Of a stretch of 64,000 bases of DNA, positions 1-64,000 are shown piece by piece. The notes beneath the pieces were generated by a model, which was not told where the DNA came from, did not search any database, and worked only from the letters and a program-made list of their open reading frames with translations. Positions within the stretch are counted from its first letter, which is position 1. Each line of letters opens with the position of its first letter. The position numbers and the translations under genes were made by a program. The DNA comes from an uncultured delta proteobacterium. Its GTDB lineage: Bacteria > Desulfobacterota > BSN033 > UBA1163. The stretch spans positions 256,001 through 320,000 of the forward strand of contig CAWHBU010000001.1 of the NCBI GenBank assembly GCA_963827685.1. Reading direction: 5' to 3'.

Positions 1-150
1 GAAAAGAAGGAGGAACTGATTAAGAACGTCACCAATGCCATTGCCGATACGCTTCGGATTCCAAAAGAACGGGTTCACATCGTCCTGAACGAAGTCCCAA
101 AAGAAAATATCGGCCGTGGTGGCGTGCCTCTTTCTAAAATAGATCAATGA
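1..150 (+). CDS. 4-oxalocrotonate tautomerase family protein, 3' part (runs off window)
   Basis: Frame 1 reads EKKEELIKNVTNAIADTLRIPKERVHIVLNEVPKENIGRGGVPLSKIDQ*, typical 4-OT C-terminal half. Confidence 0.85.
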   Translation, partial: EKKEELIKNVTNAIADTLRIPKERVHIVLNEVPKENIGRGGVPLSKIDQ

Positions 151-253
151 CGCCGATTCAACGGAGGCCAAGGAACAGGTGGATTAAAACAGCTATTGCA
201 TTATTTTCTGAATTCTGCTGTTCTGAATTCAGAAAATAATGTGGAGGTGCGAA

Positions 254-541
254 GTGCAAACAGCAAGATCCATCACAGCAGAAATTAAGTCCCGTGGCCA
301 GTTGACCATTCCTAAGAAAATTAGGGTCATGAGCCATCTCGAAGAAGGGCAAGTCGTCTCAATCATTCCGGTGGGCGATTCGGTCATTATTACCCCCAAG
401 AAACTTGAGCTCGACGAAGCAAGAAGAGAGATCAGAAAGATCGTTAGAGCGGTCGGCCTTACTCCTGAAGATCTCCTGGTAGGGCTCAAGGAAGAACGAG
501 AAAAGTTATATCAAGTGACCTATGGGAAAAAAAGTCGTTAG
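254..541 (+). CDS. AbrB/MazE/SpoVT-family antitoxin
   Basis: IKSRGQLTIPKKIR...LEEGQVVSII swapped-hairpin motif; GGAGG RBS before GTG 254. Confidence 0.85.
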   Translation: MQTARSITAEIKSRGQLTIPKKIRVMSHLEEGQVVSIIPVGDSVIITPKKLELDEARREIRKIVRAVGLTPEDLLVGLKEEREKLYQVTYGKKSR

Positions 542-638
542 GGAACTCGACAAGTATCCATTTCATGTCGTGACCCCCTCAGAATTTATTGATTCAATTC
601 TTCCTGAGGTTCTAAAAGGACTCGAAGAAAAAGAATGA
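522..638 (+). pseudogene. Internally deleted PIN-domain toxin remnant (38 aa)
   Basis: Overlaps antitoxin stop; MGKKVVR fused directly to a PIN-like C-terminus (YPFHVVTPSEFID); catalytic core absent. Confidence 0.6.
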
Positions 639-724
639 ATAAAGGTTGGTTCTCCTTACACCTCACGCCTCACGGTGTTTGATGCGTTATGCGAGATTCT
701 GTATGTGAGAAACGGAAAGTTTGA

Positions 725-1318
725 TTGATGAATAAGACTAAAAAACCCAGTCTCTATGTCATCGCCGGCCCAAATGGCTCGGGGAAGACAACCTTTTCCA
801 AAAAGTTTCTTCCTGATTATGTGGAATGTTTGGAATTTGTCAATGTTGATCTTATCGCCAAAGGTCTCTCTCCGTTTACCCCGGGAAGGGCGATGCTTCA
901 AGCAGGAAGGATTATGCTAGAACAAATCCATTCTTTGGGTAACCGCGGCATTGATTTTGGTTTTGAAACGACGCTTGCCGGAAAGACCTACCTTAGACTG
1001 CTGAATGAATTGAAACAGAAAGGCTACTCTATCCATCTTTTCTTCCTGTGGATTAAAAGCGTAAAACTCGCCCTGGAGCGTATTGAATTACGTGTTCAAC
1101 AAGGGGGACATTCTATTCCAGAAGCGACGGTTCGGCGTCGCTTTCGAAGAGGAATTCTTAACTTTTTCAATGAGTACCAACCTATTGTTGATTCATGGGT
1201 CATTTTTGACAATTCAGAAGACATTCCTAAAATGATTGCATTTAAAGAATCCGGAAAATTAGAAATCCTTGATTCTGCGTCATTTGACATGTTATTAAAA
1301 TATAAGGATCAAAAATGA
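725..1318 (+). CDS. Zeta-toxin/AAA_33-like P-loop ATPase (COG4185-like)
   Basis: IAGPNGSGKTT Walker A, FVNVDLIA, FETTL, RVQQGGHSIP motifs. Confidence 0.9.
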   Translation: MMNKTKKPSLYVIAGPNGSGKTTFSKKFLPDYVECLEFVNVDLIAKGLSPFTPGRAMLQAGRIMLEQIHSLGNRGIDFGFETTLAGKTYLRLLNELKQKGYSIHLFFLWIKSVKLALERIELRVQQGGHSIPEATVRRRFRRGILNFFNEYQPIVDSWVIFDNSEDIPKMIAFKESGKLEILDSASFDMLLKYKDQK

Positions 1319-1530
1319 AGACCCGCGGGAAAAAGAACCATAAGTTTTTAGCCTACATGGCCGAAAAAGCCTTTAAAGAGGCTGTTGCTGAAGCGATTGA
1401 TGAACACCGGCGGAACGGTGTTCCGATTGCCGTATGGCGTAATGGGAAAGTCGTGCTTGTACCTCCTTCTCAAATGATGGTCCGTGAGCCTCAAACCGAA
1501 TATCTCGTCTCAAAAAAAAAGAACCGCTAG
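1315..1530 (+). CDS. Small hypothetical protein, probable partner/antitoxin of the zeta-like ATPase
   Basis: ATGA overlap with upstream gene; AVAEAIDEHRRNGVPIAVWRNGKVV pattern common beside this ATPase family. Confidence 0.7.
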   Translation: MKTRGKKNHKFLAYMAEKAFKEAVAEAIDEHRRNGVPIAVWRNGKVVLVPPSQMMVREPQTEYLVSKKKNR

Positions 1531-1933
1531 AGTAGAAAGGCATCTGCCTTCGGCACTCAGCATCCGGGTGTCAGCGATCAGGAATTAGGGATCAACTGTC
1601 TGCCGTCGGCGTTCAGGTATATCTCCGCGCCTCCTCCATTCCGCAATCCGCAATCCGCATTTGGGATGCTCCAGAAAAATAGAAAGGTGAGGGTGGATGG
1701 GTTAATTCAACTTTCAAGACCATGACACCTTTGACTGTTCCAAAGTTGCATTTCAATAAAAAGATAAAAAGTGACATTTATTGTCGGCTCACCGATAGAC
1801 ACTTCATCCCGCTATACGTGATACATCTTGTTTTCTCTTATGATATTGATACCTTTAACTACCTGGCATCATTCTTGCTGAGAAAAGAATAGAAGTAAAA
1901 CGAGGAGAACAAAGCCAAACGGCGAGTAATCGA

Positions 1934-2037
1934 CCCATTCGACTTTTCGGTCTGAAGCCCGGGGTATGCTCAGGGTTGATACTGAGCGGCGCTTTCCCAC
2001 CCCGATTTAGAAATGGGGTTTGGCGCCGTCGAACGTA
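1934..2037. repeat. MITE/REP-like element (family shared with 40457..40586)
   Basis: Short imperfect terminal IRs (CATTCGAC...GTCGAACG), internal hairpins; aligns to reverse complement of 40457..40586. Confidence 0.55.
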
Positions 2038-2088
2038 TCAATGGGGCCCTGTGTGACCGGTGTATCTGAGCGGCCAAGTTTGAGGTAG

Positions 2089-2991
2089 ATGGTGGAGCAA
2101 GGGAGTTTTCAAGGAATTGCGGCAGGCGTAGAACGAATCATGGAGAATGCCCGTTCCGACCTGAGAGAGGCGATGGACCAATTTGAGGAACTATGCTTGA
2201 CGATTACCGAGGAGAGGGATGTTCCAATAGATATCATTACCGAGACCCGCCAAACCTATAAAAAAATTCAGGATCAACTCACGAAGATCAGCGGAGCCAG
2301 GCAACTCTTAGAAGGCAAATACAGGCACTATTATCGCCGTAACTATCAGCGCGAAAAAGAAATCATGCAAATTGCATTTTTGGCTAAGAGTTTGTACCTG
2401 ACATTCGAGGAAACAGAAGCAAAGCGCAAGCTAAAGGGTATGGAAGAATATTCTGAGGCGCACAGTCAGCCAATACCGTTTCCATGGTTTCAATCCAAGG
2501 AAAATCAGATCCTTCTTTTAAGAAATCTACGCAATCTAGACGAGTTGGACTATAAAACCAAATTTGAATTGGGATTTGAGCGGAGACAAGAGGTAATCCA
2601 GAACGCGATTCGAAGCATCTTCCTCTTTGCCTTATTAGGGGAGGCAAAGTTGATCGATATCCTTCAATCCCGCATGCGATTCCGAGAATATGATATCACA
2701 GAGCGTTATAAAGAGGACGAGTTCCGTGGGGCTTTAACCCGCTTAAAGGAGGTATCTCCTTCAGAAGTACAGAAGGTCCTTCGACGCATCGTAGGCACCA
2801 GTGAATTTTTGAAACTGAAATGCTTGCTTCTTAGGATTCAATCTCAAGATGATCTCAAAAAAGCGACCGTACGTTCTGCAGAAGATATTTTACGAGGGAT
2901 GGGCTCAATCATCTCAACCATATTGAAAAGTCAGTACATCACAGGAACCCACATTGGGTGCCAGGTCTATACTATTGATAGATCATTCTAA
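2089..2991 (+). CDS. Hypothetical protein, N-terminal coiled coil plus degenerate GGDEF-like C-terminal domain; paralog of 63585..64000; native C-terminus probably replaced after ~2900
   Basis: Shared blocks with the 63.6 kb ORF: NLRxLxELDY, RxRExDIxERY, LKCLLL; similarity ends at GMG (~2900). Confidence 0.7.
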   Translation: MVEQGSFQGIAAGVERIMENARSDLREAMDQFEELCLTITEERDVPIDIITETRQTYKKIQDQLTKISGARQLLEGKYRHYYRRNYQREKEIMQIAFLAKSLYLTFEETEAKRKLKGMEEYSEAHSQPIPFPWFQSKENQILLLRNLRNLDELDYKTKFELGFERRQEVIQNAIRSIFLFALLGEAKLIDILQSRMRFREYDITERYKEDEFRGALTRLKEVSPSEVQKVLRRIVGTSEFLKLKCLLLRIQSQDDLKKATVRSAEDILRGMGSIISTILKSQYITGTHIGCQVYTIDRSF

Positions 2992-3165
2992 TTTGGGATG
3001 TTCCTACATTCATTGAAACAGTTTAGGATAAGGAAAGTAACAAAGGATAAATGAAATATTAGGATTTCAAAAGAGGCTGTTATATACTTTAGGTTTTCCT
3101 TCCCAATGTTTTTTACAAGATGTCTACAAACCTTGAGAAAACGATAAAATGCGTGTTGAGCAGGG

Positions 3166-4479
3166 TTATGTCCCTTGATCCTCCAGAGGCCCCGTCAACA
3201 GTGAGTCCTGCAAAATGATCCCCTTCTCCGCATAAATGGGGTGGACCATTTTTCTCAAAGAGGGAAGTTTTTTGGCAAAGAGGACCGAACCAAAAATACA
3301 TAGGATGCCGCCGATCATCGTCGTCCCGGGTGCTCCGATTGCACTCGCTAAGCTGCCAGCGAAGAGACTGCCAAAAGGAACCATTCCCATGAAGGCCATG
3401 GCATAAAAACTCATCACCCGTCCCCGCTTATCCTCGTCCACAATGGTCTGAAGCAGCGTGTTTGTCGAGGTCATTTGAACCATCATTCCAAATCCTGTGG
3501 GGACCATCATCGCCATGGATAACCAAAACAGGCGAGAGAAGGAAAATCCTATGAGCCCGATTCCAAAGAGGCTCGAAGCGATGATAACAATTCGTCCCAA
3601 GCCGAGGACACTCCTCCGTGACGCAAGAAAAATGGCTCCTGCCAGAGCTCCCACGCCCGTAGCCCCGAGAAGAAAACCGAGCGTTTGCGGTCCACCGTGA
3701 AGGATCTTTCCCGCAAAAACAGGCATGAGGACGGTGTAGGGCATTCCCATGAAACTGATGAGCGCAAGCAGAAGAAGCAGGGACCGGATGGGGACAAATC
3801 CGAAGGCGTAGCGATAGCCTTCTTTTAAACCCTGCCATAACGGAGTGCTCTGTCTGTCTTTCTTTTTCGGGGTAATTCGCATCGCTAAAAGGGCTGCGAT
3901 CACCGTGATAAAGCTCAATCCGTTCAGAAGGAAACACAATCCTTCCCCCAAAGCAGCGATCAGCATCCCTGCCACCGAGGGGCCGACCAAGCGGGCACCA
4001 TTCACCATTGAAGAGTTAAGGGCGATGGCATTCCCCAGATCCTCCCGCCGCTCGATCATATCCACGACAAAGGATTGACGAACAGGGATATCAAAGGCGT
4101 TTATTAGACCGAGAAAAAAGGCCAAAGCGATGATTTGCCAGATGACAATCGTTTCCGTCAGGACCAGGGCTGCCAGGATCAGCGCTTGAATCATGGAAAG
4201 GACTTGGGTGGCCACAAGAAGGTGGTGGCGATTCCATCGGTCCACGAGTACGCCGGCGAAAGAGGCAAGTAGGAAAGTGGGAATCCGACCGGCGAAGCCC
4301 ACCACGCCCAGTAGAAAGCTTGATTGTGTTAATCGAAATACCAACCAGCTGATGGCAGTGAGCTGGAGCCAGGTGCCGATCAACGAAATGCTCTGGCCGC
4401 CAAAGAAGAGGCGGTAATTTCGGTGCGAGAGGGCACGGAAGATCAGGCCTAAGCCTTTGGGATTCGGGGAAAAATTCAT
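3166..4479 (-). CDS. MFS transporter (MFS_3/DUF894-like)
   Basis: FRALSHRNYRLFFGGQSISLIGTW start, 12 hydrophobic segments, RGRVMSFY motif. Confidence 0.92.
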   Translation of the reverse strand: MNFSPNPKGLGLIFRALSHRNYRLFFGGQSISLIGTWLQLTAISWLVFRLTQSSFLLGVVGFAGRIPTFLLASFAGVLVDRWNRHHLLVATQVLSMIQALILAALVLTETIVIWQIIALAFFLGLINAFDIPVRQSFVVDMIERREDLGNAIALNSSMVNGARLVGPSVAGMLIAALGEGLCFLLNGLSFITVIAALLAMRITPKKKDRQSTPLWQGLKEGYRYAFGFVPIRSLLLLLALISFMGMPYTVLMPVFAGKILHGGPQTLGFLLGATGVGALAGAIFLASRRSVLGLGRIVIIASSLFGIGLIGFSFSRLFWLSMAMMVPTGFGMMVQMTSTNTLLQTIVDEDKRGRVMSFYAMAFMGMVPFGSLFAGSLASAIGAPGTTMIGGILCIFGSVLFAKKLPSLRKMVHPIYAEKGIILQDSLLTGPLEDQGT

Positions 4480-4560
4480 TCCTTATTCCTATTTCAATTT
4501 TTTCAGTATATCCGATAGGTGACCATGAATTCAATGGATGGCCTGAACCAAGGGTTATCG

Positions 4561-4622
4561 AGGGGATAGGGTCAGGTCTTGCAATCACACAGTTCATAAA
4601 ACAAGAGAGGTGTCATCCATAA
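4561..4622 (+). repeat. Composite array repeat copy (GGGTCAGGTCTTGCAATCACAC...CATCCATAA)
   Basis: Near-identical to 7481..7553 and 9391..9462. Confidence 0.9.
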
Positions 4623-4939
4623 TAGGGCAGATGGGGGGACGCGGAGATACGGTGAACAGAGATGAGGAGATATGGAAACATCTAGGATTGCGGAGTACGG
4701 AGTTAATAAAACAACGAATGAATAAGTTATCGGGTTACTAAGTGATTAAGTGTCTTTGCCAGAATTTGGGTTGGCGGACAGTATCAAGACAACCCCTCCT
4801 GCAATTTCACCTGCTACTGTCCGCTCCCGACAGATCAACTTTTCTAGGCTTTTTTTCAGCCTACTTTCTATGCTCCTCCTCCCCTCTTCCAGATTTTCCT
4901 TGAGACTTTTGTAGTTGTCTTTGTTGCTGAATAGTCTTT

Positions 4940-5047
4940 GGGGTCAAAGCTACATTATACACTTTGCTTGATAGAGATCAGAGGGGGCGTCCATAAGATT
5001 ATAAGAATCTTAAAAGGGATTTAGCTCATCCATAAAAAAGTTGGCCC
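4940..5047 (+). repeat. Divergent array repeat parts: GGGGTCAAAGCTACATTATACACTTT (4940), GGGGCGTCCATAA (~4984), CATCCATAAAAAAGTTGGCCC (5027)
   Basis: Same GGGGTCA and CATCCATAAAAAAGTTGGC cores as the other copies. Confidence 0.7.
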
Positions 5048-5426
5048 ATTCGAATGCGGAATGCAGATTGCGGATTGCGGAATGCAAATTGTAAACGCGA
5101 ATTCCAGAGTCATTGGATCATTTGGGATATTCCAAAAGTAAGTCCTGGTAGAACTCCGAAGACAACTTAAAAATAGATAGAATGTCAACCTTGTTCAAAA
5201 TAGGATTCTCAACGCAGAGACGCAAAGGACGCGGAGAAGAGGAACTGGCATGAAGATTGGGATCATCGGGAATACGAGAGACATCGTGAGGAAATGTGGG
5301 ATACCAAATTCTATGGGGTCCAGTGGATTCAGACTTGAAAATTGAGATTCGCGGTAATCTGTATGGTGGAACTTGACGGTCAGACAATCGGAAAACGTCC
5401 TAGAAAATGATCAGTCACTATTTCCT

Positions 5427-6032
5427 ATGGAGCCTATAAATCTAAATCTCATCCAAGAAATTTATCACCTCTGGGAACCAGTTTACCCCTATTTAGGCCA
5501 ACAGATCCACGAACTTTATCACCGCCAAGATGGAAACATTCTGGAAATTGGGCCATTCAGTGGCGTCATTTTTAATTTACAAAAAAGGAATATAGGCAGT
5601 TCCTTCTTAATTGCAACTTTCCCGTCTGGAATGGGTAATTATTTTCAAGAAGAGGCAATAAAACAAAAGGTGAATGATAAGATCAGGGTCATTGGAACTG
5701 ATCCAGCTTTAACCGGTATAGAAGAAAACAACATAGACCTTGCTATTTTCAGAGGAGCTTTTTTCTTTCCTTCGCTGTTTAAAGTTAATTTTTCAGTAAT
5801 TTATCGAATTTTAAAAACAAATGGGATTGCATTTATTGGAGGAGGATTTGGTAAATTCACCCCAAATAGCGTCATTAAGGACATTGGAAAGAGGTCACGG
5901 GAACTCAACCTTCAGATTGGTAAGATTGAGATAAACGAGGATAGATTACGACAAGATATCCAAATTGAGGGTATAGAAGGGGAAATCAAAATTATCTCTG
6001 AAGGGGGATTATGGGTTTTGATGAAAAAGTAG
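5427..6032 (+). CDS. Class I SAM-dependent methyltransferase-like protein (divergent)
   Basis: ILEIGPFSG motif I variant, IDLAIFRGAFFF, YRILKTNGIAFIGGGFG. Confidence 0.75.
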   Translation: MEPINLNLIQEIYHLWEPVYPYLGQQIHELYHRQDGNILEIGPFSGVIFNLQKRNIGSSFLIATFPSGMGNYFQEEAIKQKVNDKIRVIGTDPALTGIEENNIDLAIFRGAFFFPSLFKVNFSVIYRILKTNGIAFIGGGFGKFTPNSVIKDIGKRSRELNLQIGKIEINEDRLRQDIQIEGIEGEIKIISEGGLWVLMKK

Positions 6033-6040
6033 TGCGGATC

Positions 6041-6100
6041 AGGGCTGCGGGGTCAGGCTTGGGATATTGCGATTTGGTGGCCTCCATAAAAAAGTTGGCC
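6041..6100 (+). repeat. Composite array repeat copy (short form)
   Basis: AGGGCTGCGGGGTCAGGCTTGGGATATTGCGATTT joined directly to GGTGGCCTCCATAAAAAAGTTGGCC. Confidence 0.85.
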
Positions 6101-6472
6101 GTACCAAAGGTATTCGATGAAAAAACAATGGTAAAAATTGGGATGATTTCACGCCGTGAGCCATTCAAAAAGTTTGACGAAGAATAAAAAGGAGCAATGA
6201 GACAAATCGAATATTGACATTTTTCGCTAATATCCTTCCAAAATTTCCAAGTTTCTAGATAACAGCATTATCTTTAAACTCTTGTGTGTGGTTCTAAGGC
6301 TCGAATATTATTGTTTTTTTAGATTTTCCTAATTCTTATATTGAATTGGCACAAGATGTGCTATATTAAATTTGTTTCCGCCATTAATATTTATTGACCT
6401 AATCAGGATTATTGTGATCTTTTGTTTGTACTCTGATATATCTTCGGTTAAAATTCCATTAGAGATACAAGA

Positions 6473-7054
6473 ATGATGCATATGCAGGATGTAGCGAAAG
6501 AGAAAAGAATTAACGCTATCCGTTATTTTTGCAAGAATACCAAGGACCTTACCGAAACAAAACTTTACAAGCTTCTTTATTTTCTAGATTTCCTTCATTT
6601 CAAAGAAGTTGGAAGACCGGTCACGGACCTTGAATATTTTGCCTGGAATTACGGCCCTGTCCCAGCGAAACTTTTTTTTGAAATAAAAGAGAAAAAGGCT
6701 CCTAAGGAAATATTGATGTGCATCATAGAAGAGAAGGACGCAGAAACAGGCAAAAAAGTGAAGACTTCTTTTAAATCCTTGCAGGCTCCTGACCTAAATG
6801 TATTCTCAGAGAGAGAGATTGAAATTTTGGAGAGGGTAGCATTTATTTTTAAGGATGCCAAAGCCAAGGATATGACTGAAATAACTCATTTAAAAAATGA
6901 ACCTTGGCATAAAACTCTTGAGTCGAAAGGGGAAAAGTCAAAGATAGATTTCTTATTATCCCTGGATAAGGATGCGAAGATTGATAAAGACCTAGCAACG
7001 GAGCGTCTGCAATTATCAAATGAGATGAAGCAGCTTTTTGGAAGTGAAAAATAA
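6473..7054 (+). CDS. Panacea-domain (DUF4065/SocA-like) antitoxin
   Basis: TKLYKLLYFLDF, Y.AWNYGPVP, THLKNEPW motifs. Confidence 0.9.
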   Translation: MMHMQDVAKEKRINAIRYFCKNTKDLTETKLYKLLYFLDFLHFKEVGRPVTDLEYFAWNYGPVPAKLFFEIKEKKAPKEILMCIIEEKDAETGKKVKTSFKSLQAPDLNVFSEREIEILERVAFIFKDAKAKDMTEITHLKNEPWHKTLESKGEKSKIDFLLSLDKDAKIDKDLATERLQLSNEMKQLFGSEK

Positions 7055-7063
7055 GGGAATAGA

Positions 7064-7468
7064 TTGGAAAAGGGAACCATTCTATTTCACGAAAAATTTA
7101 GATTTGTTAATGGGGAATTAGGTGAGAAGTTATTAATCATTTTAAACACCCCAGACCCTAAAGTAGAACCATATCTCCTTTGTCGAGTCACTTCTCAGGA
7201 AAGCAACAAACCAAAGATCTTTGGGTGCCACCAAGACTTGTCCCTCTTTTTTCTTCCTGCCAACCATGATTTTTTTGAAAAGGATACTTGGGTTCAATTT
7301 TATGAAATTTTCCCGTTTGAGGCAACCACACTTCTTCGGGATCATTTCAATAAACAATTAAGCGTATTAGGGAAACTTAAGGATTTGACAATCCAGCAAA
7401 TGATGAATTGCATCCGAAAGATTAAAGATATATCAGTGATACATAAAAAAATGATTTTGAAAAAATAA
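7064..7468 (+). CDS. Putative toxin partner of Panacea antitoxin (possibly PemK/MazF-like fold)
   Basis: 9 bp downstream of antitoxin; GTIL...F.F..G..KLLIILN...YLLCRVTSQ resembles PemK-like beta pattern. Confidence 0.55.
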   Translation: MEKGTILFHEKFRFVNGELGEKLLIILNTPDPKVEPYLLCRVTSQESNKPKIFGCHQDLSLFFLPANHDFFEKDTWVQFYEIFPFEATTLLRDHFNKQLSVLGKLKDLTIQQMMNCIRKIKDISVIHKKMILKK

Positions 7469-7480
7469 ATCAATATCTTG

Positions 7481-7553
7481 AGGGCTCTGGGGCCAGGTCT
7501 TGCAATCACACATTTCATAAAACAAGAGAGGTATCATCCATAAAAAAGTTGGC
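7481..7553 (+). repeat. Composite array repeat copy (full form)
   Basis: AGGGCTCTGGGGCCAGGTCTTGCAATCACACATTTCATAAAACAAGAGAGGTATCATCCATAAAAAAGTTGGC. Confidence 0.92.
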
Positions 7554-7632
7554 ACAGATTTCCCAGGTGAAACCTTCGGTGTCCTTATAATATAAAGGGC
7601 CTGATCTGCAGGCTGCCAATTCTTAAATCCAC

Positions 7633-8142
7633 TTACCACAAGGAAAGCTTCTCTACTGCCAAACGAGCGGCTTTTTCTATATCTGTTGAGAATAAGGAAT
7701 TCATCTCAACCATCGAACGGCCCAATACCCGACCCGTTTCGGTATCGATGATCTTCACCTGAAGGTACCAACTCAAAAGGCTTGGAGAGTAAATCATTCC
7801 CGTTATCAGGGCCTGGGCACCCACCCTCCTACCAATCTTTAATCTGGTTGCATCATCCAGTTGGTTAAGATTGAATTTCTCTTCTTGAGGGTTGTCCAAG
7901 AACTGCCGCCCGCCCAAAATTGAAATCTGCGGGAATCTCTCGTGAAAATTCCGGGCAAAGGCCTTAGCCACTTCGCCAGTATCATCTCCTTCAAAGGGAA
8001 GGACTGCAATGTTTTCGTATTTTAAGAATTCTTTTCTGAGAAAACCACCCCCACCTGGCTGGGCACAGCCCGTGACAGAGAGAACGATCAATAGAAACAA
8101 ACAGAGAGAGATACAGACTTTCCCCTTCCCTTTTCTTTTCAT
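7633..8142 (-). CDS. Lipoprotein, CsgG/HfaB/LpoB-like domain
   Basis: Signal peptide with lipobox VTGC; IAVLPFEG, IGRRVGAQALITG, VKIIDTETGRVL. Confidence 0.8.
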   Translation of the reverse strand: MKRKGKGKVCISLCLFLLIVLSVTGCAQPGGGGFLRKEFLKYENIAVLPFEGDDTGEVAKAFARNFHERFPQISILGGRQFLDNPQEEKFNLNQLDDATRLKIGRRVGAQALITGMIYSPSLLSWYLQVKIIDTETGRVLGRSMVEMNSLFSTDIEKAARLAVEKLSLW

Positions 8143-8193
8143 TCCGGTCCTCCTAAAATATTGTAACTCCCCTTCTCTTTTCCCTCAAGAGCT

Positions 8194-8228
8194 ACAGCCT
8201 GGGGGTCAGGCAACGGTAATTCGGTATT
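8194..8228 (+). repeat. Divergent GGGGTCAGG array repeat (first part only)
   Basis: ACAGCCTGGGGGTCAGGCAACGGTAATTCGGTATT, same length and ATT end as other first parts. Confidence 0.55.
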
Positions 8229-8476
8229 GGCGTAAATCTTGAGAGAAATGTAACGATTGAAGAATTGCCCCCATGATCCACTTTTTCTTCCTGAAAGAGT
8301 GATTTTCAAATATTGCTAGGCCATCCAACATTTCACTTGGTAATCCCGAAAGCCGAAGCTTACGCCCTTACGCTTTCTTAAAAGCCAACACTAATACCAA
8401 AATCAAAAATTCAATCGTCCTTAAACAATTTTGACTTTTTCACTCAGGGTCGGCTAAAATTGGTTCGAGCATTAGG

Positions 8477-9382
8477 ATGGGGCACTCTCTCATGGTAGAA
8501 AAAATGGGAATGGAACCTTCCAAATATACAATTCTTGTCGTGGATGATAAAGAGTTATTAAGAAACCTAGTCGACACTTTTCTATCCAAACTGGGACATT
8601 CATGCGTCACAGCAATTGATGGAGTTGATGCTCTGGAGAAAATGAAGGGAAATAAAATCGATGCCGTAGTAACAGACATGAGAATGCCCAACATGGATGG
8701 AATTACTCTTACAAGTAAGATTTCAATACAATACCCTGGACTCCCGGTAATGATCATGACAGCGTTTGACGAAGGAGATACTGCAGGATTAGCAATTACT
8801 GTTGGGGCTCGAGAATTTATAAGAAAGCCATTCTCTCTAGATGAGTTTTCCGTTAGATTACATAAGATGATCAATGACTCGGAAGCTCAAAGGGGAATGA
8901 AGAAGGATAAAGACATAGATAAGTTTATCGAAGAATTTATGAATGAGTTAGAGCCTCCGAAGCAAATGAAGAGGGAAAAGGGTGTAGAGGATGGGTCGCG
9001 AGAACTTTTAGATGAGTTAGACCCCCGTCGTTATGCCCACAAAGAAATGAATAAAGACACCGATGCCTTTTTGCAACATTGTCGGCAGATCCATTTACTT
9101 GCCCTACGATTGGCAGAACACAACATCTCTATTTATAGCCATTCCTTCGATATGCTCGCATTTGGCAGCTGGGTTCTTGTCATGGGAACGCGCAAGGATC
9201 GTATTAGGGTTACTTGGGAGGGAAAGGACGGTATCCTTAAAACCGAAAGAGCTTCAATCCCAGATTCTGAGACTATAATCCGATGGCAAGAAATAACATC
9301 GGAAATAGAAAACACCTTGCCAAATGCTGAAAGCACATTCAAATCTATTGAAGAATTTGTTAAGAAAAACATCAAGGCATAA
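8477..9382 (+). CDS. Response regulator receiver domain fused in frame to an unrelated 111-aa cassette-like ORF (9047..9382)
   Basis: ILVVDD, VVTDMRMPNMDG, FIRKPF receiver motifs; abrupt change after DELDP at ~9026. Confidence 0.8.
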   Translation: MGHSLMVEKMGMEPSKYTILVVDDKELLRNLVDTFLSKLGHSCVTAIDGVDALEKMKGNKIDAVVTDMRMPNMDGITLTSKISIQYPGLPVMIMTAFDEGDTAGLAITVGAREFIRKPFSLDEFSVRLHKMINDSEAQRGMKKDKDIDKFIEEFMNELEPPKQMKREKGVEDGSRELLDELDPRRYAHKEMNKDTDAFLQHCRQIHLLALRLAEHNISIYSHSFDMLAFGSWVLVMGTRKDRIRVTWEGKDGILKTERASIPDSETIIRWQEITSEIENTLPNAESTFKSIEEFVKKNIKA

Positions 9383-9390
9383 CAAGGGAA
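9030..9390 (+). mobile_element. Integron-type gene cassette remnant with truncated attC
   Basis: Starts GTTATGCC (9030), ATG 9047, stop lies in perfectly complementary GGCATAAC (9376..9383). Confidence 0.6.
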
Positions 9391-9462
9391 AGGCTGGGGG
9401 GCCAGGTCTTGCAATCACACATTTCATAAAACAAGAGAGGTCATCCATAAAAAAATTGGCCC
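9391..9462 (+). repeat. Composite array repeat copy (full form)
   Basis: AGGCTGGGGGGCCAGGTCTTGCAATCACACATTTCATAAAACAAGAGAGGTCATCCATAAAAAAATTGGCC. Confidence 0.92.
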
Positions 9463-9531
9463 TGCAAACAAGAGATCGCAAAGAGCATGGCGCATAGAGC
9501 AGAGTGTCATTTGTAAAGAGAGTGAAAAAGT

Positions 9532-9777
9532 TCAGCCTGATAGGTTTTTTATTTTTATCCCTTTACCTTTCTTAAGGCTTTCCCTGGCGGATGCAACTCG
9601 CGCTAAGAACCTGGGATCGTGCTCTAACCTGTAGTCAAACCAGTCCTCTTCGGACCCGAAGCCAATTAAAACACCGGCCGGTTTTCCATGACGTGTGATG
9701 ATAATCTCTTCTTTTTCCGCCAAATCCAGGTATTCTGAAAGGCGGCCCTTAACCTCTGACAGTGCAATCCTTTTCAT
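9532..9777 (-). CDS. Phd/YefM-family antitoxin
   Basis: MKRIALSEVKGRLSEYL...EEIIITRHGKPAGVL. Confidence 0.9.
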   Translation of the reverse strand: MKRIALSEVKGRLSEYLDLAEKEEIIITRHGKPAGVLIGFGSEEDWFDYRLEHDPRFLARVASARESLKKGKGIKIKNLSG

Positions 9778-9989
9778 TTCTTCTCTCCCATTTCCTCCAG
9801 CCACTCAGTGGCTTTGGACTTCGGTATAATTGCCAAGACTTCTACCGTCGCTTCCACAACCATAAAAAACCCTGATTTCATCGACTCTCAATCGATACTG
9901 TGGTCGACTGATACCCTGTAACTTTTTTATCCGACTCTTGCTTATTTTTTGCGGCTCAAACCTTAGATGTTTTTCGATCGCCTCTATGA
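9774..9989 (-). pseudogene. RelE/ParE-family toxin, 5'-truncated and frameshifted
   Basis: IEAIEKHLRFEPQKISKSRIKKLQGISRPQYRLRVDEIRVFY, then 2-nt shift to VVEATVEVLAIIPK...*; ATGA overlap with antitoxin; N-terminus missing at repeat. Confidence 0.85.
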
Positions 9990-9992
9990 GTG

Positions 9993-10018
9993 GGTGGCAT
10001 CCATAAAAAAGTTGGCCC
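9993..10018 (+). repeat. Array repeat, second part only
   Basis: GGTGGCATCCATAAAAAAGTTGGCCC. Confidence 0.85.
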
Positions 10019-10053
10019 TGCCCATTAAAGTGAAGATGGGGTATTCAATTGCG

Positions 10054-10073
10054 CCTGCCTGCCGGTAGGCAGG
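10054..10073. repeat. Small palindromic CCTGCC...GGCAGG element (relatives at 23459, 26756, 31921, 35444, 51558, 59239)
   Basis: CCTGCCTGCCGGTAGGCAGG, identical to 59239..59258. Confidence 0.85.
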
Positions 10074-10157
10074 GAATGCGGATTGCCGAATGCGGAATTT
10101 AAAACTAAAAAGAGCATAGAGCGGAGCGTTTAGACCCCTTGCGCTTCACGCCTGGAT

Positions 10158-11192
10158 TTATTTCTCTCGCAGCCTTTTGGACACTTCTGCGGTCAACTCA
10201 CAAACCTTTTCAGCCAAAGGAATAGGAAGTGACGCAGCTCCACAACTGGGGGTGATGATGGTTTTTTGAAGAAGGATTGGGTCAATTCCTTTCTTTGAGA
10301 GAGTTTCAATTCCTTCTTTGAAACGTTTGATCAGACTTTGCACATCCTCTTTTAGAATAGCCTCACTCGTTGGGACGATGCCCCAGGCTAAGATGCCTCC
10401 TCTTTCTAAGAATGCTCTTAAGTCCTTTGGATAAAGAGAAAGTGTCTCCAGATATTCATATGCGTCGAAGCTGAGAATATCGAGATGCGTCGAGAGAAGC
10501 ACACTCCAGTCGGTATTTCCACAGCAGTGAGTTCCCTTTAATCCTTTCACAGCATCAAAACATTCATTTAATGAATGAACGACATCCTCCCGATTCAGGC
10601 CTGAGAAGGCAGAGCCAAATGAGGAGAGGGAGGGTTCGTCAAAAAAGAGTATCGTTGGGATCCCGGGAAAGAGGTCATTGAACTTCTTTTCCATCCATCG
10701 TGCTTTCAATGAAAGGTGTTTGACGAGGATGTCTCTTAAAGACGGGTCGTAAAAGATAGGTTTCTGCTCCTGATCGGCTAAGGCGAGACCAAACGTGACC
10801 GGCCCTGTGATCTGGCCCTTGATATATTTTATCTTCTTTCGGTGGTCTTTTGACGAGAGGGTTTTTAAGATCCGGAGCCCCCTTGCAAAATCCTCCGTGA
10901 TTTGAAAAGGGTCAAGATCGCCCTCCTCGAAACGTTGGTAAAATTTCTCGATTTCTTTCTCAAATCCCTGAGACGTCTCTATCCAAACCCTTTGTTCCTT
11001 TTCATTCCATCTTAAGGAAGGAAACCCTTCAGAATATTGAACGACCATACCTTCCAGAAAAGACCGCTTTGGCAGTTGGGGCCAGAATGGGATTTCGGGG
11101 AAGTTCTTGAAGATGAGTCCGAAGACCTCCTTCTCATCCTGATGAGGGAAGGACCCGATTCCTGTTGTGATGAAAGGGTATTGAAATTCCAT
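10158..11192 (-). CDS. Cobalamin-independent methionine synthase II-like (single-barrel MetE/Meth_synt_2) protein
   Basis: TGIGSFPH, PFWPQLP, KGQITGPVT, FFDEP, HCCGN, WGIVPT, ITPSCG Zn-ligand motifs. Confidence 0.85.
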   Translation of the reverse strand: MEFQYPFITTGIGSFPHQDEKEVFGLIFKNFPEIPFWPQLPKRSFLEGMVVQYSEGFPSLRWNEKEQRVWIETSQGFEKEIEKFYQRFEEGDLDPFQITEDFARGLRILKTLSSKDHRKKIKYIKGQITGPVTFGLALADQEQKPIFYDPSLRDILVKHLSLKARWMEKKFNDLFPGIPTILFFDEPSLSSFGSAFSGLNREDVVHSLNECFDAVKGLKGTHCCGNTDWSVLLSTHLDILSFDAYEYLETLSLYPKDLRAFLERGGILAWGIVPTSEAILKEDVQSLIKRFKEGIETLSKKGIDPILLQKTIITPSCGAASLPIPLAEKVCELTAEVSKRLREK

Positions 11193-11253
11193 AGCTTTTC
11201 ATAAAGGGATTTGACACAAAAAGTCAAGGAAATTTTGTCGAGCCCTGTTACTT

Positions 11254-11493
11254 CTCGGTCTCGGGTGCGGTTGGATCGGGGTGGTCTCCCCTCCGAAATC
11301 TCGCAAAGCGGATCATTGGAGAGAGGGGAATGGGCGGGCGGTGCTGAAGAGGCTGTTTTAAGGGTATTTACGCCTTGGCTCATCGCTCAAATGTGCCGCT
11401 TCCCGTGGTCGGGTCTTGTCGACAAGTTTTCTCCGGGGAGACCGCCCCGATCCTGGGCGTAGGATCTCCGCCCATCGCTGAGGGATTACCGAG
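11254..11493 (+). ncRNA. Candidate structured RNA (unassigned)
   Basis: 19-bp stem 11273..11291/11435..11453, closing CTCGGT/ACCGAG stem, inner stems with G-U pairs on + strand; no credible ORF. Confidence 0.4.
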
Positions 11494-11526
11494 CCCTTGA
11501 TAAACAGTGGATTCCAAATGTGAAAC

Positions 11527-11560
11527 TTGACAATTTAAAATTCGACGGTTATTTATAAAA
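11527..11560 (+). promoter_or_regulatory. Probable sigma70 promoter of groESL, separated from groES by IS200
   Basis: TTGACA followed ~17 bp later by TATTTATAAA. Confidence 0.5.
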
Positions 11561-11569
11561 AATACCTGT

Positions 11570-12096
11570 TGAATACCGCCCAGCTCTGCTGGGCGGATGA
11601 AAACAGGTTCGCGAAGCGATAAGACATGGTATAAGTACTGCATGAGCTCGATAAAAAGAACAAGCCATGCGGTCTACGATTTGAAATATCATATGGTATG
11701 GGTTCCCAAATATCGGAAGATGATATTGGGAGGTGAGTTGGCAAAAAGGCTTAAGATGAGTTTTGAGCAAATATCGGAGAGGTACGAGTTTGAGATAGAT
11801 ACGATGGAGGTAAAGGATGATCATGTTCATTTATTTTTGTCTGCCCCTCCTCGGTATTGTCCGGCAGAGATTGTGCAGATCATAAAGAGTATCTCGGCGA
11901 AAATGGTGTTCAAGCAGTTTCCAGAGGTGAAGAAAGAGCTTTGGGGTGGAGAGTTTTGGAGTGATGGGTATTTTGTTCGGTCTGTTGGAGACAAAGTTAC
12001 CTCTGAAGTCATACGTCGCTATATAAAGTATCAGCAACAGGAGCAATTAAGTTTTGAATTTTAATGCCCCGCAGCTCTGCTGCGGGGTTCTTTACT
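11570..12096 (+). mobile_element. IS200/IS605-family element (tnpA only)
   Basis: Subterminal hairpins CCGCCCAGCTCTGCTGGGCGG (11577) and CCCCGCAGCTCTGCTGCGGGG (12067) flanking tnpA; ends approximate. Confidence 0.85.
11642..12064 (+). CDS. tnpA: IS200-family Y1 (HUH) transposase
   Basis: YHMVWVPKYR, DHVHLF (HUH), FWSDGYFVRSVG, YIKYQ catalytic Tyr. Confidence 0.95.
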   Translation: MSSIKRTSHAVYDLKYHMVWVPKYRKMILGGELAKRLKMSFEQISERYEFEIDTMEVKDDHVHLFLSAPPRYCPAEIVQIIKSISAKMVFKQFPEVKKELWGGEFWSDGYFVRSVGDKVTSEVIRRYIKYQQQEQLSFEF

Positions 12097-12131
12097 TTGA
12101 ATAAATTTTAACAGAAGGGAGGTCTGTCTCT

Positions 12132-12419
12132 ATGAAGGTAAGGCCACTTCACGATCGGCTCATTGTTCAAAGATTGAAGGAGGAAGAGAAAACAAAAGGA
12201 GGAATCATCATCCCTGACACGGCCAAAGAAAAACCTATCGAGGGAAAAGTGATCGCCGTCGGGGCGGGAAGGATCAAGAAGGATGGGACCAAGATTCCTC
12301 TTGAGGTTAAGAAAGGCGATCGGGTCCTGTACGCAAAGTATGGAGGGACCGAGGTAAAGATCGATGGAGAAGAATATCTCATGATGAAAGAGGATGATAT
12401 CTTCGCCATCATTGAATGA
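12132..12419 (+). CDS. groES: Co-chaperonin GroES
   Basis: [30 protein letters not shown]. Confidence 0.98.
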
Positions 12420-14054
<1,635 letters not shown>

Positions 14055-14071
14055 CGAAGATTAATGAAAAA

Positions 14072-14103
14072 ATATGGGGGCGGATTTCAAAACCGCTCCC
14101 ATA
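14072..14103 (+). terminator. Hairpin after groEL (terminator or REP-like)
   Basis: ATATGGGGGCGG-loop-CCGCTCCCATAT. Confidence 0.5.
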
Positions 14104-14178
14104 TCGATTAAACAATTACCCTGAGACATGAGGGGGTTAAAACAATGGTGGCGCCGTTTATCCGAACGAAGGGCGACG

Positions 14179-14946
14179 CTACTCCCCTTTGAATACCGGT
14201 TCGCGCCTCTCCAGGAACGCCGTCATCCCTTCCCTCGCGTCATCGCTCTGGGTGAGCTTCTTTGACCATTCCCTGTCAACGCGGAGCCCCTCTTCAAGGC
14301 CCTTTTCGAGGCCCACGCTCATCCCATTCAGCACGGCTTTCACGGCAACGGGCGGCCGCTTGGCCAGCGCCAGCGCAAAGGTCATGGCTTCCTTCATTAA
14401 GTCGGCCGCGGGAACGACCCGGTCCGCAAGGCCGACGGCCAGCGCCTCCTGCCCCGAAAGCCTTTTGCTGAAAAGAATCATGTCCAGCGCCTTCGACTTG
14501 CCCAGCAGGCGCGGCAAGCGCTGTACGCCGCCCCAGCCTGGGGTGATGCCGAGATTCAATTCCGGGCATCCGATGACAGCCTTGGGATTGTCCGTCATAA
14601 AACGGAAATGACATACCAGCGCGAGCTCGCATCCGCCGCCAAGCGCGTATCCGTTGATGGCGGCGATCACCGGCTTGGAGAAACGTTCGATGTGGTTGAA
14701 TATGTCGTTGCCGTTGGGCCCTTTCTCGAGGTTCGCTATGTCCGTCACGTCCATTCCGGCACTGAAGCCCTTGTCGCCAGCGCCGGTGATGATAACGACC
14801 CTGGTATCCTTGCTCTGTTCCAGCTCAATGACAGCGCGGTTCAAGTCTTCGCGTATGCCGAGGTTTACTGAGTTGGCGGGGGGACGGTTGAGTGTAATAG
14901 TGCTCACAAAATCCTTCGTCGTTACGATGATGTTATTATAGCTCAT
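14179..14946 (-). CDS. Enoyl-CoA hydratase/isomerase
   Basis: ITLNRPP, FSAGMD, KPVIAAINGYALGGGCELAL, PELNLG..PGWGG. Confidence 0.95.
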   Translation of the reverse strand: MSYNNIIVTTKDFVSTITLNRPPANSVNLGIREDLNRAVIELEQSKDTRVVIITGAGDKGFSAGMDVTDIANLEKGPNGNDIFNHIERFSKPVIAAINGYALGGGCELALVCHFRFMTDNPKAVIGCPELNLGITPGWGGVQRLPRLLGKSKALDMILFSKRLSGQEALAVGLADRVVPAADLMKEAMTFALALAKRPPVAVKAVLNGMSVGLEKGLEEGLRVDREWSKKLTQSDDAREGMTAFLERREPVFKGE

Positions 14947-15366
14947 AGATGACCTCCAATCTGTTTTGGTTGGGAAGAATATACGAGAACTGGAGTTAAC
15001 TGTCAAGCATATCAGACCACAAAATTCCGCTTGACAACGTTTTTTTGTCCTGCTATCGTTCAAATCCGTAAGTTTCCCTGGCACATAAAAAATTCCAATC
15101 CGAACTTTACTCTTCTGGTGAATAAGATGAGAAGGTGTGGTCGTCAGAAGGTACCAATAGGATGCCTCCAGGGGAGATTGTTTTACTCCTTTGGAGGCTA
15201 TTGTATCTTAGTCGCCGATAAAGTTTAGCCGCTCAATAGGCTGAAACAGAAGGCTATGGGTTTAAATGATTTCTTTTCCTTCACGTTGGGAGTTTTAAGG
15301 GGATGATAGATTTTCCCTTTTTATTCGCCATCGGAGGATTGTACCATTTTGAGGATAAGGAGGAGG

Positions 15367-17229
15367 ATGGAAATGAACTGTAAAAAAAGATCTGCTCTTT
15401 GGTCCAGTGTCACTGTCTTGGTTCTTACCGTTGCAGTATTTATTGTAAACCCAGCTCAAACATGGGCATGCGACGATTACAACACGGTTGTCAAGACAGA
15501 TTATGGTAAGCTGAGAGGTTATGTGAATGAAGAAGCTCTTGTGTGGAAAGGTGTTCCCTATGCCAAGCCGCCAGTGGGTGAGCTACGGTGGAAGGCACCT
15601 CAGGATCCAAAGCCCTGGCACGGTGTTCGCGATGCGATTATACCGGCCGACAAGTGCACCCAACTCAATACACTCGAGGAATGGATTAACACCGGAGAAG
15701 TGGACCCGAACAGTAGTGAGGATTGCCTGTATGTCGATATATATCGTCCGAAGCGCTACACAAACCACGGGGAAAGACTGCCAGTCTATGTGTGGATTCA
15801 CGGAGGCTCCAACTACTTCGGGTCCGCCTGGCAATACGACGGCACGGCCCTGGCGACCCGATCGGATGTGGTCGTGGTGGTCGTCCAATACCGACTCGGT
15901 CCCATGGGGTGGTTCTATCATCCGGCGGTTCAGACCGGCGGTGCGGACAAGCATACCGATTCAGGAAACTTCGGAACGCTCGACCACGCCCAGGCCCTCA
16001 AGTGGGTTCGGGAAAACATCGACGCCTTCGGCGGCGACCCCCATAACATAACCATCACCGGCGAGTCCGCGGGTGCGCACAATGTGATGAACATGGTGGT
16101 GTCTCCTCTCGGCAAGGGCCTCTTCCGCCGGGCCATGTCCGAGAGCGGCGGGATGCGTACCGTGCCCCCCATAACGACCACGGACCCAAAAATCACGCCT
16201 GGGCTCACACAGGCAAATGACATCATTGAGAAGGTTATAAGATTAAAAGAGGGAAAAACCGCGGCAGAAGCAGCGGCGCGCCGCATAGACATGGAGAACG
16301 CTCATACCTTGGAAGCCTACCTGAGGTCGACAACTGCCGGGGACTTCTTCCTGGCTATGAATAAATATGGAACGTTGCCGACTTTCCCCGCGATCGAGGA
16401 CGGCAATGTCATCCCCACAGGAGGCTGGATTCCGGCAATCAAGGCGGGGAAACACAACAAGGTGCCGATCATTTTGGGGGCCAACGAATATGAGAGTAAG
16501 TCGTTTATGCCGCTCTTTGGGTCGTCCATCAAGCCTCTTGGGGTGCCTTCTGGCCCCTACACCTGGTTCGACCTGATCCATGTTCTGAGTAAAGATACAA
16601 CACCGCTCCTTACCGTGGACGACGTCCTGCCCACACAGCACGACAGAGACATCTACGAGCTAACGGGGTATTACGGCAGCAGGAACTGGAAGGCAAAGTA
16701 CGTGGACACGGTGGCCCATGAGCTCGCCAAGGTTCAGGACGACGTGTACGCATACCTCTTTAAGTGGGGTGGAGTCGGCTCAGGGCCGTCCCCATTTGAT
16801 TTCATCTACGGCGCGGGTCACGCCGCAGAGATCCCCTTCTTTTTCGGGAGTGACCAGGGCCTGTTCGGTTATCCGTTCGTCCCTGCGAACGAGGCCGGCC
16901 GAAAGCAGCTCCAATACGCCATGATGAAGTACCTTGCGAACTTCGCCTGGACTGGTAACCCGAACCACGACTTTTCATCTTACCCACGGTGGGAGAAATG
17001 GTCCCATTTCTTGTATCTCCCGAAGTGGAAGGAGTGGTCCAACACCCCGGGAGCGCCCAAGGCGATTGTCTTCGATGCCGATTTCCATCAGGCGCACATT
17101 GCGATGATGACCGAAGAACTGACCATAGAAGGAGTCACAGACGAGCTTGAAGCGGCGATGACGAGTAAGAAGCTGTCTCTCTATGAAGAGTTGGCAGCGC
17201 TCGCCTTCCAGTTCTCATCGCCCTGGTAG
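15367..17229 (+). CDS. Secreted type B carboxylesterase/lipase
   Basis: Signal peptide; GVPYAKPPVG, SEDCLY, WIHGGS, GESAG nucleophile, HAAEIPF. Confidence 0.95.
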   Translation: MEMNCKKRSALWSSVTVLVLTVAVFIVNPAQTWACDDYNTVVKTDYGKLRGYVNEEALVWKGVPYAKPPVGELRWKAPQDPKPWHGVRDAIIPADKCTQLNTLEEWINTGEVDPNSSEDCLYVDIYRPKRYTNHGERLPVYVWIHGGSNYFGSAWQYDGTALATRSDVVVVVVQYRLGPMGWFYHPAVQTGGADKHTDSGNFGTLDHAQALKWVRENIDAFGGDPHNITITGESAGAHNVMNMVVSPLGKGLFRRAMSESGGMRTVPPITTTDPKITPGLTQANDIIEKVIRLKEGKTAAEAAARRIDMENAHTLEAYLRSTTAGDFFLAMNKYGTLPTFPAIEDGNVIPTGGWIPAIKAGKHNKVPIILGANEYESKSFMPLFGSSIKPLGVPSGPYTWFDLIHVLSKDTTPLLTVDDVLPTQHDRDIYELTGYYGSRNWKAKYVDTVAHELAKVQDDVYAYLFKWGGVGSGPSPFDFIYGAGHAAEIPFFFGSDQGLFGYPFVPANEAGRKQLQYAMMKYLANFAWTGNPNHDFSSYPRWEKWSHFLYLPKWKEWSNTPGAPKAIVFDADFHQAHIAMMTEELTIEGVTDELEAAMTSKKLSLYEELAALAFQFSSPW

Positions 17230-17266
17230 GTGATCGAGAGCATGAGACACCTGGTTGAACTCTCTG

Positions 17267-17297
17267 GAGGGCAGGGGAAAAATCCCCTGCCCTCTTT
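17267..17297 (+). terminator. Rho-independent terminator
   Basis: GAGGGCAGGGGA-loop-TCCCCTGCCCTC followed by TTT. Confidence 0.7.
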
Positions 17298-17405
17298 CAT
17301 TCCGCTAACTTGGTTTTGCGATGTGGGTGAAAGAGTTGGCCAACACCTCATTTGGCAATGTCAGTCAGAGCAAAGCTCAATTTTCACAGAGCTTCACATT
17401 TGACA

Positions 17406-19379
17406 CTACGTCACACCCTTCAGATCTTCCAACTCCAGGGCGAGGGATTCCCAAGATTGAGTAAGTTTTTTTACCTGTTCTTTAACTTGTTTATGGGTCT
17501 GAACGGTTTCGTAAGTCTCTTGCTGATTTAGATAGAGATTGGGGTCAGAAAGCCTTTGATTCAGTTGATCCAGTCTTTGAGTGGCTTCATGTAAAGATTT
17601 TTCTACTTCCTGAAATCTTTTTTCGAGGCTCGACAGTTGCCGTCGGAATTGATCCATCTGTCGAGCCTTTATTCTCCTCTCCTCCTTAGCCATAACCTTT
17701 GACTTCTTTATCGCAGATCTTTCTTTTTCCTCGACCTCGGCTTGAACCTGAACCTCTTTCTTCACCTCTTCTTTTTGGATCTGTTGCTTTTTATAAAGGT
17801 AATAGTCGTAGTTTCCAGGATAGAGATGAGGGATGCCTTGATCGATTTCGATGATTTTGTTGGCTATCTCATTAATTAAATGGCGGTCGTGAGTAATTAA
17901 ACAGATTGTTCCCTGAAATTGTTTCAAGGCTATCTCCAAAACATTTCTGGACGATATGTCGAGATGGCTGGTGGGTTCGTCAAAGAGAAGAAAGTTGGCA
18001 GGCTTTAAGAGGATCTTTGCCAGAACCAGCCGGCTCTTCTCCCCACCGCTTAGAACCGAGACCTTTTTTTCAATCTCATCTCCGGTAAAAAGAAAAGTGC
18101 CTAAGAGTGTTCGAAGCTCGGTTTGACTTTCATCCGTGGCGATGGAGAGCAATTCTTCAAAGACTGTATTTTCTGGACGGAGGATATCGAACTGATGCTG
18201 GGCAAAGTAGGCACGGGTCACATCCTTTCCTAAAATGACTTCACCTTGTTCGAAATCGAGAACGCCGGCTAAGATCTTGACGAGGGTGGACTTTCCTGCT
18301 CCATTGGGACCCACCAAAGCCACTTTATCTCCCCGGGAGAGAGTGAGATCAATGCCTTGATAGACAACCGTTTCCCTGTAACGTTTGTAGAGATGTTTAA
18401 CCTCCACCACTTTATGGCCGCTTCGCTTCGGCGCAGGGAAGTGAAATCGGATCTCTTTTTTTCCTGCTGGAAGTTCAATCCGCTCTATTTTTTCGAGCAT
18501 CTTGATCCGGCTCTGGACCTGACTTGATTTGGTATTTTTAGCCCTGAATCGCTCGATAAACCGTTCCGTTTGCTCAATCTTCCGCTGTTGAGTCTTAAAA
18601 GTGGCCTGAAGAATTTGTCCCCGGGCTTCTTTCTCCTCCCAATAGTGGTCATAATCACCGTAATAGAGATCGATCTGTTGAGCTTCGATCTCTGCAATCC
18701 GATCGATGAGATGGTTAAGAAAAACCCGATCGTGTGAGACGATCACCATGGCACCCGGGTAATTGATCAAGAATTCCTCCAGCCAGATAAGCGAGGCCAG
18801 GTCCAGATGGTTGGTTGGTTCATCGAGCAGAAGAAGGTCAGGAGATTGAAGAAGGATTTTCGCCAAGGCAATTCGCATCAGCCAACCCCCGCTTAATTCA
18901 TCGGTGAGCCGATTGAAATCTCCCTCCTTAAATCCTAATCCTTGAAGGATGCGCTTTGCCTCAGCTTCCAGGCCATATCCTCCGAGGATGGTATAGCGCT
19001 CCTGGAGCTTTCCATATTCCCTTGCCAGCCTCTCCTGTTCTTGGGGATCCTCAATGGTTGAAAGTTCTTCCTCCAATATCTTCATCTTGTCCTGGAGGGA
19101 GGTAATGCTGGTCAGGCTTTTTAAGACTTCGTTAAGAACAGTATTGCCTCTAAAGGAAATCACTTCTTGAGGGAGATAGCCAATCTTTACCCCTTTGGCG
19201 ATGAGGATCTCGCCTTCGTCAACGGATTCCTCCCCTAAGATCATTCTGAAAAGAGTCGTCTTCCCTGAACCATTGGGGCCGATGAGGCCGACCCGATCCC
19301 TCACTCCAATTTGAAGGGAGCAATCCTTGAAAAGAACTTTGCTTCCAAATTGTTTCTGAACATGGTTGAGAGTGATCAT
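17406..19379 (-). CDS. ABC-F family ATPase
   Basis: Two NBDs (GPNGSGKT, LSGGW, LLLDEPTNHLD; GPNGAGKST, LSGGE), no TM segments, C-terminal coiled coil. Confidence 0.95.
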   Translation of the reverse strand: MITLNHVQKQFGSKVLFKDCSLQIGVRDRVGLIGPNGSGKTTLFRMILGEESVDEGEILIAKGVKIGYLPQEVISFRGNTVLNEVLKSLTSITSLQDKMKILEEELSTIEDPQEQERLAREYGKLQERYTILGGYGLEAEAKRILQGLGFKEGDFNRLTDELSGGWLMRIALAKILLQSPDLLLLDEPTNHLDLASLIWLEEFLINYPGAMVIVSHDRVFLNHLIDRIAEIEAQQIDLYYGDYDHYWEEKEARGQILQATFKTQQRKIEQTERFIERFRAKNTKSSQVQSRIKMLEKIERIELPAGKKEIRFHFPAPKRSGHKVVEVKHLYKRYRETVVYQGIDLTLSRGDKVALVGPNGAGKSTLVKILAGVLDFEQGEVILGKDVTRAYFAQHQFDILRPENTVFEELLSIATDESQTELRTLLGTFLFTGDEIEKKVSVLSGGEKSRLVLAKILLKPANFLLFDEPTSHLDISSRNVLEIALKQFQGTICLITHDRHLINEIANKIIEIDQGIPHLYPGNYDYYLYKKQQIQKEEVKKEVQVQAEVEEKERSAIKKSKVMAKEERRIKARQMDQFRRQLSSLEKRFQEVEKSLHEATQRLDQLNQRLSDPNLYLNQQETYETVQTHKQVKEQVKKLTQSWESLALELEDLKGVT

Positions 19380-19432
19380 TGATCGCTCAAAATGAGAGAG
19401 ACATTACTCGTCAATTTCTGGTATATCCTTAT

Positions 19433-19487
19433 TGGGCGGGGTTAGAAAACCCCGCCTATCGAGATAGGCGGGACATTCCTGTCCCGC
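19433..19487. repeat. REP-like doublet
   Basis: GGCGGGGTTAGAAAACCCCGCC and GCGGGACATTCCTGTCCCGC hairpins. Confidence 0.5.
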
Positions 19488-19497
19488 AGGGGATATT

Positions 19498-19632
19498 GTG
19501 AAGCTTCCCGGCCGCCGGCCTGGGCTTCCCGGGCACGCAGTGGCGAGCGGGATGCGAGCAAAGGAAATATCGTTTTAGTGGTGCCCCTTGACCCCGCCTA
19601 AAAGGCGGGGCTTGCGGGGCACTTGCCGGTCA
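19498..19632. repeat. GTGAAGCT...CCGGTCA small element (related copy 39641..39709)
   Basis: Both copies begin GTGAAGCT and end GGCGGGGCTTGCGGGGCACnTnCCGGTCA. Confidence 0.7.
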
Positions 19633-19651
19633 GATATGGATTCGAAGGGGT

Positions 19652-19996
19652 TTAAGTATCGTATTTATCAAAATGATAACCCGCTTTCTTATAATCCTCC
19701 AAGGCACGGGTTTTCAAATCCTCTCGTTTTGTTTTTTCCGCTTCCTTATCTGCTAATTCTGCCGCATGGCTCCATTTCCCCTCTTTTTCGTATTCCTTTA
19801 TCTTCCGATCTGTTTCGGCAACCGGACTTCCTTTGATGACCACCGCAGGGGCAAAGAGAACCCGGGAGATAGGATTCTTACATTTGGGGCAGAGGGTTAA
19901 GGCAGACTCCGTCATCCTTTGGATGACCTCAAAACCTCGTCTACAATGATTGCAACCCTTTCCTGAATCCACAGCTCGATACGCGTAGGTTGGCAT
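19652..19996 (-). CDS. FmdB-family zinc-ribbon protein
   Basis: MPTYAY..CNHC...FEVIQ...CPKC. Confidence 0.85.
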   Translation of the reverse strand: MPTYAYRAVDSGKGCNHCRRGFEVIQRMTESALTLCPKCKNPISRVLFAPAVVIKGSPVAETDRKIKEYEKEGKWSHAAELADKEAEKTKREDLKTRALEDYKKAGYHFDKYDT

Positions 19997-20194
19997 TCTT
20001 CTTCCTCCGCCTGCATACAAAAAATAATACTTCCACTCGAATTGTCAAGGGGGAAAGCCCTGTGTTATAAAACAGTGTCAAATGTCAAAGCCCAAATGTC
20101 CAGATAATAAAGGTTGAGGCTGAGGTTAAGGTTGAGAAAAGATGCAATTCTTGACCTTAACGTTAACCTTGACCTAAACCTAATTTTATCGACA

Positions 20195-21019
20195 ATGACT
20201 CCTTATCAAAACCTTTATATCTACGAGATTTCCGGAGAGATTTCGGATTCAAGGAATTTTTTTAAGGAAGATTACATCGGCTGTTGGAATGAAGGGGAAA
20301 CCTCCTTCCTTTTCTTTTCTCAACCCCACGATGTGGAGGTGGAGTCATTGATCGAAAAGAAAGGATGCCCTCTCCTCTCAAGAAATATCCTGGATTACAA
20401 GGCTTGGCAGGCCGGTGAAGAATTGAAACCTTTTAAGGTGGGTAATCTTGTCATCTCTCCTCCTTGGGAAAATGAAAAGGTTGAGGAAGGAGAGGTCTTG
20501 GTTCGTTTAGACCCCTGCATTGTTTTTGGTACAGGGTATCATCCAACGACCCGAAGCTGTCTTAGAGCCCTTTGGGAGATCTATCAAAAAGAGAGGCCGA
20601 AGAAAGTCTTGGACCTTGGAACGGGCTCAGGGATTCTTGCCCTGGCTGCCGCCAAATGGGGAGCTGAAAAGGTGCTTGCCATTGACTGTAATGAACTGGC
20701 TGTGGAGACGGCGCTGCGAAATGTCTTGTCCAATGGAGAATTTCAACGAATTGAGGTGAGGAGGGGAAAAGCTGAGGATTTTCTTGAAGAGGAAGGGGAC
20801 TTAATTTGTGCCAATATCCATCTTCAAGTCATCGAGTCCCTGTTAAAGAAAAGGGCCTTCTTCAAGAAAAGATGGTTCATCCTTTCAGGAATCTTTGAAA
20901 AAGATGCGGAGGAGATTGAGAGAAGATTGAAACGAAAGTCTGTTAAACTTGTTCAGAGATTACAAGAGAAATACTGGTTGACCTTAGTCGGCTTAAATGA
21001 AGGTGGCAAGGGCGGTTAA
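20195..21019 (+). CDS. prmA: Ribosomal protein L11 methyltransferase-like
   Basis: LDPCIVFGTGYHPTT, VLDLGTGSGILA, ICANI. Confidence 0.8.
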   Translation: MTPYQNLYIYEISGEISDSRNFFKEDYIGCWNEGETSFLFFSQPHDVEVESLIEKKGCPLLSRNILDYKAWQAGEELKPFKVGNLVISPPWENEKVEEGEVLVRLDPCIVFGTGYHPTTRSCLRALWEIYQKERPKKVLDLGTGSGILALAAAKWGAEKVLAIDCNELAVETALRNVLSNGEFQRIEVRRGKAEDFLEEEGDLICANIHLQVIESLLKKRAFFKKRWFILSGIFEKDAEEIERRLKRKSVKLVQRLQEKYWLTLVGLNEGGKGG

Positions 21020-21090
21020 ATTTATGATGAATTTACGCTTGCCCGCCCCCAGTTTTTCCTCATCCTTTCCAGGCTGGATGAAATGGATAT

Positions 21091-21269
21091 AACTTGTTAC
21101 CTGGCCAACCCCCTCCTCGAGGCTTCATAAGGCCGATTTCTTAGAGAGTAATTTGTAACCTGACCGAGGAACATTAGGGACTTCCTTATTACGTTGAGGT
21201 CCATGTGGCCAAGCGCGAAGCGGTGCGGCCTGTGAAGCCTCTCTGGGGGGCTCGGCCGGGGGGCATGTT
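21091..21269 (+). ncRNA. Candidate 6S-like rod-shaped RNA
   Basis: ~180 nt; long closing stem (21091..21135/21225..21269), central bubble with small CGC-GAA-GCG hairpin, apical stem. Confidence 0.45.
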
Positions 21270-21468
21270 CCCAAAAGCTCAGAGCTTCTAAAAATGGGGG
21301 AGGGCAAGTAGATTTACGTTATTGACTTCAATTTTTGATTGTGTTAAAAAAAATCACGTTTTGCCCACACTCAAAATCCCAAAAATTTAAAGTTTCTCTA
21401 AATTTTGATGGAATAATCCTCGTTCTCATTTCAAGAGGGTGGAGTCAACCGTAAATTTTGGGGGAAAT

Positions 21469-23439
21469 ATGAAATCGATTTTTAAAAGATCAACCCTCAT
21501 TGGTCTCGTCATCTCTTTCTTGCTTTTTTTAGGCTCAGGAGTGTTGGGAGCGGCAACGCCCGTTTCTAAAAAAGAGGGTGCCAAGCCCGCAGGGGTGACC
21601 AAACCTTCTGATCCTGGAAAAAAGGCAGAAAAATTCATCATCAAAGGTCGGGAATACTGTTATGAATGTATCGACAACTCTGAATGTTTGGGTTGCCACA
21701 CTAAAATCAGCGAAAGGAAGTTTGCCCAGTCTGTTCATGGAGCCAACTCCTGCAACAGCTGCCACTACGATATCACAGATGTCAAAGCCCATGCCAAAGC
21801 AAAAGGCGCAAGAATTCATCCAGAGCCGGTCACCTGCCATCGATGTCATAAAAAAGAAGGGGCGGAACATTATGCGAGTGCCCATTTCATCAATGACATT
21901 CAATGTAAAGACTGCCATCAAGACATTCACCAGATGACTCCGTGGAAAGGGGATAAAGTCCGGGTCATCCAGAAATGCACGACATGCCACTCCGATGATG
22001 GCTACTCGGAGAGCGTCCACGGCAAATCCGCTCTCGAGGGAAACCCGGATTCCCCCGATTGTAGCGATTGCCATGGTCTCCATAAAATTCCTATATTAAA
22101 AGGGGACGAACCCAAGACCGTGGAATTCCGGAAGGAGTTCCATACCGAGGTTTGCCAAAAATGTCACGCGGATAAAGAGATGATGGAGAGAAACAAGGTT
22201 TTTCTCATTGCCACGCAAACCTATTATGAAAGTTATCATGGAAAGGTGGAGCATCTGGGTTACCCGAAATTGGTGGCGGGTTGCGCTGACTGCCATGGAT
22301 TTCACAACATTCTGCCTCAAGATAATCCAAAGTCTCTCATCTCGGAAAAACGCTTAGTAGAGACCTGTGGCAAGTGCCACACGAGGGCCAATACCAACTT
22401 CGTGCAATGGATTCCTCATGCGACCCATAACGATCCTGAAAGAGAACCCGTGCTCTACGGAACCTTCGTTCTGATGACCGGTCTTCTCGTTTCTGTGTTT
22501 GGAGTCTTTTGGTTTCACACCTTTCTCTGGTGGCGGAAAGACTTCTGGGAGAAGAGGGAGTTGAGGGCCAAGGGGATTTTCTTCCCGCAACATGTGAGGC
22601 CTGATGAAGCAGGTCAAATCTATCGCCGATTTAGCTCTTTTGACATCGTGATCCATTTTACAATGATGGTGACCTTTATCGGCCTTGTTCTGACTGGGCT
22701 CCCATTAAAATTTTCTCATGCCCCGTGGGCCATCGGTCTGATGCACTTTTTAGGAGGGGCGAGGATGGCGGGATTGATTCATCGTATCTGTGCCGCCATC
22801 ACGTTTGCCTATTTCGGAACGACCATGGCCTACATCTTCTATTTCCTCTTCTTCAAAAAGATCCATGGGAATCCCAATCCCTTGCAGAAACTTTTCGGCC
22901 CGGATTCGCTCTGCCCTCGTTGGAAAGACATTCAAGACATCATCGGGATGATTCGCTGGTTCTTTAACAAAGGGCCGAAACCTCGGTTTGACCGGTGGAC
23001 CTATTGGGAGAAATTTGATTTTCTCGCTGTCTTCTGGGGAATGTTCGCCATCGGACTTTCGGGATTGATGCTCTGGTTTCCAGAATTCTTCACCATCTTT
23101 TTACCCGGATGGATTCTCAACATTGCCACGATCGTCCATTCGGATGAAGCACTTCTGGCTTCCGGCTTCATTTTCACGGTCCATTTCTTCAACACCCATT
23201 TTCGGCCTTCGAAGTTCCCAATCGATACAGTGATCTTCACAGGAAGGTTTCCAAAATACGAACTGGTGGAGGAACGGCAGGAACAGTATCATCGCCTGCT
23301 GGCGGAGAAGAGATTGGAGACCTATCGGGATAAATATCCCAGTGTCATGACAGACCTCTTCTCGACGGTTATGGGATTTGCCATGCTGGCCATCGGGCTT
23401 CTGTGCGTCTTCCTGATTGCGTGGGAATTCCTTGTATAA
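21469..23439 (+). CDS. Nine-heme cytochrome c fused to cytochrome b (FdnI/HydC-like) membrane domain; CbcL-like
   Basis: Signal peptide, 9 CxxCH motifs, then TM domain with LTGLPLKF, RWTYWEKFDFLAVFWG, HSDEALLA, HFFNTH. Confidence 0.9.
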   Translation: MKSIFKRSTLIGLVISFLLFLGSGVLGAATPVSKKEGAKPAGVTKPSDPGKKAEKFIIKGREYCYECIDNSECLGCHTKISERKFAQSVHGANSCNSCHYDITDVKAHAKAKGARIHPEPVTCHRCHKKEGAEHYASAHFINDIQCKDCHQDIHQMTPWKGDKVRVIQKCTTCHSDDGYSESVHGKSALEGNPDSPDCSDCHGLHKIPILKGDEPKTVEFRKEFHTEVCQKCHADKEMMERNKVFLIATQTYYESYHGKVEHLGYPKLVAGCADCHGFHNILPQDNPKSLISEKRLVETCGKCHTRANTNFVQWIPHATHNDPEREPVLYGTFVLMTGLLVSVFGVFWFHTFLWWRKDFWEKRELRAKGIFFPQHVRPDEAGQIYRRFSSFDIVIHFTMMVTFIGLVLTGLPLKFSHAPWAIGLMHFLGGARMAGLIHRICAAITFAYFGTTMAYIFYFLFFKKIHGNPNPLQKLFGPDSLCPRWKDIQDIIGMIRWFFNKGPKPRFDRWTYWEKFDFLAVFWGMFAIGLSGLMLWFPEFFTIFLPGWILNIATIVHSDEALLASGFIFTVHFFNTHFRPSKFPIDTVIFTGRFPKYELVEERQEQYHRLLAEKRLETYRDKYPSVMTDLFSTVMGFAMLAIGLLCVFLIAWEFLV

Positions 23440-23770
23440 GTCTGGCGTATTGAGTTCGCCTGCCTGCCCTGCCTACCGCAGGCAGGCACAGGGCTCAACT
23501 TCGCCCATCCCATCGCTGGTGTTGAATTGGACTTTGAGTGCGGCTTGAGGAAGAGGGCAAAGGAACAAATTGAGAAGCAGAATAGTAAAAGAAGCCAAGG
23601 ATTCATATTCCTTTGAATTTCAATTGAATCCCCCCGCCCTTCAATCTAATAAGTTGGTATTTCAAAATTAAGCCAATACAAGGGTCTTGGTTCATCTGTA
23701 AAACGGTCGCCCTTGAAATAATTTTGAAACTTTGTGAAAATGAAGCTTCAGGGGGACTCGGGGGTTCCTT

Positions 23771-25930
23771 GTGGAGACGGTAAAAGAATTTTATGATTTG
23801 GTAAAGACCTTTTGGATCGATGTGTTCTTTGCTTTCAGGAAGGGAACAGAAACTCACCTCAAGGCAATAAAGATTTTCCTTGTCTTTTGCATCGTTATCT
23901 TTATTATTCTCCTCGGAGTTGTTCTAAGATTTACAGAATCCTCCACTTTCTGCGGTCTCTGTCACCAGATGAATGCCTATATGGACTCCTGGAGAACCTC
24001 CAGCCACAGACATGTGGCATGCACGAAATGTCATTATGAGCCCGGATTGTATAATCATCTGAGGGGCAAATGGGTGGATGGCCAGGTATCTCTGGCCTAT
24101 TTCGTTTCTGGTAAAAGGCCGAGTACGCCCCACGCACAGATCAGCGATGCGAGCTGCCTCCAAAAGGGATGTCACAAGACCGAAGACCTCCAGGGGGATA
24201 TGATCTATAAGAATGTGGCCTTCTCCCACGGTAAGCATTTAGGCGAATTGAGAAGGGGAATGATGCTCCGCTGCGCAAGCTGCCACGCTCAACTTGTTCA
24301 AGGGTTGCATCTTACCGTTCATGAAATCAACTGCTTCATCTGTCACTATTATAAGGCTGGTCCCAAAGGGGAAGAGGAATGCATTTCATGTGCCATAGGG
24401 GGCTGTACTTCCTGCCATGTTGAGCCAAAAGGGGATATCAAGGTCAAAGGTTGGAGCTTCAATCACAGGAAGTATATTGCGAGAGGGGTGGCCTGTGAGA
24501 AATGCCACCTGAGTGTCGTTCAAGGGGATGGCCATGTGCCAGAGGGAAAATGTGTCGAATGTCATAATGAGCCTGTCCTACTGAGTACTAAGTATACCTC
24601 CCAATTCATGCATAAGAAACATGTCACCGACCATAAGATCGAGTGCTCAAGCTGCCATACTTTTCTTCGGCACGAGATCGGACAGATTCCCACCATTGCT
24701 CATGCCCCCTCCAATTGTGATAAGTGCCACAGCGGGGAGATCCATCTTGGGCCAAGAGAGTTATACCGCGGAACTGGAGGGATTGGCGTCCCAGACTCTC
24801 CCAGCCTCATGTTTACGACGAATGTGGACTGTATCGCCTGTCATCGAAGGGGCGAGGAAAGCCAAGCTGCACTCCATACCTCAAAATATGTCGAAAGGGC
24901 GATCGGTGAGGCCTGTGTCGACTGTCACGGAGAGGGATTCGATGAGACCTTGAAGCGATGGAAAACCCTCCTTGCCAAAGCCGAGAATGAGAGTAACCGG
25001 AGGGTCTTTAATGTTCAGAACGTATTATACGAGTTTGAAAAGGCCAATGGAAGCACGGCGGCCTTCAAAAGGGCCCAAAACCTGCTCAACGAAGCTCGGC
25101 ATAATTACAGCTTTGTCCTTTTGGGCAAGGGCGTTCACAATATCGAATATGCCTTCAAACTCCTCAACGCAGCGAACAATAAGACGGAGCAAGCTTTATC
25201 GATCATCGACAAAGATTACAAACCTCAGGAATTTCAAACCCGGATGACTTGCACGAGCCTCTGTCATGTTGGGATAGAGAAGCGGACTGTTTCTTTTAAC
25301 GATATCACATTTTCCCATGACACTCACATTGCAGGTGAAGGGCTGAAGTGTTTGAACTGTCACGCTCCTCGTGAAAACCACGGCAAGACATTTATGAAAA
25401 TTTGTGCTGAATGCCATCACGGGAAGGAAGTGAAGAAAGTCAAATGTGACGATTGTCATATCAACGTTAAGAGACTTATTCAGGGAAAGGGAGGCATCGG
25501 CGTCAAGGAGAGGCCGAGTAATAAATTGGATGTTGTCGAATGTATTGATTGCCATCGTGGTGTGCCAGCAAAAAAGAAGGACAAATTCGATGCAATAAAA
25601 AAACGTTGCATCGAATGTCATGATCAGAGTTATGGGGAGATGGCCGTCCGATGGAAAGCGATCTCTGAAGAGTTGTTGGAGAAGCTGGTTCCCAAGCTGG
25701 CCCAGGTCAAAGAGGAGATCAATCGGATTGATCGCCAGAGAGGCCATACGTTTGTCTATCGAAAGTTGTATGGAGAAGCAGAGTTCAATTACAATTTGGC
25801 AAAGAATGGAAAGGGAGCCCACAACCTGGAGTATATGGAGGACTTAGTGGAATTCGCCAATCGTAGGCTGGATGAAGCAATTAAACAGATAGCCAGGAGG
25901 AAGCAAGACATCGCTCAAGGAAAGATGTAA
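23771..25930 (+). CDS. Membrane-anchored NapC/NirT-type multiheme cytochrome c (16 CxxCH plus CX4CH and CX3CH)
   Basis: N-terminal TM then TESSTFCGLCH...SWRTSSH..CTKCH; heme motifs counted directly. Confidence 0.9.
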   Translation: METVKEFYDLVKTFWIDVFFAFRKGTETHLKAIKIFLVFCIVIFIILLGVVLRFTESSTFCGLCHQMNAYMDSWRTSSHRHVACTKCHYEPGLYNHLRGKWVDGQVSLAYFVSGKRPSTPHAQISDASCLQKGCHKTEDLQGDMIYKNVAFSHGKHLGELRRGMMLRCASCHAQLVQGLHLTVHEINCFICHYYKAGPKGEEECISCAIGGCTSCHVEPKGDIKVKGWSFNHRKYIARGVACEKCHLSVVQGDGHVPEGKCVECHNEPVLLSTKYTSQFMHKKHVTDHKIECSSCHTFLRHEIGQIPTIAHAPSNCDKCHSGEIHLGPRELYRGTGGIGVPDSPSLMFTTNVDCIACHRRGEESQAALHTSKYVERAIGEACVDCHGEGFDETLKRWKTLLAKAENESNRRVFNVQNVLYEFEKANGSTAAFKRAQNLLNEARHNYSFVLLGKGVHNIEYAFKLLNAANNKTEQALSIIDKDYKPQEFQTRMTCTSLCHVGIEKRTVSFNDITFSHDTHIAGEGLKCLNCHAPRENHGKTFMKICAECHHGKEVKKVKCDDCHINVKRLIQGKGGIGVKERPSNKLDVVECIDCHRGVPAKKKDKFDAIKKRCIECHDQSYGEMAVRWKAISEELLEKLVPKLAQVKEEINRIDRQRGHTFVYRKLYGEAEFNYNLAKNGKGAHNLEYMEDLVEFANRRLDEAIKQIARRKQDIAQGKM

Positions 25931-26024
25931 GGTTAAAAACCTTCAAAACGAAAATGAGCGGCGAGACACGTCATCAAGATATACTTGACAAAAAAGTGAG
26001 AATTTAATATTTTTTTCTCAAAAT

Positions 26025-26042
26025 TTGTGAAAGGAGTCACAA
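26025..26042. promoter_or_regulatory. Rex operator overlapping the rex RBS
   Basis: TTGTGAA-AGGA-GTCACAA, one mismatch from TTGTGAA-N4-TTCACAA; TTGACA promoter element at 25985. Confidence 0.8.
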
Positions 26043-26044
26043 AA

Positions 26045-26710
26045 TTGAAGTACAAAAAAATACCTGAGGCTACGATTAGGAGATTATCAAGGTATTCGCG
26101 GTGCTTGGAAGGGATGGAAGAAAAAGGAGAAAAAGTAGTTTCTTCTGCCCTACTGGCCAAAAAATGCATTGTGAATGCAGCTCAGGTGAGAAAGGACTTG
26201 GCCTACTTCGGTGAATTTGGGATTCGGGGCGTGGGCTATTATGTGGAAGATTTGCTCAATAACATTAAGAGGATATTGGGATCGAATAAGGAATGGAAGA
26301 TGGCGCTGATCGGCATCGGGAATTTGGGCTCCGCTCTCCTTTCTTATAAGGATTTTCTGAAGCAGAATTATAAGATCGTTGCAGCATTCGATATCGACCC
26401 TCCAAAAGTAATTGGAAGGGTCTCGGAGAAGCTGGGCAAGCCAGCGGAGGTCTTTCATATCAATAGGATTAGAGAGGTAGTACAGGAAAGGAAAATTGAC
26501 ATCGGGCTCATCACAACCCCTCCTTCGGAGGCCCAGGGCGTAGCCAATCTGCTGGTGGAGGCGGGGGTGAGAGGAATTCTCAACTTTGCACCTGTGCAGA
26601 TTACAGTCCCCGAAGGATTTGTGGTGAAGGATGTCTTTTTCACCACGATCTTGGACAATTTGGCCTACCTTTTATCAACTGAGACAGGATATCCCTTAGA
26701 CAGAAAATAG
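26045..26710 (+). CDS. rex: Redox-sensing transcriptional repressor Rex
   Basis: IPEATIRRL, AAQVRKDLAYFGEFGIRGVGY, IGIGNLG, GILNFAP. Confidence 0.97.
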   Translation: MKYKKIPEATIRRLSRYSRCLEGMEEKGEKVVSSALLAKKCIVNAAQVRKDLAYFGEFGIRGVGYYVEDLLNNIKRILGSNKEWKMALIGIGNLGSALLSYKDFLKQNYKIVAAFDIDPPKVIGRVSEKLGKPAEVFHINRIREVVQERKIDIGLITTPPSEAQGVANLLVEAGVRGILNFAPVQITVPEGFVVKDVFFTTILDNLAYLLSTETGYPLDRK

Positions 26711-26940
26711 AGTTTTCTATTCCTCCATCCTTACGTATCAACTCTGCCATATCCGCCTGTCTGCGCCTGCCCGCACAAAACCGCTACGGCACAGGCAGGG
26801 ATTCCTGATTTTTTCAACTCCAAACGCCTGTTTGGTTCCGGCTACGCCAGGTAGGGAATTTGATTGACTCGATGGTAAAAACTACCTATATTTAAATTAA
26901 GGTTTCTTATTTTATGTCGTAAGAAGATTTGGAGAAAAAT

Positions 26941-28320
26941 ATGGCAAAGAAAGAATTCTTATCTCCTTCTATTATTACTAAACTCCCGGGGCCTGAAGCC
27001 AAGAAGGTCCTGAGAAAGGATCAAAAATTCGTATCGCAATCTTACACGCGTGTCTATCCTTTTGTCGTCAAAAGGGCGAGAGGAACTTGGGTAGAGGATG
27101 CGGATGGAAATCGATTCCTCGATTTTACTTCGGGGATTGCTGTCTGCAATACCGGCCATTGCCATCCGAGAGTGGTGAAGGCCATTCATCGTCAGGCAGA
27201 GGAACTTATCCACATGTCTGGCAGCGATTTTTATTATGGTCTCCAATCGAACCTTGCTGCCAAACTTTCTGAGATCACTCCGGGGCCGAAAGAAAAGAGG
27301 GTTTTCTTTGGTAATTCAGGTGCCGAAGCCATTGAGGCAGCTCTCAAACTGTCCCATTATCATACCAAACGGCCTCGAATCTTAGCTTTCCTTGGGGCTT
27401 TTCATGGGCGGACCATGGGCGCCCTCTCTTTAACGGCTAGCAAAGTCATTCACGAAAAGGGATTTTATCCGCTCGTCCCTGGGGTCACCCATGTTCCTTA
27501 CGCCTATTGTTACCGCTGCCCTTATCATCATCGGCAATATCCCAGTTGCAGCACTGCCTGTGTCGATTGGATTCGAGAAGATCTCTTTAAACGGAGTATC
27601 CCCCCGGAAGAAGTGGCGGCCATTTTTGTTGAACCCATTCAAGGCGAAGGAGGCTATATCGTTCCTCCACCAGAATTTCATCAAAAGCTTTACGAGCTGG
27701 CAAAGGAGTTTGGGATCCTCTTTGTGGATGATGAGGTTCAGAGTGGAATGGGAAGAACTGGAAAGATGATGGCGATTGAGCACTGGGGAGTCGTACCGGA
27801 TATTATCGCCTTGGCAAAGGGAATTGCTTCCGGGATGCCCTTGGGAGCTACCGTCTCACAGAGCGAGGTGATGGATTGGGTTCCTGGTTCTCACGCCAGC
27901 ACTTTTGGCGGAAACCCCATCAGTTGCCGGGCCGCCCTGACCACCATCGAACTCCTCGAGGGAGGACTCATTGAAAATGCTGCACGCGTGGGGGCCTACC
28001 TCCTCGAAAAACTGGAGGAACTCCAGAGGCGATTCCCTCTGATCGGCGATGTCAGGGGAAAAGGGTTGATGATCGGGATAGAATTGGTTAAAGACCGGCA
28101 GACGAAGGAAAAAGCGATTGAAGAAAGAAGCAAGATTATTCAGGCCTGTTTTGAAAAGGGGCTACTCATATTAGGAGCCGGAGAGAATGTAATCCGTTTC
28201 AGCCCCCCTCTGATCATCACCCGGAAACAGGCGGACACCGCTCTCACCATCTTCGAGGAAGTTTTGAAGAAGGTTGAGAAGACATTAAAAAATCGTGCCA
28301 CCGTCTCAAAGAGAAAGTAA
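26941..28320 (+). CDS. Class III PLP aminotransferase (4-aminobutyrate/acetylornithine-type)
   Basis: SGAEAIE, FHGRT, EPIQGEGG, DEVQSGMGRTG, AKGIASG. Confidence 0.95.
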   Translation: MAKKEFLSPSIITKLPGPEAKKVLRKDQKFVSQSYTRVYPFVVKRARGTWVEDADGNRFLDFTSGIAVCNTGHCHPRVVKAIHRQAEELIHMSGSDFYYGLQSNLAAKLSEITPGPKEKRVFFGNSGAEAIEAALKLSHYHTKRPRILAFLGAFHGRTMGALSLTASKVIHEKGFYPLVPGVTHVPYAYCYRCPYHHRQYPSCSTACVDWIREDLFKRSIPPEEVAAIFVEPIQGEGGYIVPPPEFHQKLYELAKEFGILFVDDEVQSGMGRTGKMMAIEHWGVVPDIIALAKGIASGMPLGATVSQSEVMDWVPGSHASTFGGNPISCRAALTTIELLEGGLIENAARVGAYLLEKLEELQRRFPLIGDVRGKGLMIGIELVKDRQTKEKAIEERSKIIQACFEKGLLILGAGENVIRFSPPLIITRKQADTALTIFEEVLKKVEKTLKNRATVSKRK

Positions 28321-28343
28321 GAAAGGGTTATTCCTATAGACTC

Positions 28344-28952
28344 TCATTTTGATCCTAAAATTTGGGTCAATTCGTCACAGGTGATCAGGTAGGCGAAACC
28401 GAAGCCTAAATTCTTTAATGTGGCAAGGTGATGATCATCCTTTCCAGTGGCTGTCCCGTCGATCAGAAAAAAAACCCTGTAATCCCTCATGAAGGCATCC
28501 CGCGCCGTGGTCTCACAGCAGAGGTTTGTCATCACTCCTGAGATGATCAGGTCTTGAATTCCTTTTGATCGAAGGATTTTTTCAAGATCGGTCTCATAGA
28601 AGGCACTGTAGCGTTTCTTAGGAAGAACGATATCCTTTGACTCGATCGTCATTTCTGGAAGAAAATCCCAATCCTTTGTCCCATGAAGGATGACCTGACC
28701 CCACCACGGCCCAAGGACTCCGACATCCGAGCGAGGATCGGTGTGACCATGCTGGGTGAAGATGATCGGAATATTCTTCTGTCTACAGGATTGAATGACG
28801 TTCTGGATATTCTCCAAGACAGATCGGACAATTCGATGAAAAAAGTTCTGGATATCGATAACAAGGAGAGCAGCATGTTTCGGATCAATTACCGCCTTCC
28901 TCTCCCGATAGGGTTCCAATTCCTTCAAGATTTTTTCAAGATTGAGTTTCAT
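28344..28952 (-). CDS. Isochorismatase-family cysteine hydrolase
   Basis: ALLVIDIQN, KKRYSAF, GVMTNLCCETTARDAF. Confidence 0.93.
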   Translation of the reverse strand: MKLNLEKILKELEPYRERKAVIDPKHAALLVIDIQNFFHRIVRSVLENIQNVIQSCRQKNIPIIFTQHGHTDPRSDVGVLGPWWGQVILHGTKDWDFLPEMTIESKDIVLPKKRYSAFYETDLEKILRSKGIQDLIISGVMTNLCCETTARDAFMRDYRVFFLIDGTATGKDDHHLATLKNLGFGFAYLITCDELTQILGSK

Positions 28953-28966
28953 CTTTTTTCAATAAA

Positions 28967-29091
28967 CGCCGTTAGAAATCCCAGCGGGGACATTAAACCC
29001 CGCCGGAATTTTTCTAAAATCTAACCCCGCTGCAGAGCCCTATACCGCATGGTGTACAGGGCAGAGCAGCAGGGCATTATTTCTAACGGGG
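28967..29091. mobile_element. MITE with 13-bp TIRs and TAAA direct repeats (copy 1, with 29-bp internal insertion)
   Basis: TAAA-CGCCGTTAGAAAT...ATTTCTAACGGGG-TAAA; homologous to 51943..52036. Confidence 0.85.
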
Positions 29092-30252
29092 TAAATAGTT
29101 CATGACGATTCGTCCATAGATATGGGCAGCATGGACCAACGCATCCACCTCCACGGATTCATCCGTCGTATGCGACTGATCCACCCCTCCTGGTCCAAAG
29201 ATGAGGGTCGGAATGTGACATTGATTGACATAAAAGCGGGAATCCGTGAATCCAGAGAACGCTCTCAGTAGTGGCTTCTTTCCCATCACCTCTTGGATGG
29301 CCTCCACACCCATTTTGACAATCTCCTCTTCAGGGTTGACTGCAGAGGGTTCAGCGAAATCAATCTCCTCCATTCGATATCGAAAAAAGGGATCCTGCGA
29401 CTGGAGTGAATCCAAGATGCCTTTCATCTCTCTTAAGACTTCCTCCCTATTTTCACCGGGCAACATTCGCCGATCCACCTCAATCTCGCATCGATCGGGG
29501 ACGATATTGATCTTCGTTCCCCCTTGAATGGTTCCGATACTGAGAGTTGCTTTTCCAAGCAAAGGATTTTCTTTTTCTAAAGGAATGGAATTCAATCGTT
29601 CCATCAGCTTCATCATCTTTTCAATAGCATTCACACCCAGATGAGGTCTTGAGCCGTGAACCGATTTTCCAAGTGTGGAAATCCTAAGCCAAAGAGCACC
29701 TTTTTGGGCGATTACGGGTTGGAGGTCCGTAGGCTCTCCGACAAGAGCTGCATTTCCTCGGATCCCTTCCTTTTGAGTTAAGAAACCCATACCTTGATGG
29801 CCATGGGATTCTTCATCAGAGACCAGATGGAGAATGACAGCGCCTTGGTGGAGATGGATTTTAGAACGCTCAATCGTGGAGAGGGCATGAATGAAAGAGG
29901 CAATCCCGCTCTTCATATCGGATGCCCCCCGGCCATAAATCCTTCCTTTGGAAAGCTTTCCCTGAAAAGGAGGATATTTCCATTGAGAGGGATCTCCAGC
30001 AGGAACAACATCGAGATGGCCATTGAAGATCAGCGCTCTTCCACCTCTCCCCCATCTTCTTTCGGCCATGAGGTTCCATCTCCCTTTTGGAGAGAGAACC
30101 GTTTTGATTTTGAAACCCATCTTTGAGAGGAGGGGTTTCAGAAATTGCGCGGCTGCCTTTTCATTTCCAGGTGGGTTTTCCGTGGGAATCTGAACTAATT
30201 GGATTGCTAGATCGACCAGTTCTTTCTTTCTGATGAACCGATGTAAGTTCAT
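29083..30252 (-). CDS. M20 metallopeptidase/deacylase (ArgE/DapE family)
   Basis: FNGHLDVVP, YGRGASDMKSG, SDEE, VGEPT, FGPG...HTTDE. Confidence 0.93.
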   Translation of the reverse strand: MNLHRFIRKKELVDLAIQLVQIPTENPPGNEKAAAQFLKPLLSKMGFKIKTVLSPKGRWNLMAERRWGRGGRALIFNGHLDVVPAGDPSQWKYPPFQGKLSKGRIYGRGASDMKSGIASFIHALSTIERSKIHLHQGAVILHLVSDEESHGHQGMGFLTQKEGIRGNAALVGEPTDLQPVIAQKGALWLRISTLGKSVHGSRPHLGVNAIEKMMKLMERLNSIPLEKENPLLGKATLSIGTIQGGTKINIVPDRCEIEVDRRMLPGENREEVLREMKGILDSLQSQDPFFRYRMEEIDFAEPSAVNPEEEIVKMGVEAIQEVMGKKPLLRAFSGFTDSRFYVNQCHIPTLIFGPGGVDQSHTTDESVEVDALVHAAHIYGRIVMNYLPR

Positions 30253-30522
30253 CGTTGCATCCTCTTGCCCTTCCTCATCTTACAAAGAAAGGAAAATAAA
30301 GGCAACTTCCAAATTGAACCTCCCAAATCCAGAGCTGTGAAAAAACACGACTATACGCCACGCCCTCTCAGAAATCCCAAATTGAATCGTTGACATCCGT
30401 GATGAGGATGGATAAAATGACAGGCAATCAAGAAATAGGGGGGTAAAAAAAGGAGGTGAAGAAGAACAAACATTTTAATCAAGATTTTGAAAATTCCCAT
30501 TCTTTGTTCAAAGGAGGCCTGT

Positions 30523-31827
30523 ATGAAGACAACCAAAAGATTTTTTATTTTTTTCTCCGTTTCAATCTTAGCTATCATGACGGTTTGCTCCCCTGGATGG
30601 GCTGCTGAAAAGGAGATCAAGATTGGTGTGATTTATCCTCTTTCCGGAGCTCTGGCAACGATTGGAAGAGACCTGCAAAGGGCTGCGGAATTCACAGCAG
30701 AAAGCCTGGTAAACAATAAAAACCCTAATGTCGATGTTCTCATGTCGAAATGGGGAGGAATCCCAAACTTAGGGAATGCCAAGATCAAGCTGATCTTTGC
30801 CGACTCCCGAGGGGAGCCGGACCGTGGAGCAGATCTGGCTAAACGTCTCATTCTTGATGACAAAGTCGTCGGATTAATGGGCGCCTATCAAAGCGCTGTG
30901 ACCAAGACGGTCAGTGCGGTGGCTGAGCGGTATGGGGTCCCGATGATCAATGATTCTTCAACTTCTCCAAGCCTGACTCGAAGGGGATTCAAATGGTTCT
31001 GGCGTACTACTCCCCACGATGAATATTTTGACAAAGACCTCTTTGAACTTCTCAAAGGATTAACCGAGGGGAAAGTCAAGGGGGTTAAGTCTGTTCCCAA
31101 GGACCAGATCAAGAACTTGGTCTATGCCTGCGAAAATACAGAATGGGGGGCCAATGTCGCTAAGGATCTTGAGAAGTTTGCAAAGGAGTACGGATTCAAT
31201 ATTGTAAAAGGGCTCCTCTATGCTGGGAACTCACCTGATTTATCTTCTGAGGCGCAGGCCCTGGTTGCAGCCAAACCGGATGGCATGCTCTTTGCGTCCT
31301 ATCTTTCGGATTCGCTCCTTATGATTCGAACCCTGAAGGGAATGAAGGCTTCTCCCCGTTTCTTCTGGGGACAGGACGCGGGGTTTGAAATGGCTGACTT
31401 CACCAAAACCCTTGGGGCCGATACCAATGGGATCCTGACACGGACCGTCTTCATCGCAAAAATAGCAAAGGTGAAGCGAGTCGCCGGCCAGATTAATGAG
31501 CTCTACAAGAAGAAATACGGGGACGATCTGACCGGAGCAACCGCCCGGTCGGTGGTAGGAATTCAGACATGGGCGTATGTGCTGAACCGAGCCGGTTCAA
31601 CTGACCCTAAGGCCATTCAGAAAGCGTGCAATCAAATAGACATTCCAGGTTATGAGCTGGTGATGCCTTGGGACGGGATCAAATTTGATTCGACCGGTCA
31701 GAATATCAAAGGCAGGGGTTTGATCGGACAGTACCAGTCGAAAGAGGGGAAAGTCGAACTTGAGATCATCTACCCCTTTGACCTTGCCACAGCGAACATG
31801 ATCTATCCCTTCCCGGGATGGAAATAA
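30523..31827 (+). CDS. Branched-chain amino acid-type ABC substrate-binding protein
   Basis: Signal peptide; IKIGVIYPLSGALA, MGAYQSAVT, WFWRTTP. Confidence 0.92.
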   Translation: MKTTKRFFIFFSVSILAIMTVCSPGWAAEKEIKIGVIYPLSGALATIGRDLQRAAEFTAESLVNNKNPNVDVLMSKWGGIPNLGNAKIKLIFADSRGEPDRGADLAKRLILDDKVVGLMGAYQSAVTKTVSAVAERYGVPMINDSSTSPSLTRRGFKWFWRTTPHDEYFDKDLFELLKGLTEGKVKGVKSVPKDQIKNLVYACENTEWGANVAKDLEKFAKEYGFNIVKGLLYAGNSPDLSSEAQALVAAKPDGMLFASYLSDSLLMIRTLKGMKASPRFFWGQDAGFEMADFTKTLGADTNGILTRTVFIAKIAKVKRVAGQINELYKKKYGDDLTGATARSVVGIQTWAYVLNRAGSTDPKAIQKACNQIDIPGYELVMPWDGIKFDSTGQNIKGRGLIGQYQSKEGKVELEIIYPFDLATANMIYPFPGWK

Positions 31828-31835
31828 ATTGAACA

Positions 31836-31868
31836 GCGGGGGTCATGAATTCATCGGGCCCCCGTTTT
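31836..31868 (+). terminator. Hairpin after the binding-protein gene
   Basis: GCGGGGGTC-loop-GGCCCCCGT followed by TTT. Confidence 0.55.
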
Positions 31869-32088
31869 GAATCTTAGCTGGTCTTGAATTTGGTTGTTGT
31901 GAAATTCCAAATTCCAAGCGCCTGCCTTCGCCGAAGCGGCTTCGCGCAGGCAGGCCAAGTTCCAAATAAATTTCAATCACCAAGATTCGAAACGAATATG
32001 TTTCGGTCATTCATGGTTGAAAATTGGAATTTGTTTGGGATTTGTGATTTGGAATTTGGCGTTTAAACGGCTTCTTACCCTAACGCCT

Positions 32089-32976
32089 ATGATTTTTCTC
32101 GATGCACTCCTTCAAGGAATCCTGATGGGTCTTCTTTTTGCCTTGGTTGCTCTCGGTCTCACGATCATCTTTGGCATGATGGACATCGTCAACTTTGCCC
32201 ACGGCGAGCTCCTGATGATCGGAATGTATACCACTTACTGGACAAGCCTCCTCCTCCACATCGATCCCCTGATTACCCTTCCCGCTTCTGCAATCGTCGG
32301 AATGCTTCTTGGGTTGGTATCCTATTACTGTTTGGTAAAATATTTGCTCCGGGGCCCGATGATTGCTCAACTTTTTGGGACCTTTGGGTTAATGCTCTTC
32401 TTAAGATATCTTGCCCAATTTCTCTTTGGCATCGATTACCGGATCGTACAAAAAGGGTTGCTCGTTGGAAAGACTCTTTCATTGGGCCCCTTCAGACTTG
32501 ATTGGACGAAGCTCTCCGCAGCCATTCTCAGTCTTATTGCATTCCTTTTCGTCTACTTCCTTCTTCATCGAACCAAACTGGGAAAAGCCCTCCGCGCCAC
32601 GGCACTCAACAAGGAAGCAGCCAATTACATGGGGATTAAAACCGATCGGATGAATGCCCTTGCCTGGGTGATTGGCGGAGGAACCGTCGGCATGGCTGGA
32701 GGTTTAATCGTTAATTTCTGGTATGTCTATCCTACCGTAGGCCTCCTCTTCCTCATGATCGCCTTTGCATCGGTGGCCATGGGCGGATTCGGGAGTATTA
32801 AGGGAGCTTTCTTCGCCGGAATCCTGATCGGGATCATTGAGATGTTATTCCCGATGTTTGGTTATTTGACCGGCTGGGATTTCTTTGGCCCCCAATTTAA
32901 ATTCACTGTCGTCTATTTTGCCTACTTCATCATCGTTGTTTTGAGACCTCAGGGACTGTTTGGATGGAAAAAATAA
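32089..32976 (+). CDS. Branched-chain amino acid ABC permease (LivH-like)
   Basis: ALVALGLTIIFG..IVNFAHGE, TKLGKALRA, GGFGSIKGA. Confidence 0.93.
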   Translation: MIFLDALLQGILMGLLFALVALGLTIIFGMMDIVNFAHGELLMIGMYTTYWTSLLLHIDPLITLPASAIVGMLLGLVSYYCLVKYLLRGPMIAQLFGTFGLMLFLRYLAQFLFGIDYRIVQKGLLVGKTLSLGPFRLDWTKLSAAILSLIAFLFVYFLLHRTKLGKALRATALNKEAANYMGIKTDRMNALAWVIGGGTVGMAGGLIVNFWYVYPTVGLLFLMIAFASVAMGGFGSIKGAFFAGILIGIIEMLFPMFGYLTGWDFFGPQFKFTVVYFAYFIIVVLRPQGLFGWKK

Positions 32977-33962
32977 GGGACGCCTTCGACTTCAGAGATT
33001 TCTCAAAACCGGAAAAGGTTGGCTTTGCCATTTTCACCCTTTTCCTTCTCGTCTTTCCCTGGCTCGGCGCTGGATCCTTTGTCAAGGCCGTCGCGATCCA
33101 GTTCCTCCTTTTCTCCCTCTTCGGGATGGGATGGAATACCATCGGTGGCTATGGGGGTCAGGTGGAGCTGGGCAAAGCTCAGTATGTTGGGATCGGAGCC
33201 TATACTGTAGCTCTGGCCATGGTATGGTGGAAGATTCCTTTCTGGGCTTCCATGCCCGTCGGCGTCCTCATTGCCATTGGATACTCCTTCATCATTGGGT
33301 ATCCTCTTTTCAGGTTGAAGGGCCATTACTTTGCCATTGCCACTATCTGCACCTCATTGGTGCTTCAAGACATTTTTATCAACTGGAAGCTGGTCGGAGC
33401 CGCAAAGGGGATAGAACTTCCCATTCACGAGCACCCTGATTTTCTTTATATGCAGTTTAAGTCGGATAATTATTATTTCTATTTCATCATGGCCCTCTTT
33501 TATACTGCCATTTTCTATATGAACTGGTTTCGAAAATCAAAGTTGGGCTATCAACTCCGGATGATCAAGGAGGATGAAGAGGCTGCAGAAAGCCTGGGAA
33601 TTGATGCCCGGTGGTGTAAGATCAAGGCCTACTCCATTGCCTCAGCTTTTGTTGCAGTGGGGGGCGGATTCATGGCTGTTTATAATCTCTACATCGATCC
33701 CTATTCTGTTATGGATCTGGACCTCTCAATTAAAATCGCCTTGATGGCCATGTTAGGAGGAGCGGGTTCGATGTGGGGACCCATCATCGGCTCAGGTTTT
33801 TTAGTCCCTCTTGACCGCTTTCTCGGAAGCTGGCTGGGTGCTCAGAAAGGTTTGATCGGAGTTGACTTTATGATTTACGCTGCGCTGATCATGGTTGTCT
33901 CTGCCTATCAACCTCGGGGAATCTGGGGCATCATTGAGCAGTTTCGAAAAAGAGGTGCATAG
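32964..33962 (+). CDS. Branched-chain amino acid ABC permease (LivM-like)
   Basis: WNTIGGYGGQ, RLKGHYFAIAT, EDEEAAESLG, LGGAGSMWGP. Confidence 0.93.
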   Translation: MEKIRDAFDFRDFSKPEKVGFAIFTLFLLVFPWLGAGSFVKAVAIQFLLFSLFGMGWNTIGGYGGQVELGKAQYVGIGAYTVALAMVWWKIPFWASMPVGVLIAIGYSFIIGYPLFRLKGHYFAIATICTSLVLQDIFINWKLVGAAKGIELPIHEHPDFLYMQFKSDNYYFYFIMALFYTAIFYMNWFRKSKLGYQLRMIKEDEEAAESLGIDARWCKIKAYSIASAFVAVGGGFMAVYNLYIDPYSVMDLDLSIKIALMAMLGGAGSMWGPIIGSGFLVPLDRFLGSWLGAQKGLIGVDFMIYAALIMVVSAYQPRGIWGIIEQFRKRGA

Positions 33963-33963
33963 C

Positions 33964-34695
33964 GTGGCATTTCTTGAAGTGATCGATCTGGTCAAAGACT
34001 TTGGCGGTGTGGTGGCCAATAACCATATCTCCTTCCAAATCAATCAGGGTGAAATCATCGGTCTGATCGGTCCGAATGGCGCTGGAAAAACAACCCTTTT
34101 CAACTGCATCGTCGGTTATCACAAGCCCGATTCCGGAAAGGTGATCTTCAAAGGAAAGGAGATCACAGGATTCAAGCCGTTCATGACCAATCGGGAGGGA
34201 ATTGGGAGGACCTTTCAGCTCACAAAGGTAACCACAGGAATGACAGTCCTTGAGAATGTGATGGTCGGTGCCTTTTGCAGGACTGACGACCGCTATCTTG
34301 CAAAAGTGGAGGCGGCTGCCCTCCTGGGCTTTCTGGGATTGGATAGTGTGAGGGCCTATCATCTTAACGAATTGCCTGTCGCCAGCCAGAAGAGGACAGG
34401 ATTGGCGAGGGCCTTGGCGACCCAACCAGAACTCTTGATGTTGGATGAAGTGGCCTCCGGCCTCAACCCTAAAGAAACTGAAGAGATGGTGGATCTTTTG
34501 AAAAAGATCCACAAAGAAAAGAAGATGACCCTCTTTCTCATCGAGCATGTCATGGAGGTGGTGATGCCCATCTCCCAAAGAGTCATCGTTCTCGATGGTG
34601 GCGAAAAAATTGCTGAAGGATTGCCGAAGGATATTGTGAAGAATGAACGGGTGATCAAAGCCTATCTGGGGGAGAAGTATGCTAAAGGTCTCTGA
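33964..34695 (+). CDS. ABC ATPase (LivG-like)
   Basis: FGGVVAN, GPNGAGKTT, LMLDE, IEHVM, VIKAYLG. Confidence 0.93.
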   Translation: MAFLEVIDLVKDFGGVVANNHISFQINQGEIIGLIGPNGAGKTTLFNCIVGYHKPDSGKVIFKGKEITGFKPFMTNREGIGRTFQLTKVTTGMTVLENVMVGAFCRTDDRYLAKVEAAALLGFLGLDSVRAYHLNELPVASQKRTGLARALATQPELLMLDEVASGLNPKETEEMVDLLKKIHKEKKMTLFLIEHVMEVVMPISQRVIVLDGGEKIAEGLPKDIVKNERVIKAYLGEKYAKGL

Positions 34696-35383
34696 GATTG
34701 AAGTTCGATACAGTGGCGTCCCCGTCATTCACAATGTTTCCCTTGAAGTGAACCAGGGAGAACTGGTCTCTGTGGTGGGTGCAAACGGTGCAGGGAAATC
34801 AACGCTGCTTAAGACGATCGCTGGTGCCCTCCATCCCTCCAAAGGTTCAATCCAGTTTGAGAATCAAGAGATCTCTCACCTTTCCACAGCCGATATTGTT
34901 GGGATGGGAATCACCTATGTGCCCGAGGCGCGTTTAATTTTCGGACCCCTCACGGTACAGGAAAATCTGGAATTGGGAGCCTATGTCCTCGATGATGATG
35001 AGGCGGTGAAAAAGAATTTGGAATATGTTTATCATCTCTTCCCCCGACTGGCTGAGAGACGTCTCCAGCAAGGAGGGACCCTCAGCGGCGGAGAACAACA
35101 GATGCTCGCCATTGGAAGGGGATTGATGTCCAATCCGAACCTTCTCATGCTCGACGAGCCCTCGTTAGGTTTGATGCCAAAACTTGTGGATGAGATGCTG
35201 GAGGCCGTGGCCAAATTGAAAGAGTCAGGGAAGACGATTCTCCTCGTGGAACAAAATGTTCGGGAATCCCTCGAATTGTCCGACCGCGGCTATGTCCTTC
35301 AAACCGGAAGAACCATCCACCAGGGAACGGGAAAAGAACTCCTCAACGCCGAAGTGATCAAGAAAGCCTTCCTGGGGTTGTAA
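34679..35383 (+). CDS. ABC ATPase (LivF-like)
   Basis: GANGAGKST, LSGGEQQMLAIGR, LDEPSLGL, VEQN. Confidence 0.95.
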   Translation: MLKVSEIEVRYSGVPVIHNVSLEVNQGELVSVVGANGAGKSTLLKTIAGALHPSKGSIQFENQEISHLSTADIVGMGITYVPEARLIFGPLTVQENLELGAYVLDDDEAVKKNLEYVYHLFPRLAERRLQQGGTLSGGEQQMLAIGRGLMSNPNLLMLDEPSLGLMPKLVDEMLEAVAKLKESGKTILLVEQNVRESLELSDRGYVLQTGRTIHQGTGKELLNAEVIKKAFLGL

Positions 35384-35521
35384 CCTTTTACCTACGTCTC
35401 TAAGTCCAAAATCTGTTTAGATATTTTCTCCCCTCCCCTGGCGCCTGCCTGCGCGAAGCCCCGCCTTCCGGGACGAAGGCAGGGGAGAGAATTAAGGTGA
35501 GGGGGTAAGCGAAGTGAATGG

Positions 35522-35549
35522 TTGACTTTTCAAATGCCCGCTGTAGAAT
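35522..35549 (+). promoter_or_regulatory. Sigma70-like promoter
   Basis: TTGACT-16 bp-TAGAAT upstream of the ACT gene. Confidence 0.55.
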
Positions 35550-35583
35550 GTGCTAAAACACAAACATAAAGGAGGGCCCGACT

Positions 35584-35982
35584 ATGACAAAAGCAAGAAA
35601 AGTAAAAGAGATCAGTTTTACCATGCCGAATAAGGTTGGATTGCTTTCAGAGGTGACCACGGCTGTCGCTAAGGCAAAGGTGAATATTACCGCCCTATGC
35701 GCCTATGCGATGGAAAACAGTGCCTATTTTATGCTTACTGCTGACAGCAATGCAAAAGCCAAGAAGGCCCTCTCACTATTGGGGGTCACGATTGAAGAAA
35801 GGGATGTGGTTGAGGTAGAAATGCCCAACAAGCCTGGAGAATTACAGAAGGTTGCAAAAAAGATCGCCGATGCAGGCATTGATATCGAGTATATGTATGG
35901 GACAGCTGGAAAGGGTAAAACCCCAAGCTGTGTTTTTAAGACGGCCGATGATCAGAAGACGATCAAGATAATCAATAAATAG
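35584..35982 (+). CDS. Tandem ACT-domain protein
   Basis: NKVGLL...VNI; NKPGEL...IDIEYMYG. Confidence 0.88.
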   Translation: MTKARKVKEISFTMPNKVGLLSEVTTAVAKAKVNITALCAYAMENSAYFMLTADSNAKAKKALSLLGVTIEERDVVEVEMPNKPGELQKVAKKIADAGIDIEYMYGTAGKGKTPSCVFKTADDQKTIKIINK

Positions 35983-36053
35983 AATTATTTAATATTGGAA
36001 GACTTGGGATCATGTGTGTCCACGCTGTTGAAAAACTTAAAAAGACTCACTAT

Positions 36054-36162
36054 GTCATGTTTCTGAACCTTGTACTGAACTTGATTCAGTATCGGTTCAG
36101 CATCTGATGGAATCAATGTGTTAGAGACCCCTGAAATTGATTCAGGGCATGGTTCAGGATGA
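36054..36162. repeat. REP-like GTCAT...ATGAC element with nested hairpins
   Basis: GTCATG..CTGAAC..GTTCAGCATCT...CCTGAA..TTCAGGATGAC. Confidence 0.5.
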
Positions 36163-36191
36163 CAAAATAGGACTTATTACAAAACCATCTA

Positions 36192-37247
36192 ATGAAAACA
36201 ATTGTACCTAAAACCCTATTGAAGGATCTGCGAGAGTTGATTGCAGCGGCGCAAAAGGATGTGGCGCGGGAGGTCAACTCCGCGCTGGTGCTGCTCTACT
36301 GGCGCATTGGCCAGCGCATCCGGCAGGACATCCTGAAAGAGAAACGGGCGGAATATGGGGAGCAGATTTTGCCGACGCTGTCGGCAGGATTGATGAAGGA
36401 GTTCGGTACGGGATTCACGGCGCGGAATCTCGCCAACATGGTTCGATTCGCCGAGGTATTCCCAGAAGAAAAGATTTTGCACACACTGTGTGCAAAATTG
36501 AGCTGGAGTCATTTCCGTTTGATCATTTACCTTGATGACGATCTCAAACGGGATTTCTATGCCGAGATGTGCCGGATCGAAGGATGGAGTGTTCGCATGC
36601 TCGAAAAGAAAATCAGCGGTATGTTGTTTGAGCGCACGGCATTGTCAAAGAAGCCTGAAAAGCTCATCCGCGAAGAACTTGATACCCTTCGCACCGAAGA
36701 CAAACTTACGCCGGACCTGGTCTTTCGTGATCCGTATTTTCTTGACTTCCTGGGTTTGAAGGATCGTTACCTCGAAAAGGACATCGAGGATGCGATCATG
36801 CGGGAGATGGAAAACTTTATCCTGGAGCTGGGTGTTGGCTTCACCTTCGTCGCGCGCCAAAAACGTATCCAGGTGGACAATGACGACTATTACCTCGATC
36901 TACTATTCTACCATCGTGGGCTTAAGCGGTTGGTGGCGATAGATCTTAAGCTCGGTGATTTCCGCCCCGCAGACAAGGGGCAGATGGAACTCTATCTGCG
37001 CTGGTTAGCCAAATATGAGCAAAAGCCCGATGAACAAGCGCCAATTGGACTGATTCTGTGTGCGGGAAAGAAGAAGGAAACTGTAGAATTGCTGGAACTC
37101 GAGAAGAGCGGCATACGCGTGGCACCGTATTGGACTAAGGTTCTGCCGCGGGAACTGCTACAGAAGAAACTGCATGAGGCCATTCAGCATGCCCGCGCCC
37201 GGTTGGTGGAAAAAGAACAGTCGAACGGAAAGAAACTGCTGTCATGA
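36192..37247 (+). CDS. DUF1016/YhcG-family PD-(D/E)XK nuclease-like protein
   Basis: LLYWRIG, LSWSH, RDPYFLDFLGL, FILELG.GFTFVARQ, DLLFYH, GQMELY, PIGLILC. Confidence 0.95.
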   Translation: MKTIVPKTLLKDLRELIAAAQKDVAREVNSALVLLYWRIGQRIRQDILKEKRAEYGEQILPTLSAGLMKEFGTGFTARNLANMVRFAEVFPEEKILHTLCAKLSWSHFRLIIYLDDDLKRDFYAEMCRIEGWSVRMLEKKISGMLFERTALSKKPEKLIREELDTLRTEDKLTPDLVFRDPYFLDFLGLKDRYLEKDIEDAIMREMENFILELGVGFTFVARQKRIQVDNDDYYLDLLFYHRGLKRLVAIDLKLGDFRPADKGQMELYLRWLAKYEQKPDEQAPIGLILCAGKKKETVELLELEKSGIRVAPYWTKVLPRELLQKKLHEAIQHARARLVEKEQSNGKKLLS

Positions 37248-38032
37248 ATGTCCAACAACTCACTGCCAAAAAAATCCGTAGTCTCATTCGAAAAGGGAAA
37301 TGGGATAAACCCACGGCAGGGTTGGCCATGGGTTATGCTCAGGCTAATCTGGTCATCCTCCCGCAGAAATATGCCTTCGACTTTCTCCTCTTCTGTCAGA
37401 GAAATCCAAAGCCCTGTCCCCTGCTTGAAGTCTTAGAGCCAGGGGAATTCATGACGAAGTTTTTGTCTCTGGATGCCGATATCAGAACGGATATTCCTCG
37501 TTACAACGTTTACCGAAAAGGAAAACTATGGAACACTGTCAAAGAAATCAAAACTTTTTGGGAGCCTGACTTGGTCAGCTTTCTTTTAGGTTGCAGTTTT
37601 TCTTTTGAAGAAGCAATGCTCCGGTCGAAAATCCCTATCCGCCATATCGAAGAGAATAAAAATGTCTCGATGTATATCACCCATATTCCCTGCAAGCCTG
37701 CTGGATTTTTTCATGGGCCAATGGTCGTTACGATGAGACCGATTCTACCAGATCAAGTTACCCGGGCGGTACAGATCACTTCACGTTACGCATTGGTGCA
37801 CGGCGCGCCCATTCATATCGGTGATCCTTCAACGATTGGCATTAAAGATCTGAAAAAACCTGATTTTGGAGATCCAGTGACCATTAAGAAGGGAGAAGTC
37901 CCGGTATTTTGGGCTTGCGGTGTGACGCCACAAGCTGTTGTGATGAAGGCCAAACCTGAGCTCTGTATCACTCATGCACCTGGCCACATGTTTATCTCAG
38001 ACTTGCTGAATGAAGAATTAGCCCTCCTCTGA
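37244..38032 (+). CDS. DUF1445 putative hydro-lyase (D-glutamate cyclase-like)
   Basis: QANLVILP, FCQRNPKPCPLL, GCSFSFE, HGAPIHIGDP, FWACGVTPQ, THAPGHM. Confidence 0.93.
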   Translation: MNVQQLTAKKIRSLIRKGKWDKPTAGLAMGYAQANLVILPQKYAFDFLLFCQRNPKPCPLLEVLEPGEFMTKFLSLDADIRTDIPRYNVYRKGKLWNTVKEIKTFWEPDLVSFLLGCSFSFEEAMLRSKIPIRHIEENKNVSMYITHIPCKPAGFFHGPMVVTMRPILPDQVTRAVQITSRYALVHGAPIHIGDPSTIGIKDLKKPDFGDPVTIKKGEVPVFWACGVTPQAVVMKAKPELCITHAPGHMFISDLLNEELALL

Positions 38033-38371
38033 TTCATTCATCGACTTCGAAGCCGTCTCTTCTTCCATCGCCTCATCCACCATCTGGTCTACATCATCCC
38101 CCATATCTTCTCCCATCTCCTTGCCCATCCGTTTCATCCATCTGGCCATGCTCTTCGGATCCTTCTCGTCCAGGCCGCCCCATTTCGATGGGTCAGCCAA
38201 GCTTTCCATTCTGCTTTCTTCCGAGCGGACCACTCTCACCCTGGAGAGGACACGGGACATTTTTTTACTTTTACATCGTTTGCATTGAGGGATAAAGGTC
38301 TCGTCGGTTTTGATCAGCAGGAATTCAGAGATCTTCCCACAATCATCACAACGATACTCGTAGATTGGCAT
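38018..38371 (-). CDS. FmdB-family zinc-ribbon protein
   Basis: MPIYEYRCDDC...CKRC; DPKSMARWMKRMGKEMGED tail. Confidence 0.9.
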   Translation of the reverse strand: MPIYEYRCDDCGKISEFLLIKTDETFIPQCKRCKSKKMSRVLSRVRVVRSEESRMESLADPSKWGGLDEKDPKSMARWMKRMGKEMGEDMGDDVDQMVDEAMEEETASKSMNESEEG

Positions 38372-38385
38372 GTCACTCCCCCCCA

Positions 38386-39570
38386 CTATCCTCTCCCTGC
38401 AGGAGAGAGAAGTTTTTGAGGTTTTTTTCTAACGGCAAAATAGAAATAGACGAAATTGATGATACCCGTGAGAGATAGACATAAAAACATGATAGTATAG
38501 TTGGTTAACTGAAGGATAATGCCCATGATCACTGCCCCCATGCCCGCCCCTAAGTCAGTAAGCGCCGTAAAGGTACCCATCGCCGGTCCTCGAGTGGAAC
38601 CCGCACGGTCAATCGTATAGGCCAACAAGGAAGGATAAAGAAAGGCACTCCCAATTCCCCATATGATTGCAACAAGAATAAACATCGGTAAGGTACTGGA
38701 GAAGGCGAGGATTGGCATCGAAACGATAAGATTGAAGAGACAGGGCAAGATCACCTTTTCTCTGGAATAGGTATCCAATATCTTTCCACCCAAACCACGG
38801 ACCAAAATGAGCGTGATGGCAAAAGCAGCGAAGAAAAGGCCCGGGTTATCAACTCCTTTCTTCAGGGCATACAGAGGGAAGAAAGCAGTCATGGCCCCCC
38901 AGGTAATAGTGATTAAGGAAGCAATGATGGCAGGTGGAAGTGCTTCCAGACTTAAGAAAGGTTGTTTCTGGGAAAATAGATTTGCTGTTGGAAGACCTTG
39001 AATCTTTTCCAATTTGAGGGTGATGAATAGGCAGCATAAAGACAGACCGGTGCAGACCATGAAGAGGAACTTAAAGTTAAAGGGGAAGTCAAACCGGTTG
39101 ATGAGGAGCATTCCAAAGTAGGGGGCCAAAGCAAAAGCAAAATTGATAGATAAATAGAAGTAACTGATGATTTGCCCACGATTGGTTTCAGGGGTAATAT
39201 TGGCGAGCAGGGTGAAAGAGGCCGTTGAGAAGAAGGCCAATCCGACACCCTGAAAGATCCTTACGGCCAATAGGGGCCAGAAAGGGGGTGCAAAGAGATA
39301 GGCAACGGATGACGAGGCATAGAAGAGGGTTCCAGCAATCATGAAGCTTCTTTCAGGAATTTTGAGAAGGGCTTTTCCCACGATAGGCCTGAAGACTAAA
39401 GAGGAGACACTAAAGGCTCCGACAATAACACCAATCTCTGCTTCCTTGGCTCCCATTCTTGAAAGGTAGATCGGAAGGGTCGGAATGAGAATGTAGAAAA
39501 CGGATGAGAAAGTGAATTGGGCAAAGAAACAGAGAACAAAATCGCGGGTCAATATCTTCTGCGTCGGCAT
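38386..39570 (-). CDS. MFS transporter
   Basis: 12 hydrophobic segments, RIFQGVG, RGPAMGTF. Confidence 0.9.
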   Translation of the reverse strand: MPTQKILTRDFVLCFFAQFTFSSVFYILIPTLPIYLSRMGAKEAEIGVIVGAFSVSSLVFRPIVGKALLKIPERSFMIAGTLFYASSSVAYLFAPPFWPLLAVRIFQGVGLAFFSTASFTLLANITPETNRGQIISYFYLSINFAFALAPYFGMLLINRFDFPFNFKFLFMVCTGLSLCCLFITLKLEKIQGLPTANLFSQKQPFLSLEALPPAIIASLITITWGAMTAFFPLYALKKGVDNPGLFFAAFAITLILVRGLGGKILDTYSREKVILPCLFNLIVSMPILAFSSTLPMFILVAIIWGIGSAFLYPSLLAYTIDRAGSTRGPAMGTFTALTDLGAGMGAVIMGIILQLTNYTIMFLCLSLTGIINFVYFYFAVRKKPQKLLSPAGRG

Positions 39571-39640
39571 CTCTCGTCTTGAGCTATTTTAAATTTTTCC
39601 TCTCCCTTTTGTAAAGGGATTTAAAGTTTCTTCCTGATGA

Positions 39641-39709
39641 GTGAAGCTCCCCGCCCATCCCGTCAGGACGGGACAGGCACGGCGGGGCTTGCGGGGCACG
39701 TTCCGGTCA
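39641..39709. repeat. GTGAAGCT...CCGGTCA small element (related to 19498..19632)
   Basis: Shared termini; contains nested TCCCGTC-AG-GACGGGA hairpin. Confidence 0.7.
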
Positions 39710-39791
39710 AATTCGGATTGACATCGACTTAATTTCTATTAATAATCCATTCAAGGCAGAAAAAAATAATAGATCGGAAGGAGGCTCATTC

Positions 39792-40079
39792 ATGGCAAAT
39801 CCAGAGAAGGTAATCTTAAAAATTGTTTCCGTCAAAGGGACCTGCGCAGCAGGCCATCATGTGGGCCAGGAATTTGATCTGAGCAAAGACTTTCTTTTGG
39901 GACTATCCGGAGATCCCCAGGCCATTTGTCCCTCAGCATTTCATGCCATCTTTCCCTCGTGGCGGGTGCTTCGGCATGGCGGAGAATTCCCCTGGGAAAA
40001 GGATCGAGACGAGACCACCATTGCCTGCCCCGATCCGTTCAATCCCGTGGTGATGGAACTCCGAAGGGTAAAAGAGTAG
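39792..40079 (+). CDS. TIGR04076-family protein
   Basis: VKGTCAAGHHVG, CPSAFHAIFP, ACPDP.NPVVMEL. Confidence 0.85.
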   Translation: MANPEKVILKIVSVKGTCAAGHHVGQEFDLSKDFLLGLSGDPQAICPSAFHAIFPSWRVLRHGGEFPWEKDRDETTIACPDPFNPVVMELRRVKE

Positions 40080-40456
40080 GTCACTGAAAATTCACATTGA
40101 ACCATTTGTCCAAAATCATCAAACTGCTTCGAAATGATAAGAAGGGACTATGCCTATGGAATACACACCTCTTTTACCCCAATTGACCCAAAACGATTCG
40201 GCAAATCCTTTCTGACTCCCCTTTACTAAAGGGGAGAACTTGTTGTCATCCCCCTTTATGAAAGGGGGATTGAGGGGGATTTTCACAGAGCGTTCAGCAT
40301 GCTCTCTAATGGTTGCATCCTTAGGGAAACATTTCAATGACGGAATTGTTTCTTTCGCTCAATTGGGGTTTTATTGTGTTTATTTGATTAACCCCAGAAA
40401 CTCAATGAACAAAAAAGTCTTGAACTTCTTTTGGGTATCTTTTATAAAGTGTTCAC

Positions 40457-40586
40457 CCGTTCGGCCGCGCGAAGCCCCGCCTTTGAAGGCGGGCTAACGA
40501 AGCGCAGCTCAGGGTGAACCTTGAACCCCTCGGCCTGAGCTCGGGTCGAAGGCGAGTCCCGGCCTTCAAGTCGGGGAGTCGAAAGG
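40457..40586. mobile_element. MITE-like element flanked by TTCAC direct repeats
   Basis: TTCAC-CCGTTCGGC...GTCGAAAGG-TTCAC; related to 1934..2037. Confidence 0.6.
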
Positions 40587-40613
40587 TTCACCTTCCAAAA
40601 GAAAGGATAACCC

Positions 40614-42251
40614 ATGCAACGAGAAGTGATCAAAGCGAATATCGTCGTCTTTATTGCCAGTTTCTGCACGCTGGTCATTGAATTGGTGGCAGGAAGAATC
40701 ATGGCCCCCTATGTCGGAGTTTCCCTCTATACCTGGACAAGTATCATTGGAGTGGTGCTTGCCGGCATTAGCATCGGAGCCTATCTGGGTGGCCGGATTG
40801 CCGATCGATATCCCCGCTCCTCCACCCTCGGCTGGCTCCTCTTTTTTTCAGGCTTAGGGGCATTTTCCATCTCACCGTTGACCAATTTAATTGGCGGGGC
40901 CGAATTTCACACGACTCTGATGTCACGGATCCTGCTGATCACCACCATCGTCTTTTTTGTCCCCTCCTGTCTTCTCGGAATGATCTCGCCTGTCGTCGTC
41001 AAATTAACCCTCAACAACCTTGAGAAGACAGGCAATGTTGTTGGAAAGATCTATGCCTTTTCTACCCTCGGTTCCATTCTCGGGACATTTGCGACGGGAT
41101 TCTTTCTCATCTCCTGGATGGGGACTCGCTACATCCTTTTGACAATGGGGATCATCCTTATCATTTCTGCTTTAATCTTTGGGGGTTTTTTCAGAGGTAA
41201 GAAAGCCGTTACTCTCTTTCTCTTCTTCCTCTTTCTTTCGGCTCTCCTACCCGTCATAGGATTTTACGTTTACGCCACGACCAACTCAGAGGAAATTTCC
41301 TTTCCCACTTCTCCCATTGAATCCATCAAACAATCCTATACCTTTGCCTTCAAGCCTCCCTTAGATGAGGAGACCTATTTCTTTAACGAGAGCGACTACT
41401 ATACGATCAAACTAAAGAAGAGTATTAAAGGGAACAACGGAAATTCCTTAGAGTCTCTTGTCCTCGATCATCTGGTTCATTCTTATACTGACTTGAAGGA
41501 CCCCTTCTATCTTGAGTATGAATACATCCGAATATATGAAGAGATGGTGAGATGGCAGGCCAAGAAACGGGAATCTTTCAAAACCCTCTTTCTGGGGGGA
41601 GGAGGATATACCTTTCCTCGTTTTATGGAGGCAAAGTATCCTAAGGCAGAGATCCATGTGGTGGAAATCGATCCGGAGATCACCCGAATGGTAAAAAAAT
41701 ATCTGGGCGTCTCTGAGAATACCAAAATCCGTACCTTCAATGAGGATGGCCGCTGGTTTGTGATGAATTGTAAGGAGAGGGGGACCTATGATTTTATCTT
41801 TGGAGATGCCTTCAATGATCTTTCGATTCCTTATCACCTGACCACCAAAGAATTTGCCATGCTACTAAAAAGTCTTCTCAAACCAGATGGGGTGCTGATG
41901 GCCAATGTGATCGATAGTTTTAAACAAGGAGCCTTTATGCCCTCCTATATCCGGACCTTAGAAGAGGTGTTTGGAAAGGGGAATGTCCACCTCATGACTC
42001 TTACTTCGGATTATGATCATATCGGGATCAGTACCTTTGTGGTGGTGGCGAGTCCACGGAAGTTAGACATGGATGATTTCGTCAGGAAAGTGAAAGGAAA
42101 GGGAGGAGAGATGACCTCCCATGTCATGTCTCAAGACCAATTGCAGGAATTCTTAAAAAATCGTCACTCTGTGATTCTTACGGATGATTATGTACCCGTG
42201 GATAATTTGATCGCCCCCATCTTCGAAGAACGATTCGGATATCGGCAATGA
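40614..42251 (+). CDS. Fused MFS-like membrane domain/spermidine synthase-like methyltransferase
   Basis: IELVAGRIMAPYVGVSLYTWTSIIG; LFLGGGGYTFP, VVEIDP, DGR, DAF, LTDDYVPVD. Confidence 0.92.
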   Translation: MQREVIKANIVVFIASFCTLVIELVAGRIMAPYVGVSLYTWTSIIGVVLAGISIGAYLGGRIADRYPRSSTLGWLLFFSGLGAFSISPLTNLIGGAEFHTTLMSRILLITTIVFFVPSCLLGMISPVVVKLTLNNLEKTGNVVGKIYAFSTLGSILGTFATGFFLISWMGTRYILLTMGIILIISALIFGGFFRGKKAVTLFLFFLFLSALLPVIGFYVYATTNSEEISFPTSPIESIKQSYTFAFKPPLDEETYFFNESDYYTIKLKKSIKGNNGNSLESLVLDHLVHSYTDLKDPFYLEYEYIRIYEEMVRWQAKKRESFKTLFLGGGGYTFPRFMEAKYPKAEIHVVEIDPEITRMVKKYLGVSENTKIRTFNEDGRWFVMNCKERGTYDFIFGDAFNDLSIPYHLTTKEFAMLLKSLLKPDGVLMANVIDSFKQGAFMPSYIRTLEEVFGKGNVHLMTLTSDYDHIGISTFVVVASPRKLDMDDFVRKVKGKGGEMTSHVMSQDQLQEFLKNRHSVILTDDYVPVDNLIAPIFEERFGYRQ

Positions 42252-42408
42252 GGGATCGATCCGATCCGATGACAAGACATGTAGTTCTTTCAAGAAATTT
42301 CTGAAAAAGTCCAGAAATCCCTGATGTCCACTTTAGCACTGCCCAGATTGACAGAGATGAGGCCCCCGGATAAAATGAAAATGAACCTCTTGTGAGAAGG
42401 ATGAGTGA

Positions 42409-43617
42409 ATGGAAGATAAAAGAGACTTTGTGATGGTGACCGTGTCCGGTCCAGACCAGCCAGGAATCACCGCCACGTTCGGCAGGATTCTCGTGGAGAA
42501 TCAGGTGGAGATCGTGGATATCGAACAGGCCTCTCTTCAGGATTTTCTTGGGCTCTCCTTCCTCTTGGACATGAGCGGAGCAAAGCAGTCCAAGGATGGC
42601 GTTCTGAAGGACCTTCTCTTTGAAGCCAGTCGGCTTCATCTGACGCTTAATTTCCGGCTTTTCTCCGAGAAAGAATTGAAGGCCAGAAATAACAAGAACC
42701 TTTTTATTCTGACTTATTTTGGGGATACCCGGGCTCTGGCAGAGATTTCAAATATCCTGGCGGAGGAAAATGCCAATATCGAAATGATCAGTAATCTGAC
42801 TCGTCACTGTGCAAGTTGTGTGGAGCTGACCATCGATGTGAACGGGGTGAAGAACCTCGGCCATCTGAAGGAAAGAGTGATCGCCAAAAGCCATGAACTC
42901 AATATCGATCTCGCCCTCCAGAAGATGGAGGCCTATCGCAAAAACAAACGTCTCGTCTTTTTCGACATGGACAGCACCCTGGTGGATATGGAGATCATTG
43001 ACGAGATGGCCCAAAGGGCAGGGGTCTTCAGAGAGGTTTCAAGAATTACAGAGAAGGCAAGGAGAGGAGATATCGATTTTGAAGAAGCCCTGATCCAGCG
43101 TGTGGCACTTCTTAAAGGATTGAAGATTGAGGAATTAGAGAAGATACGCAGCGAGATGAGGCTCTCCGAAGGAGCTGAAGATTTGGTGGAGACGCTCAAG
43201 GGATTGGGCTATAAACTGGGTTTGGTGAGCGGAGGATTCGATTACTTTGCTAATTTTCTGAAGGATAGATTAAGTTTAGATTTTTCCTTTGCCAATCAAC
43301 TGGAGATCAAGAACGGAGCCCTGACCGGTAAAGTGTTAGGAAAGATTGTGGACAATACTTACAAGGCAAAGATCGTCAACATGGTTTCCGGCGAGGAGGG
43401 GGTGCTTCTAGATCAGACCGTCGCCATTGGCGATGGGGCCAATGATGTGTTGATGTTAGGTCAAGCCGGTTTGGGCATTGCTTACAATGCGAAGGAAAAA
43501 GTCGAGCGAGCAGCCAACATGAGCCTGCGCCGAACTCGCCTTAAGAATATCCTCTATATCTTAGGCATTTCAGAAGAAGAAATGGGTTCCTCAAGTCTTT
43601 GTAATGGCCCTCTTTAA
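42409..43617 (+). CDS. serB: Phosphoserine phosphatase with ACT domains
   Basis: VSGPDQPGI ACT; FDMDSTL, VSGGF, AIGDGAND. Confidence 0.95.
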   Translation: MEDKRDFVMVTVSGPDQPGITATFGRILVENQVEIVDIEQASLQDFLGLSFLLDMSGAKQSKDGVLKDLLFEASRLHLTLNFRLFSEKELKARNNKNLFILTYFGDTRALAEISNILAEENANIEMISNLTRHCASCVELTIDVNGVKNLGHLKERVIAKSHELNIDLALQKMEAYRKNKRLVFFDMDSTLVDMEIIDEMAQRAGVFREVSRITEKARRGDIDFEEALIQRVALLKGLKIEELEKIRSEMRLSEGAEDLVETLKGLGYKLGLVSGGFDYFANFLKDRLSLDFSFANQLEIKNGALTGKVLGKIVDNTYKAKIVNMVSGEEGVLLDQTVAIGDGANDVLMLGQAGLGIAYNAKEKVERAANMSLRRTRLKNILYILGISEEEMGSSSLCNGPL

Positions 43618-43662
43618 TCCTCGGTAAAGCCGATTCCTTTCCATCTCAACGGGCAAAGATCC

Positions 43663-44569
43663 TTATTTCAAAAGGCGCCCAACGATCCTTGCTGGAACAA
43701 TCATCGCAAAAAAGGGGAGCATATACAAAGCGGCAAGAGCGGGCGCGAGAGGGCCGAAGAACTGCGACGAGAAAACGACAATCAATACATTATTCATGTT
43801 GGCAAAAGATATAGCCCCCGCCAACCGGTCTTCCTTTTTCATCCCCCAGGTCACTAAAATTCCAACCATATGATAGATGACCGATAAAACGAAAGCCACA
43901 AGAATGATCTCTACCACTTTGACAGGTGTCTCTATGAAAAAGGATGAGTATTTTGCAAAGACACCAAGGTTAATGCAAGCAAACATAGATAAAGATACGG
44001 GAAATTGCCCCTTCTTCAGTTTTTCCAAAGAGGAAGGATAAAGATAGCGCAGTAGAATGACTGCCAAAGCAGGTAGAAATATCACCATGGCTAAGATCTT
44101 CACCATAATCAAAAAAGAGATTTCGATTGTTTGCCCAATTAAGAGGGAGACCAGAGCCGGAAGGGAAAAGGGAGCCAAAAGAGAAGAAACGACCACCATC
44201 ATCAATACAAGCAATGTGGAAGCTTCTAAAAGGCCCGAAATGAAAGGGGCCGACCACACCTGTAGAAATTCCGGAGAGAAGTAAAACAGGCACAGCATAT
44301 TCCGGCCAAAGGGTTTGAGTCAACAAGAAAAGACTGATTGGAATGATACACAGTTTAAAAAAGCATAAGATAAAAAGGACGAAAGCTTTCTTTCTTACCT
44401 CATTAAAGGCTTGAAGAAAATCGATCTTCAAAAAACTGAAGAACAATAGAAACATCATGAAGTAGAGAGGATAGGGAGCAAAGATCCTTCCAAACGCTGG
44501 AAGTCCGATACCGACCCCCATCGAAGAAAAGATGACGAAAAGGAGGATGAAATCATTTTTCTGAAACAA
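43663..44569 (-). pseudogene. Bile acid:sodium symporter family protein split by a +1 frameshift near 44250
   Basis: Two overlapping hydrophobic ORFs; removing one G from GTCGGCCCCT restores ...STGVVAPFISG... Confidence 0.75.
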
Positions 44570-44611
44570 TATAGGGTTCCTTCGTTAATATAATTATTGG
44601 CTGGATCTCTG

Positions 44612-45271
44612 TCACTTTCGGTGTGGCGGCAAAAACAGTTCAGTTTTGGGGGAGTGGATAACAACCGCTATGTGAACGATCGCATGAGTTATTGGTGAGC
44701 CTATTGGATTGGCTGATACCAAAGTCGGAATGGAAATAATGGTATTTCCTATATTCGCCTGGATTACTTTCTTTGACCAAAAATCCGAGTAGCCCAAATG
44801 ATAAGCCGTAGTGAATACAAGAATGAAAAGCCAGGCCAGAAGACCAAATGGTATTCTCTTTCCCAATGGTTTCTTTTCCACATCAAAGGCTCGCCAAGTA
44901 ACAATCCATGGGAATACTGACAAGAGTAAGCCGTCAATCGCTCCATAAACCAATCCTCTCCAGAATATTAACCAGGCTAAGTAAAGCCCTGTGAACTTTT
45001 CAGTTTGCGGCCTTGACAAAACATTCTGAACCATCAAGGCTCCGAAGATTAATCCGAGCAAGATTCCCCAAAACAATCTTCTGGAAAACCATTCTTTCAG
45101 ATTCAGCTGAGTTTTCTTTATGTAGATGGTGAAGAAAGTTATGATTATCGCAAAGTAGATGAGATAAAAAAGGTCCAGGGGCAAGGTCATTAGATCGCCA
45201 AAAATAAAAGAAGTGCCGAAACCTACCAGCGCCCCTAATACTATCCATTTGAGATGCCCAGGATTATTCAT
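44612..45271 (-). CDS. Hypothetical membrane protein
   Basis: 219-aa ORF with ~6 TM segments, AYHLGY and H...H motifs; GGAG RBS. Confidence 0.75.
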   Translation of the reverse strand: MNNPGHLKWIVLGALVGFGTSFIFGDLMTLPLDLFYLIYFAIIITFFTIYIKKTQLNLKEWFSRRLFWGILLGLIFGALMVQNVLSRPQTEKFTGLYLAWLIFWRGLVYGAIDGLLLSVFPWIVTWRAFDVEKKPLGKRIPFGLLAWLFILVFTTAYHLGYSDFWSKKVIQANIGNTIISIPTLVSANPIGSPITHAIVHIAVVIHSPKTELFLPPHRK

Positions 45272-45413
45272 GGTGGTTTCTCCGTTTCATTTAGTTTTGT
45301 CGCGGCCTAATCCCTGTGCAGAGAGTAGACTCGGTTACCCAATCTTCCCAATAGCATATATTTCCGATCAGATCAATTCAGCACTCCGATTCCTAGGATG
45401 GACTAATAATCCC

Positions 45414-45465
45414 TTGACAGCAGATTCATATTTGCTATAATTTATTTAGTAACACTAAGTAACAA
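45414..45465 (+). promoter_or_regulatory. Consensus sigma70 promoter with AGTAACA direct repeats (probable RHH operator)
   Basis: TTGACA-16 bp-TATAAT followed by AGTAACACTAAGTAACA. Confidence 0.7.
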
Positions 45466-45477
45466 CAAAGGAGCACT

Positions 45478-45714
45478 ATGGCCAGAACAACAAGAACCAT
45501 AACCCTGTCTTTGCCTCCTGAAATGGTGGATAAGATTGAGGAGCTAATGAAAGAAGAGGGCAGGACAAGAAGCGAGCTCTTGAGAGAAGCCCTCCGGAGA
45601 TATGCTGAGGAACAGGAATGGAAAAAGATCTACCGTTATGGAGAGATGAAGGCCAGGGAAAAGGGAATCACCGAAGATCAAGTAGAAGATATTATTGATG
45701 CCCACCGAAAGTAA
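45478..45714 (+). CDS. CopG/RHH antitoxin
   Basis: TITLSLPPEM...EEGRTRSELLREALRRY. Confidence 0.9.
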   Translation: MARTTRTITLSLPPEMVDKIEELMKEEGRTRSELLREALRRYAEEQEWKKIYRYGEMKAREKGITEDQVEDIIDAHRK

Positions 45715-46126
45715 ATCAAAACCAAAGGTGGTAATCGACACCAACGTCTTCGTCTCTGGGTTAACTTTCAAAGGCAAGCCACGAGAGGTCTTAGATTTGG
45801 TTTGGAGAGGGGACATAGAAGCCTATATTTCCACTTTTATTTTAAAAGAATTGGAAGAAACTCTTAAGAAGGATTTCGGTTGGGACAAAGATCAAATTAA
45901 GCACACAACGCAAAAAATCAAGGCAAAGGTAATCCTGGTCTACCCGAAGGACAAGGTCTCTGTTATTAAAGAGAAGGATGATGATAACCGCATTTTAGAA
46001 TGTGCCATCGAAGGAAAGGTTCAATACCTCATTTCTGGTGACCGAAAGCATCTTCTACCTTTGAAAGAATATAAAGGGATAAAGATACTATCGCCTGCCG
46101 AGTTTCTAAAACTCTTGTTCTTATAG
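45695..46126 (+). CDS. PIN-domain toxin (TIGR00305-like)
   Basis: VVIDTNVFVSG, DDNRILECA, ISGDRKHLL, ILSPAEFL. Confidence 0.92.
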   Translation: MMPTESKSKPKVVIDTNVFVSGLTFKGKPREVLDLVWRGDIEAYISTFILKELEETLKKDFGWDKDQIKHTTQKIKAKVILVYPKDKVSVIKEKDDDNRILECAIEGKVQYLISGDRKHLLPLKEYKGIKILSPAEFLKLLFL

Positions 46127-46215
46127 CTGCAACGTTTACTGCTCATGCAGGAGGACCACGTAGAGAGGAAGAATATGGCCACCCAAGCAAAATCTAAGAC
46201 AGGAAAAAAGACTAA

Positions 46216-46605
46216 AGCCATCTCTTGAAAATCTGTCAGGATGGAAAGAGGAAGCTTCGCGCTCCAGGCATATCGCCTCAGTTGATAGGCAGGACTTGTC
46301 TGGCTTTTGATATCAATGGAAGGTTTTTTGGTTTCAAGGAAAAACTTTCTAACACCCCCGATGCGAAAGCAGTAATCCGGCGCTTTAGTCGCCCCAGAAA
46401 TCTTAATCGCATCCTCATGGATGATGTCCTTATACTGTTCTGCGTATCCTGCCTTATTGGTCACATCCCAACCCAGGGCTTCAAAAAATGGATCGACGAA
46501 TTCTATTCGCAGTTGGGTCTCGTTATAGGCAGGACTATGGTAGGCGTCGATGTTACGTTGAAAGCGTTCAACGAGATCAGATATTTGTTTAAAGGCTTCT
46601 CTCAT
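46216..46605 (-). pseudogene. N-terminal endonuclease fragment of a type IIG/HsdR_N-type restriction-modification protein
   Basis: NETQLRIEFVDPFFEALGWD, APDY, FFLETKKP, YQLRRYAWS, ILTDF; similarity stops abruptly and no methyltransferase follows. Confidence 0.85.
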
Positions 46606-46657
46606 GGGTGGATTTGAGCCTATTATAGTTTTTTGAGGGAAGGGTGTAAAGGAATAA

Positions 46658-46837
46658 TTAGATTTTGCCTTGGCGGAAGGCTTCTTGGATTTCAATTGTC
46701 TTTTTGGGAAGGAGTCTTCTCATTTTATTTGCGTAGAAAAGCCACTTTAAGCGGCGGTCCAGAGGCCATTTCCTATATTCATCAATCTGCTCTCTGCTTA
46801 CAGTATACGTAAAACCTTTCTTTTGCACTTCCTTCAT
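46658..46837 (-). CDS. Small hypothetical protein (59 aa), coupled to an upstream nucleotidyltransferase-like 3' remnant
   Basis: MKEVQKKGFTYTVSREQIDEYRKWPLDRRLKWL...FRQGKI*; ATGA overlap with ...QQDLADVEHLKMVLER*. Confidence 0.6.
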   Translation of the reverse strand: MKEVQKKGFTYTVSREQIDEYRKWPLDRRLKWLFYANKMRRLLPKKTIEIQEAFRQGKI

Positions 46838-46896
46838 CTCTCCAGCACCATCTTGAGATGTTCTACATCTGCAAGGTCCTGTTGCATAACTTGGTT

Positions 46897-46942
46897 CCCC
46901 CTCCCCTTTATCCCCTCCCGTCAGGGGAGGGGATAAAGAGGG
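46897..46942. repeat. C/G-run REP-like hairpin family (also ~40215, 40250, 49657, 51627, 57881, 57944, 59162, 59217)
   Basis: CCCCT...CCCCTCCC-loop-GGGAGGGG and CCCCTTT-loop-AAAGGGG hairpins recurring in intergenic spaces. Confidence 0.7.
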
Positions 46943-47147
46943 GAATCCAGATGAAAATATTCGTAAGGGTTGGGATCAATGTACCAAAACTCATGAACCT
47001 TATCAAGGGGTTCTTACGTGAGCATTTTTCGCCGCCAGTAAATGACGGCGCACAATTCTGAGATTGTTTCTCCTACTTAAAGCGGGATCGCAATGACCAA
47101 GGGTGGAGATTTGACAAACTTGACCAAAAGGCGATAATTTGGGGACG

Positions 47148-49571
47148 ATGAAAGAAATTGTTGAAGTGGCTGTCGGCCTTCCTGTTTTTAAGACATTCCA
47201 CTATCGCATTCCAGAAAAAATGATGGGCTCTCTCCGGGTTGGGATGAGGGTGCTCGTTCCTTTCAAAGGGAGAAAGGTCACGGGTTTTTCAATCGATCTT
47301 TTAGAACAGCCTCCAAAAGGGGTAGAGGAGAAGTTACGGGAGGTTGAGGATCTCCTCGATGAAGCCCCTTTGATCGATCCTCAAATGCTCCGCCTTTATC
47401 GCTGGATTTCCGATTACTACCTTTATCCATTGGGAGAAGTGATCAAGACCGGCCTTCCGCCAGGACTTCAACTGAAGAGCGAACTGATTCTGAGCCTTAC
47501 TCAAGATGGGATGGAATCTCTCGCCCAAGAGGGATTGGAACCGATTCAGGAAAAGGTCTTTAAGGAAATTGGAAGATGTGGGAAAGGCTCTTTAAGAAAA
47601 ATCTTAAGAATGTTTCTCGGAGAGGTGTCGAGGTCTCAGCTCTTTTCCTGGAAGAGAAAAGGACTTCTCAATATTGAAGCCGGGATAGAAGGAAAAGAGG
47701 TCAAACCGAAATTTGAGAAGGTGATCGCGTATCAAGGGGGTGAGCCAACCCAACCGATTTCAAAAAAGCAGGCAGAGATTCTGAACTGGATAAAAGAGAA
47801 AGGAGACATTTCCTATTCCGAATTGAGCAAAAGATTTAAATCCCCTTCCAAATCCATCCAATCCCTTCATGTCAAAGGACTCGTCTCACTCTCCAGGAGA
47901 GAGGTCTGCCGTGATCTTTCTGTTCGGTCTGAACTCAAGCCTTATCCAAAGCCTGAGCCTACTTCTGATCAAGAAGCCATTCTCGTCGAGATCCTAAAGG
48001 GAATCCATTCGAAGCGATTTTCTCCGTTTCTGATTTACGGTGTCACTGGGAGCGGGAAGACGGAGATTTACCTTCGGGCCATTGAAGAAGTGTTGATCCA
48101 AGGCCGGGAAGCGATTGTCCTGGTTCCGGAGATATCCCTGACCCCACAACTTCTCTCCCGATTCAAGGATCGGTTTGGAGAGAACCTTGCTCTCCTTCAC
48201 AGCGGGCTTGGAAGGGGAGAGCGTTATGATCAATGGAGAAGAATCTGGAAGGGAGAGGTGAAGATTGCCATGGGGGCTCGGTCTGCCATCTTCGCTCCCT
48301 TTAAACGTGTGGGAATCATTATCGTGGATGAAGAGCATGATCCCTCTTACAAACAGGAGGAGAAGTTAAAATATCATGCCAGGGATGTGGCCGTAGTCCG
48401 CGCGAAACAGGTTGAGGCAACACTCCTCTTAGGGTCTGCAACCCCGTCTTTGGAATCGTTTTATAACACCGAGAAGGGAAAGTTTCGTCTCCTCAATCTT
48501 CCTGAGAGGATTGAAGGAAGACCCCTCCCAAGGGTGGAAATAGTGGATGCGAAGAAGGAAGGAGGTCTCCTCTCGGAAAAATTAAGGGCAGCCCTGCAGA
48601 AAAACATTGAAGATAAGAAACAGAGTTTACTCTTTCTCAATCGCAGGGGGTTTGCCAATTTTATCCTCTGCCCGGAATGCGGCCACACCTTCAAATGCCC
48701 GAATTGCAGCGTGACGCTCACTTATCATCTCCGGGATCGCTCTCTCCAATGCCATTATTGTGATTACCGAATCCAGGCACCAGGAGATTGTCCGAAGTGT
48801 CAAGGCCACCGACTTCAAGGAATGGGGATTGGAACCGAACGCCTGGAGCAGGAAATTAGATTATTATTCCCGGAAACACAAGTGGGAAGGATGGATCGCG
48901 ACACCACCTCGCGACGAAGATCTCATCTACAGATTCTAAAGAGACTCGAATCCGGGAGTATTGACATCTTAGTGGGAACACAGATGATCGTTAAAGGTCA
49001 TGACTTCCCTAACGTGACTTTTGTCGGGGTGGTCTCTGCGGATACGTCCCTTCACTTTCCTGACTTTCGATCGAGTGAGAGAACCTTTCAACTTCTCACC
49101 CAGGTGGCAGGAAGGGCGGGAAGGGGGGAGGTTTTTGGAGAAGTGGTGATCCAGACCTTTAACCCAGACCATTATAGTATTCTCAAGGCAAAAGATCATG
49201 ACTATATCGGATTCTATCGGGAGGAAATTCAATTCCGGAAAGCCCTGGAATATCCTCCTTTCTCACGGTTCATCAATTTTAGATTGATTGGAAACAGCGA
49301 AAAAAGGACGAAGGGGATGGCAGAGGAAATGGGGAGGATCGGACAATCCTTATTGAAAAAGGGGTATGGAAAAGGGATTGAAATCTTAGGTCCAAGCAGT
49401 GCGCCTTTCGCCAAGATGAGAGGAAAATATCGGTGGCAGATGCTGGCCAAAGGGAAGAGTCCTCAGTGGCTTCATCAATTTGCTAAGGAATTAGCATCCA
49501 GAATGGAGGTTCAGATAAAGGGAAAGGGTGTTAATCTGGATATTGATGTGGATCCGGTTTTCATCCTATAA
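47148..49571 (+). CDS. priA: Primosomal protein N' helicase
   Basis: GVTGSGKTE, DEEHD, GSATPS, LNRRG, two Zn-finger Cys clusters, QVAGRAGR, IDVDP. Confidence 0.97.
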   Translation: MKEIVEVAVGLPVFKTFHYRIPEKMMGSLRVGMRVLVPFKGRKVTGFSIDLLEQPPKGVEEKLREVEDLLDEAPLIDPQMLRLYRWISDYYLYPLGEVIKTGLPPGLQLKSELILSLTQDGMESLAQEGLEPIQEKVFKEIGRCGKGSLRKILRMFLGEVSRSQLFSWKRKGLLNIEAGIEGKEVKPKFEKVIAYQGGEPTQPISKKQAEILNWIKEKGDISYSELSKRFKSPSKSIQSLHVKGLVSLSRREVCRDLSVRSELKPYPKPEPTSDQEAILVEILKGIHSKRFSPFLIYGVTGSGKTEIYLRAIEEVLIQGREAIVLVPEISLTPQLLSRFKDRFGENLALLHSGLGRGERYDQWRRIWKGEVKIAMGARSAIFAPFKRVGIIIVDEEHDPSYKQEEKLKYHARDVAVVRAKQVEATLLLGSATPSLESFYNTEKGKFRLLNLPERIEGRPLPRVEIVDAKKEGGLLSEKLRAALQKNIEDKKQSLLFLNRRGFANFILCPECGHTFKCPNCSVTLTYHLRDRSLQCHYCDYRIQAPGDCPKCQGHRLQGMGIGTERLEQEIRLLFPETQVGRMDRDTTSRRRSHLQILKRLESGSIDILVGTQMIVKGHDFPNVTFVGVVSADTSLHFPDFRSSERTFQLLTQVAGRAGRGEVFGEVVIQTFNPDHYSILKAKDHDYIGFYREEIQFRKALEYPPFSRFINFRLIGNSEKRTKGMAEEMGRIGQSLLKKGYGKGIEILGPSSAPFAKMRGKYRWQMLAKGKSPQWLHQFAKELASRMEVQIKGKGVNLDIDVDPVFIL

Positions 49572-49726
49572 TGGACGGAACTTTGCTTCGCAAAGGGAAT
49601 CATGAAATGATGGAATACTGAAATATTGGGTCAAATTGTTTGGAAAATAACTTTCAAATCCCCCCAACCCCCCTTTACTAAAGGGGGGAGAGGGGGGATT
49701 TTCATTTTTCGAAAAAGAGGTTGATT

Positions 49727-51004
49727 ATGATTGATCGGTCGCGTGGTTATTTTCGAAGAGAAAAGGAGACAATGTCGAAGAAAAGACGAGAGGCTTATTT
49801 GAAGGAGAGGCTCTCTGAAATTCTTCGCTATGGATACCGTTATTCCAAGGCAATTCAGTCAAGGTTTGATGCCGTGGGGATCAAACCTGAGAAGGTAAAG
49901 GATCTCAAGGATCTGGAGAAATTGCCTGTCACCAAAAAAACAGATTTGGTCGCTTTACAGAAACAGACTCCTCCCTTTGGAGGTTTTGAGATCGTCCCTA
50001 AAAAGGGCATAAGAAGAATTTATATCTCACCTGGACCGGTGTTTGAACCCGGGGAGTGGGATTACAAGGATATCCGATGGGCTCAAGCGCTTTTCGCCTG
50101 CGGGTTAAGAAAAGGGGATGTTGTTCTAAATACCTTTAACTATCACCTTACTCCCTTGGCTCTCATGCTCGATGAATCACTCAAGATGCTGGGGGCATCT
50201 GTCGTTCCTGTTGGCCCGGGAAATCTCTCGATGCAAATTCAACTGATACGACAACTCCATGTGACAGGATTCCTTGGAACGCCCAGTTTCCTCATGTCCA
50301 TAACAGAGGCCGCCGAGGGAATGTCCCTTCACCTGAAAAAAGATCTTTCTCTGAAGGCCGCCTTTGTCGGTGCAGAAATGTTCCCGGAGTCACTCCGCCA
50401 GAAGTTGGAAGGGAAACTTGAGATCTTCATCCGGCAGGCTTATGGCACTGTGGATGTGGGTTGTCTTGGATACGAATGCCCGGAGAAGAAAGGGATGCAT
50501 ATTCCTGAGGACGTGATGGTGGAGATCGTTGACACGGAGACAGGAAGACAATTAGAGATCGGTGCGACGGGAGAGATCGTGGCTACTACCTTCAGCAAGG
50601 TCTTTCCGATGATTCGTTTCGCCACGGGAGACCTTTCTTATCTGATCGGAGATCCGTGTCCCTGCGGTCGAACTTCGCCTCGCTTAGGAAAAATACTGGG
50701 GCGCACAGATCAGGTGACCAAAGTTTGGGGAATCTTCATCCATCCCTGGCAGGTTGATGAAGTGATGGCGAGATTTCCATGGGTGGCGAATTACCAAATC
50801 GTCGTCACCAGAAAAGAATATCGTGACCAGATGACGATTTATATCGAATTGAAAGAGGAAGGTGCTGACCAGAGCAGCTTGAAAAGAAGGGTGGAAAAAG
50901 AGATGGAGGAAGTTCTCAAAGTGAAAGGTGAAGTGGTGTTTACTGTAAGAGGGGGCATTCCGGATCGAGCCAAAAAGATTGATGATCGGAGGATCTGGGA
51001 GTAG
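49727..51004 (+). CDS. Phenylacetate--CoA ligase family (PaaK-like) protein
   Basis: LEKLPVTKK, GTPSFL, YGTVDVG, PMIRFATGD, CPCGRTSPR, GRTDQ. Confidence 0.88.
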   Translation: MIDRSRGYFRREKETMSKKRREAYLKERLSEILRYGYRYSKAIQSRFDAVGIKPEKVKDLKDLEKLPVTKKTDLVALQKQTPPFGGFEIVPKKGIRRIYISPGPVFEPGEWDYKDIRWAQALFACGLRKGDVVLNTFNYHLTPLALMLDESLKMLGASVVPVGPGNLSMQIQLIRQLHVTGFLGTPSFLMSITEAAEGMSLHLKKDLSLKAAFVGAEMFPESLRQKLEGKLEIFIRQAYGTVDVGCLGYECPEKKGMHIPEDVMVEIVDTETGRQLEIGATGEIVATTFSKVFPMIRFATGDLSYLIGDPCPCGRTSPRLGKILGRTDQVTKVWGIFIHPWQVDEVMARFPWVANYQIVVTRKEYRDQMTIYIELKEEGADQSSLKRRVEKEMEEVLKVKGEVVFTVRGGIPDRAKKIDDRRIWE

Positions 51005-51009
51005 AAAGA

Positions 51010-51516
51010 ATGGGGAACGAGGCAAAGGTCAAGGTGGGGGGTATCATGTCAAGTTCGGGTCTCGCGACAGTGAGTATCCTTTCGTTGCCGAATCGGCCTG
51101 ATGTTGCCGGGACAGTCCTCCACGCGCTGGGGAAGCGGAATATCAATATCGAATTTGTCGTCCACAACCTCGACCTCGAAGGCAATGGGAACATGACTTT
51201 TTGCATCGACCAAAAGGATCTGGAGGCCGCTTTGGCGGTACTGGAAGGAGTCAAACCTCTGATCGAGGCGAAGGGGATTTCTTATTATCCCAATGTGGCG
51301 GTGATCAGCGTTTTCGGCCCTCACTTCAGGGAGAGGCCGATGATCTCCGGTTTAATGTTCAATGCCTTGGGAACAACAGGCATCAATGTATTGGCGATTA
51401 GCACCTCGATCTCAAGTTGTTCCTGCCTCATCCAAGCAGATCAGGCAGAAGATGCCATGAGGGCCCTTCACGAAACCTTTGAGGCTCCCCATCAGGTCAC
51501 GAAGTTTGCACCATAG
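51010..51516 (+). CDS. Tandem ACT-domain protein (aspartokinase beta-like)
   Basis: PNRPDVAG..L..LG...INIEF; MFNALG..GINVLAISTS. Confidence 0.85.
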   Translation: MGNEAKVKVGGIMSSSGLATVSILSLPNRPDVAGTVLHALGKRNINIEFVVHNLDLEGNGNMTFCIDQKDLEAALAVLEGVKPLIEAKGISYYPNVAVISVFGPHFRERPMISGLMFNALGTTGINVLAISTSISSCSCLIQADQAEDAMRALHETFEAPHQVTKFAP

Positions 51517-51680
51517 GTGGAAAGTAACGTGTCCGTGCCTGGCGCTGAAGTGCTTCGCCTGCCTGCGCGAAGCCGCTTCGGCGAAGGCAGGGCACGCAAG
51601 CGTGTCCGTAGCCAAATGAGACTAATAATCCCCCCTCGCCCCCCTTTACTAAAGGGGGGTTGGGGGGTTAAGGAGTTTTT

Positions 51681-51941
51681 GTGGAAAAAACTCTTGAGAG
51701 ATTAGCTGAACAGATTCTTTCCTTTGATGAGGCCTCCCTGTTCAACCTGAGGGAGAAGTATCGTTTGAAGATTGAGCATTTTGATGGAACAAAGGACTGG
51801 GAAAAGTCGGTGATCATCTACTGCATCATCAATGCCGTCAGCTCGAAAAATACCCTCTTCAACGAGAATGTGCTGAAGAGGAAGGAAGAAAGGGAGAGAA
51901 AGCCACCCAAGGGTTACTCTACTCTAAAACGAGTTAAGTAA
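51681..51941 (+). CDS. Conserved hypothetical protein
   Basis: AAGGAG RBS; LAEQILSFDEASL...WEKSVII...INAV..KN. Confidence 0.7.
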   Translation: MEKTLERLAEQILSFDEASLFNLREKYRLKIEHFDGTKDWEKSVIIYCIINAVSSKNTLFNENVLKRKEERERKPPKGYSTLKRVK

Positions 51942-51942
51942 A

Positions 51943-52036
51943 CCCCGTTAGAAATTCCGGCGGGGCAATAAACTCCGCCGGAATTATTTAGAATGTAACC
52001 CCGCTGCAGAGCAGCGGGTCATTATTTCTAACGGGG
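51943..52036. mobile_element. MITE with 13-bp TIRs and TAAA direct repeats (copy 2)
   Basis: TAAA-CCCCGTTAGAAAT...ATTTCTAACGGGG-TAAA. Confidence 0.88.
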
Positions 52037-52069
52037 TAAATGGAGCTCCACGGACAAGCCCCGAGGGGC

Positions 52070-52230
52070 TCAATTGGCCACGGTCTTGGTCTCAGGCCGG
52101 ACGAACCACCCATCATCCTCGGGCCTGAGGATGAAGCAGTTATCAATGAGAATATGATTTTCTCCATTGAAATCAATCCCATTGGTCCCGCATTCGGGGC
52201 GATTGGGATTGAAGAAGACATCATCTTCCC
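52070..52230 (+). pseudogene. M24 (Xaa-Pro) peptidase C-terminal fragment
   Basis: IGHGLGL..DEPP, NMIFSIE, IGIEEDII motifs with no N-terminus. Confidence 0.7.
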
Positions 52231-52432
52231 CCCCAATGCTTACGGCGAGCGGGCAGTGGATAGTGTAGCCTGCAGTCCGGCTTCTATTTGGTTCAACCTA
52301 CTATAGGTACCTCCACTTTTTTCTTCGCCTACTACAGGTTGTGGCATAAATGGGCAAAAAAGGATTTAACACTTGACAAAGTGGGGGCCGGTATGCTAAC
52401 ATTGTGAATTAAAATTACAAGGAGGCTGGTTT

Positions 52433-53068
52433 ATGGAACTTAGTAAAACGCTAATACGCACAGAGCATCCTCCCCATCTAAGGGCTTACAATAAAAATAG
52501 GCTTCCCTTCTCTCGTATCTTCCGCAAGGCTGCCCTTTTTATCATCATCTTCATCATCTCCTTTCATGTCCCCAATTTCATTCCCAGTCTCGATCAAAGA
52601 GGGCGGACTATTAAAGAGATCCTGGAGATATTAGAGAAGCAACCGACGGGTCTGGCCAATGTGACAAAAGAGGAACTTGCTGAGGTCATCTACGAAGAGG
52701 CCACTCGTTACAATCACGACCCAAAATTCATCCTGGCTCTCATCGCCATTGAGAGTGAGTTCTATAACTGGTCCGTGTCTGAAAAGGGTGCCAAAGGGCT
52801 GATGCAGATTATGCCATATGTGGCACAGTCCCTCTCCCCAGAACTGGGTATTGAATGGAGCGGAGACAGGACCCTTTTTAACCCCTACCTCAATATAAGA
52901 ATTGGAATTTATTATCTTTCCCAGCTCATCCTTGACTTCAAGGATATCGAGGTCGCCCTGACGGCTTATAACTATGGTCCTACATATGTCAAAGGCCTTA
53001 TTGAGAGAAAAGAGCGGATTCCCCACGACTATTACCGCAAATTCCTAACAGTCTACCGAAGCATTTAG
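52433..53068 (+). CDS. Lytic transglycosylase (SLT domain)
   Basis: IAIES, GAKGLMQIMP, NIRIG, ALTAYNYGP. Confidence 0.93.
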   Translation: MELSKTLIRTEHPPHLRAYNKNRLPFSRIFRKAALFIIIFIISFHVPNFIPSLDQRGRTIKEILEILEKQPTGLANVTKEELAEVIYEEATRYNHDPKFILALIAIESEFYNWSVSEKGAKGLMQIMPYVAQSLSPELGIEWSGDRTLFNPYLNIRIGIYYLSQLILDFKDIEVALTAYNYGPTYVKGLIERKERIPHDYYRKFLTVYRSI

Positions 53069-53327
53069 TTTGTATCGAGGAGGATTTCTGCCTGCGGCAG
53101 GAAGGAATCCCTCTTCGTTTTGACCCATCCCCCCTCTTTTATGGAGCCCCATGAGCGAGCCAATGGTACCAGCCCAAACGCCCCTTCGGGGGCAACACCC
53201 CGCGACCAGACAACTAATTCGCCCGCGGATAAACCTGTAGTTCTCTTAGTGTCAGGATAGAATTCCTTAATATTTTGTGGTAATTTATAATTATAAAGTG
53301 AGAATTCTCTCAGGGAGTGACGTTAAA

Positions 53328-54233
53328 GTGTCTTTCACCCCTTCCTATATCAGTCTTTTTCAAAAAGGAGAGCTCCAACAGAGGATACAGTGTTTGAAAG
53401 AACTTCTCAAGGAGTGTCGGCTTTGCCCGCGGGAGTGTAAGGTCAATCGCCTGGATGGAGAGGTGGGATACTGTGGTGCTGGCGCAGAACCCATGATTTC
53501 CAGTGCCTTTCCCCATTTCGGTGAGGAGCCACCTTTGGTCGGATATCACGGGTCAGGGACCATCTTCCTCGCCAACTGTAACCTTCGGTGTATCTTCTGC
53601 CAAAATTATGATATCAGCCATTTCGGAAATGGCGAACGCATTACCTCCTCAGATATGGCACGGGTTATGGTGAGGCTCCAAGAGATGGGTTGCCACAACA
53701 TCAACTTTGTCACCCCTACTCACTATGCCCCCCAAATTGTAGCCTCTCTTCCCGAAGCGGTCGAGAAGGGTCTTCGGCTTCCCCTTGTCTATAACTGCTC
53801 TGGATATGAATCCATAGAGGTGATTCGACTCTTGGAAGGGGTGGTCGATATCTACATGCCCGATGCAAAATATATGGACCAAAAGCATTCAAAGCAATTT
53901 TCGAATGCTCTGGACTATCCTGAGGTAGTCAAAAAGGTTCTCAAAGAGATGTACCGCCAGGTCGGAGACCTGACCACCAATTCTGAAGGGATTGCCGAAA
54001 GAGGACTCTTGATCAGACACCTGGTGATGCCAGATGGAGTCGCTTCTTCGGAAGCAGTTCTCAAGTTTATCGCTGAGGAGATCTCTGTTCATTCCTATAT
54101 TAACATCATGGACCAATATCGGCCCGAATACCAAGCCCATGAATATCCTGAGATCAATCGCCGTATCACCCGCAAAGAATATCTCGAAGTGATTCAGTGG
54201 GCTAAGCGCCACCAACTCCATCGAGGTTTTTAG
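53328..54233 (+). CDS. PflX-like radical SAM protein
   Basis: CRLCPREC, PHFGEEPPL, CNLRCIFCQN, HNINFVTP, IRHLVMP. Confidence 0.92.
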   Translation: MSFTPSYISLFQKGELQQRIQCLKELLKECRLCPRECKVNRLDGEVGYCGAGAEPMISSAFPHFGEEPPLVGYHGSGTIFLANCNLRCIFCQNYDISHFGNGERITSSDMARVMVRLQEMGCHNINFVTPTHYAPQIVASLPEAVEKGLRLPLVYNCSGYESIEVIRLLEGVVDIYMPDAKYMDQKHSKQFSNALDYPEVVKKVLKEMYRQVGDLTTNSEGIAERGLLIRHLVMPDGVASSEAVLKFIAEEISVHSYINIMDQYRPEYQAHEYPEINRRITRKEYLEVIQWAKRHQLHRGF

Positions 54234-55124
54234 GTGAAATTACAGGAAGCTCTCCGAGAGATCCGATCCTTAAAGGAGAAGGTCCGATCCCTTACCAAAG
54301 AGATTGAATCCATCAAGGCCACTTCTCCAGAAGACCCTTCTCAAGTTGAGAAGATGCTCAAGATGAGGGGGATCAAAGTAATGCGGAAGAATCCCACTGA
54401 CCGCCTATTCTTTCCCCCGGATCTTTCTCCTTTTCACAAAGCCCGATTTTACGAGGTGATGAAGAAATACTCTTTTCGTCTGGTTCTGAGAGATATGATC
54501 AAATACCAGGATCGGTTTCGTATCCAGGATCTGACCCATTACTGTTCTTCCAAGGTGGTTCAAGGATATTGCGACCTGCTCTGCGAAATGGGGGCCATTA
54601 TGAAAAATGGAAGGGGAACATATCGAACCTGCGTCTCCCCCCTTTACAGTTTCGGACCCACCTTGGAATGGTTCATCGCGGAGTTGTTCAAAAGGGAATT
54701 TGCTTCTCCTTCAATCTATGGAGTGAGTGTGAAGAAGACTCCTTCTGGGGGTGACTATGATGTCATTGCCTGCTGGAATCAAAGGCTCGTCTATGTGGAA
54801 GTAAAATCCTCCCCTCCCAAAGGAGTTGAACGAAACGAGATTTCTTCTTTCTTTTCCAGAATCGATGATATCCTACCGGAAGTGGCCTTCCTCTTCAATG
54901 ATACACAGTTAAGGATGAAGGATAAATTGGTCGTGATGTTTGAGGAGGAATTAGAAAGGAGATATGGAAGGGAGTCCAAGACATCCTATCCAGTGGAAAG
55001 ACTGATCGAGGAACTCTTCCATGTCCAAAATCATGTTTTTATCGTCAACAGCAAGAAGGATGTCGTGGAGAATTTCCAGCTCTGCCTCAAATACTATCTT
55101 CATTATGGGGTGAAGGGAAGATGA
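54234..55124 (+). CDS. Hypothetical protein with C-terminal PD-(D/E)XK nuclease-like motif
   Basis: TLEWF...GGDYDVI...YVEVKS. Confidence 0.7.
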   Translation: MKLQEALREIRSLKEKVRSLTKEIESIKATSPEDPSQVEKMLKMRGIKVMRKNPTDRLFFPPDLSPFHKARFYEVMKKYSFRLVLRDMIKYQDRFRIQDLTHYCSSKVVQGYCDLLCEMGAIMKNGRGTYRTCVSPLYSFGPTLEWFIAELFKREFASPSIYGVSVKKTPSGGDYDVIACWNQRLVYVEVKSSPPKGVERNEISSFFSRIDDILPEVAFLFNDTQLRMKDKLVVMFEEELERRYGRESKTSYPVERLIEELFHVQNHVFIVNSKKDVVENFQLCLKYYLHYGVKGR

Positions 55125-56836
55125 AAAATAGGGAGCTCGCCGATCTCTTTGAAAAGATGGCAGACATTTTGGAATTTAAAGGTGAGAATCCTTTTAAGAT
55201 CAGCGCCTACCGAAAGGCTTCAAGAATCATTGGGGATCTCACGCAAGACATTGAAGAGATCGCTGAACAGGGAAAACTCAAGAACATCCCGGGGATTGGC
55301 GAAGGGATGGCTCAGAAGATTGTGGAATATCTTAAAACAGGAAAAATCTCCAAATTTGAGGACGTCAGAAAGGGAGTATCCGATGAATTGATCGCCATCA
55401 TGGATATCCCAGGAATGGGACCCAAGACCCTTTCCATGCTTCACAGGGAGAAGGGAATCAGTAACTTCTCCCAATTGGAGAAGGCATTGGAGGACGGATC
55501 CCTGATGGGTCTCTTCGGAATAGGTGAGAAAAAGATAGAAAACATCAAACGGGGAATCCTACTCCTTAAGCAGAGCAAAGGCAGGATGAATTTAGGCGTA
55601 GCTTTTCCTGTGGCAAAACAGATTGCGGAGACCTTGAGGCAGAAGACAGGATCGAAAAAGATTGAATGGGCAGGCTCCCTTCGGAGAATGAAAGAGAATA
55701 TTGGAGACATCGACATTTTGGCCACTGGGCCGGATAAGAGAAAAATCGTTCAGGCATTTACGCATCTTCCAGAAGTCAAAGAGGTCTTAGCCTCTGGAGA
55801 GACCAAGGCCTCTGTCATCGTGGAAGGGGGAACGCAGATTGACCTTCGTGTGGTAGAAGAAGGTTCCTATGGTGCAGCGCTTCAATATTTTACCGGATCG
55901 AAGGGGCACAACATTCATCTGAGAGGAATCGCCAAGGCCAAAGGGATCAAGATCAATGAATACGGGGTTTTCAAAGGAGAGAAGAAGATCGGAGGGAAAG
56001 AAGAGAATGATGTCTATCGTGTGCTGGGGATGGACTGGATTGACCCCGAACTTCGTGAAGATCGTGGAGAGATCGAAGCGGCACAGAAAGGGCGACTTCC
56101 TAAGCTTGTTCAGGAATCTGAAATCAAGGGAGACCTTCATGTCCACTCCAAATGGAGCGATGGCATCTCCTCGATTGAAGAGACTGCCAAAGCTGCCCAG
56201 AAGAGGGGTTATCAATATGTGGCGGTCTGCGATCACTCGAAGTCTCTTAAGATTGCCCATGGGCTTGATGAATCGAGGGTGATGAAACAGATTGAGGAGA
56301 TTGATCACCTCAATGAAAAACTTAAAGGCTTTCAGATTCTGAAAGGGACCGAGGTCGATATCCTCGCGGACGGAAAGTTAGACCTTTCCGAAAAAATATT
56401 GGAGAAACTCGATATCGTCGTAGGAGCCATCCACAGTGGGTTTAAACAGGATAGGGGAAAGATGACGAAAAGGATCGTTCGAGCTTTGGAAAATCCTTAC
56501 ATTCATATCCTTGCCCATCCCACTGGCAGACTATTGGGAGCAAGGGACCCCTATGAAGTTGAGATTGAAGAATTGATGGAGGCTGCCAAGAAATATGGAA
56601 AAGCTTTGGAAATCAATGCCTACTTCGAACGCCTCGATTTGGATGATATCCATTGCCGGAAAGCAAAAGAGATGGGAATACGAGTGGGGATCGGAACCGA
56701 TTCTCACCATTTAGACCAGATGTGGATGATCAGTCTGGGAGTGGCTGTGGCAAGGCGCGGTTGGCTCGAAACCAAAGATGTTCTCAATACGTTTTCCCTA
56801 AAAGAAATTCTGAAGTGGTGCCATTCTCGGAAATAG
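55121..56836 (+). CDS. polX: DNA polymerase X / PHP exonuclease
   Basis: NPFKISAYRKA, AGSLRR..GDIDIL, YFTGSKGHN, GDLHVHSKWSDG, AHPTGR, GTDSH. Confidence 0.96.
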   Translation: MKNRELADLFEKMADILEFKGENPFKISAYRKASRIIGDLTQDIEEIAEQGKLKNIPGIGEGMAQKIVEYLKTGKISKFEDVRKGVSDELIAIMDIPGMGPKTLSMLHREKGISNFSQLEKALEDGSLMGLFGIGEKKIENIKRGILLLKQSKGRMNLGVAFPVAKQIAETLRQKTGSKKIEWAGSLRRMKENIGDIDILATGPDKRKIVQAFTHLPEVKEVLASGETKASVIVEGGTQIDLRVVEEGSYGAALQYFTGSKGHNIHLRGIAKAKGIKINEYGVFKGEKKIGGKEENDVYRVLGMDWIDPELREDRGEIEAAQKGRLPKLVQESEIKGDLHVHSKWSDGISSIEETAKAAQKRGYQYVAVCDHSKSLKIAHGLDESRVMKQIEEIDHLNEKLKGFQILKGTEVDILADGKLDLSEKILEKLDIVVGAIHSGFKQDRGKMTKRIVRALENPYIHILAHPTGRLLGARDPYEVEIEELMEAAKKYGKALEINAYFERLDLDDIHCRKAKEMGIRVGIGTDSHHLDQMWMISLGVAVARRGWLETKDVLNTFSLKEILKWCHSRK

Positions 56837-56910
56837 GGTTTAGGGGTTAGGTTTTAGCTAATCCCTTTCTGCGGCAGAAAGGTCTAAATTCAAATCTCTA
56901 ATCCCACATT

Positions 56911-57729
56911 TTAGAACCAGCGAAAGAGCTGTTTAATATCCTCTACATATTCGGGGAATGGAGCGGGAGTGAAGGAGAGGAAAAATGCGAGAAAAACAAA
57001 GCCTCCGAGTAACTTTCTTTTCCAATCAAGGGGGGTTTGATCATCCATCGGGGGTGGATGCCGGAATCCAAAGAGGATGATGAGGATGAGAAGGAGGAAC
57101 CATCCTGGATTGTAAAATACGGTGATAAAAGCCATCACGGCAATGGCAATGAGGAAGATAACCCGGCTCCTTTTTCCAAAGAGGCCATAAGCGATGTGGC
57201 CTCCATCTAACTGTCCGATGGGAAGAAGATTGAGGGAGGTGACAAAAAGGCCAACCCATCCCGCAAATCCGATTGGGTGGAGAACAATCTCATAATTTTC
57301 TGAAATCTCTCCTGAAACCAAACGCTGGATGAAGGAGAAGAGGAGAGGGTCTGCAAGGCGGAGCATTCCCTCTTTAATGTGTGAGGCAGGGACCACTTTG
57401 GAGAGTCTTAAGCCGATTACGATTGCGGGGATACTGAGGACAAGACTGGTAAGAGGGCCTGCCACACCGGTGTCGAAAAGGGCCTTTCGAGAAGAGACAG
57501 TGCTTTCCATGCGGATGACCGCACCCAGTGTCCCGAAAGGTGGGAGGGGGAAGGGCAAGAAAAAGGGCAAAGTCGCCCTTATCCCATACCTCCGTGACAT
57601 CAAATAATGGCCCATTTCGTGTCCAAAGAGGATGAGGATAACTGCAAAAGAATAAACAGGGCCTCCGACGATCCACGTGGAGGCCACTGTCAAAATGAAA
57701 AGCACAATATGGAGGGTATATCTTCGCAT
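56911..57729 (-). CDS. Site-2 protease (M50)
   Basis: HEMGH, AGP, NLLPIGQLDGGH. Confidence 0.95.
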   Translation of the reverse strand: MRRYTLHIVLFILTVASTWIVGGPVYSFAVILILFGHEMGHYLMSRRYGIRATLPFFLPFPLPPFGTLGAVIRMESTVSSRKALFDTGVAGPLTSLVLSIPAIVIGLRLSKVVPASHIKEGMLRLADPLLFSFIQRLVSGEISENYEIVLHPIGFAGWVGLFVTSLNLLPIGQLDGGHIAYGLFGKRSRVIFLIAIAVMAFITVFYNPGWFLLLILIILFGFRHPPPMDDQTPLDWKRKLLGGFVFLAFFLSFTPAPFPEYVEDIKQLFRWF

Positions 57730-57737
57730 TAAAATAA

Positions 57738-57830
57738 TTATTTCTTTTTCTTATGACGATCCCGGTCTAATTGCTTTTTGTGTTTGTGTTTTCGCATCTT
57801 CTTTCGGCGTTTCTTGACTACGCTTCCCAT
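57738..57830 (-). CDS. AURKAIP1/COX24-domain (bS22-like) small basic protein
   Basis: MGSVVKKRRKKMRKHKHKKQLDRDRHKKKK*, AGGAG RBS; below ORF-track cutoff. Confidence 0.88.
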   Translation of the reverse strand: MGSVVKKRRKKMRKHKHKKQLDRDRHKKKK

Positions 57831-57987
57831 GATCTCGTCTCCTTTCTTATGTATCCATATTGTAATCCAAACATCACGCTCCCCCTCTCCCTGTCCCTCT
57901 CCCGCCAAGGGAGAGGGACCCTAATGGGATAATCCACTTAAAAATCCCTCCCCCTTGATGGGGGAGGGAAAGGGTGGGGGTGAACTA

Positions 57988-58221
57988 TTAATCTACAATC
58001 ACATTGGTCTGAGTTCTCAGTACGCCGGAGAGTCCCTGGAGTTTGGTAACAATGAAATCGCCAAGGATATTGATGTCCGGAGCCTCTACCAGAACGATGA
58101 CATCATAAGGACCCGTTGTCGCATTGGCTCGCTTCACCCCTTGGATCTTAGCAGCCTCCTTCGCTACATCCCTGGCAGCCCCTGCCGTACACTCAACAAA
58201 GACGTAAGCTGAAATCGGCAT
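57988..58221 (-). CDS. Lrp/AsnC ligand-binding-domain protein
   Basis: SAYVFV...TGPYDVIVLVE...GVLRTQT. Confidence 0.9.
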   Translation of the reverse strand: MPISAYVFVECTAGAARDVAKEAAKIQGVKRANATTGPYDVIVLVEAPDINILGDFIVTKLQGLSGVLRTQTNVIVD

Positions 58222-58295
58222 ACAACCACCTCCTTCTGAAAAAAGAGATTATATCAAACCTTGTCCGATTTCAAGTTTAAAAAATTCGGATATTC

Positions 58296-59132
58296 TCATT
58301 TGACTTTACTCAGCTCTTTCTCATCGATGTGGAAACTGTGCTGGTCCGTTGGAAATGTCCCTTTCAACACCTCCTCTCTGTAAGATTCAACGGCTTTGAG
58401 GACCAGTTCGCTCAGGTTGACATATCTTTTAGCAAATTTGGGCGTGAAGCGATCGAACAGTCCCAGCACATCATGGACAACCAATACCTGCCCATCACAA
58501 TGAACACCTGCACCGATTCCAATGGTTGGGACCTTCAAGCGCTCTGTAATCCTTTTTGAAATGGGCGCTGGGACGGCTTCGAGGAGAACAGAGAAGGCGC
58601 CTGCCTCTTCAAGTGACAGGGCGTCATCAATGATCTTCTGGGCAGCCTGAGCGTCCTTACCTTGAACCTTAAATCCTCCAAGCATTGAAATGGTTTGAGG
58701 CGTGAGTCCGATATGGCCCATCACCGGGATACCGGCTTTGACGATGGCCCTCACGATCTCCTTGACACTGGCGCCTCCTTCCAATTTCACAGCATCGGCT
58801 CCCCCTTCTTTCATGAATCGGCCAGCATTGAGAATAGCGTCCCTTTCAGAAGTGTTATAGGACATAAAGGGCATATCGCCGATGATCAGGGCATATTTTG
58901 CCCCACGGGTCACGGCTTTGGTGTGATGAATCATTTCATCCATGGTGACCGGGAGGGTATTCTCATAACCCAATACGGTCATCCCCAAGGAGTCCCCTAC
59001 CAGAATGATTTCGATCCCAGCCCGGTCTTCGAGCAAGGCCATGGGATAATCATATGCCGTGAGCATCGTGATTTTCTTTCCTTCTTTCTTCATCGTCTGA
59101 ATATCCACCGGAGTGATCTTTTTACGGTCCAT
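58296..59132 (-). CDS. panB: 3-methyl-2-oxobutanoate hydroxymethyltransferase
   Basis: [41 protein letters not shown]. Confidence 0.97.
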
Positions 59133-59280
59133 CTTTTCCTCCTTCCATCATTTTTATCATTTCCCCTCCACCCTCCCCTAGATCCCCTCCCGTCAAGGGA
59201 GGGGAGAGAAGAAGACTCCCTCTCCCCTTGCGGGAGAGCCTGCCTGCCGGTAGGCAGGGGTGCGGGGAGGGGGCATTAAT

Positions 59281-60192
59281 TCAAAAGCTTTTCTCTATGG
59301 CTTTCACCAAATCGGTCACTGCTTGATTAAAAGGAACGGGGATCCCCAATAGTTGAGCTTCTCTCACCACGGCTCCATTGATGGCGTCGATTTCAGTTTT
59401 CCGTCTCTGATCAAAATCCTGACCCATCGAAGAGCGGTTCTCTCTGGTTGCTTCCGCTGCCTTTCGAACTCTTTCGATCGGGTCTTCTTCGATATGAACC
59501 CCTCTTCTCCTGGCGACCTCTGCCGCTTCAAGCACCAGTTTCTCCATCAACCTCGCGGTTTCAGGATAATCCAGGAGTTGACCATTCTTAAATCCGGTCA
59601 AAGCGGTCAAAGCATTGATCCCTGCGTTGACCACGAGTTTCCCCCACACTTGGTCATGGATATTCGGGGAGACTTCTGTCTCGATCCCTGCCGAATAAAA
59701 TATTTGAGCAATTCGAATGGCCCGATCGGTGATTCGATGATCCAGTTCCCCGATAAAAGTCTTCCCCCATCCAGCATGGCGAACGTGGCCTGGTTGTAGG
59801 AGCGTTGCCCCTTGGCCGGTGACTCCCAGCATGACCTTCTTCCGATTGATCTTCTTACAAATCACTTCCTCGTTCCCAAGGCCATTCTGTAAGGTAAGAA
59901 ATATCGTATCTTCCTTTTCAAGGACCAGGGCATCTGAAACCGCATTTTCGGTATCATAGGTTTTGACGAAGAAGATGACCAGATCAGCTTTTCCGACAGA
60001 GGTTACGTCGGGAGTGGCCCTCATTGGGATGATTTGCGACCCTTCCCTCTCTTCAAGGGTGAGACCGACTGAGCAGATTGTTTCGACTTGTTCCTTCTTG
60101 TAACCGACCAGCCAGAGGTCCTCTCCCGCACGGGTGAGGAGTCCGCCGAAGAGGCTTCCCATGGCTCCCGGACCGATCATCACCGTCTTCAT
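59281..60192 (-). CDS. panE: 2-dehydropantoate 2-reductase
   Basis: GPGAMG, LQNGLG, WGKLVVN, SSMGQD, TEIDAING. Confidence 0.95.
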   Translation of the reverse strand: MKTVMIGPGAMGSLFGGLLTRAGEDLWLVGYKKEQVETICSVGLTLEEREGSQIIPMRATPDVTSVGKADLVIFFVKTYDTENAVSDALVLEKEDTIFLTLQNGLGNEEVICKKINRKKVMLGVTGQGATLLQPGHVRHAGWGKTFIGELDHRITDRAIRIAQIFYSAGIETEVSPNIHDQVWGKLVVNAGINALTALTGFKNGQLLDYPETARLMEKLVLEAAEVARRRGVHIEEDPIERVRKAAEATRENRSSMGQDFDQRRKTEIDAINGAVVREAQLLGIPVPFNQAVTDLVKAIEKSF

Positions 60193-60471
60193 GGTCTTCC
60201 CTCAAATCATCGTAGATGAAAGTTAACCGAGGGCAATTGAAAAATCAAGCTTTTAAGCCCGCCACGGAGTTCAAAACTTTCGCATGACGAGGAGAGAAGG
60301 GGATAGGCGGGTTGTCACCATTTTAGAACCTTATTCGTGCTGCCTTTTTATTAGATGACCTTGAGAAATTTTACGATGATTAAGATCAGCAAGAATACCA
60401 GGTAGAACCGTAAGAAGTAGAGTGCGATCTTTGTCATGCGAGTCATTTTCACACGGGGCATTGTATTCTCC

Positions 60472-61770
60472 TCAAACCTTTACCCGGGTTACAAGATCCT
60501 TCATGATATCATTGAAATGGATCACTCCCAGGATGTGATCCCGTTCATCAACAACAGGAATCATTCGATAATGATACTTAGCGAACATTTCAGCGAGATC
60601 CTCCCGTACATCATTTTCCTCTGCAACGACGGCGGGGGTAACCATGATTTCTCCCAAAGTCATCTGATCCGAAGAAAGCAGCAGTTCCCGTAAATCGACC
60701 ACACCGACAAGGGTCTGGTCTTCCGCACTGATTATATAGATATATGAGATTGCATCATGTTCAACACCGGAGCGTCTTATCTTTTCGAGAACTTCACCCA
60801 CTTGAGCGTGCTTGAATGCTGTCATAAAATTTGATGACATGATGTCCCTGGCTTTAGCTTCACGGTCTGAGAGAATGGCTTGTACGCGCTCGGCCTGTTC
60901 CGGTCTAAGCAATGTCATTAGATTTGTCATCTGCTCATGCGGTAAAACAGAAAAGAGATCTGCCAGCTGAGGAATCGTCATTTCGGATAGAATGGTGTGC
61001 GCTTTTTCCTTCCGTAGGTTGGCAATGATCTGTCGTTGTGCCCTGGGTTCTGCCTCGACCAGAGTCTCCGCAGCCTTTTCCGAATCAAGAGCTGAAAAGA
61101 GAGCCTGCTGTTCCTTACCGGACAATTCTTCAAGGGCATCCGCCAGGTCCTCGCTGGGCATCTGCAAGACCTGTTTACGGGTGACAGAGAGCGTCACTTT
61201 GTCTGTGGAAACAGCGTCCTCCAACGAAAGGGGCTGGACGTATTTCCACGAGATAAATTGATCTTTAACCCAGCGGATTCCTCCCAAACCCCACCTGCGT
61301 AAGAAACCATTGAAGGAAATATCAACGTGGACGATGATCAATTGACCCTTGGACTCCAGAAGATGGACGTCGTTAACCACCTCAATGCGCCGACCATCCA
61401 TGTCCAGGATGGTGCGCCCCATTAAGTGTTTGTCCACAAGTATCCACCCCGTTTGATCGACGAAAGGAGGATAGGTATTTCCGTTTTCAGGGGGTTGGAC
61501 AAAAATGGCATCGTCTTCAATCCTTAAGACTTTTGTCCAAGAGATAAATTCGGTAGGCTTACCCCATCCGTGCTCAACATAGATTCCTACGGCTTCAGGG
61601 TAAGGTTCTGTGAGAGAGAATACCAGATCGGTTAGTTTTCCGATCCGATCCTTAATCTTTCCTGCACAAATTGGACGCTTGATCAGTTCTGAAAAATAAA
61701 GGAATCGGTAGCTCCCAGGGCCACTGGCCGGGCTGGGTGTTTTTGAAGCATTGACAGCAGATGTTATCAT
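60472..61770 (-). CDS. Soluble PRC-barrel/MgtE-N/CBS protein
   Basis: ILDMDGRRIEVVND, DLADALEEL, tandem CBS domains, no TM segments. Confidence 0.88.
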   Translation of the reverse strand: MITSAVNASKTPSPASGPGSYRFLYFSELIKRPICAGKIKDRIGKLTDLVFSLTEPYPEAVGIYVEHGWGKPTEFISWTKVLRIEDDAIFVQPPENGNTYPPFVDQTGWILVDKHLMGRTILDMDGRRIEVVNDVHLLESKGQLIIVHVDISFNGFLRRWGLGGIRWVKDQFISWKYVQPLSLEDAVSTDKVTLSVTRKQVLQMPSEDLADALEELSGKEQQALFSALDSEKAAETLVEAEPRAQRQIIANLRKEKAHTILSEMTIPQLADLFSVLPHEQMTNLMTLLRPEQAERVQAILSDREAKARDIMSSNFMTAFKHAQVGEVLEKIRRSGVEHDAISYIYIISAEDQTLVGVVDLRELLLSSDQMTLGEIMVTPAVVAEENDVREDLAEMFAKYHYRMIPVVDERDHILGVIHFNDIMKDLVTRVKV

Positions 61771-61786
61771 TTCGACCTCTCATTGG

Positions 61787-63097
61787 TCATTTAAAAAGAC
61801 CTGGAAAAAGGGTACTGATGCCCAAAAGTGTTGACATCAACGCCACGATAATGACAATGGTCCAATTTGCATAATTTTCCCAGGTGGTGCTGGTATGCTC
61901 ACCCATGCATGATTCATCATTCAAAAGAAGGAGTAAGAAGACAAGTGCTGCAGGCAAAAGGGTGACCGCTACCACCTGTACGAACATCGTAATGGTGACC
62001 AGGGGAGCACCCGGGATCAAAACCACCAGGCCCGAGGTGATCAGCATGGTCAGGTAGATCAGGTAGAACCATGGCGCCTCCCTCACCTTCAAATTCAAGG
62101 AGTGAGCCCATCCAAAGACCTCGCCCACGGCCCACGAGGAAGAGAGGGAGATGCAAAGAGCTCCCAGGAACCCAGCGTCAAAGAGCCCTATGGCGAATAG
62201 TCTACGTGCCAATTCACCATGTATGGACGGTAAAAGAGGTACAATAGCTTCGGCTGTTTGTTTGGCATCCTCAATCGTGATGGGTGGATGGTGATAATAA
62301 AAGACCGAGCTTGTGGCAATGATGATGAAAACGGCCACCACACACGTTAGAAAGGAGCCAATGAGTGTGTCCAATCGGCCGAATTTGATATCATGAATAT
62401 CCAGACCCTTATCCACCACAGCGCTTTGTTGAAAGAAGATCATCCAAGGGGCGATGGTCGTCCCGATGTTAGCCATGATGATGAAAATCAGGTCTCCGTT
62501 GAAACCAAAGGGTAAATTCGGATGATAAAAACCTCGGAACACCTCGTTCCAACTCGGCGCGCTTGGGGTTTCCATGGCCCAGAGGGCAGCAGGGATATAG
62601 ACAAAATTAAAAATGCAGAAGAAGAGGGCGATTTTCTCGAAGGTCCAGTATTGTCCTGAGATCACTATTGCGAATAGAATGATTGTCACGGAAACAAAGG
62701 TAAGCCAAGGAGGTACACCCAAGAGACTCATTGCAGCAATCATTCCGATGTATTCGGTAATCAAAGTTATCCAGTTGACAATGCCTAGGTCGATAAGGGA
62801 AAACCACCCCCAGAAAGACCCAAAACCATCGAAGATGGCTTCAGCATGTCCACGTTTGGTCACAGCTCCCAAACGGACTGTCATTTCCTGGACATAAAAG
62901 GCCATTGGCACGAGAGGAATGAACATCCAAAGGAGTGAAAAGCCGTACTTTGAACCTGTAACGGCATAGGTAGATATTCCTCCTGCATCGTTATCCGCTA
63001 CCATCACAATAATTCCCGGGCCGAGCACCGACAAGAAAATGATCAATTGCCGGCGTAGACGGGTTAGAAGATGGATGCTCTTACTGATCCAATACAT
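61787..63097 (-). CDS. NRAMP-like divalent metal (probably Mg2+) transporter
   Basis: GPGIIVMVADNDAGG, QEMTVRLG, IGTTIAPW.IFFQQS. Confidence 0.92.
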   Translation of the reverse strand: MYWISKSIHLLTRLRRQLIIFLSVLGPGIIVMVADNDAGGISTYAVTGSKYGFSLLWMFIPLVPMAFYVQEMTVRLGAVTKRGHAEAIFDGFGSFWGWFSLIDLGIVNWITLITEYIGMIAAMSLLGVPPWLTFVSVTIILFAIVISGQYWTFEKIALFFCIFNFVYIPAALWAMETPSAPSWNEVFRGFYHPNLPFGFNGDLIFIIMANIGTTIAPWMIFFQQSAVVDKGLDIHDIKFGRLDTLIGSFLTCVVAVFIIIATSSVFYYHHPPITIEDAKQTAEAIVPLLPSIHGELARRLFAIGLFDAGFLGALCISLSSSWAVGEVFGWAHSLNLKVREAPWFYLIYLTMLITSGLVVLIPGAPLVTITMFVQVVAVTLLPAALVFLLLLLNDESCMGEHTSTTWENYANWTIVIIVALMSTLLGISTLFPGLFK

Positions 63098-63584
63098 AAG
63101 CAGTTCCTATTGCCAACGATTGAAGACCCAACTTTTTTGTAAAAAGTTTTTTACAGAGCAGCCAGTGAAAAGGGATATGGGATTTGATATTCCTATTGGG
63201 GGTGTCATACATGGCACAACTCCGTTTCCTGCCAGGGCTGGTCCCGGAAATGTGCCCAAGAGGGACTAAATAGTTACCTTATTGGCCATCATTTCCGAGC
63301 TTCGATTCTTTTCTACTTCACCAGCAAAGGCCAAGTTATCCGAATCAACCGGGCTACCAGGAGGTTCCATTTCTTCGGGCTTAATCTCTTCCTCTTTTCT
63401 TTTCGTGATCAAAATCATTAACTTACTCTTAGTATATTCGAACAAAGATTGTCAAGCAGAAAACGCAAAAAGGTGTCTTTTGAAGCCTGATTATTATCCA
63501 CTTCAATTATCTGTGAACCCAAAAAAGATTCTATCCCTGTGCCCTCTGCGCTATGCTCTATGCGTTTTGTTTGAAAGGAAGGTG

Positions 63585-64000
63585 TCAAATCGAAACTGTT
63601 CTCAATTCCCCCTTGGTCATCTCTTTCAAAGTTCTTTCGATTCGTTTCAGGAGGTCACCCTCAAAATCTTTTGGGGAATGGATCGGCAGAAGGAGGCATT
63701 TGAGTTCCGTCAAACCTTTACTCTCCATAAGCTGTTGAAACTTCTTCTCCACTTCAAGAGGATCAACCTCTCTCAAATGAGCCAAAACCCCACGGACCTC
63801 CTCCGGGCTATATCGCTCCACGATATCGTGTTCTCGCAATCGGATTTGGGATTGAAGGTGGTCGAGGGAGAGCGAATCCCCGCTGAACAGAAAGAGAGTG
63901 AGGGCTCGACTTCCAGCCATATGACGCCTCTCTTCCCCGATTTCTTCGGGGGTGGGCTCATAATCCAATTCCATCAATACCCTCAGATTTTTTATCAAGG
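63585..64000 (-). CDS. 3' part of hypothetical protein, paralog of 2089..2991 (runs off window)
   Basis: NLRVLMELDY...RLREHDIVERY...LKCLLL aligns with the 2.1 kb ORF. Confidence 0.75.
   Translation of the reverse strand, partial: LIKNLRVLMELDYEPTPEEIGEERRHMAGSRALTLFLFSGDSLSLDHLQSQIRLREHDIVERYSPEEVRGVLAHLREVDPLEVEKKFQQLMESKGLTELKCLLLPIHSPKDFEGDLLKRIERTLKEMTKGELRTVSI

Follow-up and report, generated by a model that had tools for sequence, protein, structure and literature searches.

A constant-direction repeat separates exchangeable gene modules in an uncultured delta proteobacterium and may point to an undescribed gene-stacking mechanism

Between an MFS transporter gene and a weakly MetE-like gene, in a window of 64 kb (the whole stretch of DNA analysed) from an uncultured delta proteobacterium, a repeat recurs in one orientation from 4.5 to 10 kb among unrelated accessory genes. 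An earlier note took this locus for an integron-like gene-capture array delimited by parts A and B, the two ends of one site served by a recombinase or an HUH/RAYT-type transposase. The question that the locus raises is what separates these genes and what could bring them together.

Repeats and array architecture

The defining element of the array is part B, a 25-bp core, GGTGTCATCCATAAAAAAGTTGGCC, in which about 19 positions hold 1.5-1.9 bits and whose flanks are unconserved. When the window was scanned with the pattern CATCCATAAAAAAGTTGGC at up to 3 mismatches, five matches were found, all on the + strand (5027, 6081, 7535, 9442 and 9998), against 0.03 expected by chance; none of 100 shuffles reached five, and the remainder of the window held no further match at this threshold. 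A sixth copy, at 4607-4622, has the left half of part B only, and the copy previously listed at ~4984 is a B-like half site within a longer repeat unit. Part A, which opens GGGGYCAGGTCT, is unrelated to part B. Its core, GGGGYCAGGYNTKG, scanned at up to 1 mismatch, was found four times on the + strand (4568, 6049, 7489 and 9398) where 0.46 matches are expected by chance, and 0 of 100 shuffles gave four. The repeat described in the earlier note is therefore real, although its list of part A copies needs revision: those at 4940 (GGGGTCAAAGC...) and 8202 (GGGGTCAGGCAACGG..., with no B behind it) belong to variant subfamilies, and that at ~5325 is unconvincing. The three copies said to be almost the same over ~55 bp, at 4569, 7490 and 9399, have 54 nt in common with ungapped identities to the first of 94% and 81%, the latter figure because of a 2-nt indel.

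The features of the array are collected in Table 1. Three ORFs do stop just before part A, as had been noted, with ends at 6032, 7468 and 9382 that lie 16-21 nt before its GGGG, and the cargo is AT-rich as described (GC 0.36-0.41 over 5001-9000 versus 0.46-0.48 for the contigs). Among the gene labels first proposed, SocA/Panacea, response-regulator receiver and Phd/YefM are solid, whereas methyltransferase and MetE-like are weak.

Table 1. Features of the array in the window and of its flanks
Feature	Position	Strand	Match	Further observations
MFS transporter gene, left array flank	3166..4479	-	Pfam MFS_3, E 4e-62	In relatives only 66-70% identical matches, on other contigs
Truncated junction: part A and left half of B (GGTGTCATCCATAA), then purine-rich octamers	4568..4622	+		Half-B variant also in L045
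Long junction unit: A2 (GGGGTCAAAGCTACATTATACACTTTGC), B-like half site, B core 5022-5046	4940..5046	+		Units 91-93% identical in C5 and C7 arrays
Tandem heptamers GCGGAAT/GCGGATT behind B	5052..5110	+		Genome-wide intergenic repeat type
Cassette ORF, 219 aa	5373..6032	+	Pfam Methyltransf_11, E 0.08 (weak methyltransferase call)	Alone on other contigs in G008, G013, G010, G014
Part A (6049), short spacer, B core 6076-6100	6041..6100	+		
Two-gene cassette: SocA/Panacea antitoxin-like ORF 6473-7054, partner ORF 7064-7468	6473..7468	+	ORF 6473-7054: Pfam SocA_Panacea, E 5e-22; NCBIfam SocA, E 1e-13	
A-B junction unit, B core 7530-7554	7481..7554	+		
Reverse-oriented cassette ORF, 169 aa, lipoprotein-like	7633..8142	-	DUF3280, E 1e-5, below cut-off	Adjoins MetE-like gene in G006; near MetE-like gene in G003
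Solo part A variant (GGGGTCAGGCAACGGTAATTCGG), no B behind	8195..8229	+		Peat metagenome contig: this variant, 13 nt, then B (joint 8229->5026); G003 homology breaks inside its GGGG
Cassette ORF: response-regulator receiver fused to variable C-terminal part	8477..9382	+	Response_reg, E 1e-26	Relatives' homology stops near 9024; metagenome depth ~0 over 9020-9320
A-B junction unit, B core 9437-9461	9390..9461	+		
Reverse toxin-antitoxin cassette: Phd/YefM antitoxin 9532-9804 and B-cut RelE/ParE-like remnant upstream	9532..9990	-	Antitoxin: PhdYeFM, E 2e-11; toxin remnant read by eye, no Pfam match	Cassette 92% identical in arrays of G011 and G008
Last B core of array	9993..10017	+		
GC-rich palindrome (GCGCCTGCCTGCCGGTAGGCAGG) and heptamers behind last B	10040..10105	+		
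Right flank, weakly MetE-like	10158..11192	-	28.6 bits vs cut-off 258	Conserved, syntenic with groES-groEL across genus
IS200 insertion, outside array system	11551..12097	+	NF033573, 158 bits vs cut-off 55	Y1 transposase gene 11597-12064; hairpin ends visible; at least 17 further near-identical copies in this genome (G000); absent at this spot in relatives

Of the four to five cassette arrays in this genome, one lies in the window, and part B is found almost only in such arrays. In a profile search of the genome, 45 of the 74 matches listed had E <= 0.01, and 39 of these 45 lie in five same-strand clusters, on contigs C1, C4 (two), C5 and C7. The arrays are rows of one- or two-gene modules separated by part B in a constant direction. 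Median distances are 1118 bp from one B to the next (interquartile range 788-1876, n = 125) and 62 nt between a stop codon and B, and 162 ORFs run in the direction of B against 29 opposite (85% same). Toxin-antitoxin, defence, detoxification and orphan genes make up a hyper-diverse cargo, in which the largest cluster among 887 ORFs of at least 120 aa occurs in 11 loci. The spacers combine several repeat families in mosaic fashion, namely B, part A, runs of heptamers and of octamers, and GC-rich palindromes; the heptamers are not specific to B, lying behind it at 8 of their 92 sites in the genome. All 14 genomes examined from the genus carry part B, as do 21 of the 24 from the family; it was found in none of the 16 from elsewhere.

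It is barely credible that all this arose by chance or from mis-assembly across a collapsed repeat. The assembly is of metagenome type, with an estimated contamination of 7.98%, and many contigs of relatives are broken by repeats. However, apart from the chance expectation given above, motif and architecture recur in independent assemblies (21 further genomes among those searched, 109 stretches in the genome collection, and metagenome contigs numbering at least 120), and most of the region is covered, at an identity of at least 99%, by contigs of the metagenome run that matches it best.

Exchange of modules at part B

Modules have been swapped among arrays and genomes, with breakpoints inside or at part B. 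Nine pairs of B sites from different loci have the downstream module alone in common, with homology beginning 12 to 0 nt before B; nine further pairs have only the upstream module in common, and there homology ends, in both members, 14 to 38 nt past the start of B. The copy at C4:505376 combines an upstream side from G005 with a downstream side from the C5 array. Between flanks that are 95% identical, G004 and G010 differ by one unit of ~0.95 kb with B at one edge and a degenerate B at the other, and this cassette is present in another array of G010, again terminated by B. In relatives the locus has other segments or a smaller number of them, the variation that the earlier note had proposed to look for: the cassette sets of the orthologous groESL locus differ among G000, G010, G004, G006 and G003. 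Contigs from three other metagenome runs carry the window's cassettes in altered order, and the joints (6032->9405, 6075->7488, 6108->10052 and 4967->9993) fall at part A or B. The earlier reading of a gene-cassette array is borne out by these comparisons, in which modules reassort at the repeats. Module ends are often tens of nucleotides off B, in variable low-complexity DNA, and no circular or excised form was seen in the assembled contigs that the search covered.

The explanation that we prefer, tentatively, is an integron-like cassette platform that recombines at part B via a putative enzyme, encoded away from the arrays and acting in trans. Part B would be the core site of a site-specific recombination system, in which two direct B sites would permit excision of a module carrying one B, and the free module would insert at an existing B with two sites regenerated, like integron cassettes at attC/attI. 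Deletion between direct repeats and short-homology exchange could give the same comparative pattern, and this counts against such a platform.

It is also possible, though somewhat unlikely, that there is no dedicated system, and that recombination (homologous or by short homology), together with gene conversion and slippage, exchanges modules at mosaic intergenic repeats. B would then be a functional signal, for instance one bound by a protein or one that works as an RNA element within a read-through transcript. The mosaic nature of the spacers fits this, as do homology breaks at the 5' edge of part A and in low-complexity DNA, and neither an enzyme linked to B nor, in the genome, any serine recombinase domain was found. 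At the orthologous locus in G003 and G009, moreover, other repeats, without B, stand between the cassettes, and B is therefore dispensable for a module boundary. Against a mere signal stands the strict polarity of B, which tracks the array and not the neighbouring gene: none of 30 loci (26 from relatives and four own arrays) has B on both strands, and its orientation is constant even beside reversed cassette genes, for example those at 7633-8142 and 9532-9990. B is also confined to arrays, unlike the spread of a regulon or of the heptamers, and no promoter, terminator or Rfam match overlaps it. Orthologous copies decay about as fast as the DNA that flanks them, which argues against local purifying selection on a signal, and older arrays such as those of G010 contain decayed copies while others have perfect ones, so that sites renewed by recombination fit better than such selection.

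Candidate enzymes

In ~1 Mb of B-bearing DNA no recombinase was found linked to part B, bar one IntI case: a tyrosine recombinase is present in 1 of 135 B-bearing loci (1.01 Mb), where intI lies 5.6 kb from the B array of G011 in a non-canonical layout. Intact IntI, above the curated cut-off, was found in 12 of 41 related genomes, and this genome has a truncated intI only. These occurrences would suit a CALIN-variant integron (CALIN being clusters of attC sites that lack an integron integrase) in which the lineage's IntI recombines B as a double-stranded, attI-like or secondary site via its GTT triplet, an explanation that we nevertheless regard as quite improbable. The 3' part of B, GTTGGCC, fits six of seven positions of the R' consensus, GTTRRRY; relatives' attI-like ends are likewise an AT-rich run followed by GTT, and sedentary chromosomal integrons have the same kind of architecture and cargo. 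However, B sites with 100 nt upstream had no significant fold in 17 of 17 cases tested (z -0.99 to +1.69), whereas three canonical attC sites beside relatives' intI did fold (z -4.4 to -5.4). Part B was accordingly rejected as an attC site, in agreement with the earlier note. Copies inspected by eye showed no inverse-core partner upstream of B, relatives' intI are followed by canonical GC-rich attC cassettes and not by part B, and six integron cassette regions had no cassettes in common with the B arrays. Nor does the number of B copies track IntI, as G001 has an intact IntI yet just 2 copies, while G007, G008 and G012 have 12-25 copies and no IntI was found in them; G010 and G004, without intact IntI, still differ by their B-bounded unit.

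Part A has a different source. A RAYT-class Y1 transposase gene lies outside the window at G000:C4:98189-99037 (RAYT model NF047646, 96.4 bits against a cut-off of 80, at C4:98621-99022), bracketed by 28-nt inverted repeats beginning GGGGTCAGGTCT, and this arrangement recurs in G007, G010 and G023. Elsewhere in the genome part A occurs without part B, as repeats flanking transposase and as MITE-like inverted doublets that retain a vestige of the RAYT gene's C-terminal helix-turn-helix. We identify part A as the terminal inverted repeat of a RAYT-class Y1 transposase element whose protein has this helix-turn-helix; its copies beside B are solo terminal repeats of an element that colonised the same intergenic spots. 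An A-like element was found within 120 nt upstream of 35 of 155 B copies, and A and B can thus no longer be taken for two ends of one site. The RAYT-type enzyme that had been proposed is linked to A, and none is linked to B.

Could such an HUH (Y1/RAYT) transposase build the arrays, with A as its cleavage end and B as a second recognition site or preferred target? The identity of part A itself would be in keeping with this. In G007, moreover, a RAYT-class element and a B site are close together, the element ~1 kb upstream, and in G002 two B copies on contig C5 have RAYT-like matches at ~240 bp and ~3 kb. The C-terminal helix-turn-helix, which has a weak likeness to DnaA_C (E 6e-4, below cut-off), could bind B, where TCATCCATA matches seven of nine positions of the DnaA-box consensus, and movement of segments as single strands would suit the same-strand bias. 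We consider this very unlikely, as 120 of the 155 B copies are without an A-like element in the 120 nt upstream, and the RAYT-HTH family occurs in 36 of 41 genomes, among them all 13 genomes of families f2 and f3, where part B is absent. B forms no hairpin, and no gene is flanked by inverted B copies. The window's own Y1 gene, overlooked in the earlier note, belongs to an ordinary multi-copy IS200 with hairpin ends of its own, recently inserted and unrelated to the array system. Since part B is not attC and lacks a neighbouring recombinase gene, it may be the sign of a gene-stacking mechanism not described before.

Comparison with known systems

The arrays resemble sedentary chromosomal integrons and CALIN in their cassettes of one or two genes and ~0.5-2 kb, each followed by a repeat of constant orientation, in their mostly co-oriented ORFs with reversed toxin-antitoxin cassettes interspersed, and in an AT-rich, hyper-diverse cargo in which toxin-antitoxin and defence genes abound. 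As in those systems, there are several arrays per genome without a neighbouring integrase, and close relatives differ in array content. Unlike an attC site, part B is a 25-bp motif conserved in sequence, with no hairpin, R''/L'' partner or extrahelical-base architecture; the lineage's canonical attC sites look quite different from it, and the truncated intI of this genome is a further departure from integrons.

The likeness to REP/REPIN repeats and their RAYT concerns part A only, a short repeat 3' of genes, in single copies and inverted doublets, that is inverted around a Y1 gene scoring above the RAYT cut-off. Its transposase differs in carrying a C-terminal helix-turn-helix, and its flanking repeats resemble terminal inverted repeats of 22-28 nt and not the self-palindromic REPs with their GTAG head; part B is associated with no such gene. 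Xer-dependent modules, such as those at pdif sites of Acinetobacter plasmids and elements at dif, are likewise small and bounded by short conserved sites (~28 bp), often carry toxin-antitoxin or resistance genes, and are moved by a housekeeping recombinase encoded elsewhere. No dif site of the lineage was identified for comparison with part B. The pdif sites have two inverted arms of 11 bp on either side of a 6-bp spacer, and their orientation alternates around modules, whereas part B, by inspection, has none of the dyad symmetry typical of tyrosine or serine recombinase core sites, and all its copies point one way. Finally, the spacers recall BIMEs and short tandem repeats of intergenic DNA in being mosaics in which several families of short repeats meet at gene 3' ends. 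Repeats of the BIME type are spread over the whole genome, whereas part B keeps to a few arrays of accessory genes and lies at the breakpoints where modules were exchanged.

Distribution of part B in the window and in the lineage

The modules of the array are delimited by part B, an oriented 25-bp motif, and upstream of some copies lies a second repeat, part A. The core of part B, CATCCATAAAAAAGTTGGC, has five matches with up to 3 mismatches in the 64 kb, all on the + strand, with 0.03 expected by chance, and the core of part A, GGGGYCAGGYNTKG, has four matches with up to 1 mismatch, again all on the + strand, with a chance expectation of 0.46. The same-orientation repeat described in the earlier note is indeed confined to the array region, with no part B elsewhere in the window, and the three almost identical copies, put there at about 55 bp, were recovered as 54 nt common to three A-B units. 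A sixth part B proved to be truncated to its left half, and two further copies of part A are variants. Three ORFs end 16-21 nt upstream of the GGGG of part A, in agreement with genes that had been said to stop just before it, and the AT-rich character ascribed to the cargo is borne out by a GC content of 0.36-0.41 over 5-9 kb of the window versus 0.46-0.48 for the contigs.

Across the genome under study (5.23 Mb in 14 contigs, given C numbers; the window spans C1:256001-320000) there are 13 exact copies of part B, 37 with up to 2 mismatches and 51 with up to 3. A profile search listed 74 matches, 45 of them with E <= 0.01; 39 of these 45 fall into five clusters, each on a single strand, and the other six are singletons. 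With up to 2 mismatches allowed, part B was present in 22 of 41 genomes, this one included; by taxon it was found in 14/14 of the genus, 21/24 of the family and 0/16 outside the family. The reversed pattern, used as a control over the same 41 genomes, gave 3 matches in total. The exact 19-mer of part B occurs in 109 stretches of a species-level genome collection, whose holders are, by record title, nearly all Thermodesulfobacteriota, Syntrophaceae-type or 'delta proteobacterium' MAGs; the few single matches outside the lineage are close to the chance expectation for a collection of such size. Exact part B was not found in IMG/VR viral contigs. At least 120 metagenome contigs carry part B, and its abundance in wetland, peat and sediment metagenomes puts material for testing at hand. 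In 155 copies, drawn from the arrays of this genome and from 26 loci in relatives, a conserved block extends from -5 to +19, GGTGT CATCCATAAAAAAGTTGGCC, with 1.5-1.9 bits at most positions; these copies show no conservation upstream of -5, and by inspection part B has no dyad symmetry. Part B is a lineage-wide, array-restricted and strictly oriented 25-bp motif.

At the repeats we found neither known RNA families or tRNA/tmRNA anchors nor sigma-70 promoter or terminator patterns. A sigma-54-like reading of part B and the TTGC that follows it was rejected by inspection, the spacing being wrong (GG-N11-GC), and the tandem heptamers behind part B are not specific to it, only 8 of the 92 (GCGGAWT)n sites in the genome standing behind one. 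The 5.2 Mb carry an unusually large number of tandem 7-9-nt repeats, 724 having a period of 7 and 1585 a period of 6-9. Runs of (GCGGAAT)n closely follow stop codons and tRNA genes, often forming convergent inverted pairs in the intergenic space.

Locations of the repeats, elements and genes discussed in the text (L numbers are extracted loci)
Feature	Location	Remark
Part B cluster	C1:261.0-266.0 kb	array in window
Part B cluster	C4:503.3-536.1 kb	
Part B cluster	C4:726.2-729.1 kb	
Part B cluster	C5:55.4-70.2 kb	
Part B cluster	C7:180.0-190.6 kb	
Part B core matches	window 5027, 6081, 7535, 9442, 9998	+ strand
Truncated part B	window 4607-4622	left half
Part A core matches	window 4568, 6049, 7489, 9398	+ strand
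Variant part A copies	window 4940, 8202	
ORF ends ahead of part A	window 6032, 7468, 9382	
Metagenome joints, ends at A or B	window 6032 to 9405, 6075 to 7488, 6108 to 10052, 4967 to 9993, 5120 to 7593, 5120 to 8200	
Further metagenome joint	window 8229 back to 5026	
Part B copy with two affinities	C4:505376	
Response-regulator fusion	window 8477-9382	receiver part to ~9024
RelE/ParE-like toxin remnant	window 9805-9990	- strand
MazE-like gene, zeta toxin, 300-aa ORF	window 239-1530, 2089-2991	left of MFS gene
CBASS-like pair, M78/HTH pair	C4:500700-503000 (L009 4700-6930)	
Tandem-repeat examples	window 5052-5085, 10078-10098	
IS200	window 11551-12097	between MetE-like gene and groES
Y1 gene of IS200	window 11597-12064	
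RAYT gene	C4:98189-99037	283-aa protein
RAYT model match (NF047646)	C4:98621-99022	
intI fragment	C3:782919-783275 (L017 8910-9215)	
Integron remnant without intI	C2:~690000-692400 (L181)	
198-202-aa tyrosine recombinases	C4:172548-173156, C6:132834-133430, C2:692523-693119	
dif-like candidate	C2:326899	
DDE IS left-end fragments	C4:509912, C4:728860, C5:70204	

Part A and the RAYT-class element

The core of part A has 32 matches in the genome (up to 6 mismatches in 25 nt), inside and outside arrays, and among them are five MITE-like inverted doublets of about 130 bp and one shorter doublet. Four genes score above the cut-off of the model for RAYT, the REP-associated Y1 transposase. One of them (96.4 bits against a cut-off of 80; Pfam Y1_Tnp, E 5e-12) encodes a protein in which a Y1 domain is combined with a C-terminal helix-turn-helix, and is tightly flanked by 28-nt inverted arms, 89% complementary, that start with GGGGTCAGGTCT. 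Homologues in three relatives (G007, G010 and G023) have like flanks, with arms of 22-28 nt that are 89-100% complementary, and by eye the remnant inside the doublets of part A is similar to this family's C-terminal helix-turn-helix. Since a RAYT gene is flanked by inverted A-type repeats, and since such repeats form doublets, part A is a solo terminal repeat of a RAYT-class element, the flanks of the gene differing from the part A of the window past the outer ~13 nt. All three features of REP/RAYT systems, namely a Y1 enzyme, inverted flanking repeats, and dispersed singletons and doublets, are found for part A, which is an element of a different, known kind, separate from part B.

The earlier note had taken A and B for the two ends of one site, served by a recombinase or a HUH/RAYT-type transposase. 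An A-like element lies within 120 nt upstream of only 35 of the 155 copies of part B, and the idea of a single two-part site is therefore abandoned. The proposed class of enzyme survives for part A, in the RAYT gene with its A-type flanks, and falls for part B, to which none could be linked: all four RAYT-class genes have other flanking repeats, no inverted pairs of part B were found, and the RAYT-HTH family occurs in 36 of 41 genomes, including families without part B. A HUH route for the modules is highly improbable in our estimate.

The window has a Y1 gene of its own, which the IS200 model scores at 158 bits and the RAYT model at 33 bits (cut-off 80). The element is an ordinary IS200 with its own hairpin ends, CCGCCCAGCTCTGCTGGGCGG and CCCCGCAGCTCTGCTGCGGGG, and these ends and the low RAYT score led us to reject it as the enzyme of the array repeats. 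The genome holds at least 17 further near-identical copies, none of those listed being in an array, and 14 relatives lack the element here.

Exchange of modules and their cargo

When the oriented arrays were compared all against all, nine pairs of sites had the downstream module alone in common, with homology starting 12 to 0 nt ahead of part B, and nine further pairs had the upstream module alone in common, with homology ending 14-38 nt past the start of part B and at an equal offset in both members. A nitroreductase module of 1116 bp, 98% identical between the C4 and C5 arrays, starts 6 nt before part B in both, and one copy of part B in C4 resembles the relative G005 on its left side and the C5 array on its right. 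On the groESL side, the arrays of the relatives G010 and G004 are 95% identical, with one extra unit of ~0.95 kb in G004. This unit lies between a part B and a degenerate part B, its flanks fit an event between two part B sites, and its cassette is also found in another G010 array, again with part B behind it.

All 14 relatives of the genus keep the right flank of the window locus, a weakly MetE-like gene and groES-groEL, in synteny. To the left of this flank G010 has a 16-kb array with different cargo, and in G006 and G003 the lipoprotein-like cassette adjoins it without the response-regulator and toxin-antitoxin cassettes, so that relatives do carry different or fewer segments here, as had been predicted. 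Individual window cassettes are found singly on other contigs of relatives, and assembled contigs of three other metagenome runs (peat, marsh and wetland) have them in other orders, joined at the positions in the table. These contigs were matched at 90% likeness and come from related organisms; the joints thus show natural variation in order, and do not show excision within one strain. That the pattern, recurring as it does in separate genomes and metagenome assemblies, is an artefact we consider extremely improbable. Diverse one- or two-gene modules reassort at part B.

No locus out of 30 has part B on both strands. Successive copies of part B lie a median 1118 bp apart (interquartile range 788-1876, n=125). 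ORFs of 70 aa or more number one or two in 83 of the 115 intervals of up to 4 kb, and of the ORFs in these intervals 162 run with part B and 29 against it. From the last co-oriented stop to the next part B the median distance is 62 nt. Where genes are reversed, such as the lipoprotein-like ORF of the window and the Phd/RelE-type pair, the direction of part B is unchanged. Same-strand sites, short cassettes, co-oriented ORFs and strain-variable content, the architecture of integrons and of CALINs (attC clusters lacking an integrase), are all present in the part B arrays.

The cargo is rich in toxin-antitoxin modules (Phd/YefM, ParE/YoeB, PIN, HicAB, BrnTA, zeta, Fic, DarT-macro and Panacea), and also includes HEPN/MNT-type nucleotidyltransferases, a reverse transcriptase, genes for type I restriction-modification, proteins of the SIR2 and ORF6N kinds, and nitroreductase, flavodoxin, metallo-beta-lactamase-fold and glyoxalase genes. 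A few genes, for example amtB-glnK and RluA, look like housekeeping genes. Some 145 loci bearing part B supplied 887 ORFs of 120 aa or longer, and the largest homology cluster of these reaches only 11 loci.

Several genes in and near the arrays deserve mention in their own right. The receiver part of the response-regulator fusion is common in relatives and metagenomes; its C-terminal 120 aa have no homologue among the relatives and a metagenome depth of ~0, and the gene appears to have arisen by a recent fusion or an exchange of domains. Upstream of the Phd antitoxin, a toxin remnant of RelE/ParE-like type was made out by eye; it is frameshifted, its N-terminus is cut by the last part B, and it has no Pfam match. 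The accessory genes to the left of the MFS gene have no part B sites nearby, and one of them, a 300-aa ORF without a family, has many copies of 70-92% identity across relatives. Directly upstream of the first part B of the large C4 array are a CBASS-like pair (a DncV-like nucleotidyltransferase and a downstream ORF) and an M78/HTH pair.

Integrons, candidate enzymes and the nature of part B

According to Cury et al. (2016, PMC4889954), attC is an imperfect palindrome whose single strand folds to a hairpin with R and L boxes. Seventeen part B sites with 100 nt upstream, folded as bottom-strand ssDNA, gave z values of -0.99 to +1.69, with 32-194 of 200 shuffles folding at least as well, and four window copies folded on both strands gave -0.71 to +0.51. 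The positive control, three canonical attC beside relatives' intI, gave -4.36, -5.41 and -4.95, with 0 of 200 shuffles as good. Folding with these controls rules out that part B is an attC, in keeping with the earlier description of the repeat. Integron core sites have the form RYYYAAC ... GTTRRRY, inverse, at the two ends. The 3' end of part B, GTTGGCC, agrees with GTTRRRY at 6 of 7 positions; a GGCCAAC-like complementary box was not seen upstream in the copies read by eye.

The integron integrase, IntI, is present above the curated cut-off (TIGR02249) in 12 of 41 genomes. The genome under study has only a C-terminal fragment (191 bits versus a cut-off of 265, model positions 197-315; C-terminal 100-140 aa), which adjoins ligA and a Phd/ParE pair. 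A like fragment in G010 indicates that the truncation probably predates the split of the two. Relatives' intI genes have an attI-like end upstream and then GC-rich hairpin attC of the GCCTAAC...GTTAGRC type, unlike part B. Their contigs often break right after the attI-like ...AATTGTT, and those of L034, L033, L035, L036 and L040 start 170-590 bp upstream of intI, some exactly at this point; cassette arrays thus disrupt the relatives' assemblies, whose integron content is under-assembled. Only one of 13 IntI loci of relatives has a part B array in reach, 5.6 kb past the 3' end of intI and convergent with it, a non-canonical layout. The copy number of part B does not go with the presence of IntI, and no cassettes common to part B arrays and six integron cassette regions of relatives were found. 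That IntI uses part B as a non-canonical site, with the GTTGGCC end on the one side and this distribution on the other, is improbable. C2 also holds the remnant of a canonical integron without intI. Its attI-like end, TTCGTCTATTGTT|CGGC, has homology to the DNA that precedes intI in relatives; after this end come an ORF and what looks like a canonical attC. The immediate upstream neighbour of the remnant is a 198-aa tyrosine recombinase that has a ribbon-helix-helix partner.

The 135 loci bearing part B (1.01 Mb) were searched by tblastn with IntI, the 400-aa integrase, the 198-aa tyrosine recombinase, an IS200 transposase, a DDE transposase and a reverse transcriptase, and no tyrosine recombinase was found in them but at one IntI locus. 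Representatives of recurrent cargo ORF clusters include no recombinase, and the resolvase/invertase domain PF00239 has 0 matches in the genome under study (94.5% complete). Its tyrosine recombinases comprise two Xer-like proteins, the 400-aa integrase, three 198-aa copies, three recombinase-in-trio elements and the intI fragment, and none of them sits at an array. The three 198-202-aa copies are 89-92% identical as proteins, each with a small ribbon-helix-helix gene ahead and differing accessory neighbours; this recombinase was discarded as the enzyme of part B because it occurs in only 4 of 41 genomes. A Xer/dif-type site has 28 bp, in which a 6-bp spacer separates two inverted 11-bp arms. 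The only dif-like candidate of the genome was in 0 of the 40 relatives searched, and part B, by inspection, is without such symmetry. The IS110-family genes (six above cut-off and one fragment) are far from the arrays and have no tie to part B; nor has a 1.63-kb DDE insertion sequence (DUF772/DDE_Tnp_1_6) with 14 full copies, three of them inside part B arrays (C4, C5 and C7). Three left-end fragments of the latter lie beside junction repeats, two abutting part A within a few nt and the third ending 76 nt ahead of a part B. The part B arrays have no attC structure and no adjacent recombinase.

We tentatively favour, at a little under even confidence, site-specific recombination at part B by an enzyme acting in trans, a mechanism suggested by homology that switches at or near the motif. 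The modules could instead be exchanged through short homology at mosaic repeats, with part B being some other signal. At the orthologous locus of G003 and G009 the cassette boundaries are purine-rich octamers, heptamers and GC-rich palindromes without part B, and it is within the GGGG of part A that homology with the window ends; many homology ends lie tens of nt from part B, in low-complexity DNA. Among the assembled contigs, an excised form was not seen. This last result, the boundaries without part B, the ends away from it and the lack of a dyad weaken the case for a dedicated mechanism. We regard exchange at mosaic repeats as rather unlikely.

Returning to site-specific recombination, part B may be the recombination site of a new cassette platform, independent of integrons, a short, double-stranded, asymmetric site whose recombinase is encoded elsewhere; in this full form the proposal is a possibility on the unlikely side. 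The hosts of such a platform would be a family of uncultured Syntrophales-type Thermodesulfobacteriota, its recombination might be carried out by a housekeeping tyrosine recombinase that was co-opted or by an enzyme not yet recognised, and, like integrons, it would keep a store of toxin-antitoxin and defence genes. If recombination is site-specific, this would be a second, independent route to gene stockpiling, and would imply a recombinase that acts on a site of a new type. If mosaic-repeat exchange is at work, integron-like arrays can arise without a dedicated enzyme, which bears on the origin of cassettes and CALINs.

In the literature, covered mostly at the level of abstracts, we came across no report of cassette arrays without attC from this lineage. 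To our knowledge, integrons are the sole well-understood system for assembling promoterless genes into arrays open to exchange, and all integron detection tools that we know of look for the attC hairpin and IntI. Arrays of the part B type share architecture and cargo with integrons, but their site is short and without structure and no integrase adjoins them; such tools would miss them. They work like integron arrays, yet by the tests that define those arrays they do not belong among them.

Follow-up and report, generated by a model that had tools for sequence, protein, structure and literature searches.

Organization of the locus

The window analysed here is a stretch of 64,000 nucleotides from an uncultured delta proteobacterium (GenBank assembly GCA_963827685.1, contig CAWHBU010000001.1, positions 256,001 to 320,000, forward strand), and positions given without a contig handle are those of the window. 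It carries an open reading frame in which a receiver domain and its charged linker are continued by a second part of 111 codons, bounded downstream by a repeat that recurs in arrays. The segments are as follows.

8477..9382, + strand: fused ORF of 301 aa, made up of receiver, linker, former cassette leader and former cassette ORF
8531..8851, + strand: receiver domain, residues 19-125 (Pfam PF00072, 93.8 bits, E 9.8e-27)
8852..9021, + strand: charged linker, native to the response-regulator family (nucleotide homology with short-form loci stops at 9019-9021)
9022..9029, + strand: joint CCCCCGTC, 8 nt, as read from sequence comparison, attC ends and short-form tails
9030..9046, + strand: former cassette 5' end and 17-nt leader, GTTATGC being the part that completes the cassette's own R' box (homology starts here in loci L010, L012 and L013)
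9047..9379, + strand: former cassette ORF, 111 codons, whose relatives are stand-alone proteins of roughly 100-120 aa
9377..9383, + strand: R'' box GCATAAC, which includes the stop codon and is exactly complementary to GTTATGC at 9030
9384..9397, + strand: attC remnant, consisting of the spacer and part of the L'' arm, the remainder of the site being gone
9398..9463, + strand: array repeat, left part GGGGCCAGGTCTTGCAATCACAC... and core TCCATAAAAAAATTGGCC, which bounds the truncated attC and lies outside the cassette

The hexamer GACCCC occupies 9020-9025 and is followed at 9030-9037 by GTTATGCC. The in-frame ATG at 9047 is codon 191 and leaves 111 codons to the stop TAA at 9380-9382, which lies within GGCATAAC (9376-9383). 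The preliminary description of this DNA, which had pointed to this ATG and to the complementary pair GTTATGCC/GGCATAAC with the stop inside, had read the letters correctly on both counts. The 17 nt preceding the ATG are now read within codons 185-190 (R-Y-A-H-K-E). Since contigs assembled independently from two public runs cross the joint (X1, 8955-9166, with 0 differences; X2, 8965-9385, with 8 differences, the contig extending 68 nt further), the fusion is real DNA rather than an assembly artefact, and this in more than one sample; in the RNA runs X19 and X20, only the receiver part is covered, via short-form relatives.

The response-regulator part and its breakpoint

The N-terminal part is a receiver domain by its PF00072 score, 93.8 bits against a gathering cut-off of 30.2, and the residues D23, D24, D67, T95, and K117 are invariant in an alignment of 19 sequences, while the last 111 residues have no Pfam match. 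A search for homologues found 420 of them, and the counts given here refer to the 120 among the matches listed. Among these, 112 are short forms of 183-245 aa that cover about 57-67% of the query, the other eight being long forms of 296-345 aa, 72-95% identical and with 98-100% query cover. Long and short forms are collinear up to ...LLDEL, beyond which the short forms typically end in ...LLDELEASLKKI or ...WNPPKNT, or also in EASLKKIWNPPKNT followed by the stop, and the long forms run on as (D/S/H)PPRYA.KEMNKDT.... In its short form, the response-regulator gene normally closes with ...LLDELEASLKKIWNPPKNT and a stop codon. It had been anticipated that receiver homologues would end near DELDP, and they do end just past DEL, 112 of the 120 among the matches listed being short.

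The same breakpoint appears at the nucleotide level. More precisely, blastn homology with the genomes G010, G012, and G009, which belong to the same genus, stops at 9019, 9021, and 9021, respectively, and contigs of X1, X19, and X20 depart from the window at 9021 into the short-form tail GGCAAGCTTAAAGAAGATTT.... The upstream partner is a member of a resident response-regulator gene family, found in 13 of 14 genus genomes, and the short-form loci of G009, G010, and G012 show no match to the attC model described below.

Stand-alone relatives of the C-terminal part

A search with residues 191-301 returned four proteins, two of which, P0122 (110 aa) and P0123 (119 aa), start at a Met aligned with the ATG at 9047. 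The other two have 161 aa, as a fragment of a long form, and 76 aa, as a piece encoded on a contig of 341 bp. When a profile of the family was compared with 1.84 billion representative proteins, 206 clusters were found at E<=1e-3, 69 of them at E<=1e-10, and nearly all of the 150 of these 206 clusters that are among the matches listed are about 100-120 aa long and align from end to end. Neither the C-terminal part nor its relatives have a match in Pfam, NCBIfam, or PADLOC, and the protein atlas gave unnamed clusters only. The family is rare and patchy in the phylum, the profile detecting it in 2 of 401 genomes, G000 (the host genome) included. The single-protein search of the genomes of 60 relatives found the C-terminal part in none of them (0/60), and the low counts of both searches are to be read as 'not found' rather than 'absent', because metagenome-assembled genomes assemble such regions poorly.

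Cassette boundaries and attC sites

An integron cassette consists of one promoterless ORF that is preceded by a short leader and stops at or within the R'' box of its attC, a site that forms an imperfect hairpin from R and L boxes, with a central spacer left unpaired and with extrahelical bases. In the circular form of the cassette, the R' box of this attC is completed by the bases that follow G|TT at the cassette start, which must therefore be complementary to R''.

Five stand-alone loci of the C-part family represent three independent contexts (L010/L011, L012/L014, and L013), to which L067 adds a fourth. In L010, L012, and L013, homology begins exactly at GTTGTGCC, which corresponds to GTTATGCC of the window, 17-22 nt before the ATG, and the upstream flanks of these three contexts and of the window are unrelated. 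Across the four independent contexts, the start motif is GTT(G/A)TGCC or GTTAGGC and the end lies at the GTT of the downstream attC. On the 3' side, the stand-alone homology extends about 90 nt past the position of the window's stop and ends in ...TCGTT, after which the contexts differ. This 3' stretch reads in order as R'' GCACAAC, a 5-nt spacer, an arm AAT-C-GAGGCG-A-CAGGG, a loop, the complementary arm CCCTG-CGCCTC-ATT, a 5-6-nt spacer, and GTT, so that the attC of the stand-alone genes has R''/R' boxes and a 14-bp stem. In L012 and L013, the neighbouring cassettes are followed by two further sites built in this way.

In the five sites, 97.6% of the cells of the stem are paired, compared to 35-49% when the partners are slid by 1-3 columns, and none of 500 shuffles reached this pairing. 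Besides, 5 of the 17 pairs show a compensatory change on both sides, and the two unpaired extrahelical bases on the '' arm are kept in all five sites. In L010, L012, and L013, the ORF continues through R'' into the stem; the stretch from stop to GTT by itself folds weakly (-3 to -7 kcal/mol), the site starting 27 nt upstream, inside the ORF. The attC calls reported here come from an own covariance model built from these five sites and from inspection by eye, the model giving 73-100 bits on the sites 3' of the stand-alone genes. It also matches the attC of L067 (genome G332; E 4.2e-9), where a distant family member of 104 aa has the cassette start GTTAGGC and its stop TAA within R'' GCCTAAC, and where 3 more matches lie on the same strand within 3.3 kb. 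L010, on its side, is a lone cassette of the family, with one attC, beside housekeeping genes.

Three types of R boxes, each complementing the start of its own cassette, can be distinguished among these loci, namely GTTATGC/GCATAAC in the window, GTTGTGC/GCACAAC in L010, L012, and L013, and GTTAGGC/GCCTAAC in L067. Taken by itself, the 8-nt inverted repeat of the window is no better than chance, as its + strand holds 9 perfect GTTN5...N5AAC pairs spaced 250-500 nt apart, compared to a mean of 4.1 among 50 shuffles, of which the highest count was also 9. It is the recurrence of three self-consistent box types across the loci that turns this repeat from a chance-level observation into evidence. 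Stand-alone homologues inside cassettes with full attC sites had been named as the support to look for, and they are found in all four independent contexts (4/4) with the own covariance model and by eye. Together, the four contexts, the attC sites, and the R boxes bear out the central claim of the preliminary description, that the last 111 codons are an integron cassette fused in frame to a response regulator.

Integrons in the host lineage

G000 has 12 matches to the attC model at E<=1, 7 of them below 1e-6, which lie singly or in pairs on contigs C2, C3, C4, and C6. Their boxes are of the textbook type, such as GCCTAAC...GTTCGGT, and the boxes GCATAAC...GTTATGC of the window recur in an attC at C6:419246. 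The only match of this genome to an integron integrase is a C-terminal IntI remnant at C3:782919-783275 (191 bits, model positions 197-315, within an open frame of 141 aa), which adjoins a toxin-antitoxin pair and housekeeping genes. A full-length integron integrase above the curated cut-off (TIGR02249) is found in 4 of 15 genus genomes, and in L065 and L056 an attC lies beside intI in the classical intI(-)/attC(+) geometry. The lineage thus holds both an integron integrase and the same family of attC sites.

State of the window copy and of its left joint

The window copy begins like a cassette, GTTATGC complementing its own R'' GCATAAC, and it has the 17-nt leader as well as a stop, TAA, inside GCATAAC. 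Its attC is nevertheless incomplete and comprises R'' and 14 nt only, in line with the earlier remark that the site is cut after about 15 bp by the array repeat, whose start lies at 9398-9400. The attC model has no match in the window, and a scan of 8900-9600 with the filters off gave nothing beyond noise. With R'' and 14 nt left and no model match, the window copy is a former cassette and not a mobile one, and it should no longer be excisable. Its status as a cassette is read from the comparison with the other loci and from its R'' box.

The left joint can be read in the light of the short forms, which natively carry GAACCCCCC in the same codon phase as GACCCC. The CCCCC of the joint stands in the codon phase of AAC CCC CCT in the short-form tail, and most other long forms have PP at this place; with the codon phase shared and PP kept in the long forms, the tail of the gene itself is the probable source of CCCCC, 24 nt having been lost in frame. 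These 24 nt would have encoded EASLKKIW and parts of the two flanking codons. As regards the following letters, attC sites of this family most commonly have the 3' end (A/G)TCG|TT, with which the GTCG before TT agrees, and this suggests that part of the site preceding the cassette has survived. Three sources are conceivable for the GTC(G), namely a preceding attC, an attI, and the 3' region of the gene itself. The preliminary description had placed the left junction next to GACCCC and taken it for an inverted GGGGTC core. The hexamer is indeed present at 9020, whereas its role as a site is not supported, since it is a 6-mer whose letters are better accounted for by the native NPP-coding tail AACCCCCC in the same phase.

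The array repeat

The direct repeat that bounds the remnant is about 65 nt long and starts at about 9399, with further copies at 4569 and 7490, and its right half also occurs at five places in the window. Its start falls at 9398-9400, where many different contexts end in other runs. The six G at 9394-9399 stand against four in the other copies of the repeat. The core TCCATAAAAAAGTTGGCC occurs 55 times in G000 at <=3 mismatches, with about 40 clear copies that form arrays on C1, C4, C5, and C7, and 14 of 15 genus genomes contain it, the reversed control being found in none. In 31 of 36 copies, the core follows the 3' end of an ORF on the same strand, the sequence to its left being variable. In G012, the left part of the repeat lies about 39 nt past the stop of the short-form gene, and therefore the cassette sits between gene and repeat; the repeat thus probably predated the arrival of the cassette.

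Several identities were considered for this repeat and rejected. As an attC, it shows no structure beyond that of shuffled sequences (folding z-scores from -0.53 to +0.46 on both strands), a heuristic scan of positions 1-20000 gave 1 match against 1-3 in shuffles, and the attC model gave none. The attI region of L065 has no resemblance to the core. By eye, the spacing is one base too long for a sigma-54 promoter, and the arms are not inverted as in a dif-like site. Rfam has 0 matches at E<=1 in the window between 4000 and 12500.

Single origin and conservation of the fusion

In a tree of receiver residues 12-146, built from the 120 homologues among the matches listed and the window, the window and the eight long forms fall in one 10-tip clade, with one short form (P0009) nested inside, and the junctions of the long forms are collinear and of equal length, which indicates that the long forms descend from one fusion. 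As the long forms of close relatives go back to this single fusion, the latter is older than the host genome. Full-length homologues in unrelated genomes had been named as the observation that would speak against the capture of a cassette; those found are close relatives and make up eight clusters, 72-95% identical, in one clade and with collinear junctions.

The mean pairwise identity among the long forms is 89.9% in the receiver, 69.5% in the linker, 67.1% at the junction, and 82.4% in the C-terminal part, and the residues conserved in the C-part family are kept in 8 of 9 long forms. This pattern of identity, together with a frame that is open in 9 of 9, implies that the fusion predates the host genome and was maintained, and argues that the fused frame is kept under selection.

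Origin of the fusion

Taken together, these data make it probable that the C-terminal 111 codons, together with the preceding 17 nt and the following GCATAAC, were once an integron cassette that was joined in frame to the response-regulator gene by a deletion, and then kept. The cassette would have come to lie just 3' of a response-regulator gene made of receiver and linker. The stop-codon region would then have been lost, most likely by deletion, so that the gene's tail was joined a few bases upstream of the cassette's GTT; the leader of the cassette, untranslated until then, would thereby have come to encode the linker residues RYAHKE, and the cassette ORF would have become a second domain, with a later trimming of the attC to R'' and 14 nt. 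This would have happened in one event, in the ancestor of a small clade, and the product would have been retained under selection. We infer the deletion as the joining step; in its simplest form, it would run from the gene's tail to the end of the preceding attC site, the main alternative being insertion at a secondary site followed by trimming.

According to this alternative, the interval of roughly 50 nt that separates the tail of the gene from the array repeat held a secondary genomic site (attG), into which the integrase inserted the cassette directly, and small deletions then removed the stop on the left and most of the attC on the right. Cassette insertion outside att sites has been reported (bioRxiv 10.1101/2022.09.11.507474), L010 offers the example of a lone cassette of the C-part family beside housekeeping genes, the CACGTCAG found in G012 in the interval after the short-form gene resembles the window's GTCG before GTT, and the six G at 9394-9399 are what a deletion that ends in a G run could leave. 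However, neither GTCGTT nor a suitably placed G|TT occurs in any of the three short-form loci, and more steps are needed than for one deletion from a neighbouring cassette, so that we consider this route unlikely. Both routes share the same cassette origin and lead to the same outcome. A quite different agent, the array repeat itself, had been put forward in the preliminary description: acting as a recombination system, it would have acquired the integron cassette and inserted it into the gene at an inverted GGGGTC core. The cassette does lie inside a module bounded by array repeats, the core resembles a cassette-end site by its position 3' of same-strand ORFs (31 of 36 copies) and its arrays in 14 of 15 genus genomes, and in L013 the stand-alone cassette is preceded by a truncated attC that directly adjoins an inverted copy of the repeat's left part. 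Yet the repeat is not an attC, it follows the short-form gene of G012 at about 39 nt past the stop, neither its core nor its left part is found at the left joint, the left edge of the insert is an integron-type GTT boundary and not a repeat boundary, and no tyrosine recombinase match lies near any array. That the repeat moved the cassette is thus highly improbable, and this part of the preliminary description is abandoned.

It may also be asked whether the joined frame has a meaning at all, as the long ORF could be an accidental read-through without function, the cassette protein still being made from the ATG at 9047. Eight of the 9 long forms retain this internal ATG, P0005 having Ile in its place, the stand-alone cassettes are likewise devoid of an obvious ribosome-binding site, and the RNA runs match short-form relatives only. 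Against this, the frame at the junction is open in 9 of 9 long forms at 72-95% identity and with unchanged length, which is unexpected without selection for the joined frame, and a functionless fusion is hardly credible. The deletion of the stop-codon region next to a neighbouring cassette remains the preferred reading.

Fold and possible function of the added domain

The C-terminal part is modelled with confidence (pLDDT 86, pTM 0.80) as a helix, five strands, and a helix (alpha-beta5-alpha). Foldseek retrieved no solved structure for it at E<=1e-3. In a wide structural search, the highest VIA Z was 7.4; RWD, E2-like, and Mediator proteins, with many matches, as well as capping-protein and small inhibitor or immunity proteins had Z 5-7, scores that indicate a common arrangement only.

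From its residues D23, D24, D67, T95, and K117, the receiver is predicted to be competent for phosphorylation. The product of the fusion would then be a two-domain protein controlled by phosphorylation, in which the receiver governs the alpha-beta5-alpha module, and it can be guessed, with low confidence and from the model, that this module binds a partner under such control. In the long-form clade, the activity of the C-terminal part would presumably be under phosphorylation control, which gives a first functional handle on about 200 clusters of unnamed proteins of 110 aa.

Relation to known systems

Integrons are usually viewed as stores of whole, self-contained genes. In the long-form clade, the gain is that of a folded domain of 111 aa, from a family otherwise known as stand-alone proteins only. 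CheY-like receiver-only regulators share with the N-terminal part of the window's protein a receiver having all the phospho-acceptor residues, and the relatives of this part likewise have only a short, charged, repeat-containing C-terminal tail; it is by the added domain that the clade differs from them.

The nearest known system is that of the fused gene cassettes of class 1 integrons, in which, according to PMC4670013, partial or total loss of an attC welds neighbours together, sometimes two ORFs into one, and the cassettes can no longer move individually. As in the window, attC loss there joins ORFs and ends mobility (PMC4670013). However, both partners of such fusions are cassettes within an integron and it is the upstream attC that is lost (PMC4670013), whereas in the window the upstream partner is an ordinary response-regulator gene, so that the fusion is not one of cassette with cassette. 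Besides, the leader has become coding, the locus lies outside any integron, and the fusion is kept across related organisms.

The window also shares with lone cassettes and attC x attG insertion the presence of a chromosomal cassette far from an integrase (bioRxiv 10.1101/2022.09.11.507474), and G000 holds further attC sites, scattered, along with no more than a remnant of an integrase. Such reports deal with insertion and gene disruption, in contrast to the gain of a domain in frame by a host gene, which the available part of this preprint does not contain; in the same text, the terms 'fusion' and 'in frame' have 0 occurrences each (bioRxiv 10.1101/2022.09.11.507474). The literature search found no fusion of a cassette with a response regulator, an absence that is not thereby proven.

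The locus shows, with boundaries at the level of the base, a cassette that left its integron, lost its attC, and became a domain of a resident signalling protein. It thereby provides a concrete route from a mobile gene to a new multidomain architecture, and an indication that mobile cassettes can supply domains. Such a route can be searched for elsewhere, in the form of GTT...R'' pairs bracketing the C-terminal domains of host genes. A broader and rather doubtful proposal would take integron cassettes as a reservoir of ready-made domains, one of which would here have been taken over by a response regulator as its output domain, with the leader serving as linker, and retained across species, and would take the array repeats as a second, non-hairpin cassette system exchanging with the integron. 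The idea of this second system derives from the conserved GTT-containing core, which lies 3' of genes and is found genus-wide and in arrays.

Composition and distribution of the array repeat

The array repeat consists of a conserved core, TCCATAAAAAAGTTGGCC, preceded by left parts that vary, and is often followed by runs of heptamers resembling ATGCGGA. In the window, its components lie as follows.

Components of the array repeat in the window
4569-4622, left part
5029-5046, core
6083-6100, core
7490-7536, left part
7537-7554, core
9399-9443, left part
9444-9461, core
10000-10017, core

In the host genome, the repeat is arranged in arrays on contigs C1, C4, C5, and C7, with copies 0.5-3 kb apart. 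It is genus-wide and is carried by 14 of the 15 genomes of the genus. An ORF on the same strand is found upstream in 31 of 36 copies, so that the repeat stands 3' of it. The repeat is neither a hairpin nor an attC site (the integron cassette recombination site). No recombinase was found near the array repeats.

Modules between the repeats and their seams

Genes of toxin-antitoxin type occupy modules between array repeats in the window.

Toxin-antitoxin-type and transposase genes of the window
6473-7054 and 7064-7468, gene with a SocA/Panacea antitoxin domain (E 4.7e-22) and its partner
9532-9804, - strand, Phd/YefM antitoxin (E 2e-11)
11597-12064, + strand, IS200-like Y1 transposase (PF01797, E 5.7e-42)

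No family could be assigned to the 134-aa partner of the SocA/Panacea gene, and no toxin gene was recognised beside the Phd/YefM antitoxin. G+C-rich palindromes are also present in the window, among them GCCTGCCTGCCGGTAGGCAGGG at 10053 and 59238, and look like REP-type elements.

One array-repeat copy, at 4569-5048, is split by about 400 nt of other sequence. Since its left part stops with ...TCATCCATAA at 4622 and TCATCCATAAAAAAGTTGGCC picks up at 5026, the insert has a 10-nt direct repeat on both flanks. The sequence immediately 5' of 5026 is a repeated family in its own right, found on C4, C5, and C7. Another junction, the seam between the module of the lipoprotein gene (7633-8142, - strand) and that of the regulator gene, is marked by GGGGGTCAGGCAACGG at 8201-8215; this stretch resembles the start of the left part of the array repeat. 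In G012, a genome of the same genus, the two modules occur in the opposite order, with about 3.3 kb between them.

Stand-alone cassettes and integrase remnants

L013 and L012 are among the loci that carry stand-alone relatives of the fused cassette. At L013, a frameshift divides the cassette gene (1847-2210) into ORFs 1847-2086 and 1986-2210, and its attC is intact despite this. At L012, positions 51-131 hold an 'empty cassette' of about 75 nt, bounded by GTT on each side and made of a highly stable hairpin alone (-33.2 kcal/mol, z -7.3, with none of 200 shuffles as stable).

Integron-integrase remnant of the host genome
C3:782919-783275 (L002 1492-1797), - strand, model positions 197-315 only

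Remnants of almost equal extent are found in G010 (188-315) and G001 (190-315). Either the truncation is ancient and common to the three, or they represent a short paralogue that has been conserved.

Linker of the response regulator

A unit of about 23 aa, ...DKDIQEFINELEPPKQMK..., is present in the regulator linker (8885-9021 in the window) and in its homologues, in one to three copies depending on the homologue. In addition, the RNA-run contigs contain a 'goes back' joint of 74-75 nt at 8903-8977, within this linker. Taken together, the differences in unit copies among homologues and this joint indicate that the linker varies in length by tandem-repeat copy number.
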